A DNA stretch of 51,042 nt, taken from positions 1 to 51,042 of the forward strand of contig JAUCBJ010001567.1 in assembly GCA_032718475.1 (NCBI GenBank), written 5' to 3'. Origin of the DNA: Nemertoderma westbladi. Its lineage: Eukaryota; Animalia; Xenacoelomorpha. The notes beneath the pieces were generated by a model. That model saw only the letters and a list, made by a program, of their open reading frames with translations, was not told the DNA's origin and made no database searches. The translations under genes were made by a program, and so were the position numbers. Below are positions 1 to 51,042 of this stretch, piece by piece (the first letter of the stretch is position 1; the number at the start of each line of letters is the position of its first letter).

Positions 1-248
1 TGAGATAGTATCTCCGGGCCGGACTTAGTATCTCAGGGCCTGAGATAGTATCTCCGGGCCGGACTTAGTATCTCTGGGCCAGACTTAGTATCTCCGGGCC
101 TGAGATAGTATCTCCGGGCCGGACTTAGTATCTCAGGGCCTGAGATAGTATCTCCGGGCCGGACTTAGTATCTCCGGGCCTTAGATAGTATCTCCGGGCC
201 GGACTTAGTATCTCCGGGCCTGAGATAGTATCTCCGGGCCGGACTTAG
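1..248. repeat. 20-bp tandem repeat with two alternating variants (40-bp higher-order unit), truncated by the window start
   Basis: Units tgagatagtatctccgggcc and ggacttagtatctccgggcc are directly visible, about 12 copies. Confidence 0.95.
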
Positions 249-404
249 AAAAAAAAGGGGGAAAGGGGGGCTCCGTACAAACAACCCTGGTTGAAAAATG
301 ATTGTTTAACAACTATTTAGGTCAATGAAAATAATCATGCTGTATTCATTAACTAAATTCACTAAAGAGAAAAAGTGATATTTAAAATGACATTTCAGAC
401 AACA

Positions 405-418
405 GTTACCATGGCAAC
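405..418. promoter_or_regulatory. RFX X-box motif
   Basis: GTTACCATGGCAAC matches the palindromic X-box consensus. No target gene is visible nearby. Confidence 0.35.
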
Positions 419-618
419 TGATGCAATTAATGATGACTTCGACGCAAACTGCCCGATGACGAAATTCTACCTGCCACAAAAAATAGTAATCCGTTTATTA
501 TATATGTTACCTTTTTTTTACTATTAATTTAATGTTTCTAAAATTTTATTTTATTAATACACCTGTACTACCGTTGTTGTATACAGTATCTACTGTAATA
601 ACAATGTAATAAGGGGTA

Positions 619-2257
619 GGCTGTATAACTGAGGGACCTTAAAATTCAGAGAGCATACCCTATATGGCTGACTAAACTAATATCAAGGTAAGAAATGCCC
701 ATTGGGGTAAAATTCAACAAACTGAGAAATGTGGGCAACCCGAAACATTTACCCGGTCTTACGTCGCTAGCGGCTTAAATAACTAAGCGGAAATTATCGC
801 GAACCCCTGTCAGTTAACTACACTTCCACTCACTGTATAAAGTCGATATTGGTATCATAAAAATTCAAATTAAAATTACTGGGGGTAGTTGTGGTCGTCT
901 AAATCATTCACCCAATATTTCGGAAACTACATGTAGATTTAGTTATTACTATAGTTACTAATAACTAAGGCGATTCATCTGCGGAACACCAAAATGTCAG
1001 TTTACATTCTTCTAGTCATTGTAAGAAGTCCTATATCCTCTTTACACCCACTAAATCAACCGTTGCAGTTCAAATCGGCTCAATATTGACTTCATACGAT
1101 GACTAGAAGAGTTGAAACTGGCGTTGTTGAGGTATTCCGGAACGAATCGTGCTCAGAGGTACAAGGTCGTAAAATATTAATGCTCCCAAATATTGGTGAA
1201 AACCAGCAAAACAACACTGAAAAAAGTAGCCAATTTGGTCAAAAATTATATCTGAAAAAGTAGCCAATTTGGTCAAAAATTATAGTGTTGATCCACTTTT
1301 TAAGCCAGCCAGTCAGAAAATATAAAATTTTAGCCCACACATATGTCGTCGCGACAGCTTACACTTACAGTGCATCATGTGTAATATAAATTCTTTAGCT
1401 CGTATCATTTTTGGTTCATTTGAACCGCAATCATCAATTTAGTTTTTAGTTTTTTTTTAATTTAGTTAGGGTGCACTAGTTGAACCTTAAAATATTAAGA
1501 GACGCCAAACCAACAAGTATTACATACCAATGATAATATAACTAACAGTTAACTATACTGGGTTAAAAACTATATTCAGATATTGGCTTAAAAATATAAA
1601 TAAGAATGATTTATAAAACCATGCCAACCTGTTCTTCCCACGCTAATGATTGCGATCGAACGAGCCCAAAATCAACACCATACGACCAATACAATTCAAG
1701 TGAAAGCTATCGCGATATATATGAGGGCCAAAATTTGGCTTTAATTGACTAAAAATACAATTAAAAATGATATTTAAACTATTCCAACTAGTCCTACCCC
1801 CACTAAATCGACCATTTCGGTTCTAAAGCACAAAATCAACTCCCTACGACCAACATAAAGTAATATTTGAAAGAATACTGCTCTTCGAGTAAATATGGGC
1901 TATCGCACCACCACTTTTGAGCTAAAATTTTGAGAACTTGACCAAAATATTTCAAAAAAAGTTTGTTACATCAACTTCTACCCCCACTAAATCAATGATT
2001 GTGGTTCAAATGAGCCTACAATCAGCCTTCTACGCTAAGGGGAAGTATCCGAACCATTAAAAATGCTTACTATTGAAATATACTAAACAAATTTTCATGG
2101 CGCTATAGAAGAAGTCCTCTTAAAAAGGCTGCCCACATTTCTTATTTTCACTTATGACGTTGTTGACATTAATTTTCACCTACAGATCTTTTGGATCAGG
2201 TTACAGGTATGCTCTAGCTTTTCTGGAGTTATCACTCAAAAATTCTCTCATACAGCC
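619..2257. mobile_element. putative non-autonomous DNA transposon, about 1.6 kb
   Basis: Termini GGCTGTAT...ATACAGCC, each flanked by TA. Subterminal inverted match gaaatgtgggcaacc (~726-740) with ggctgcccacatttc (~2127-2141). Internal repeated cccactaaatc motifs, no ORF. Confidence 0.4.
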
Positions 2258-2329
2258 TACAAAAAAAACAAAATATACTTTAGATATTAATTATATTGCC
2301 TAAATATTCCATTTTAAAGAATATAGTGT

Positions 2330-3085
2330 TAGATCAGGACTACTGACCTCTGGTGGTCTTTGATAAAGACAACCTGCTGCGCTGTACCTCCATGCAGTAA
2401 ATGGGGTGCCATCATGGTTTTATGTGCCATCCAGGTGTTTGTAGCATTAGAAGCAGCAAAGATCAACGCACTGCTGCACGGAAAATGCGTACCTTTAAAG
2501 AGCACGTGATATCACAACTACTCCAGATGCTGGATAACCGTAGGATGCAGCAGACCAGATCTTTCCTTTGCGCATTCGGAAATCTTCACCAGACATCCAA
2601 ACCAATCATCCATTCACATGACTTACCAGTCCATCCAGGAATGTGGAATCCATGAATGTTTTCACGATAAACTTTCTGCTTGTCTGAATCAAATATTTAC
2701 TGTCACAGTTTTGGTCTTTGAGCTATTTACTAAAAGTCCAACATTGTATGCCTCCTCCTCTAATCTAGATAAGCTCTCCCTCCAATGTCACTGATAGGAC
2801 AGTAAACCAAGGTCATCAGCATAGGCTTAGTCAAGATGTGAGAACATGGGAACATCATCTACTGTAGTTACTAGTTCTCATGCATAGGAACACTCGACTA
2901 TGAGTACCTCATGGTAGAGATATTTCAAGAGTTGTCTTAAACATTATAGTCCACCAGAATATTGAAGAAGAAGTAGACTAATGTCTCCGCGAAGGACACC
3001 CCAGTGGATACGAAGATCGTGGAACCGCACAACTGATCTGTTTGCATTATTGATCTCATCGGGAATCACATATAAATGCCATTCA
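2330..3085 (-). pseudogene. highly decayed RTE-clade LINE reverse transcriptase remnant
   Basis: Minus-strand translation gives GVLRGD, AYADDLGLL, EEEAYNVGLLVNSSKTK, SGEDFRMRKGKIWSA and LKVRIFRAAV, colinear with the RTE copy at 7177-8635 but with many frameshifts. Confidence 0.75.
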
Positions 3086-3147
3086 TTTTATTAAACCCAA
3101 ACTTAAACCAGTAGCAGGCCTTAAGTGTAGTACATGATAGAACATCG

Positions 3148-4410
3148 TACCGTTACTCGAACATGCACCCCCTCGAATCCTCAAACAAACCTCGAATAAA
3201 CCCCCACCTCCAATAAACGCCTATCCCGAATAAACGCCCACCGCAAATGAACGCCCCCCACGATCACGAATAAACCCCCACCTCGAATAAACCCCCACCT
3301 CGAATAAACGCCTATCGCGAATAAACCCCCACCTCAAATAAACTCCCACCTCCAATAAACGCCTATCCCGAATAAACCCTCACCTCGAACAAAACGACAA
3401 CCTTGACTAAACGCCTATCCCGAATAAACGCCCACCGCGAATAAACGCCCACATCGAATAAACGCCCATAAACGCCACCCCCGAGTAAGCGCCCAACTTG
3501 AATAAAAGGCATCTCGAATAAACGCCCCCCTCCATTAAAAGCCCTCCTCGAATAAACGCCCACCGCAAATGAACGCCCCCCACGATCACGAATAAACGCC
3601 CACCTCGAATAAACTCCCACCTCATATAAACCCCCACCTCCAATAAACGCCTATCCCTAATAAACCCCCACCTCGAATAAACGTCCACCGCGAATAAACG
3701 TCCACCGCGAATAAACCCCCACCTCGAATAAACACCCACCTCGAATAAACGCCTATCCCGAATCAACTCCCACCTCGAACAAAACGCCCACCTTGACTAA
3801 ACGCCTATCCCGAATAAACGCCCACCGCGAATAAACGCCCACATCGAATAAACGCCCATACACGCCACCCCCGAGTAAGCGCGCAACTTGAATAAAAGGC
3901 ATCTCGAATAAACGCCACCCCCGAGTAAGCGCCCAACTTGAATAAAAGGCATCTCGAATAAACGCACCCCTCCATTAAAAGCCCTCCTCGAATAAACGCC
4001 CACCGCAAAAGAACACCCCCCACGATCACGAATAAACGCCCACCTCGAATAAACCCCCACCTCGAATAAACGCCTATCCCGAATAAACCCCCACCTCGAA
4101 TAAACGCCCACCTTGACTAAACGCCTATCCCAAATAAACTCCCACCGCGAATAAACGCCCACATCGAGTAAACGCCCATAAACGCCACCCCCGAATAAGC
4201 GCCAAAATTGAATAAACGGCCATTTCGAATAAACGCCCCCACGAATAAACGCCCCCCTCCATTAAACGCCCTCCTCGAATAAACGCCCACCGCAAATAAA
4301 CGCCCCCCACGATCACGAATAAACGCCCCCCTGGAATAAACGGTAACCTCGAATAAACGCCCACCTCGATTAAACGCCCACCTCGAATAAACGCACACCA
4401 TGAATTAACG
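3148..4410. repeat. degenerate ~15-17-bp tandem array (aataaacgcccacctcg) with duplicated ~260-300-bp blocks
   Basis: Unit is visible throughout. Blocks starting ~3405, ~3790 and ~4110 are similar. The array opens with taccgttactcgaa, which resembles a TACCGT-type MITE terminus. Confidence 0.9.
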
Positions 4411-4462
4411 CCAGACGGAAAGCAACACCCATAGGACTACTGGTTTGTCCTAATAGCCCGGT

Positions 4463-4623
4463 AGAGACGCCTCATAGAGGACACTGACCTTGAAGATCCT
4501 GACGATCTAGCAAATAACGTGGTTGATAGGGAGTTGTGGCGACGCAATTTGGTCGACAATGCGGCACAGCATTCTTAATATATATGTGATATATATAATG
4601 CAGTCTCAATGCAGCATGCCGAT
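4463..4623 (+). mobile_element. 3' end fragment of an RTE LINE, older copy of the 7177-8635 family
   Basis: gagacgcctcatagaggacactgaccttgaagat...gcacagcattcttaa...caatgcagcatgccgat aligns with 8481-8623. Confidence 0.8.
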
Positions 4624-4829
4624 AGGCAAAGTTAAGCAAGTTTGACATACAGTTACCACTATTACCCGTTGCCTATACGACCTCTCTAGCGAGAGACTGT
4701 AGCACTACTGGTTCTATTTCAGTCTTCCGTCAGATTAAATGTCTACCAATTTTGCTTTTGGTTTAATTTCATCAAAGATTGACTGCGTTATTAGCCGAGA
4801 AATATTAGGCGACAGACAGACAGACCGCC

Positions 4830-4907
4830 CAGTGGCGGATCCAAGGAGGGCCGGGGGGGTGGGGGGGCAGTTGCCCCCCCCCCCCGGATATTCTGGATCC
4901 GCGCCTG
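4830..4907. mobile_element. short hAT-like MITE
   Basis: Imperfect TIRs CAGTGGCGGATCCA...TGGATCCGCGCCTG around G/C tracts. TSD is degenerate. Confidence 0.55.
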
Positions 4908-4961
4908 GTCCGACCGCAGGGCAACAGTTGAGACAGCGAGCGGTATCCGTATTCCAAGCTG

Positions 4962-7176
4962 GCTTACATCGTCGCTCACACCACATGCAACTGAAAGCTT
5001 ACATCGTCGCTCACACCACATGGAACTGAACGCTTACATCGTCGCTCTCACACCACATGCAACTGAAAGCTCACATCGTCGCTCACACCACATGCAACTG
5101 AAAGCTTACATCGTCGCTCACACCACATGGAACTGAAAGCTCACATCGTCGCTCACACCACATGCAACAGAAAGCTTACATCGTCGCTCACATAACATGC
5201 AACTAAAAGCTTCCATCGTCGCTCACACCACACGCAACTGAAAGCTTACATCGTCGCTCACACCACATGCAACTGAAAGCTTACATCGTCGCTCACACCA
5301 CATGCAACTGAAAGCTCACATCGTCGCTCACACCACATGCAACTGAAAGCTCACATCGTCGCTCACACCACATGCAACAGAAAGCTTACATCGTCGCTCA
5401 CATAACATGCAACTAAAAGCTTCTATCGTCGCTCACACCACATGCAACAGAAAGCTTACATCGTCGCTCACATAACATGCAACTAAAAGCTTCTATCGTC
5501 GCTCACACCACATGCAACTGAAAGCTTACATCGTCGCTCACATAACATGCAACTGAAAGCTTACATCGTCGCTCACACCACATGCAACTGAAAACTCACA
5601 TCGTCGCTCACACCACATGCAACAGAAAGCTTACATCGTCGTTCACACCACATGCAACTGAAAGCTTACATCGTCGTTCACACCACATGCAACTGAAAGC
5701 TTACATCATCGCTCACACCACATGCAACTAAAAGCTTCCATCGTTGCTCACACCACATGCAACTGAAAGCTTACATCGTCGCTCACATAACATGCAACTG
5801 AAAGCTTACATCGTCGCTCAAACCACATGCAACTGAAAGCTTACATCGTCGCTCGCACTACATGCAACTGAAAGCTTACATCGTCGCTCACATAACATGC
5901 AACTGAAAGCTTACATCGTCGCTCACACCACATGCAACTGAAAACTCACATCGTCGCTCACACCACATGCAACAGAAAGCTTACATCGTCGCTCACACCA
6001 CATGCAACTGAAAGCTTACATCGTCGCTCACACCACATGCAACTGAAAGCTTACATCGTCGCTCACACCACATGCAACTAAAAGCTTCCATCGTTGCTCA
6101 CACCACATGCAACTGAAAGCTTACATCGTCGCTCACATAACATGCAACTGAAAGCTTACATCGTCGCTCAAACCACATGCAACTGAAAGCTTACATCGTC
6201 GCTCGCACTACATGCAATAGAAAGCTTACATCGTCGCTCACACCACATGCAAATGAAAGCTTACATCGTCGGTCACACCACATGCAACTGAAAGCTTACA
6301 TCGTCGCTCACATAACATGCAACTGAAAGCTTACATCGTCGCTCACACCACATGCAACTGAAAGCTTACATCGTCGCTCGCACCACATGCAACAGAACGC
6401 TTACATCGTCGCTCACATAACATGCAACTGAAATCTTACATCGTCGCTCACACCACATGCAACTGAAAGCTTACATCGTCGCTCACATAACATGCAACTG
6501 AAAGCTTACATCGACGCCCTCACCACATGTAACTGAAACCTTACATCGTCGCTCAAACCACAAGCAACTGAAAGCTTACATCGTCGCTCGCACCACATGC
6601 AACTGAAAGCTCACATCGTCGCTTACACCACATGCAACTGAAAGCTTACATTGTCGCTCGCACCACATGCAATAGAAAGCTTACATCGTCGCTCACACCA
6701 CATGCAAATGAAAGCTAACATTATCGCTCACACCACATGCAACTGAAAGCTGATATCGTCGCTCACACCACACGCAACTCAGAGCTTACATCGTCGCTCA
6801 CACCACATGTAACTGAACTCTTACATCGTCGCTCACACCACATACAACTGAAAGCTTACATCGTCGCACGCACCACATGCAACTGAACACTTGCATCGTC
6901 GCTCACACCACATGCAACTGAAAGCTTACATCGTCGCTTGCACCACATGCAACTGAAAGCTTACATCGTCGCTCGCACCACATGCAATTGAAAGCTTAAA
7001 TTGACGCTCACATCACATGCAACAGAAAGCTTACATCATCGCTCACACCACATGCAAATGAAAGCTTACATCGTCGCTCGCACCACGTGCAACTGAACGC
7101 TTACATTGTCGCTCACACCACATGCAACTGAAAGCTTATATCATCGCTCACACCACATGCAACTGATAGCTTCATC
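4962..7176. repeat. 35-bp minisatellite, about 63 copies
   Basis: Unit aaagcttacatcgtcgctcacaccacatgcaactg repeated head to tail with no spacers. Confidence 0.97.
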
Positions 7177-8635
7177 GTAGACATGTAACGAACAACAAGA
7201 GTCCCACGAGAACTGAAAACAAATAAGATGGTGCCAGTTCCCAAGAAGGGCAACCTAACACTCTATGGTTCTTTTCGGGGAATCTCATTGATCTCGATAG
7301 CTGCAAAGCTATACAATAGAATTCTATTAAATCGCATCAGGGATCCCATTTAGAGACTGCTCCGTGGAAATCAGAATGGGTTCCGTAAAGGCCGTGGGAC
7401 CATGGAGCCCTTTTGGCACTTAGAAGGATAATTGAAGAGTAATCAAAAAAGAAAGACAGGCATCTATGTGGCTGTTATCTTTGTTGACTTCTTCAAGGCC
7501 TTTGATTCAGTCTCTCGCTCACGTATGTTCAGCATACCTTCATTATATGGAATTCCTGATGAAATTATTGCAGCAATCAGATCAGTATACGATGGTTCGA
7601 CAACATTTGTGTCTACTGTTGACGGTGACACAGAACCATTTGAAGTGTTATGGGGCGTCCTCCAAGGAGACACACTTGCACCATTCTTGTTCATAATTGT
7701 TGTTGACTATGTTCTACGCATCTCCTTAGATCATCATAATGATGATGGGGTGATAACTCCACCTACTGGCTCCAGAAGTCGAGAAAATCCTGCCAAGTAC
7801 CTAACTGATCTAGACTTTGCTGATGACTTAGAAGTACTCTCAGAATCACTAGAGGGAGCCCAACGGCTCCTCAGCTCATTAGAACATGCTGCTTCTAGTG
7901 TTGGTCTTTTTATTAACTCCAGAAAGACCAAAATGTTGACAGTTAACTTTGAAAGTCCTCAGCAAGTCTCTGATCGGATGAGCATAAGCTCAAAAGATGG
8001 TATGCTTGAGCGTGTGGATGACTTCTGTTACCTGGGATCATGGATCCGATAGTCAGGTGAGGACCTTCGAATACGAAAGGGAAAGGCATGGGCAGCCTTG
8101 AATAGGCTTTCCAGGATTTGGAAGTCACCGAGAATTAATAGGAAACTTAAGGTCCGATTATTTAGAGCAGCAGTAGTTCCAGTACTCCTCTACGGGAGTC
8201 CATGCTGGGCTCTAACTGCTGAGGACACCAAATCTCTGGATGGCACATTCACAAGAATGCTACGCCGGGTTCATTGTGTCAAGTACAATGCACACATCTC
8301 CAACTAGACACTATATAACATTGGAGTTGTCTCATTGGTTTCCCCAAGCTTGACACTAGAACAAAATCGCCTCCGCTTTGCAGGACATTGCTTTCGCCGT
8401 GAGGACCAGCCAGTGCATAATCTTGTACTTTGGCAGCCTCATGGAGTGAATAAGCATGGCGGACAGCCCATGACTTTCTTGAGACGCTTCTTAAAGGACA
8501 CTGGCCTTGAAGATGCGGATGATCTAGCAAATGTCATGGGTGATAGGGAGTTGAGGCGGTGCAATTTTGTCGATAAGCCGGCACAGCATTCTTAAAAATG
8601 CAGCTGCAATGCAGCATGCCGATCCTAGTAGTAGT
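7177..8635 (+). mobile_element. 5'-truncated RTE-clade LINE with disrupted RT
   Basis: RT motifs PKKGNL..RGISL, QNGFR, FVDFFKAFDSV, GVLQGDTLAPFLF, DFADD, YLGS. In-frame TAG stops at ~7351, 8050 and 8305 plus a frameshift. (TAG)n tail. Flanks aactgatagcttcatc and aactgaaagcttacatc look like a TSD. Confidence 0.92.
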
Positions 8636-9298
8636 AACTGAAAGCTTACATCACTAACTGTCTTTCCCAAAATATATATGAGTGAAGGCGATGCTATCAG
8701 TTTGTTATAAACTAGTTGTAAAAACAGAGATCCATTTCAGTTTGCCCTTACACACTTTAACTGTCATTTGTAAACCTTCTAACTAGTGCTATTTAAGTTA
8801 AGTATGACATTTTTAGTTTTACAATACTCTTATCCTTCATTCGCCTCGTTTCGCTCGTCCTGTTTAGTCTTAAAACAATTTCCATAAACTGAGACTAACG
8901 ACCTTTATAACTGTGCAAAATCTCGAAAATATGAGAGTAACTGATGGATACTCGTATCCACTGTAAACTCATTGCGTTCGTTCGTTTTTGACCAAACTTG
9001 AGATTCTTTCTAAACTTTTGCCGGACTACATACGTACCAAGCTTCGTTTAATTTCAACAAGGAATAACCGAGTTATTAGCGATCAAAAATTTACGACGAC
9101 GAGGTTGACGGCAAACGACGACGACAGACAACTCGTTAATGGTATCCATATGCTAGGGCTTCGCTCACTTCGTGGTTCGCCCCACATAATACATACGCCC
9201 CGTCTATCCTCCACCTCGACGCAACTGATGAATAGTGCTAGTTATCCGGTATCTCATATCTATATTTTCAATTCAAACCGCCCAGCCCAAGATTATTT

Positions 9299-9311
9299 GT
9301 TACCTGGCAAC
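9299..9311. promoter_or_regulatory. RFX X-box motif in the candidate calmodulin promoter region
   Basis: GTTACC-T-GGCAAC, with a TATA-like tatataag at ~9392 and strong donors downstream (GTAAGT at 9606, CAG|GTAGGT at 9755). Confidence 0.35.
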
Positions 9312-9699
9312 ATAGTATAATAAAAGCATCAGATTTAGTAGTAACTAATTATATGCTTAACGTCTATTTATAGACTTGCTATACAATTCAATATATAAGT
9401 GCCGCATTGCGGGAAATTTTTTCTATGTAAGATGTAACTGCCAAGATTATAACGACCGAGCGACAAAAGTAATGAGTTGTAAATCCCAGAGCCAAGCGCA
9501 AGGGCCCATAATGCAACACATTGTCATTCATATATGTACACCCCGCGTAAATAATAAGCATAACAAAGTGAACAGGTTGCAGACGGGTTTTATTCTTGTT
9601 TATCCGTAAGTGCTGTGTTATATACAGTGATCACGTCTAAAAGCAAATATTATTGTAAAATACATTGTCTACCATTCTTAAAGTTTAAAACAAATAGTT

Positions 9700-9754
9700 T
9701 ATTTTTTTTAAATTTATTTTTTACTTCTTGTCTACCGAAACATCACATTAACAG
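9700..9754 (+). other. candidate non-coding 5'UTR exon of calmodulin (start unknown)
   Basis: Strong donor acag|gtaggt at 9755. The CaM ATG is preceded by an acceptor at 12290 that needs an upstream donor or a spliced leader. Confidence 0.25.
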
Positions 9755-10095
9755 GTAGGTCTATTTATTACATTATTTATTTTTCAGTGTAATGTAGGAA
9801 TTATCTCATGCGTTGTACGCCCCGAAAACCGACTCTCAGTTTGAATTCGGTTAATCTTTTGGGGTGATGGTACAGGGAGACAACCTGCGAACACCAGAGA
9901 GGCGGGGGGGGGGGGGGGGGGATTTCGACACAATCAAAATGCATCCCTCTCTAGGGGAAAATCATCCTGTTCTCTTGACTTTAGTTTATTGTTTTGGTTA
10001 GAATACGTTACACTGGAACCTTCACCTTTCCCTTAATGAATAATTTAACATTGATACAAATATTACTTCACCGAGATGCGATTTCGTTAATTCCC

Positions 10096-11745
10096 CCCTT
10101 AGTACTCCAGCCTGCCTGTGACCCCAACCCTTAGTACAGACTCCAGCCTGCCTGTGACCCCAACCCTTAGTACAGACTCCAGCCTGCCTGTGACCCCAAC
10201 CCTTAATACAGACTCCAGCCTGCCTGTGACCCCAACCCTTAGTATAGACTCCAGCCTGCCTGTGACCCCAACCCTTAATACAGACTCCAGCCTGCCTGTG
10301 ACCCCAACCCTTAGTACAGACTCCAGCCTGCCTGTGACCCCAACCCTTAGTACAGACTCCAGCCTGCCTGTGACCCCAACCCTTAGTACAGACTCCAGCC
10401 TGCCTGCGACCCCAACCCTTAGTACAGACTCCAGCCTGCCTTTGACCCCAACCCTTAGTACAGACTCCAGCCTGTCTGTGACCCCAACCCTTAGTACAGA
10501 CTCCAGCCTGCCTGTGACCCCAACCCTTAGTACAGACTCCAGCCTGCCTGTGACCCCAACCATTAGTACAGACTCCAGCCTGCCTGTGACCCCAACCCTT
10601 AGTACAGACTCCAGCCTGCCTGTGACCCCAACCCTTAGTACAGACTCCAGCCTGTCTGTGACCCCAACCATTAGTACAGACTCCAGCCTGCCTGTGACCC
10701 CAACCCTTAGTACAGACTCCAGCCTGCCTGTGACCCCAACCCTTAGTACAGACTCCAGCCTGCCTGCGACCCCAACCCTTAGTACAGACTCCAGCCTGTC
10801 TGTGACCCCAACCCTTAGTACAGACTCCAGCCTGCCTGTGACCCCAACCCTTAGTATAGACTCCAGCCTGCCTGTGACCCCAACCCTTAATACAGACTCC
10901 AGCCTGCCTGTGACCCCAACCCTTAATACAGACTCCAGCCTGCCTGTGACCCCAACCCTTAGTACAGACTCCAGCCTGCCTGTGACCCCAACCCTTAGTA
11001 CAGACTCCAGCCTGTCTGTCACCCCAACCCTTAGTACAGACACCAGCCTGCCTGTGACCCCAACCCTTAGTACAGACTCCAGCCTGCCTGTGACCCCAAC
11101 CCTTAGTACAGACTCCAGCCTGCCTGTGACCCCAACGCTTAGTACAGACTCCAGCCTGCCTGTGACCCCAACCCTTAGTACAGACTCCAGCCTGTCTGTC
11201 ACCCCAACCCTTAGTACAGACACCAGCCTGCCTGTGACCCCAACCCTTAGTACAGACTCCAGCCTGCCTGTGACCCCAACCCTTAATACAGACTCCAGCC
11301 TGCCTGTGACCCCAACCCTTAATACAGACTCCAGCCTGCCTGTGACCCCAACCCTTAGTACAGACTCCAGTCTGTCTGTCACCCCAACCCTTAGTACAGA
11401 CACCAGCCTGCCTGTGACCCCAACCCTTAGTACAGACTCCAGCCTGCCTGTGACCCCAACCCTTAATACAGACTCCAGCCTGCCTGTGACCCCAACCCTT
11501 AATACAGACTCCAGCCTGCCTGTGACCCCAACCCTTAGTACAGACTCCAGCCTGCCTGTGACCCCGACCCTTAGTATAGACTCCAGCCTGCCTGTGACCC
11601 CAACCCTTAGTACAGACTCCAGCCTGCCTGTGACCCCAACCCTTAGTACAGACTCCAGCCTGCCTGTGACCCCAACCCTTAGTACAGACACCAGCCTGCC
11701 TGTGACCCCAACCCTTAGTACAGACTCCAGCCTGCCTGTGACCCC
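10096..11745. repeat. 36-bp minisatellite, about 46 copies
   Basis: Unit accccaacccttagtacagactccagcctgcctgtg, very homogeneous. Confidence 0.97.
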
Positions 11746-11824
11746 TAGATATAAATTTGGGTAGACTTCACCAGACGGTTGCGCTAGTATTTTAGAGGGT
11801 CCTTTAAACATAGCAAAGGATCAA

Positions 11825-11838
11825 ATTGCCATAGCAAC
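11825..11838. promoter_or_regulatory. X-box-like motif about 450 bp upstream of the CaM ATG
   Basis: ATTGCCATAGCAAC, one mismatch from GTTGCCATAGCAAC. Confidence 0.3.
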
Positions 11839-12180
11839 AGCTCTTATATTAGATAATATGACGAGTTCAATTTTATTGCAGCAGATTAGTATTTTGTATA
11901 TGAATTTAATGGCACATAGTCAACTAGGTGAAAACTACCTTGAAAGATAGCAATCTTGACAATATTCATAGCAACGGGCTTTGTAATACATATACAGCAA
12001 CAGCGGTCGTAGAGTCATGGGATATGAGTTACCACCATTACATGAAGTATAAGGGACAATATGCACTATTTTTCTGTTTATAATTGCAGTCTGTGACTGT
12101 AGATTTCGTATATATGATGCTTCTACGTCATTGGAATGACAATGTGAACCGAAAATCTTCTTCACCAGTCGTGGCTGTAA

Positions 12181-12255
12181 AATAATTATGAACAGTAATG
12201 GCGCCAATGTGTCATCTTGCGGGTACACCACACCATCCAGGATTGAGAATAACTC
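12181..12255 (-). pseudogene. short RTE RT fragment of the 29885-31385 family
   Basis: Reverse complement gagttattctcaatcctggatgg...caagatgacacattggcgccattactgttcataatt matches 30431-30496 (QGDTLAPLLF motif). Confidence 0.7.
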
Positions 12256-12291
12256 AAATAACACCTACTTTAAGTTTATCCTTCTTACAGA

Positions 12292-12469
12292 ATGACGTCA
12301 CAACTTAACGAAGAGCAGATAGGAGAGTTCAAGGAGGCTTTCTCACTGTTCGACAAAGATGGCGACGGGACAATCACAACTAAGGAGTTGGGAACAGTGA
12401 TGAGGTCATTGGGGCAAAATCCAACAGAACAGGAGTTACAGGATATGATAAACGAGGTAGATTCAGATG
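12292..12469 (+). CDS. CaM: calmodulin, coding exon 1 (M1-D59 plus first base of G60)
   Basis: [59 protein letters not shown]. Acceptor cttcttacag at 12290, phase-1 donor G|gtgagt at 12470. The three exons total 450 nt = 149 aa plus stop. Confidence 0.95.
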
Positions 12470-12534
12470 GTGAGTTAATTACATGACTGTTAGAATTAAA
12501 TTAAAATTAAATTTTTCTTTACCAAAATAATATT

Positions 12535-15500
12535 TGACTGTGAGCCTACCCACCTAGAGCTGATTGAGCCTACCCAGCTAGAGCTGACTGTGAGCCTACC
12601 CAGCTAGAGCTGACTGTGAGCCTACCCAGCTAGAGCTGACTGTGAGCCTACCCAGCTAGAGCTGACTGTGAGCCTACCCAGCTAGAGCTGACTGTGAGCC
12701 TACCCAGCTAGAGCTGACTGGACCCTACCCACCTAGAGCTGACTAGACCCTACCCACCTAGAGCTGACTGGACCCTACCCACCTAGAGCTGACTGTGAGC
12801 CTACCCAGCTAGAGCTGACTGTGAGCCTACCCATATAGAGCTGACTGTGAGCCTACCCAGCTAGAGCTGACTGTGAGCCTACCCATATAGAGCTGACTGT
12901 GAGCCTACCCAGCTAGAGCTGACTGTGAGCCTACCCAGCTAGAGCTGACTGTGAGCCTACCCAGCTAGAGCTGACTGTGAGCCTACCCAGCTAGAGCTGA
13001 CTGGACCCTACCCACCTAGAGCTGACTAGACCCTACCCACCTAGAGCTGACTGGACCCTACCCACCTAGAGCTGACTGTGAGCCTACCCAGCTAGAGCTG
13101 ACTGTGAGCCTACCCATATAGAGCTGACTGTGAGCCTACCCAGCTAGAGCTGACTGTGAGCCTACCCATATAGAGCTGACTGTGAGCCTACCCAGCTAGA
13201 GCTGACTGTGAGCCTACCCAGCTAGAGCTGACTGTGAGCCTACCCAGCTAGAGCTGACTGTGAGCCTACCCAGCTAGAGCTGACTGGACCCTACCCACCT
13301 AGAGCTGACTAGACCCTACCCACCTAGAGCTGACTGGACCCTACCCACCTAGAGCTGACTGTGAGCCTACCCAGCTAGAGCTGACTGTGAGCCTACCCAT
13401 ATAGAGCTGACTGTGAGCCTACCCAGCTAGAGCTGACTGTGAGCCTACCCAGCTAGAGCTGACTGGACCCTACCCACCTAGAGCTGACTAGACCCTACCC
13501 ACCTAGAGCTGACTGGACCCTACCCACCTAGAGCTGACTGTGAGCCTACCCAGCTAGAGCTGACTGTGAGCCTACCCATATAGAGCTGACTGTGAGCCTA
13601 CCCAGCTAGAGCTGACTGTGAGCCTACCCTTATAGAGCTGACTGTGAGCCTACCCAGCTAGAGCTGACTGTGAGCCTACCCAGCTAGAGCTGACTGTGAG
13701 CTTACCCAGATAGAGCTGACTGTGAGCCTACCCACCTAGAGCTGACTGTGAGCCTACCCACCTAGAGCTGACTGTGAGCCTACCCACCTAGAGCTGACTG
13801 TGAGCCTACCCACCTAGAGCTGACTGAACCCTATCCACCTAGAGCTGACTGAACCCTATCCACCTAGAGCTGACTGGACCCTACCCACCTAGAGCTGACT
13901 GCGAGCCTACCAACCTAGAGCTGACTGTTGTGACCCTACCCACCTAGAGCTGACTGTGACCCTACCCAGCTAGAGCTGACTGTGAGCCTACCCACCTAGA
14001 GCTGAATGTGAGCCTACCCAGCTAGAGCTGACTGTGAGCCTACCAACCTAGAGCTGACTGTGAGCCTACCCAGCTAGAGCTGACTGGACCCTACCCAGCT
14101 AGAGCTGACTGTGAGCCTACCCACCTAGAGCTGACTGTGAGCCTACCCAGCTAGAGCTGACTGTTGTGACCCTACCCACCTAGAGCTGACTGTGAGCCTA
14201 CCCAGCTAGAGCTGACTGTGACCCTACCCACCTAGAGCTGACTGTGACCCTACCCAGCTAGAGCTGACTGTGAGCCTACCCACCTAGAGCTGACTTTTGA
14301 GCCTACCCAGCTAGAGCTGACTGTGACCCTACCCACCTAGAGCTGACTGTGACCCTACCCAGCTAGAGCTGACTGTGAGCCTACCCAGCTAGAGCTGACT
14401 GTGAGCCTACCCACCTAGAGCTGACTGTGAGCCTACCCAGCTAGAGCTGACTGTGAGCCTACCCACCTAGAGCTGAATGTGAGACTACCCAGCTAGAGCT
14501 GACTGAGCCTACCCAGCTAGAGCTGACTGTGACCCTACCCAGCTAGAGCTGACTGGACCCTACCCACCTAGAGCTGACTAGACCCTACCCACCTAGAGCT
14601 GACTGGACCCTACCCACCTAGAGCTGACTGTGAGCCTACCCAGCTAGAGCTCACTGTGAGCCTACCCATATAGAGCTGACTGTGAGCCTACCCAGCTAGA
14701 GCTCACTGTGAGCCTACCCATATAGAGCTGACTGTGAGCCTACCCAGCTAGAGCTGACTGTGAGCCTACCCAGATAGAGCTGACTGTGAGCTTACCCAGA
14801 TAGAGCTGACTGTGAGCCTACCCACCTAGAGCTGACTGTGAGCCTACCCACCTAGAGCTGACTGTGAGCCTACCCACCTAGAGCTGACTGTGAGCCTACC
14901 CACCTAGAGCTGACTGAACCCTATCCACCTAGAGCTGACTGAACCCTATCCACCTAGAGCTGACTGGACCCTACCCACCTAGAGCTGACTGCGAGCCTAC
15001 CAACCTAGAGCTGACTGTTGTGACCCTACCCACCTAGAGCTGACTGTGACCCTACCCAGCTAGAGCTGACTGTGAGCCTACCCACCTAGAGCTGAATGTG
15101 AGCCTACCCAGCTAGAGCTGACTGTGAGCCTACCAACCTAGAGCTGACTGTGAGCCTACCCAGCTAGAGCTGACTGGACCCTACCCAGCTAGAGCTGACT
15201 GTGAGCCTACCCACCTAGAGCTGACTGTGAGCCTACCCAGCTAGAGCTGACTGTTGTGACCCTACCCACCTAGAGCTGACTGTGAGCCTACCCAGCTAGA
15301 GCTGACTGTGACCCTACCCACCTAGAGCTGACTGTGACCCTACCCAGCTAGAGCTGACTGTGAGCCTACCCACCTAGAGCTGACTTTTGAGCCTACCCAG
15401 CTAGAGCTGACTGTGACCCTACCCACCTAGAGCTGACTGTGACCCTACCCAGCTAGAGCTGACTGTGAGCCTACCCAGCTAGAGCTGACTGTGAGCCTAC

Positions 15501-18500
15501 CCACCTAGAGCTGACTGTGAGCCTACCCAGCTAGAGCTGACTGTGAGCCTACCCACCTAGAGCTGAATGTGAGCCTACCCAGCTAGAGCTGACTGTGAGC
15601 CTACCCAGCTAGAGCTGACTGTGACCCTACCCACCTAGAGCTGACTGTGAGCCTACCCACCTAGAGCTGACTGTGAGCCTACCCACCTAGAGCTGAATGT
15701 GAGCCTACCCAGCTAGAGCTGACTGTGAGCCTACCCAGCTAGAGCTGACTGTGACCCTACCCACCTAGAGCTGACTGTGAGCCTACCCACCTAGAGCTGA
15801 ATGTGAGCCTACCCAGCTAGAGCTGACTGTGAGCCTACCCAGCTAGAGCTGACTGTGACCCTACCCACCTAGAGCTGACTGTGAGCCTACCCACCTAGAG
15901 CTGACTGTGAGCCTACCCACCTAGAGCTGACTGTGAGCCTACCCAGCTAGAGCTGACTGTGAGCCTACCCACCTAGAGCTGACTGTGAGCCTACCCACCT
16001 AGAACCTAGAGCTGACTGTGAGCCTACCAACCTAGAGCTGACTGTTGTGACCCTACCCACCTAGAGCTGACTGTGACCCTACCCAGCTAGAGCTGACTGT
16101 GAGCCTACCCACCTAGAGCTGACTTTTGAGCCTACCCAGCTAGAGCTGACTGTGAGCCTACCCAGCTAGAGCTGACTGTGAGCCTACCCACCTAGAGCTG
16201 ACTGTGAGCCTACCCATATAGAGCTGACTGTGAGCCTACCCAGCTAGAGCTGACTGTGAGCCTACCCACCTAGAGCTGACTGTGAGCCTACCCAGCTAGA
16301 GCTGACTGTGAGCCTACCCACCTAGAGCTGAATGTGAGCCTACCCAGCTAGAGCTGACTGTGAGCCTACCAACCTAGAGCTGACTGTTGTGACCCTACCC
16401 ACCTAGAGCTGACTGTGACCCTACCCAGCTATAGCTGACTGTGAGCCTACCCAGCTAGAGCTGACTGTGAGCCTACCCAGATAGAGCTGACTGTGAGCCT
16501 ACCCACCTAGAGCTGACTGTGAGCCTACCCACCTAGAGCTGACTGTGAGCCTACCCACCTAGAGCTGACTGTGAGCCTACCCAGCTAGAGCTGACTGGAC
16601 CCTACCCACCTAGAGCTGACTGAACCCTATCCACCTAGAGCTGACTGGACCCTACCCACCTAGAGCTGACTGTGAGCCTACCCAGCTAGAGCTGACTGGA
16701 CCCTACCCACCTAGAGCTGACTGTACCCTACCCACCTTGAGCTGACTGTGAGCCTACCCACCTAGAGCTGACTGTGACCCTACCCAGCTAGAGCTGACTG
16801 TGAGCCTACCCACCTAGAGCTGACTGTGAGCCTACCCAGCTAGAGCTGACTGTGAGCCTACCCAGCTAGAGCTGACTGTGAGCCTACCCACCTAGAGCTG
16901 ACTGTGAGCCTACCCAGCTAGAGCTGACTGTGAGCCTACCCAGATAGAGCTGACTGTGAGCCTACCCACCTAGAGCTGACTGTGAGCCTACCCACCTAGA
17001 GCTGACTGTGAGCATACCCATCTAGAGCTGACTGTGAGCCTACCCAGCTAGAGCTGACTGGACCCTACCCACCTAGAGCTGACTGAACCCTATCCACCTA
17101 GAGCTGACTGGACCCTACCCACCTAGAGCTGACTGTGAGCCTACCCACCTAGAGCTGACTGTGAGCCTACCCACCTAGAACCTAGAGCTGACTGTGAGCC
17201 TACCAACCTAGAGCTGACTGTTGTGACCCTACCCACCTAGAGCTGACTGTGACCCTACCCAGCTAGAGCTGACTGTGAGCCTACCCACCTAGAGCTGACT
17301 TTTGAGCCTACCCAGCTAGAGCTGACTGTGAGCCTACCCAGCTAGAGCTGACTGTGAGCCTACCCACCTAGAGCTGACTGTGAGCCTACCCATATAGAGC
17401 TGACTGTGAGCCTACCCAGCTAGAGCTGACTGTGAGCCTACCCACCTAGAGCTGACTGTGAGCCTACCCAGCTAGAGCTGACTGTGAGCCTACCCACCTA
17501 GAGCTGAATGTGAGCCTACCCAGCTAGAGCTGACTGTGAGCCTACCAACCTAGAGCTGACTGTTGTGACCCTACCCACCTAGAGCTGACTGTGACCCTAC
17601 CCACCTAGAGCTGACTGAACCCTATCCACCTAAAGCTGACTGGACCCTACCCACCTAGAGCTGACTGTGAGCCTACCCAGCTAGAGCTGACTGGACCCTA
17701 CCCTACTACTACTACTACTAGGATCGGCATGCTGCATTGCAGCTGCATTTTTAAGAATGCTGTGCCGGCTTGTCAACAAAATTGCACCGCCACAACTCCC
17801 TATCACCCATGACATTTGCAAGATCATCCGCATCTTTAAGGCCAGTGTCCTTTAAGATGCGTCTCAAGAAAGTCATGGGCTGTCCACCATGCTTATTCAC
17901 TCCATGAGGCTGCCAAAGTACAAGATTATGCACTGGCTGGTCCTCACGGCGAAAGCAATGTCCTGCAAAGCGGAGGCAATTTTGTTCTAGTGTCAAGCTT
18001 GGGGGAACCAATGAGACACCTCCAATGTTATATAGTGTCTTGTTGGAGATGTGTGCATTGTACTTGACACAATGTACCCGGCGTAGCATTCTTGTGAATG
18101 TGCCATCCAGAGATTTGGTGTCCTCAGCAGTTAGAGCCCAACATGGACTCCCGTAGAGGAGTACTGGAACTACTGCTGCTCTGAATAATCGGACCTTAAG
18201 TTTCCGATTAATTCTAGGTGACTTCCAAATCCTGGAAAGCCTATTCAAGGCTGCCCATGCCTTTCCCTTACGTATTCGAAGGTCCTCACCTGACTTCCGG
18301 ATCCATGATCCCAGGTAACAGAAGTCGTCCACATGCTCAAGCATACCATCCTTTGAGCTTATGCTCATCCGATCAGAGACTTGCTGAGGACTTTCAAAGT
18401 TAACTGTCAGAATTTTGGTCTTTCTGGAGTTAATAAAAAGACCAACACTAGAAGCAGCATGTTCTAATGAGCTGAGGAGCCGCTGGGCTCCCTCTAATGA

Positions 18501-19750
18501 TTCTGAGAGTACTCCTAAGTCATCAGCAAAGTCTAGATCAGTTTACCTACCCACCTTGAGCTGACTGTGAGCCTACCCACCTAGAGCTGACTGTGACCCT
18601 ACCCAGCTAGAGCTGACTGTGAGCCTACCCACCTAGAGCTGACTGTGAGCCTACCCAGCTAGAGCTGACTGTGAGCCTACCCAGATAGAGCTGACTGTGA
18701 GCCTACCCACCTAGAGCTGACTGTGAGCCTACCCACCTAGAGCTGACTGTGAGCCTACCCACCTAGAGCTGACTGTGAGCCTACCCAGCTAGAGCTGACT
18801 GGACCCTACCCACCTAGAGCTGACTGAACCCTATCCACCTAGAGCTGACTGGACCCTACCCACCTAGAGCTGACTGTGAGCCTACCCAGCTAGAGCTGAC
18901 TGGACCCTACCCACCTAGAGCTGACTGTACCCTACCCACCTTGAGCTGACTGTGAGCCTACCCACCTAGAGCTGACTGTGACCCTACCCAGCTAGAGCTG
19001 ACTGTGAGCCTACCCACCTAGAGCTGACTGTGAGCCTACCCAGCTAGAGCTGACTGTGAGCCTACCCAGCTAGAGCTGACTGTGAGCCTACCCACCTAGA
19101 GCTGACTGTGAGCCTACCCAGCTAGAGCTGACTGTGAGCCTACCCAGATAGAGCTGACTGTGAGCCTACCCACCTAGAGCTGACTGTGAGCCTACCCACC
19201 TAGAGCTGACTGTGAGCCTACCCATCTAGAGCTGACTGTGAGCCTACCCAGCTAGAGCTGACTGGACCCTACCCACCTAGAGCTGACTGAACCCTATCCA
19301 CCTAGAGCTGACTGGACCCTACCCACCTAGAGCTGACTGTGAGCCTACCCAGCTAGAGCTGACTGGACCCTACCCACCTAGAGCTGACTGGACCCTACCC
19401 ACCTAGAGCTGACTGTGAGCCTACCCACCTAGAGCTGACTGTGACCCTACCCAGCTAGAGCTGACTGTGAGCCTACCCACCTAGAGCTGACTGTGAGCCT
19501 ACCCAGCTAGAGCTGACTGTGAGCCTACCCAGCTAGAGCTGACTGTGAGCCTACCCACCTAGAGCTGACTGTGAGCCTACCCAGCTAGAGCTGACTGTGA
19601 GCCTACCCACCTAGAGCTGACTGTGAGCCTACCCACCTAGAGCTGACTGTGAGCCTACCCAGCTCGAGCTGACTGTGAGCCTACCCACCTAGAGCTGACT
19701 GTGAGCCTACCCAGCTAGAGCTGACTCTGAGCCAACCCCGATAGAGGTTG
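12535..19750. repeat. 25/26-bp minisatellite, about 6.4 kb net, with higher-order blocks, interrupted by a LINE
   Basis: Unit ctgtgagcctacccagctagagctga with variant ctggaccctacccacctagagctga. The rare variant gcgagcctaccaacc recurs at 13901 and 14991 (1090-bp duplication). Confidence 0.97.
17704..18543 (-). mobile_element. 5'-truncated RTE LINE, near-identical to 7803-8635, inserted in the 26-bp satellite
   Basis: Reverse complement of the RT C-terminus (DFADD...YLGSWIRK...DKPAQHS), same 3'UTR and (TAG)n tail. It lacks the stops at 8050 and 8305 of the other copy. Confidence 0.93.
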
Positions 19751-20818
19751 ATAATTATGCTATAATTGATGTTAACGACCCAAAATATGTCTAATATATA
19801 AGGAATTATAATTTGTTTCGATTATTGTTTTGGTTAGGGTTCATTTGGCAGGCCTGAACTCTAGTTATGACTGCAATGTTGTACCCCAACCCTAAGTCAT
19901 AAGATATTTAGTGGAATTCAGAATTCAAGACTTTATTTCCATTGCCACAGGAGGGAGGGGCGTGAATGGTAATAATGATATATTATAATAGCCCACCAGA
20001 TACGAGAGTTCAAACAGGATAAAAATTCAAGTTACTAAAAGGGAAATAATGTTATTTAAAGTAAATAATAATTATAATATCCAATAGTGGAATCAAATGA
20101 TAAACAATTAATAACGAACCCGGCGGTGGGGAAAAACAATTTAAGCGCACTAATAAATTAAATATGTATAAATATAACAAATAATTAAAATGGAAAATAA
20201 CACCAAAGTATAAATAGTTAAATATTGATTATAATAAATAATTGTTACGCTAAATAGCCACAAATACAATTAGAATGTTACAGAGATTAAACATGTAATT
20301 GAATACCAAGTTAATAATCAATACGGGGATCTGAATTATTAGTCGTACCGGTAACCTCTTGTATCTTCCTTAATAGCAGAAACAAAAAATAAATACGCTA
20401 TGGAGGTCGGGGGGGGGGGGGGGGGGGGGTAAATAAATACATAGCAACAAGGGTCTTATTAATAATTTTTATATAGCTAAACCATTAGAGGATCTGCTGT
20501 TTGAAACTTACACCCAAAAAAAGGTCCGCACTCTAGAAAAAGTATTCAAAATCTCTAAAGTGGCCAAAATTAAGCAGATTAATATATTCCCTGCCACTCG
20601 AATGGTACAGTACAGTACAGATAGTTACACAGACAGACAGACAGTACAGATAGGCCTATGAACAATGAACATCAACTGGGTTCTTAATAATTTACCTGAT
20701 AAGTTCCCTTAATAATTAATCATTAAATCACTACGATCAAAACCTTTCTTTTCGGTTTCCGAGGAAACCCAAAAGGAGCAGGATTCCATGTTGTAGATAA
20801 TGTTAGGGAAAGGAACAG

Positions 20819-20954
20819 GGGGCCGTCCAAGTATGACGTCAGCACTTTAGGGAGGGGGGGGGGGGGTCAACGCCTATCTGATGACATCTGATTTAGGGGA
20901 GGGAGGGGGTCAACATTTTGGGGAAAAGTGCAGACGTCATACTTGGACGGCCCC
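20819..20954. mobile_element. PIF/Harbinger-like MITE
   Basis: TIRs GGGGCCGTCCAAGTATGACGTC(A/T)GCACTTT, 3-bp TSD CAG (20816-20818 and 20955-20957). Confidence 0.8.
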
Positions 20955-21265
20955 CAGGTTAGAGTAGCATGATAATTTAACTAAACAATAAGCAAGAATC
21001 CACATCAAAGATAAGAATTAATTTTTAGAAATCATTCTTACAGAAAGAAACCTATCGGTTATTAATAACTCTGATAATTGTCAGTAATTTTTATATTAAT
21101 TATTGTAAAAGAGAAAGACGGTAAAAATACGCGTTTTTGGCTAAACTTTGGCCACTTTCCGAGATTTTTACCGGCTGTGCAAATTATAGTAATCCGCGGG
21201 CAAGAAATACGCATTTTGGCGCGTTCTAGAACAACCAACCCATCGGCACAATAAGGCAAGGGGAT

Positions 21266-22582
<1,317 letters not shown>

Positions 22583-24977
22583 TCATATAACATAATATTA
22601 CTAAAAAATATGTTACACTACTTCCTTTTTCCAGTCACAATTATTAAATAAACAACCGCACACGCCCACGTGATTGTTGTTGCGATTGTGACGCTCACCA
22701 CACTCTTTCCTGAGTGAGCCAGAATTTTTATTTTCGCTTACATTCTTTAGCTACAAGAGTTTGAAAAGATTGTCGCCGGCGAGATTGCACAAGTTACACC
22801 GCAGTTATTCTTCAACATTATATTGATTTGTTGGTACTAAAGCTGATATAAAAGAAAATAAATGGCCTCCAGCGAATGCAAATACATTCAAAATTGAACC
22901 TCATAATCTCAGGTATACCGTTTTTTTATTCGGTGACTTTACTCAATGTTTTACAAATTTGTAATGGTGGCTGCTCACAAAACATGGAAGTGTATGGGAT
23001 GGCTTGTAAAGTTAATGTTGTGGGTAACTCCACATATTTAGGAGTATTCACCTGTGGGGGGGAGGTTTCCCTTCGCCCAGAAAAAATCTTGCTGAGAAAG
23101 GAGAAAAAGCAAATTTTGCGTTGATAGTTAATTTTCCATAACTGATTTCAGTATGGCTTGTGATCTAATTAATGCCTTAGTTAAGCCTATTTTGACATAA
23201 GGGTGTGTAGTTTAGGGTTTTTATCCCTCAGCTGAACCATAACGCGTTTTATTAAAATTCTTTAAGAACCTGACTTGGAGAGAATGTAACAACAAAAAAC
23301 TTGATGGTCAACGGTTAATCTGGTATTTTTCGCTCGAAATTGATAAATACTGTAGAATTTTGGTTAAAAGATACTACTAAAGTGCAATGGCAAGTGCTAT
23401 AGATTAGTTAAACAGGCAGATATTTTGCAACTAAATAAACAAAATACTGGTTGGTAGACCACAGAATGGTGGAAACTGGGCGCGGGCGGCCCCGGCCCCC
23501 GAGCTCAATTTACTTAATAATCCGGGTTTTAGGGATATTAAGGCCGGAGTACCCTACCCCCCCTGAACACTTTTTTAAATGTCTATAATTTCTACTGAAA
23601 TTAAAATATTTTGATTTTATACAGTACCGGTAAGGGCTGTTAAAATATGGCCAAACATTTGTTTTTTTGAAAAATTTTCAAATTTCCAGTTTTCCCTCTA
23701 GCGGCCATTGAATGAAAAACAATATTTGCGGTTAAAATGCTACTAGTCATTCAATCTGAGGTGAAATTGTCCGAAACCGATTTTTTTCGAATTAGGGAAA
23801 TTTATCGGTTATCATTTTTTGTTTAGCGTTTTTATGAAAATTAATTAATATTTATTAATATTTTGAAAAATTTTAACAAAATTTTGGCTTTAATCTGAAA
23901 AATTGGTGGTAAAAAAAAAGAAATAAAAAAATTCCAACCGATAACTTTTAAGGAACTGCCGAAACCCTTTCGAATGAGCCAAAAATAAAGAAAATTGGTT
24001 AAAAAATGGCGGAGGAGTAGTGTTTTGAAAAATGTCACTCCGAGATAATTGCCTTCAAAGTTTAAACCTTCCCGCCAAAAGTGGCTGTCTGTGGTCTGGT
24101 TGGTTAATCATTTCTGGAACGAACGAAACGCATCACCGCGCTAAAACATTCATAATGGAGATTTTCGGGGTCGCCGATTTCATTTCTGATGTCAGTTTTA
24201 AGGTTTGGTGGAATCTAGTCTGTCTGTCTGTCGGTTGTCTGTCAGTCTTACAATTTGACTGACAGACCATCATACAGTGATGATGATACGGTGAGTGAAA
24301 ACTCACACCAGCATTTATCAATTTTCACTCTGTTCCAATCCATCCCCGGTTAAATTTCCATAGTGTATTCTCACTCCCGGTGTATTTTTTTGTATCTTCT
24401 ACAGTAGGCCTACCGGTACCGCCTACTTTTACTATATATAAATCTCCAGCGTGTGTTTGTATGTGTACTAGAGGTATCTGTGGTCGTTTGTTCGCTTAAC
24501 TGTAGGCTTATATCGAATTTAAATTATATTGAAATTTAAAATATCTTGGGCAGTTGGGGGTAAGAATACACGGTAATATTACATTTGAGGCACAGTGGTA
24601 AGAAATTTTCAAAAACTCATGAATTTAAATCGTGCTGCTCAAAGCGGAAAATCACATACCGGTAACTTAAAACTTTTTTTTTCTATGAAGTTACAAATAA
24701 TGGCAAAAATGGCCACTGGAGAAAGGAGTTTATCACTGTGCCCCAAATGTGATAGAACCGTCGTCTCAAATGTCTTGTACCTAAACATGTAGCTACCGGT
24801 ACCGGTAAGTGAGTTAACGGCGTAATAGTGGCAAGTACCAAAAATTAAGGGAAAGGAGCATGTGTTGGTGCTGTTTGCTAACCAAACAACCAAAACAATA
24901 AACGAAGGTATATATCTTATGCGACCGCTTTGAAATAGAGCTGTAACACCCAATCTGGGCTGTAACACTGCACCCAC

Positions 24978-25724
24978 CTGATGGGCTCTTGGGGACAGTT
25001 TCACGCCTCCGGATGGACTCCGCGTCCGAGTGTCTCCATGGCTACCCACACATTCTTCCTCTCGACCCTCGTAGACAACGGGGAAGAAGTTGGTCTCGAT
25101 GTCGTTCGAGGGTGTGCGGATCCCGATAATGAGCGGCGAGCCCCTCCGTGCGACCACGATCTCTTCCGGGAAGTGTTGCGACGAGAACGCCAACGCAAAC
25201 GCGCCGTCTAAATCCGCGACAACTTCTTCTACGATCTCCCGGAAGTTTAATGCATCTCCCTCCTTCACTTTGGAGTCGTAGATATACTTAGCGAACTTAA
25301 CTATAACTTCTGTGTCCGTCTCAGACTCAAACTCGTAGTTGTGTTTCTCGAGAAAATGTTTAAGTTCTTTAAAGTTGGAGATTATTCCATTGTGTACGAC
25401 GACGAACTGGTTCCCTGAGTCGGAGCGTTGCGGATGCGAGTTCACTTCGTTGGGCTCCCCGTGGGTAGCCCAACGAGTGTGGGCCAACCCTACGTGGGTC
25501 GGTAGCTTCTCCGAGTATTTGATGCTCGAGTTCTCCAGAACCCGCGAGCGTAAAGCGTTCACTCGGCCGCGCTGTTTGAGAATGTCGATGGGTTGGTTAA
25601 ACGAGATTCCAGCAGAGTCGTAACCACGGTACTCCATTCGTTCCAATGCTTTTATTAAACATTCTAGAATGTCCCCTCTTGTCTTGGGTGTAAAATAGTT
25701 AAGATACGCAAAAATTCCGCACAT
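24978..25724 (-). CDS. GFPT: glutamine--fructose-6-phosphate aminotransferase, exon 1 (Ntn glutaminase domain)
   Basis: MCGIFAYLNY (catalytic Cys), EYRGYDSAG, AHTRWATHG, NSHPQRSD, HNGII, ETDTE, RRGSPL. Donor CAG|GTGGGT at 24977 after 249 codons. Joined protein is 678 aa. Confidence 0.93.
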
Positions 25725-26768
25725 ATTTCTGTATTTCAGTATTTATATCTCTGTATCTGTACAGCTGTATAATACTGATATATGGCTACAGTCAGACTGT
25801 CACCCACTGTACGACTGTTTGTCAGTTTGTTGTGGATGTGGATTATTGTGATATTTCTGTATTTTATACTGTTATATGAACTATGCCCTATACTGCTATA
25901 AGCAACCCAACCGCAACCACGCCAACCACATAACTAGACAGCTAGATACAAGATATCACCTATCACAGTAATTATAATTCAGTAATTATAAATTAAGCCT
26001 TACAAGATAAAATTATGTCACTAAAATATAACCCAGAACCAATGGCAGAATGGTAGCGTGGTGACTAGCAAGAGTGCGGATAGCATAAGTACAGGCCGCC
26101 TATCTTACATCCATAAACCAATAGGCCATACCAATAATCCTCAGGCATTTCATTATAACTGTGTTTGTGTTGGAAATTAATAACGCAATGGAATCTGTCT
26201 CTAAATTATCACTGTATGTAAGTAAGTACTGTATTTGATTACTGGACAGTTGAACAAATAGATTAGTGGTTTTATAATCCGTTTGTTGGCAAACTCTCAG
26301 TGATTAGGAATTACACGGGTGACGGCAGGCAAAGCAATAAGGAAAACGGTAGCTCACGCATTAGCCTTTTCAGTTACACTAAACTCCGTTTGTTTGGTGG
26401 CGTTTCCCAATGTCGACAGGGTCTCTGAGGCTACCAGGTTACATGCGTGGAGTGGCGGTTTTTATGGCGGCTCTCTCCGTTCTCTCTATCTGACAAATCT
26501 GTGCTTGAGATTAAGTAATTAGTACAGTAGTTTAGTTACTGAAGTGTTTCGCTGGAAGTCGAATTCAAAACATGTGAATTGTTTTTTTGCAAACTGAACC
26601 GCAAGTTTAATACAGTATGTATAAAACTTACAGAAAAACATAAAATATTGTACAGTATGTTTAATACAATATCATCACTTATACGGTATTAGAACTAAAC
26701 GTTTATATCTGTATTTCTCATTGTCAACCCCTATTTATCATTGATAACCCCCTCATTTCTCTCCAAAG

Positions 26769-26930
26769 GAAACGGTACGATCGACTTCCCAGAATTCCTT
26801 ACACTGATGGCGAGAAAACTTCAAGACCAAGATTCCGAGGAGGAAATCAAGGAGGCATTCCGAGTCTTCGACAAGGACGGTAATGGGTTCATATCGGCAG
26901 CGGAGCTCCGTCATGTTATGACGAACTTAG
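26769..26930 (+). CDS. CaM: calmodulin, coding exon 2
   Basis: Acceptor ctccaaag, (G)[53 protein letters not shown](G), donor G|gtaggt. 162 nt, phases match. Confidence 0.95.
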
Positions 26931-27282
26931 GTAGGTTTATGGCGGATTGTCAGCTCTGCCTTCCACTAGAAAAGGGCGGGCTCCTTCCAGTGCAGAGTTA
27001 ACCCAACCCAGCCTTATGGGACACCTTCCGGCTTCTTAGTAAGAAATTCGTTGGTGAAATGGAGCTTTCGGGATGCATGTAGTATAGATGAGCCTTCGCA
27101 TTGCCTCCGGTAGAGAGGAGGTGTTCCTCCAGTAAAGTGTTACCTTTGTGGTGCTTCCCTTGTAGATGATCCTTTGCCCCCCCCCCCCCCCCCCCCCCCC
27201 ATTAGAGATGAGCTTTCGGACTGTCTCAGATGTTTCGGGATCAAGATCGCTGATAACTTTACTTATTTTAAAATAAAGCAAC

Positions 27283-28660
<1,378 letters not shown>

Positions 28661-28885
28661 TAGTCTTACTTTAAATACTAATTTATTTATACGGTTTAAT
28701 TTACATAAAAATATCAACTTATTCAACATTATTATTATATTGTGTTATTTGCTGTCCTGAATTCCGGTGTAATAATTGAATTGTCATGTATCTAAAAAGA
28801 AAATTAAAAAAATCAATGACAAATGACCTATTGAAATAATAAGAAAAGTAACTAGATAATTTTTAGTGATCCGCAATCTGGCCAA

Positions 28886-29191
28886 ACTGACTGACTGACT
28901 GACTGACTGACTGACTGACTGACTGACTGACTGACTGACTGACTGACTGACTGACTGACTGACTGACTGACTGACTGACTGACTGACTGACTGACTGACT
29001 GACTGACTGACTGACTGACTGACTGACTGACTGACTGACTGACTGACTGACTGACTGACTGACTGACTGACTGACTGACTGACTGACTGACTGACTGACT
29101 GACTGACTGACTGACTGACTGACTGACTGACTGACTGACTGACTGACTGACTGACTGACTGACTGACTGACTGACTGACTGACTGACTGAC
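28886..29191. repeat. perfect (GACT)n microsatellite, about 76 units
   Basis: Directly visible and uninterrupted. Confidence 0.98.
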
Positions 29192-29884
29192 CTTTAAAAT
29201 GTAAGGTAAACTGAATACAAGTGTTACTAAGGCAAAAGATCTGTACCAGATTTTAGATGTAGGGTGTTTTGCCTTTAAATGTCAGGGCTGAGGATCAAGC
29301 ATAGGGTGTTTTAAACTCGCAAAAAATGACTTTCTTGCATATAAACCATGGTATTTCTTGGTTTCATCTGAAAGAGCGCCTTAAATTAGGCCGGTCTGTA
29401 AAATAAAAAAAAATTCAAAAATTTTGAGATAGGGCATTCTGCCTTAAGACGGCAGTATTGGGCAGCAAATGTAAATAAGTTTTATAATTTACTAAGTTTT
29501 AGAAGTCAATTATTAAACGTCGTCTGTTGGTGGTGGATATTGTTTGGCGCACATTCGAAATTAGAAATGTTTCAACTCTGTAAATAAATATAAGAAACTT
29601 GGAAGTAAAAAAAAGTATAATTGACTTCGCTCGCCATTGTTTTCTCAGTAAGTTATAAATCTCTGGGTCCCGCGAGCAGCAGAGTCAAAATAAATCACTA
29701 TTTAATTTCCATATAATAAATAACTACATTAATTATAATTATAGTATTTTGAATTAATATTTTTCAATTTTTCCCATTTTTGAAAGAAATAATTATAAAA
29801 TAGAAATGACATATTTTTGATGGTGCAACGGTATAAAAAAGTTAAAATCTTGAAAATAATGAATTTGGGGCCGGACTTTAGGTA

Positions 29885-31385
29885 ATTCGCATGTCCAATA
29901 ATAAAGCGAGTGGATTAGATGAAATCCCTGCAAAGGTATGGAAAACCGGAGTGCTAAACAGACCATTATTGGATGTTTGCAACCGGATGTTTAAAGGGGA
30001 AAAGCCACCACCAATTTGGACTAAAGGTCAACTAAAGCCTCTCCCCAAGAAAGGAGACCTCGGCATACCAACAAACTATCGTGGGATCTGTCTGCTTGTT
30101 GTAGCTGCCAAAATATACAATAAAATGATTCTATATAGGATTAGGCCTCGCATAGAGAAACTACTGCGTAAGAGCCAAAACGGATTTCGACCAAATAGAT
30201 CAACAATAGCTCAGATACTTGCACTACGGAGACTGATTGAAGGAATTAAGTCAAAGAATCTCCCCGCAGTCATGACTTTTATAGACTTCAAGAAAGCATT
30301 CGACACAATCCATAGAGGTAAAATGCTGGAAATTCTAAGAGCTTATGGAATAACAGAAGTAATTGTTGCTGGCATTGGATTGTTATATTGTGACACAGAA
30401 GCGCAGGTACTCTCACCAGATGGTGAAACTGAGTTCTTATCAATTTTGGGTGGCGTACTGCAAGGTGACACATTGGCGCCATTACTATTTGTAATTGTAC
30501 TGGATTACGCAATGAGGACGGCCACAAAGGGTGAAGATCTGGGATTCACACTTCAAGAACGCAGAAGTAGTAGATATCCGGCAACTACAGTCACAGACAC
30601 CGACTTTGCGGATGACATCGCCCTGCTCTCTAATATGCTAGCAGATGCACAGCTTCTACTAAATAAAGTGGAGAGGGCTGCTAAGGAGGTTGGATTGCAT
30701 ATAAATGCTACCAAGACCGAATTCATGACCTTTAATGTTGATGGAAACTTGACAACCATTGATAATAATAATCAACTAACGAAGGTTGACGACTTCCAGT
30801 ACCTAGGATCATGGATAGAGAGTAGCAAAAAGGACATAGAAGTTAGGAAAGCAATGGCTTGGGTAGCTCTATCAAAAATGGATACCATCTGGAAATCAGA
30901 TCTCTCCAGGCACCTGAAGACTAAGTTCTTTCGAGCCACAGTGGAAAATGTACTTTTATACGTGGGTGAGACCTGGACACTGACGAAATCACTTGAACAA
31001 CGAATTAATGGTTGCTACACAAGTGTAGACCTACTAAGGGCAGCTAAGGCCCTAAACATCAGCTGGAGACAACACATGACAAACGACAAGCTTTATGGTA
31101 CAATACCACCTGTATCAACCACCCTGCGTGAACGCAGATTAAGATTCAGTGGGCACTGCTGGATAAGTAAATACGAGGTCATCATACCAAATCTACTTTT
31201 CTGGCAACAACCAACTCATGGAAAGCGTAGTCGTGGAGGACCGGCCATAACATATATAGATCAACTTGAAAGGGATACTGAACTTGAAAGAAACGAAATT
31301 GCGACAACTATGGAGAATCGGGAAGCCTGGAAGGATCTCATTTCCACTGCCCGAGTTCGTTCGACCTAGTAGTTAGTAGTTGTAG
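29885..31385 (+). mobile_element. 5'-truncated RTE-clade LINE (second family) with an open 492-codon RT frame (29891-31369)
   Basis: NNKASGLDEIP, PKKGDL..NYRGI, QNGFR, FIDFKKAFD, GVLQGDTLAP, DFADD, YLGS, RLRFSGH. (TAG)-like tail. TSD TAGGTA at 29879-29884 and 31386-31391. No endonuclease domain. Confidence 0.93.
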
Positions 31386-31652
31386 TAGGTACTTAAACGC
31401 AACTTATATGAGATTTCGTAGCAAGTATACAATTTATAATTATATAATAACATAATAGAACAGTAAGATAATGCTCACCCATAGCTAAAAATGTCAACCA
31501 CCGACCCTAATGGGGCTAAAACCCGGTTGGTTGGTTGCAACCTTCGCCTGCATCTAACCTTCGCCGGGGGGAAACCTTCGTCCGCAAGGCAATCTTTGCC
31601 CGAGAGCAACCTTCGCTCAATAAGATTTGTTTTAGTAACCATTTTACTTACA

Positions 31653-31708
31653 AATTGAGGAAAGGTGCAGGTTACAGAGACGGCTTTTTCTAACCAAAAC
31701 AATAAACG
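31653..31708. repeat. copy of a dispersed ~55-bp bipartite element
   Basis: aattgaggaaaggtgcaggttacagaga...ttctaaccaaaacaataaac. Similar copies at ~9984, ~24843, ~32418 and ~48465, partial copies at ~19824, ~32772, ~39215 and ~47831. Confidence 0.7.
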
Positions 31709-33353
31709 ATGTTGTTAACAATAGGGGTCTTATTCCCTCAGTACCTACTACTTATTCCCTCCTACCTAACATTTAGGGCCACTGTCAGTACTCAGGCACT
31801 AAGGCCCATTAAAAAAATGAAATACCAAATCGATTTTAGTGCTACATAGCCCAACCCAACTACCACAAGGAAAACTGCACCAAACCATACGTGGAACATA
31901 CAGGTACCGGTAAGTATTGCACGAATAGGCTATCCCATAAAAATTATTTTCATATTAATATCACAATCCCTCTAAAGTCATGGTTGTCTAACGTCATGTT
32001 AGCATATCCATTCGCTGCACACCACCCAGTGAGAGAATGGTCAATTGTGATTCCGAGGGATTAAGTTAGTGGGGTGGGCAACATGTAGGTAGAACCGTGT
32101 GTAATAAGTTATCCATATTCTGTATATATCCGTTGTCCAATATTGGTTATGTTTAGTGTAGAAGTCAAGCGGTTTTAACCGTCGTCATTACTGCCATCAT
32201 TGTGCTATACAGCTATACTGATTGGTATTACCGGTACTTATATATCTGACATTATTAATAACGCTACTACAAAACTCAGTTTATTATACCAGCCTTCGGC
32301 CTATCTATACTTAGCAAGCAGTGAGGCGGACGCGGCGACGCGTATAGACACGACACAAAACCGGTCGGGATCCTGTGCCAACTCGGATCCCGTCACACAT
32401 CATATAATGTTGTTACCAATTGAGGGAAAGGAGCAGGTTACAGAGAGGTTTTTCTAACCAAAACAAAAATTGTTTAGTGGGTGAAGATTGCCCGCGAGCG
32501 AAGGTTTCTCGCGGGGGAAGTTTTCTGTGTACCACCCGGTTCCTAGGTTTCAATCTTCTGGTTATCATGGGCAGGGTGTGTGTGTATCTATGACAACTAA
32601 GGATGAATAATCAATTCGCTATGGAGTGGGTTATCATTATTCTGGCCTTTAACTAATCACTAAAAGGAACACCACTGCAGACGCCAACTATGTAGTTCAG
32701 TGGGTTTAAAAAATTCACATAATTTAAAAACATTAAGGGAACGGAGAAGTTTATAGTGGCACGATGCTTTACAACCAAAACAATAAACAAGACTTTATTT
32801 CAATTGCGGTCAATTTGCGCAACAATCTGTTATTGTAATATAAATAATTACTTTTTACCAAATGGGTCACTTTTTGCTAAATGGTGTGGGTGGGGTAGGG
32901 ACACGCACTGCCCTGGGCCCATAATCCGTCCCTCACTATATTGGGTAAAGATGAAACGATAAACGTTTATTCTAACGATAAACGATAAACAGATTCTACA
33001 CAAAAATTATAAACAATATTGCCGCGCCCTGACTGAATTTACCTCTCGCAAGATATGTGTTAATTAAATGAATACCCAGTTAATGCCGAAGATCCTATTG
33101 GCTACCAATCTACTAAATGCTTGGCAACCAAACTCACTACGTTGGCAATATTATCAATTTTGTAGGTGAAGAGACGTATATAAACTTACAGGCATTACTC
33201 ATTACATTAAATTGTTAATAATATCATAGATAACTGGAATGCGTTTAGGTTCTTACAACACGTGCTAATTGTGCTACTAAAGTGTATCAGTTCAAATTAA
33301 ATGCAATATCATAAATAATTAATTATTACTCTGATAAATAAGATTAAATAAAC

Positions 33354-33528
33354 ATGCCGGACCTTAGTGACGAACAAATAACTGAATTTAAAGAGGCCTT
33401 CCTTCGTTTTGATAAAGAAGGAGAAGGGAAGATGGCGACCAAGCAGTTGGGGACCTTGATGCGGAGTTTGGGACAAAGTCCGACGGAAGGAGAACTCCGA
33501 GCAATGTTAGAATTCGTAGATCCAACAG
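33354..33528 (+). CDS. calmodulin-like EF-hand protein, exon 1
   Basis: [58 protein letters not shown], phase-1 donor G|gtaag at 33529, same position as in CaM. Confidence 0.9.
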
Positions 33529-33665
33529 GTAAGAGTCAAACATATGCTGAAGGGGAACACAACAATTTATAGTTACCATTTCAATTACGTCGCAGCTGAT
33601 ATTAATTTTCCCTAATTCTTCCAATTACTTTCAATTTCAGTTTCAATTACTCTCTAAAATTTCAG

Positions 33666-33827
33666 GAGGCAATACAATCGACTTTCCACAGTTTTGTAAC
33701 CTAATGGAGGAGCACATGAAACCGCCGAAAAGTTCAGAAGAAATCAAGGAATGTTTCAGAGTATTTGATAGAGAACATAACGGATATATACCTGTTGACA
33801 AACTGCGAAATGCCCTCACATCTCAAG
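33666..33827 (+). CDS. calmodulin-like EF-hand protein, exon 2
   Basis: Acceptor tttcag, (G)GNTIDFPQFCNLMEEHMKPPKSSEEIKECFRVFDREHNGYIPVDKLRNALTSQ(G), donor AAG|gtaatt at 33828. 162 nt, the same length as CaM exon 2. Confidence 0.9.
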
Positions 33828-36800
33828 GTAATTAATGACGTCAGGGCCTCACATCTCAAGGTAATTAATGACGTCAAGGCCTCACATCTCAAGGTAATTA
33901 ATGACGTCAAGGCCTCAGATCTCAAGGAAATTAATGATGTGAAGGCCTCACATCTCAAGGTAATTAATGACGTCAAGGCCTCACATCTCAGGTAATTAAT
34001 GACGTCAAAGCCTCACATCTCAAGGTAATTAATGACATCAGGGCCTCACATCTCAAGGTAATTAATGACGTCAGGGCCTTACATCTCAAGGTAATTAATG
34101 ACGTCAGGGCCTTACATCTCAAGGTAATTAATGACGTCAGGGCCTCACATCTCTAGGTAATTAATGACGTCAAGGCCTCACATCTCAAGGTAATTAATGA
34201 CGTCAGGGCCTCACATCTCAAGGTAATTAATGACATCAGGGCCTCACATCTCAAGGTAATTAATGACGTCAAGGCCTCACATCTCAAGGTAATTAATGAC
34301 GTCAAGGCATCACATCTCAAGGTAATTAATGACGTCAAGGCATCACATCTCAAGGTAATTAATGACATCAGGGCCTCACATCTCAAGGTAATTAATGAGG
34401 TCAAGGCCTCAGATCTCAAGGTAATTAATGACGTCAAGGCCTCACATCTAAAGGTAATTAATGAGGTCAAGGCCTCACATCTCAAGGTAATTAATGACGT
34501 CAAGGCCTCAGATCTCAAGGTAATTAATGATGTGAAGGCCTCACATCTCAAGGTAATTAATGACGTCAAGGCCTCACATCTCAAGGTAATTAATGACGTC
34601 AAGGCATCACATCTCAAGGTAATTAATGACATCAGGGCCTCACATCTCAAGGTAATTAATGACGTCAGGGCCTTACATCTCAGGGTAATTAATGACGTCA
34701 GGGCCTTACATCTCAAGGTAATTAATGGCATCAGGGCCTCACATCTCAAGGTAATTAATGACGTCAGGGCCTTACATCTCAGGGTAATTAATGACGTCAG
34801 GGCCTTACATCTCAAGGTAATTAATGGCATCAGGGCCTTACATCTCAGGGTAATTAATGACGTCAAGGCCTCAGATCTCAAGGTAATTAATGATGTGAAG
34901 GCCTCACATCTCAAGGTAATTAATGACGTCAAGGCCTCACATCTCAAGGTAATTAATGACGTCAAGGCCTCACATCTCAAGGTAATTAATGACGTCAAGG
35001 CCTCAGATCTCAAGGTAATTAATGATGTGAAGGCCTCACATCTCAAGGTAATTAATGACGTCAAGGCCTCACATCTCAAGGTAATTAATGACGTCAAGGC
35101 ATCACATCTCAAGGTAATTAATGACATCAGGGCCTCACATCTCAAGGTAATTAATGACGTCAAGGCCTTACATCTCAAGGTAATTAATGAGGTCAAGGCC
35201 TCAGATCTCAAGGTAATTAATGACGTCAAGGCCTCACATCTCAAGGTAATTAATGACGTCAAGGCCTCACATCTCAAGGTAATTAATGACGTCAAGGCCT
35301 CAGATCTCAAGGTAATTAATGATGTGAAGGCCTCACATCTCAAGGTAATTAATGACGTCAAGGCCTCACATCTCAAGGTAATTAATGACGTCAAGGCCTC
35401 ACATCTCAAGGTAATTAATGACGTCAAGGCCTCACATCTCAAGGTAATTAATGAGGTCAAGGCCTCAGATCTCAAGGTAATTAATGACGTCAAGGCCTCA
35501 CATCTCAAGGTAATTAATGACGTCAAGGCCTCACATCTCAAGGTAATTAATGAGGTCAAGGCCTCAGATCTCAAGGTAATTAATGACGTCAAGGCCTCAC
35601 ATCTCAAGGTAATTAATGGCATCAAGGCCTCACATCTCAAGGTAATTAATGACATCAGGGCCTCACATCTCAAGGTAATTAATGACGTCTGGGCCTTACA
35701 TCTCAAGGTAATTAATGACGTCAGGGCCTTACATCTCAAGGTAATTAATGACGTCAGGGCCTCACATCTCAAGGTAATTAATGACGTCAAGGCCTCACAT
35801 CTCAAGGTAATTAATGACGTCAGGGCCTCACATCTCAAGGTAATTAATGACGTCAGGGCCTTACATCTCAGGGTAATTAATGACGTCAGGGCCTTACATC
35901 TCAAGGTAATTAATGGCATCAGGGCCTCACATCTCAAGGTAATTAATGACGTCAGGGCCTTACATCTCAGGGTAATTAATGACGTCAAGGCCTCACATCT
36001 CAAGGTAATTAATGACGTCAAGGCCTCACATCTCAAGGTAATTAATGACGTCAAGGCATCACATCTCAAGGTAATTAATGACATCAGGGCCTCACATCTC
36101 AAGGTAATTAATGACGTCAGGGCCTTACATCTCAAGGTAATTAATGATGTGAAGGCCTCACATCTCAAGGTAATTGATGACGTCAGGGCCTTACATCTCA
36201 AGGTAATTAATGACATCAAGGCCTCACATCTCAAGGAAATTAATGACGTCAAAGCCTCACATCTCAAGGTAATTAATGACGTCAAGGCCTTACATTTTAA
36301 GGTAATTAATGACGTCAGGGCCTTACATCTCAAGGTAATTAATGGCGTCAGGGCCTTACATCTCAATGTAATTAATGACGTCAGGGCCTTACATCTCAAG
36401 GTAATTAATGACGTCAGGGCCTTACATCTCAAGGTAATTCATGACGTCAAGGCCTGACATCTCAAGGTGATTAATGACGTCAAGGCCTTACATCTCAAGG
36501 TGATTAATGACGTCAGGGCCTTACATCTCAAGGTAATTAATGACGTCAGGGCCTTACATCTCAGGGTAATTAATGACGTCAGGGCCTTACATCTCAAGGT
36601 AATTAATGACGTCAAGGCCTCAGATCTCAAGGTAATTAATGACGTCAAGGCCTCACATCTCAAGGCAATTAATGACGTCAGGGTCTTACATCTCAAGGTA
36701 ATTAATGACGTCAGGGCCTCAGATCTCAAGGTAATTAATGACGTCAGGGCCTTACATCTCAAGGTAATTAATGATGTGAAGGCCTCACATCTCAAGGTAA

Positions 36801-39176
36801 TTGATGACGTCAGGGCCTCACATCTCAAGGTAATTAATGACGTCAGGGCCTTACATCTCAAGGTAATTAATGACGTCAGGGTCTTACATCTCAAGGTAAT
36901 TAATGACGTCAGGGCCTCACATCTCAAGGTAATTAATGACGGCAAGGCCTCACATCTCAAGGTAATTAATGACGTCAAGGCCTCACATCTCAAGGCAATT
37001 AATGACGTCAGGGTCTTACATCTCAAGGTAATTAATGACGTCAGGGCCTCACATCTCAAGGTAATTAATGACGTCAGGGCCTTACATCTCAAGGTAATTA
37101 ATGACGTCAGGGCCTTACATCTCAAGGTAATTAATGATGTGAAGGCCTCACATCTCAAGGTAATTGATGACGTCAGGGCCTCACATCTCAAGGTAATTAA
37201 TGACGTCAAAGCCTTACATCTCAAGGTAATTAATGACGTCAGGGCCTTACATCTCAAGGTAATTAATGACGTCAGGGCCTTACATCTCAAGGTAATTAAT
37301 GATGTGAAGGCCTCACATCTCAAGGTAATTGATGACGTCAGGGCCTCACATCTCAAGGTAATTAATGACGTCAGGGCCTTACATCTCAAGGTAATTAATG
37401 ACGTCAGGGTCTTACATCTCAAGGTAATTAATGACGTCAGGGCCTCACATCTCAAGGTAATTAATGACGGCAAGGCCTCACATCTCAAGGTAATTAATGA
37501 CGTCAGGGCCTTACATCTCAAGGTAATTAATGACGTCAGGGCCTTACATCTCAAGGTAATTAATGATGTGAAGGCCTCACATCTCAAGGTAATTGATGAC
37601 GTCAGGGCCTCACATCTCAAGGTAATTAATGACGTCAGGGCCTTACATCTCAAGGTAATTAATGACGTCAGGGCCTTACATCTCAAGGTAATTAATGACG
37701 TCAGGGCCTTACATCTCAGGGTAATTAATGACGTCAGGGCCTTACATCTCAAGGTAATTAATGACGTCAAGGCCTCAGATCTCAAGGTAATTAATGACGT
37801 CAAGGCCTCACATCTCAAGGCAATTAATGACGTCAGGGTCTTACATCTCAAGGGAATTAATGACGTCAGGGCCTCACATCTCAAGGTAATTAATGACGTC
37901 AGGGTCTTACATCTCAAGGTAATTAATGACGTCAAGGCCTCACATCTCAAGGTAATTAATGACGGCAAGGCCTCACATCTCAAGGTAATTAATGACGGCA
38001 AGGCCTCAGATCTCAAGGTAATTAATGACGTCAGGGCCTTACATCTCAAGGCAATTAATGACGTCAGGGTCTTACATCTCAAGGTAATTAATGACGTCAG
38101 GGCCTTACATCTCAAGGTAATTAATGACGTCAGGGCCTCACATCTCAAGGTAATTAATGACGTCAGGGCCTTACATCTCAAGGTAATTAATGACGTCAGG
38201 GTCTTACATCTCAAGGTAATTAATGACGTCAAGGCCTCACATCTCAAGGTAATTAATGACGGCAAGGCCTCACATCTCAAGGTAATTAATGACGTCAGGG
38301 CCTCACATCTCAAGGTAATTAATGACGTCAGGGCCTTACATCTCAAGGTAATTAATGACGTCAGGGTCTTACATCTCAAGGTAATTAATGACGTCAGGGC
38401 CTTACATCTCAAGGTAATTAATGACGTCAGGGCCTCACATCTCAAGGTAATTAATGACGTCAGGGCCTTACATCTCAAGGTAATTAATGACGTCAGGGTC
38501 TTACATCTCAAGGTAATTAATGACGTCAAGGCCTCACATCTCAAGGTAATTAATGACGGCAAGGCCTCACATCTCAAGGTAATTAATGACGGCAAGGCCT
38601 CAGATCTCAAGGTAATTAATGACGTCAGGGCCTTACATCTCAAGGCAATTAATGACGTCAGGGTCTTACATCTCAAGGTAATTAATGTCGTCACGGCCTC
38701 ACATCTCAAGGTAATTAATGACGTCAAGGCCTTACATCTCAAGGTAATTAATGACGTCAAGGCCTTACATCTCAGGTAATTAATTACGTCAGGGCCTTAC
38801 ATCTCAAGGTAATTAATGACGTCAGGGCCTCACATCTCAAGGTAATTAATGATGTCAAGGCCTTACATCTCAGGTAATTAATTACGTCAAGGCCTGACAT
38901 CTCAAGGTAATTGATGACGTCAGGGCCTCACATCTCAAGGTAATTTATGACGTCAGGGCCTCACATCTCTAGGTAATTAATGACGTCAGGGCCTCTCATC
39001 TCATGGTAATTAATGACGTCAGGGCCTTACATCTCAAGGTAATTAATGACGTCAGGGCCTCACATCTCAAGGTAATTAATGACGTCAGGGCCTCAGATCT
39101 CAAGGTAATTAATGACGTCAAGGCATCACATCTCAAGGTAATTAATGACGTCAGGGCCTTGCATCTCAAGGTAATT
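33813..39176. repeat. 33-bp minisatellite, about 160 copies, containing the exon 2/intron junction
   Basis: Unit gtaattaatgacgtca(a/g)ggcctcacatctcaag. The first copy overlaps the coding exon and the last ends aag|gtaatt at 39170/39171. Confidence 0.97.
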
Positions 39177-39346
39177 GTCAAAGTTTCTTGTCAAAGGTTC
39201 GAAAGAGTCATTATACTCCTTTCCCTCAATTGATAACAACAACATTCATTGTTTGGTTAGAACATTATAATATAAAAATAAAAATTATAATATATTATTG
39301 TTTTCCCATGTTGTTTCTCCTTTGAAACATATTTTCGACTCTGTAA

Positions 39347-39537
39347 GGCCGCGTTCACACTACTGAGTCAAAGTCAAAAGACAAAATGTAAAACATAATC
39401 ACAAGAAATGTAATTTGTTCTAGAATGCCCTTATGTATTATATTAGGCCTACATAATGTATTATTATTTATTATTGCTAGCTAGCTATATTTAATTTATT
39501 TTGACTTTGACTTTGACTCGTTAGTGTAAACGCGGCC
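39347..39537. mobile_element. Tourist/PIF-Harbinger-like MITE
   Basis: ~40-bp TIRs GGCCGCGTT(C/T)ACACTA..GAGTCAAAGTCAAA, TSD TAA at 39344-39346 and 39538-39540. Confidence 0.85.
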
Positions 39538-39554
39538 TAACATGTCGTTTTGAC

Positions 39555-39720
39555 ACTTTGACTCGGTCGAACCTTTGACTCGGTCGACCCTTTGACTTGG
39601 TCGAACTTTTGACTCGGTCGACCTTTTGTCTTGGTCGACCTTTTGACTCGGTCACCTTTGATTCGGTCGACCCTTTGACTCGGTCGAACCTTTGTCTGTT
39701 TTGACCCTTTGACTTGACCT
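39555..39720. repeat. ~17-bp tandem repeat (ctttgactcggtcgaac)
   Basis: About nine degenerate copies. Confidence 0.85.
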
Positions 39721-39812
39721 GAAATATTTCATCATAAGAAGATATTAAAAATGAATTATTTCGCAAAATTATTGCATTTGGTATTTAATGAGGATTCTTT
39801 AGAATTAGCTAA

Positions 39813-40232
39813 ATTATTATAACTTTTTGTTGGGCACAACTTTTGCAAAGTCGGCAATGACGTCCAGGTGGGATCGAACTGGTGAACTCCGGGTTGAAAG
39901 TCTGACGCTCTAACCATTCAGCTACCGGCTCAGCGAGTGGTTAAAGACGGCCAAGTACTGTAGGGTTGAGCACAGTGGCAGCAGATGATGGTATTGACAG
40001 ATGGGAGGCCATGAGGTGGTAAATTGCTGACATACAAGGTGTCAGATACTATTTCCAGGTCTATCTTTTACCTGAGCCGCTAGCTGAATGTTCAGAGCGT
40101 CAGACTTTCAACCCTGAGGTCACCAGTTCGATCCCACTTGGACGCCATTGCCGACTTTTCAAAAGCTGTGCCCAACAAAAAGTTATAATAATAGGAAACC
40201 ACTCATTCACCCGTAACACCAATAATAAATTA
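39813..40232. mobile_element. tRNA-derived SINE-like element with two inverted heads (39813-39933 on -, 40072-40192 on +)
   Basis: Each arm has an A-box-like TAGCTGAATG, a tRNA-Lys-like agagcgtcagactttcaa and a B-box GTTCGATCC, but acceptor and T stems do not pair. A 13-bp direct repeat tagctaaattatt lies at 39806 and 40233. Confidence 0.7.
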
Positions 40233-40326
40233 TAGCTAAATTATTGGAGTGCAAAATAAAAGGCGGGTCGTTCACTTACTTTACTTTATGGAACACAATA
40301 ACGTCCTTTTCTTATTTATCTTTCAG

Positions 40327-40433
40327 GAGATTCCCTCAATGAAGCTGAAATCGAAGAATTAATACGAGAATCAGATATCGATGGAGACGGGATGATACGT
40401 TATTCAGAGTTCGTGGACAGAATGATAGATTAA
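40327..40433 (+). CDS. calmodulin-like EF-hand protein, last exon
   Basis: Acceptor tatctttcag, (G)DSLNEAEIEELIRESDIDGDGMIRYSEFVDRMID*. Three exons total 444 nt = 147 aa plus stop. Not in the ORF track. Confidence 0.9.
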
Positions 40434-40786
40434 CTAGATTGCTTAGTTATTTACGCTTGTAGTGTATAAATATTTAGATTAAAATAATTACAATATATTT
40501 AATAGTAACAAGTTGCATTGCATATTAATTATCGTGTTTATAAATATAAAACATGTGACATCTTCAGTTCAAGGTTGCCAACAATACAAAATCATCTGCG
40601 TAAGTTTACACAACGCGATTGAGCGAACTTAGGGTTCTCATTTTAAAGTTGAAGTTGAACAGCATTGATAACTATAGTAACAATGCTATATTCTATAATC
40701 CCGCATAAACAGTGTCGCTAAATCTAAAGCTATAGCTACTCGGAGGCCCTTTAACTAGCAGTTTAAGATACCCGTACTGGTTCAAC

Positions 40787-41329
40787 ATGCCAACAACTAT
40801 TAAGGAAGCAATCATCCAATGGGAACATAGAAATGATGGAATTAAAGCTAGCGAGAGCGCAGTTGTGAAACTAAACGGCATATATCCACCAATAGAGAAG
40901 ATGGACCCAGGTCTCACTCATTTGAGTATGTGTGAGCAACTCAGTCTGAGCACCAACTGTATTGAAAAAATATCCCATCTAAACGGTCTGAAACGTCTCA
41001 AAATTCTGAGTCTCGGTAGGAACTTAATTAAGAGTTTAAACGGATTGGAACCACTTCGAGATACTTTGGAACAGCTGTGGATGTCCTACAACTTCGTGGA
41101 ACACTTGAAAGGTATCCATATGTTTAAGAAACTAGAAGTTCTGTATATTAGTTTCAACCTGATTAAAGATATCAAAGATCTCCACGCAATACCGAGTCTT
41201 GTCGAGTTGGTTATGGTTGGTAACCCCGTCGAGGTTCGGATGACCGAAGAAGGAACCTGGAGAGAGGAAGTTACGAAAAAACTTCCTGGACTTAAGAAAC
41301 TTGACGGAGAAAATATTATGAAGCTATAG
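40787..41329 (+). CDS. DNAL1: dynein axonemal light chain 1 (LC1, leucine-rich repeat), intronless
   Basis: [58 protein letters not shown] are DNAL1 signature motifs. AATAAA at ~41373. Confidence 0.93.
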
Positions 41330-41640
41330 TAAAATTATAACGGTTTTTATAACTTTTGTAAACTCACTACATAAATAAATAGATGTGCTATTGTGCGCTT
41401 ACCTCATAGTGATATAAAGTTAGAATGGTTAATGAACTATTATTTGATTGGACGTTGAAATCATGTAAGGAATAGTGAGAGGGGTCGAACTAGGTTGAAC
41501 CTGTAATATACTTTATTCCAAAATTGTAACATTACTCAACGCCGTTGTAGTAACAGCGAGTTGTTATATAACACTTTACAACTTTAGAGGACATTACAGC
41601 ATTGTATTGGCCTGTACATTTAGTATTGTATTTGGTGTTA

Positions 41641-41727
41641 TTGTTTACGTGGTAACCCATGACGGCGTTAAGTAATGTCCACTAAGGGGACATTACTTAA
41701 CGCCGTCATTGGATACCACGTAAACAA
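41641..41727. mobile_element. 87-bp near-perfect palindrome flanked by TA (mini-MITE)
   Basis: ttgtttacgtggta.cc.atgacggcgttaagtaatgtcc-N7-ggacattacttaacgccgtcat.gg.taccacgtaaacaa. Confidence 0.7.
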
Positions 41728-41996
41728 TAGGTGGAAATTTGCCTGACAGCCAGATAGGCCTACTGCATTACCTACCGGTAGGCGGGATATAGCTATTAAT
41801 ATCCAGTAGGGCCTAGCTATATTATTAAAACATGACTCCAAACGCCACCATAAATATAAGCTAACTTATTTATAACATAATTTATGTCATATTTACATTT
41901 ATTTATACAGCAACTAATATAATTTGTGCAGTTTCTATCACTTATAATATATGTACAATAATTTCGTAATGTTAAAAGTTTGGAATAAAACTATAT

Positions 41997-42252
41997 TATA
42001 CATACTTGTTGCAAAGTACTTTACAGTGTTCTGATCCTCGTGGCTTTATTTTCACTCACCCACTAACGTTCGTTCGTGTAACAAAGCCACTCGGATCATA
42101 ACACTTTAAAGTGCTACTTTACACACAAGTATGTAAATAGTTATTACATCATTGTGTACAAAGTAGCACTTTGCAGCGTTATGACTCGAGTTTATTTATG
42201 TACCGAACGAGCGCAGCGAGGGAGGTTAACATAAATAAACAAGGGTCTTAAC
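41997..42252. mobile_element. two adjacent palindromic MITE-like elements (41997-42139 and a partial 42144-42252)
   Basis: tacatacttg...aaagt..ttt.cagtgtt.tgatcc..gtggcttt is inverted at the other end. The second piece matches 46326-46472. Confidence 0.65.
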
Positions 42253-42851
42253 TATTATGGGGTTTTATAAGATAAACAATGTTCCATAATGATATATTTA
42301 TTAAATAGAAGAAATGGCCTGCATAGGAAGCAAATACATGCAACATTCGAATGCTCATATCTCCGCTATTTCCCAACCAAGTTCGAATGTTTTAACATTT
42401 CTGGAATCCTTGCACGGTCAGCTTTCTGTTGGTACCAACAAATCACGATAAGGTTCAAGAATAACTGCGGTGTAACTGGTGAAATATCACCGGAGACACC
42501 TTTTTCAAAAACTTGTACTGTAGCTAAAGATTGAAAGTAAAAATAAAAATTATGGCTCACCCAGCAAGGAGGAGGGAGATGAAACTATCTATGTTTCAAA
42601 TTTAATGCAATCTCTTTAAGATTTGTTGAAAAATTTGAGGGTGGGGTGGGGGGGGGGGGGGGCGTGGTGGTCCAGGAACCTGAATAAAGACACTATATTC
42701 CAGGACACATATTTACAAACACCATACAGTCTCGACACTACTGGCAATGTAATTTAACCTGAAGCAAGGACCAATCACAGACGAGCAGTAATTGAAACTC
42801 TAGTGCTGAGGCCGTGCGGGATGTGGGAATACAACACTTACAAACGGTTAC

Positions 42852-45073
42852 GCGAACTTTGTTCCAATGGTTGCGAACTTTGTTCCAATAGTTGCGAACT
42901 GTGTACCAATGGTTGCGAACTTTGTTCCAATGGTTGCGAACTTTGTACCAATGGTTGCGAACTTTGTACCAATGGTTGCGAACTTTGTTCCAATGGTTGC
43001 GAACTTTGTTCCAATGGTTGCGATCTTTGGACCAATGGTTGCGAACTTTGTACCAATGGTTGCGAACTTTGTTCCAATGGTTGCGAACTTTGTTCCAATG
43101 GTTGCGAACTTTGTTCCAATGGTTGCGAACTTTGTTCCAATGGTTGCGAACTTTGTACCAATGGTTGCGAACTTTGTACCAATGGTGGCGAACTTTGTTC
43201 CAATGGTTGCGAACTTTGTTCCAATGGTTGCGAACTTTGTACCAATGGTTGCGAACTTTGTACCAATGGTTGCGAACTTTGTACCAATGGTTGCGAACTT
43301 TGTTCCAATGGTTGCGAACTTTGTTCCAATGGTTGCGAACTTTGTTCCAATGGTTGCGAACTTTGTTCCAATGGTTGCGAACTTTGTACCAATGGTTGCG
43401 AACTTTGTTCCAATGGTTGCGACCTTTGTTCCAATGGTTGCGATCTTTGTTCCAATGGTTGCGACCTTTGTTCAGATGGTTGCGAACTTTGTACCAATGG
43501 TTGCGAACTTTGTACCAATGGTTGCGAACTTTGTTCCAATGGTTGCGAACTTTGTTCCAATGGTTGCGAACTTTGGACCAATAGTTGCGAACTTTGTTCC
43601 AATGGTTGCGAACTTTGTTCCAATGGTTGCGAACTTTATACCAATGGTTGCGAACTTTGTTCCAATGGTTGCGAACTTTGTTCCAATGGTTGCGAACTTT
43701 GTTCCAATGGTTGCGAACTTTGTTCCAATGGTTGCGTACTTTGTTCCAATGGTTGCGAACTTTGTTCTAATGGTTGCGAACTTTGTACCAATGGTTGCGA
43801 ACTTTGTTCCAATGGTTGCGAACTTTGTTCAAATTGTTGCGAACTTTGTACCAATGGTTGCGAACTTTGTTCCAATGGTTGCGAACTTTGTACCAATGGT
43901 TGCGAACTTTGTTCCAATAGTTGCGAACTTTGTTCCAATGGTTGCGAACTTTGTACCAATGGTTGCGAACTTTGTACCAATGGTTGCGAACTTTGTTCCA
44001 ATGGTTGCGAACTTTGTACCAATGGTTGCGAACTTTGTTCCAATAGTTGCGAACTTTGTACCAATGGTTGCAAACTTTGTTCCAATGGTTGCGAACTGTG
44101 TACCAATGGTTGCGAACTTTGTTCCAATGGTTGCGAACTTTGTACCAATAGTTGCGAACTTTGTTCCAATGGTTGCGAACTTTGTTCCAATGGTTGCGAA
44201 CTTTGTTCCAATGGTTGCGAACTTTGTTCCAATGGTTGTGAACTTTGTACCAATGGTTGCGAACTTTGTACCAATGGTTGCGAACTTTGTTCCAATGGTT
44301 GCGAACTTTGGAGCAATAGTTGCGAACTTTGTTCCAATGGTTGCGAACTTTGTACCAATGGTTGCGAACTTTGTTCCAATGGTTGCGAACTTTGTTCCAA
44401 TGGTTGCGAACTTTGTACCAATGGTTGCGAACTTTGTTCCAATGGTTGCGAACTTTGTACCAATGGTTGCGAACTTTGTTCCAATGATTGCGAACTTTGT
44501 TCCAATGGTTGCGAACTTTGTACCAATGGTTGCGAACTTTGTACCAATGGTTGCGAACTTTGTTCCAATGGTTGCGAACTTTGTACCAATGGTTGTGAAC
44601 TTTGTTCCAATAGTTGCGAACTTTGTACCAATGGTTGTAAACTTTGTTCCAATGGTTGCGAACTGTGTACCAATGGTTGCGAACTTTGTTCCAATGGTTG
44701 CGAACTTTGTACCAATGGTTGCGAACTTTGTTCCAATGGTTGCGAACTTTGTTCCAATGGTTGCGAACTTTGTTCCAATGGTTGCGAACTTTGTTCCAAT
44801 GGTTGCGAACTTTGTTCCAATGGTTGCGAACTTTGTTCCAATGGTTGCGACCTTTGTTCCAATGGTTGCGAACTTTGTTCCAATGGTTGCGACCTTTGTT
44901 CCAATGGTTGCGAACTTTGTTCCAATGGTTGCGACCTTTGTTCCAATGGTTGCGAACTTTGTACCAATGGTTGCGAACTTTGTTCCAATGGTTGCGAACT
45001 TTGTTCCAATGGTTGCGAACTTTGGACCAATAGTTGCGAACTTTGTTCCAATGGTTGCGAACTTTGTTCCAAT
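42852..45073. repeat. 21-bp minisatellite, about 106 copies
   Basis: Unit ttgcgaactttgt(t/a)ccaatgg. Confidence 0.97.
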
Positions 45074-45408
45074 TACCTTTTATATTTCAACTACATAACA
45101 TACGTAAGCCGATAAACTGATCACGATGGAATGTTACTATTGAGTATTTATTGTGGTTGATGTGTTATATAATAAAGTTTTGGCAGTCAGGAAGCATTGG
45201 GTACTTTTATAAAGATATAGAACACGTCTGTGCTAATTGGCCAATTAAACAGACCAACTGAAATCAACTAGGGGCAATATTACAATGTCTACCACACTGT
45301 GCAGCTGTCTACCACTACCACGCGGTATTTTTCAAACAGGTGCTTTCGGACTCACCTATAATGCAAACTAAGGTGATCAGGACGAAACTTGTCGATTCTC
45401 TATAAAGA

Positions 45409-45463
45409 GCATCCTACACCATCATCCTACACCATCATCCTACACCATCATCCTACACCATCA
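45409..45463. repeat. 13-bp tandem repeat, four copies
   Basis: catcctacaccat repeated. Confidence 0.85.
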
Positions 45464-45644
45464 CTCTACTCCCCATACGTCTCCGTCTGGCCTTACACTA
45501 TAGGCATAATCTAATAAGTTATGGACTACAACACTGAAGGAAATAGATGGTACTGTATATTTGATTCGTAATCATATCCTGTTGTTATGCCGGTATTCTT
45601 ATGTTAGTCATTAAATCCTAGTGGGGTGGGGTTCATTGGAAGAA

Positions 45645-45990
45645 AGTTCGCATCCTATTGGAACAAAGTTCGCAACTATTGGAACAAAGTTCGCAACTAT
45701 TGGAACAAAGTTCGCAACTATTGGAACAAAGTTCGCAACTATTGGAACAAAGTTCGCAAATATTGGAACAAAGTTCGCAAGTATTGGAACAAAGTTCTCA
45801 AATATTGGAACAAAGTACGCAACTATTGGAACAAAGTTCGCAAATATTGGAACAAAGTACGCAACTATTGGAACAAAGTTCGCAACTATTGGAACAAAGT
45901 TCGCAAATATTGGAACAAAGTACGCAACCCATTGGAACAAAGTTTGCAACCATTGGAACAAAGTTCGCAAAATTAGGTTTTGGAACAAAG
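45645..45990. repeat. inverted copy of the 21-bp array, about 15 copies
   Basis: Unit ttggaacaaagttcgcaacta is the reverse complement of the 42852-45073 unit variant. Confidence 0.95.
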
Positions 45991-46325
45991 AACCACACAC
46001 GCTTACAAACCCCATGCATTGTCAGCACTTTAATAAATGAGTAAATTGGGCATTGAGCTGTAGCTGTGAATGCAAATGTAATTAGAGGCAATATTGCCCT
46101 CGGCACTTGTCATATGTTATGTGCACAGACAAAATTGGTAATTTATTAATGTTTGTTTGTTAATGTACAAAGTAGAAGCGGATATTTATTTATCGAAGAA
46201 CAGTGACAGTCAACATATATTCTCGTCAAATATTAATTAAACCATTTCCATTAATTACGGTATTAAACCTTGCGTAATGCGATTAATATATCAATGGGAA
46301 TACGATGTTTAGAATTCATAACTAT

Positions 46326-46472
46326 TTACATAATTGTGTGCAAAGTAGCACTTTGCACCGTTATGACCCGAGTTTATTTTTGTACCGAGCGAACGCAGCG
46401 AGGGAGGTTTACATAAATAAACAAGGGTCATTAACGCTGAAAAATGACCTTTGCAAGCAATGATGTATGTAA
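46326..46472. mobile_element. palindromic MITE-like element, same family as 42144-42252
   Basis: caaagtagcactttgca.cgttatgac.cgagtttattt.tgtaccga.cga.cgcagcgagggaggtt.acataaataaacaagggtc is shared. Confidence 0.65.
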
Positions 46473-47539
46473 TTTTGTTATATTATGTCAACTTATCAGC
46501 GTTCGGTATGTGAATAAAGGATTTTATGGATGCTCATTTATACATTTTAATCATGTACTATATCGAATATAAGTAAAATTTATTAACAGGTACACTGGTA
46601 CACAGTATTAATTATACATTTAAATCTAATTAAAGTTTATTGGAAGTTATCTCCTGCTTGGATGATGTGATAAATCATTAATCCATCTTGACTATAGTCG
46701 ACTGAAGCAAACTTAGTCACCGTCTGTGTCCGTTCAGTTTTACTGAACACTGTCGCCATATTTTCTTTGCTCGTTTTCTCTAAAATGTCTTCTATAGGAC
46801 GTATGGAATACGGTCTTACACATTAAACATTTATTTACATACTGTAGATCGGCCCGTCACTTCAAACTGGACGCACGCATTATGCAAACACATGCTGCTT
46901 TATTGAATAAAGAAGCACGCACTAATATAAATAGAAATAATACATTATGGAATACGGTAAATTAAGTTGTATCCATGTTATTGATTATTTGGCAGCGTTA
47001 CGAGTAATTCACCAGAACGCTGTTAAGTTGACATATGTAACAAAAGTATAATACAACATTACGCCAATAATATCACTATATGCAGACAAAATGATCAAAA
47101 AAATGTTGAAAAAAATCACTAAAATTCACAAATATATAGCTAACTTGTGAGCTTCACTTAACAAATTATGCTATTAGAGGCTACTTATTATTATTCTTGT
47201 AAAATATTGTAATAATAATAATAATATTAATATACTTTTATCAATACCAATATTTTACCAATATGTATTATATACTGTTATTCGAATATATTTTTAAATG
47301 ATGAACCGAGTAATAGGCAGATTTCACCCAATTCTCCATTCCTTACAGCGTTTGGAACACTTTTGTTTCTACCTGCCAACTAAGTATAAAACCCGATCAC
47401 TAGTTCGACCCATCTTTCCTTTCCTTACATGATTTCAACGTACAACAAAAATATAGCTCATTAACCAATGCCAGGTGTTAATTCTAGGTGTTCCTAGTGG
47501 TGTAATGATTGGGAATACGGAAACCGACATATAACCCAT

Positions 47540-48955
47540 TAGGGATGCGACAGAGTTAAAATTTCATCCGGAGCCCGGAGGTTTCTCCAGGTTACAATAT
47601 GAGCTCCGACCGGAGCCGGAACCGGAGCCGGAGCAGGAGATTGATTATTGGTGATTGATAATTCCAGTGTATTATTATAGTAGTCATAGACAGATATGTG
47701 TTCATGAGACAAGGGGGGGGGGGGGGGGGGGGGGATTTGATACAAATTCTTACGCGGCGAATTAATATTTCGCCTCAATGTTAAATTTATAAATTAACGG
47801 AAATAAGCAATTATTTACAGTCGCATGCTATTCTAATCAAAACAATAAACTATATTCAATAGAACAGGATACAGTTTTATTTTTGGGAATAATCCGTTGT
47901 TATTTGCGTTGATTGTCCCCTAGAGAGGGAATGTATGAACGTTGGAGTCCAACGTCCTTAAACTATGAATTTATATTGCGTCCAAAGACTCCCCTATCTG
48001 GTGTTCATTGGGCTAAAATATGTTTCCGACTTTTCAGTTCACACTCACCCCCCCCCTCCCCCCCCCCCCTCCCCCAAGTTATTATGTCTAGTGGCATTAG
48101 GTCCTGTATCATAAGTACTGCATCGTTAGGTCACTGCGTTGCCGCACTTATCGAAATATTTTGTAGTTCTATTGGAGAAACATAATGGCTGGTGTAAAAT
48201 GATGCAGCACCTAATGGCTATCTGTGACGAAACCAAAAAACTATATTGGGAGGGGGGGGGGGGGGGTGCGCTACTCTACCGACATCAGAACAACGCAGGA
48301 CATCATTATGACCATCGCTAATTATGTCTGTAATTTATGTCAGGTAATGCGTCATAGGTCCTATGGTCGTTAGGTCCTGTGACATAATGTCCTGCGACAA
48401 TAGATCCTTAGTTACAGCTGATTACTAGTATATAATGAATCTGTAACATGTGCTATCGAGTCTTGTTTATTGTTTTGGTTAGAATAATACCGGTCCGTCA
48501 CTATATAACCTGCACCCTTCTCGACTGAAAAAAACGACATGAACAGTACCAGCCTGTTGTGGATGGGGATGGGGTGGGGGGGGGGGGGGGGGGGTGTGGG
48601 TCAGTGGACTGGGGGTTCTAAACTGACGAACGAAACGATAATACCAGATGTACTTAAGATTTTTTAATTAGCGAAGAATATTAATTGAATTAACTTGAAA
48701 CATTTTTCACAAACATTTAAACAATTTCACAAGGGGGGTGGGGGGTTACCATGAAACTTAAACAAAACAAGCTGTAAATTACTTAATGAGTTATTACCGG
48801 TATGTTAATTACTATGATTATGACATTATTCATACATCACAAAATCTTATTGTTTTAATTCGAATTTCAACAACATAAGCTCCGGATTGGCTCCGGGTTC
48901 AGAAAATTGACCCGGAGCTCTGGATTTCCGGAGCCGGAGCTCTGTCGCATCCCTA
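47540..48955. mobile_element. non-autonomous hAT DNA transposon
   Basis: 16-bp TIRs TAGGGATGCGACAGAG and CTCTGTCGCATCCCTA, perfect 8-bp TSD TAACCCAT (47532-47539, 48956-48963), subterminal ggagcc repeats, no transposase. Confidence 0.92.
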
Positions 48956-49081
48956 TAACCCATACTATACTACATAAGTGATGAGATACAATCTAACAAT
49001 ATACAATCTATCTTTTATTCAACTTATAATGCGTTAGTTAGAAATAGTTATTTACATTTGGGCGTTAATTGCATCAACTAT

Positions 49082-49486
49082 CTATGCAAAAACGACATCA
49101 TATGGTTTAGACTTTGCTAAGTCTCTGTCAACGTATTGCCCGCGATTAGAAACAATATCAGTCTGGGGGTCTTTACAATAACATACTGCACTGTTACTAC
49201 TAATACAATATATACAAAACGCTGGGGCCGGGAATGTAACTGCCGTGTTCGAGCCCAGGTCCCGATGGTCATGTGGTAACATTTGTTCGACAGAAGTCTC
49301 TTCTACACCATCACTGACTATTCTGTATTCTCCGTCGTATCTACTGCGTCTCGCAAGCAATAACTCCGATGCGATTACTCTATAATTGGCTAAATCACCA
49401 GAGTTTGGGACATCAACCAGAGGTATTTTACCCCAGTTTGTATCTTCTTGTTCTCCCGCTGATGTTGCTCCTATGGTTGGAGCGAT
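49082..49486 (-). CDS. probable terminal coding exon (134 aa) of an unidentified gene
   Basis: The open frame begins at acceptor tttaattacag (in-frame stop three codons upstream): IAPTIGATSAGEQEDTNWGKIPLVDVPNSGDLANYRVIASELLLARRSRY...CIYCISSNSAVCYCKD...KPYDVVFA*. GC is higher than in the flanks. Confidence 0.45.
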   Translation of the reverse strand: MAPTIGATSAGEQEDTNWGKIPLVDVPNSGDLANYRVIASELLLARRSRYDGEYRIVSDGVEETSVEQMLPHDHRDLGSNTAVTFPAPAFCIYCISSNSAVCYCKDPQTDIVSNRGQYVDRDLAKSKPYDVVFA

Positions 49487-49649
49487 CTGTAATTAAATAC
49501 AATGATCGGGTAACACACCGTGTAATTATTGATTGATATCTACAGACAGGCTAATATTATACAACAGTAAATATATTGCATTATGTATAATACATAATGC
49601 ATGTATTATATAGACAAGATAATAAGATCCAAGACATGATAAACATGAT

Positions 49650-50272
49650 ATATCATATGCTAAATAATATGAGACATAGCTATAAGTAACATGATCATAG
49701 ATAAATAACATGAGACACAACTATAAGTAACATGATACATATAGATAAATAACATGAGACACAACTATAAGTAACATGATACATAGATAAATAACATGAG
49801 ACACAACTATAAGTAACATGATACATAGATAAATAACATGAGACACAACTATAAGTAACATGATACATAGATAAATGACATGAGACACAACTATAAGTAA
49901 CATGATACATAGATAAATGACATGAGACACAACTATAAGTAACATGATACATAGATAAATAACATGAGACACAACTATAAGTAACATGATACATAGATAA
50001 ATAACATGAGACACAACTATAAGTAACATGATACATAGATAAATAACATGAGACACAACTATAAGTAACATGATACATAGATAAATGACATGAGACACAA
50101 CTATAAGTAACATGATACATAGATAAATAACATGAGACACAACTATAAGTAACATGATACATAGATAAATAACATGAGACACAACTATAAGTAACATGAT
50201 ACATAGATAAATAACATGAGACACAACTATAAGTAACATGATACATAGATAAATACCATCAGACACAACTAA
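49650..50272. repeat. 42-bp minisatellite, about 14 copies
   Basis: Unit atagataaataacatgagacacaactataagtaacatgatac. Confidence 0.95.
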
Positions 50273-50274
50273 AA

Positions 50275-51042
50275 GTGGAGACCATACGCCGTTGGTTGTG
50301 CCTACTAGAGGCGTGAAAGAGAACCGGCGGTCTTCACACACCTCACGGTAATGTGCCCTCTTGGCCCGGCAGCGCTGTTCCAAGATGGAACTGGTAGAGC
50401 GGTTAGCTAGGGCGTAAGAGGGGTCGTTCGCGTTTACAACCACAATGTCGAACGACGCCTCCCTCTGTCTCCCTCTCGCCACAGTCCCCGCGCCACAATA
50501 TCCGCACGAACTCCGCCAATGACCTGGCCATCCCGGTTAATTGAACCCGTAGAGAGAACAACCTCGCGTGATACTGCAGAGGCGCCATAGGCCGTCGACA
50601 TGAGGTCATCGAAAACATCCTGGACCTCATTATGCCTTCTCGTAACTAAACCGCCGGTTTTTCAGATGAGATCGTGGGTAGTTGAGAACCATTCCCACAC
50701 CCGTCGCACTTGAGTGGGAGTCCAGCCTGTGCAAAGCCGTAGCGGAGCGCTAGGTTGTCCCTAAAAGACTCGTGGTCGAGATTTGTATGGTCAAGAGTCT
50801 AAGGTTGGGCGGTAAGCCAGCCTCCGCCTTTATTCACAGATATCCAACGTACTGTGCGCCACCGATATGTGGGGAGCCCATTGATAGCTGTCTCTAGCCA
50901 CAGCTGCGGCTAGGGTTTTACCGTGATTCCCAATGTGGAGTGCAGTCCCGCTGGAGACAGCCTCCACGATTAGAGCAGATCCAAAGCAGGGACATAGCGG
51001 TGGAGGATAGCCTAACGGATGGGAGAAACCTCATTGACGTCA
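50275..51042 (-). mobile_element. decayed CRE-like non-LTR retrotransposon, Zn-knuckle and restriction-like endonuclease region
   Basis: Minus-strand pieces WLTAQP, SFRDNLALRYG..LPLKCDGCG, HDLI*KTGGLVTRRHNEVQD, FDIVVVNANDPSY, AKRAHYREVCEDRRFSFTPLV..TNG, with stops and frameshifts. Confidence 0.75.

What the first reader, a model, noticed from the sequence alone, without database searches (positions are those of the whole stretch)
33813..39176. A satellite made of a live splice junction: about 160 tandem AG|GT sites inside a calmodulin-like gene
Seen: the 33-bp unit is the last ~14 nt of exon 2 (cctcacatctcaag), the donor GTAATT and a 13-nt linker. The real donor at 33828 is copied about 160 times and the last copy (39171) runs into unique intron. 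Read from GT, each unit is GTAATTAATGACGTCAGGGCCTCACATCTCAAG, a GT...AG cassette joined to the next by a zero-length exon. Splicing from the first donor to any internal AG regenerates an identical exon|GT junction. Using any later donor instead retains CAA GGT AAT TAA, an immediate in-frame stop that removes the only intact EF-hand. Established: AG|GT is the recursive-splicing ratchet motif and the proto-splice site of intron gain by tandem duplication. Inference: this intron is removed stepwise, or it needs strict first-donor choice against ~160 equal decoys, or it works as a copy-number-tunable NMD/expression dial.
Basis: partly seen in the sequence, partly recalled or inferred. Interest (0 to 1): 0.85.

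Follow-up and report, generated by a model that had tools for sequence, protein, structure and literature searches.

The report
Splice-donor "mirage" repeat in calmodulin-like gene
In an animal's calmodulin-like gene, a 33-base piece covering an exon end and its splice signal is repeated about 162 times into the next intron, yet a contig that is likely mRNA joins through the first signal, so this is likely an ordinary, tolerated example of a repeat type already known from lancelet and human genes rather than a splicing ladder or an expression dial.

Summary
A 33-bp minisatellite (33814-39176, 162.6 copies) starts in the last 14 nt of exon 2 of a calmodulin-like gene and repeats its donor; 145 of 162 internal junctions read AG|GT. 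DNA contigs from a second individual hold the repeat at high depth, so it is not an assembly invention; its length is unverified.

One run that behaves as RNA gives a single contig spliced from the first donor (33827) to exon 3 (40327).

Recursive splicing is poorly supported: 0 of 162 internal sites meet a published minimal motif, and the splice dinucleotides vary as freely as the rest of the unit. The intron was not gained by the duplication, because the neighbouring true calmodulin has it at the same position. About 45% of the window is tandem repeat.

The arrangement is known: human F7, CBS, 6-16 and lamin B2 minisatellites, and lancelet "mirages". This scan has noted many larger cases elsewhere in this genome and in other genomes (unchecked notes). 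Low-level use of later donors, hidden by NMD, is not excluded.

Side findings: an intronless DNA copy of the gene, and a contig that runs on into a dynein light chain 1 gene.

The parts
33354..33528 (+). Exon 1 (coding part) of the calmodulin-like gene
   Evidence: covered by X4 contig 25 from 33286
33529..33665 (+). Intron 1, 137 nt, GT..AG, phase 1; same position as intron 1 of the true calmodulin
   Evidence: joint 'skips 137' in all 4 runs
33666..33827 (+). Exon 2, 162 nt; its last 14 nt start the array
33814..39176 (+). 33-bp minisatellite, 162.6 copies: 14 nt of exon end, GTAATT donor, 13-nt filler; 154 of 162 downstream copies keep GT
   Evidence: array contigs in X1-X3
33828..33833 (+). 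First (authentic) donor of intron 2, the one used in the likely mRNA
   Evidence: X4 contig joins 33827 to 40327
39177..40326 (+). Non-array part of intron 2: a 17-bp array (39556-39714), nested inverted repeats, and a T-rich acceptor ending in CAG
40327..40437 (+). Exon 3 (coding part, stop at 40431-40433 region), encoding EF-hand 4
40787..41329 (+). Intronless dynein axonemal light chain 1-like ORF, lying on the same X4 contig as the spliced gene
   Evidence: E 1.4e-61 to 8j07_m3
12292..28660 (+). True calmodulin paralog used as internal control (exons 12292-12469, 26769-26930, 28551-28660): same two intron positions, each intron holding an unrelated minisatellite

Best explanation
This is a minisatellite whose unit spans the exon 2/intron 2 donor of a calmodulin-like gene (a 'mirage' of the F7 type); it likely arose by a small local duplication in an old intron and likely grew by ordinary repeat turnover in a repeat-rich genome, and the spliceosome likely takes the first donor and removes the 6.5-kb intron in one step, leaving the other copies as tolerated, mostly silent decoys. 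Shown: the array and its unit, its presence in a second individual, the shared intron position with the paralog, and a contig with the first-donor junction. Inferred: that this contig is mRNA of the array-bearing gene; birth from a 20-nt direct repeat (exon end plus GTAATT) around a 13-nt filler; growth by slippage or unequal exchange; first-donor choice because only the first donor closes an exon with a real upstream acceptor (exon definition, or the 5'-to-3' scanning proposed for F7). Selection probably acts as a filter: such an array survives because the first copy still gives normal mRNA.
For: (1) X4 gives one 1,514-nt contig (depth 863.5) lying on 33286-33525, 33663-33828 and 40325-41432. 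Its loose end before exon 3 is the true exon 2 end, not an array unit. (2) AG|GT is not protected: 6 minor alleles over the 4 splice-dinucleotide positions against 27 over the other 29, in 159 full-length units; one-sided P for fewer = 0.90; donor 9-mer 8 of 33 alleles over 9 of 33 positions, P = 0.43. (3) Internal AGs are poor acceptors: 0 of 162 meet Y5+N0-4YAGGT (motif from PMC10156609); the longest pyrimidine run before them is 4 in 159 of 162, against 6-10 in 5 of 5 true acceptors in the window. (4) Repeat-turnover signature: 44 unit variants in repeated blocks (the longest 7 units), mean 1.6 differences per unit. (5) Background: 45% of the window is tandem array and 3 of its 5 introns hold arrays; the paralog's intron 1 array carries 162 donor-like words on the sense strand without spanning its donor. 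(6) Precedent: F7, lamin B2 and PDGF use only the first donor (PMC1557585); lancelet mirages do not disturb splicing (PMC3087553; PMC3902484).
Against: X4 is listed as 'DNA?'; that it is RNA is my inference from its behaviour. It is one run from a third sample for which no DNA was seen, so I do not know that this animal carries the array. Contigs drop rare forms, and transcripts from donor 2 onward have the stop 58 nt or more before the junction, so NMD could hide them. An intronless DNA copy also supplies the joined junctions; in X2/X3 it begins at 33471, whereas the X4 contig begins at 33286. The internal AG is not impossible as an acceptor: 1 of 5 true acceptors here ends in AAG, the strict motif catches only 3 of 5 true acceptors, and the unit has branch-point-like words 22-25 nt before the AG (branch consensus recalled). 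The allele test has little power (33 alleles) in a young, homogenised array. In CBS and 6-16 the next two donors are also used (PMC1557585).
Confidence: 0.84

Rival explanations
1. Leaky decoys acting as a copy-number dial: later donors are used at a rate that grows with array length, the products carry a stop right after exon 2 and are removed by NMD, so array length tunes the gene's output.
For: 154 of 162 downstream copies keep GT; all give an in-frame stop, and from donor 2 on the stop lies 58 nt or more before the junction. CBS and 6-16 use two extra donors (PMC1557585). ABCA7 VNTR length correlates with lower expression and exon skipping (review PMC11095487). An unchecked note on GALNS in this genome reports use of an internal variant donor.
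Against: The X4 contig passes the junction unbroken through the first donor. In F7, distal copies did not compete even when strengthened to a consensus value of 91. The donor 9-mer shows no protection. The exon-2 contigs of the second individual carry a frameshift at codon 98, which fits relaxed selection better than a tuned dial, although it is not known which copy bears it. No data link length to expression.
Confidence: 0.07
2. Recursive (ratchet) splicing: the intron is removed in steps from the first donor to internal AG|GT sites, each step rebuilding the donor.
For: 145 of 162 junctions are AG|GT and would rebuild the same junction. Branch-point-like words sit 22-25 nt upstream and AAG acceptors exist in this organism. 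[quoted passage not shown]
Against: 0 of 162 meet the minimal motif; only 5 are YAG|GT; pyrimidine runs are of 4. No protection of AG|GT, whereas fly sites show twice the conservation of control AGGT, usually one site per intron and segments nearly all over 1 kb (PMC6110457). One unit (33 nt) is shorter than usual animal introns (recalled), and its branch-like word overlaps the preceding donor. AG|GT here follows automatically from copying an exon that ends in AG together with its donor.
Confidence: 0.05
3. The array-bearing gene is dead or dying (crippled by the array or simply dispensable), and the spliced contig comes from an array-free allele or a longer intronless copy.
For: An intronless copy exists in DNA in 2 of 2 DNA samples, and the X2/X3 exon-2 contigs carry a 4-nt insertion. 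Three of four EF loops lack E12. The array status of the X4 animal is unknown.
Against: The window's copy has an intact 147-aa frame and canonical splice sites. The X4 contig has no insertion, starts 185 nt upstream of the intronless copy's 5' end in X2/X3, and continues into the gene's own 3' neighbour. Both DNA samples carry the array.
Confidence: 0.03
4. Assembly artefact: the array is absent or only a few copies long.
For: No piece spanning the array was listed.
Against: Array contigs at summed depth about 150-200 times the flank in two samples (the tool warns that this is no copy number); 44 unit variants in ordered blocks.
Confidence: 0.01

Closest known systems
Human F7 intron 7 37-bp VNTR, with the 6-16 (IFI6), CBS intron 13, lamin B2 and PDGF intron 4 minisatellites it cites (Borensztajn et al. 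2006, PMC1557585; I saw the abstract, passages of introduction and results, and the whole discussion; the other four genes only through its introduction)
   Same: First unit spans the exon/intron boundary; the donor is reiterated in the intron; the first donor is the one mainly used.
   Different: About 162 copies here against 5-26 there; an invertebrate host; the exon ends in AG, so each junction is AG|GT; no direct assay of minor donors here.
Lancelet 'mirage' minisatellites (Adh3, globins BflGb6 and BflGb9, troponin C, PGBD5); PMC3087553 and PMC3902484, passages seen; supplements not read
   Same: Tandem copies of an exon/intron boundary inside the intron, many keeping AG/GT signals, unit 10-160 bp, normal mRNA still made, common within one genome.
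   Different: Copy number far higher (3-6 units given for BflGb6); length polymorphism not measured here.
Recursive splice (ratchet) sites of fly and human (PMC6110457, PMC10156609; passages seen)
   Same: AG|GT inside an intron that would rebuild a donor.
   Different: No pyrimidine tract, mostly AAG rather than YAG, no sign of conservation, 33-nt spacing, 145 sites rather than one or a few; no intermediates shown.
Intron gain by tandem genomic duplication of exonic AGGT (review PMC3443670, passages seen; PMC4974935, search listing only)
   Same: Tandem duplication that includes AG|GT.
   Different: Here the intron is older than the array (shared with the paralog), the unit includes intron sequence, and the working acceptor lies in non-array DNA 1.15 kb past the array.

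Membership tests
Junction-spanning minisatellite (mirage / F7-type VNTR) | Head-to-tail repeat of minisatellite unit size | tested here: met
   33 bp x 162.6, 93% matches
Junction-spanning minisatellite (mirage / F7-type VNTR) | Terminal unit spans a real exon/intron boundary | tested here: met
   14 nt of exon 2 plus donor; junction used in the X4 contig; same intron in the paralog
Junction-spanning minisatellite (mirage / F7-type VNTR) | Splice signal reiterated in many but not all copies | tested here: met
   154 of 162 keep GT; 145 of 162 keep AG|GT
Junction-spanning minisatellite (mirage / F7-type VNTR) | Normal mRNA still made from the authentic site | tested here: met
   One contig in one likely-RNA run; minor forms not visible in contigs; array status of that animal unknown
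Junction-spanning minisatellite (mirage / F7-type VNTR) | Copy number varies between alleles | tested here: inconclusive
   Array present in two samples at similar summed depth; contig depth is no copy number
Recursive splice site | Functional 3' splice site (pyrimidine tract plus YAG) directly before GT | tested here: not met
   0 of 162 meet Y5+N0-4YAGGT; longest pyrimidine run 4 in 159 of 162; the motif also misses 2 of 5 true acceptors
Recursive splice site | AG|GT more conserved than its surroundings | tested here: not met
   6 minor alleles at 4 positions against 27 at 29; P = 0.90; within-array test only, low power
Recursive splice site | Ratchet junction reads, lariats or saw-tooth cover in nascent RNA | not testable with these tools
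   Only contigs were available, and a first-donor-to-internal-AG read looks like unspliced RNA in short reads
Intron gained by tandem duplication of exonic AGGT | Intron is new and bounded by the duplicated AG|GT copies | tested here: not met
   Paralog has the intron at the same codon and phase, with exon 2 of 162 nt in both; the acceptor lies outside the array

The most novel reading that the evidence does not exclude
In this animal, giant splice-junction satellites are not silent: internal AG|GT copies are used, as recursive stepping stones or as leaky NMD-coupled donors, so that heritable array length sets how much calmodulin-like (and possibly co-transcribed dynein light chain 1) mRNA is made, a repeat-length dial built from the gene's own splice junction.
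Probability: 0.1. Interest if true: 0.7.

Novelty: new member of a known kind. Interest (0 to 1): 0.2.

Why it matters
Taken alone this is one more, mid-sized example of a described oddity. Its value is as a natural test of 5' splice-site choice: about 154 near-identical donors over 5 kb, against 5-26 in the human cases, in an invertebrate. If the scan's unchecked notes hold, this genome has dozens of such arrays on donors and acceptors, so the genome-wide pattern (how they are seeded, and how accurate splicing stays) is the more worthwhile question than this locus.

Tried and rejected
No whole genome is held, so I could not count junction-spanning arrays genome-wide, build species splice-site profiles or locate the intronless copy. 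No RNA holder was listed by the run search; this is no evidence either way. X4 showed no cover on the array units, on intron 1 or on the end of intron 2; contigs drop rare forms, so I do not count this against internal donor use. Lineage: the GFAT C-terminal part is 70-74% identical to many animals with no close relative among the 120 listed of 4,916 hits; exon 1 gave generic calmodulins at 56-67%; so 'an animal, lineage unresolved'. RNA folding of 200 nt around the first donor and around internal donors gave stronger pairing inside the array (-56.4 against -37.7 kcal/mol); there was no shuffle control and the composition differs, so I draw nothing from it. Source of the 13-nt filler: the best match elsewhere in the window is 10 nt at 12291, which is chance level; rejected. 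The array is unrelated to the window's other arrays. One search used paralog and GFAT splice coordinates that were 1-2 nt off; these were corrected and do not affect the chance estimate. Literature searches that found no report of recursive splicing in a tandem array, or of arrays this long in an invertebrate: (open-access library only, word matching; not proof of absence). A look-up for earlier notes on a calmodulin-like/DNAL1 unit found none, and none were near this place.
Full report
Observation. Tandem Repeats Finder reports 33814-39176, period 33, 162.6 copies, 93% matches. The host is a three-exon calmodulin-like gene (33354-33528, 33666-33827, 40327-40437; 147 aa), with EF-hand Pfam hits in all three exons. 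The unit is the last 14 nt of exon 2, GTAATT and a 13-nt filler. Of 162 internal junctions, 138 read AAG|GTAATT, 145 keep AG|GT and 154 keep GT. Any later donor gives Gly-Asn-stop and drops EF-hand 4, the only loop with D1, D3, D5 and E12 (loop rules recalled).

Is it real? No genome is held. The run search listed 8 runs, 4 of which hold the stretch, from 3 samples. In X1, X2 and X3, contigs of the repeat unit sum to depths of about 3,900-5,000 against 21-28 on single-copy flank. X1 may be the source of the assembly. X2 and X3 are one other sample, which differs from the window by substitutions and indels. So the array exists in at least one independent individual. No listed piece spans it, so the copy number rests on the assembly.

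Which donor is used? X4 is listed as 'DNA?' but behaves as RNA, which is my inference. It gives one 1,514-nt contig (depth 863.5) that starts 68 nt before the ATG, skips intron 1 exactly (GT..AG), runs from the end of exon 2 into exon 3 and ends 58 nt after the only AATAAA in the region. Its loose end in front of exon 3 is the true exon 2 end, not an array unit. The main product therefore uses the first donor. Four limits apply: it is one run; contigs drop rare forms; NMD could remove later-donor products (stop 25 nt before the junction for donor 1, 58 nt or more for the rest); and no DNA of that animal was seen.

A complication. The joined junctions also stand in the DNA runs: the intron 1 joint at depth 19, 8.2 and 11.9 in X1-X3, and the exon 2-3 join in X1 and X3. 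In X2 and X3 a contig enters exon 1 at 33471 from foreign sequence. This is most simply a 5'-truncated processed copy, and a reverse-transcriptase ORF lies at 29882-31369. The X4 contig includes 33286-33470, upstream of that start, so it is better explained by the gene itself. The X2/X3 exon-2 contigs also carry a 4-nt insertion behind 33783, a frameshift at codon 98. I cannot tell whether the gene or the copy bears it.

Recursive splicing. A published minimal motif, Y5+N0-4YAGGT (PMC10156609, passages), is met by 0 of 162 internal sites. Only 5 are YAG|GT, and the longest pyrimidine run before the AG is 4 in 159 of 162, against 6-10 in 5 of 5 true acceptors of the window. Against my reading: the strict motif catches only 3 of the 5 true acceptors, one true acceptor ends in AAG, and the unit has branch-point-like words 22-25 nt upstream. 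Fly recursive sites are conserved about twofold over control AGGT, are mostly single, and cut segments nearly all over 1 kb (PMC6110457, passages). Here the four splice-dinucleotide positions carry 6 minor alleles and the other 29 positions carry 27, in the 159 full-length units (3 shorter units left out); P for fewer is 0.90. The test is weak but shows no protection. AG|GT follows automatically from copying an exon that ends in AG together with its donor.

Intron gain. A true calmodulin lies upstream (12292-28660; 78 of 147 residues identical, ungapped). It has the same two introns in phase 1 and the same 162-nt exon 2. The intron is therefore older than the array.

Background. Twelve arrays longer than 150 bp, picked from the 33 rows by dropping short and nested rows, cover 22,799 of 51,042 bases. 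Three of the five introns I identified in the window hold arrays, including both introns of the true calmodulin. One of the eleven arrays with period 10 or more is seeded on a splice site, where a rough null expects 0.06-0.13. A scan of many windows will find such cases without any special mechanism, though I could not test for genome-wide excess.

Mechanism. The array begins and ends with the same 20-nt junction word, which fits birth from a short direct repeat around a 13-nt filler (inferred). Forty-four unit variants in repeated blocks, with 1.6 differences per unit on average, fit growth by slippage or unequal exchange (inferred). Only the first donor closes an exon that has a real acceptor upstream. 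[quoted passage not shown] I infer the same here, with selection acting only as a filter.

Comparison with what is known. PMC1557585 lists F7, 6-16, CBS, lamin B2 and PDGF as genes with minisatellites whose first unit spans an exon/intron boundary; CBS and 6-16 also use two further donors. Lancelet cases are called mirages and are reported not to disturb splicing (PMC3087553; PMC3902484; passages only, supplements not read). A length-dependent effect of an intronic VNTR on expression and splicing is reported for ABCA7 (review PMC11095487, passages). My searches found no paper on recursive splicing within a tandem array or on arrays of this length in invertebrates (open-access library only).

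Earlier notes of this scan. These are unchecked AI notes and not evidence. 71 findings in at least 32 genomes matched my words. In this genome, 52 and 58 of 78 notes fitted the donor and acceptor look-ups, with arrays of up to about 2,100 copies, some in essential genes. They gave me the term 'mirage' and its papers, which I then read. One note reports use of an internal donor in GALNS, which keeps the leaky-decoy rival alive.

Verdict. A real, correctly described feature and a new member of a known kind. Silent decoys with first-donor choice 0.84; length-dependent NMD leak 0.07; recursive splicing 0.05; dead gene 0.03; artefact 0.01. Interest 0.2.

Noticed in passing
window 33286-41432: One X4 contig carries the spliced calmodulin-like frame, the 349-nt gap and the whole intronless DNAL1-like frame (40787-41329). 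The only AATAAA is at 41374, with an ATTAAA at 40478. Possibly a two-gene transcript of ciliary proteins (a calmodulin-like chain and LC1 both occur in outer-arm dynein; recalled); a contig does not prove one transcript.
   Followed up: partly
window 33471-33828 and exon 3 (runs X1-X3): An intronless DNA copy of the calmodulin-like gene: both joined junctions stand in DNA runs, with a foreign flank before 33471 in X2/X3. Likely a 5'-truncated processed copy; its location and 3' end are unknown.
   Followed up: partly
window 33783 (runs X2, X3): 4-nt insertion in the exon-2 contig of the second individual, a frameshift at codon 98; absent from X1 and X4. It may be a null allele or belong to the intronless copy.
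   Followed up: partly
window 21266-25722 (-) inside 12470-26768 (+): A GFAT (glutamine-fructose-6-phosphate aminotransferase) gene with a single intron found is nested on the opposite strand inside intron 1 of the true calmodulin.
   Followed up: partly
window 12535-19746 and 27281-28539: Both introns of the true calmodulin hold unrelated minisatellites close to splice sites: a 26-bp array starting about 65 nt after the donor, with 162 donor-like words on the sense strand, and a 30-bp array ending about 11 nt before the acceptor.
   Followed up: partly
window 39190-40192: The non-array part of intron 2 holds nested inverted repeats (arms of 121 nt at 93%, 37 nt at 89%) and a 17-bp array with an inverted partial copy just after the 33-bp array's end; probably transposon-derived.
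   Followed up: no
window 29882-31369 (+) and about 7200-8590: A reverse-transcriptase ORF of 495 aa (RVT_1, E 6e-33), probably a truncated non-LTR element; a similar-looking, decayed stretch near 7200-8590 was seen by eye only.
   Followed up: no
window 42852-45073 and 45635-45970: The same 21-bp unit forms two arrays in opposite orientation about 560 nt apart.
   Followed up: no
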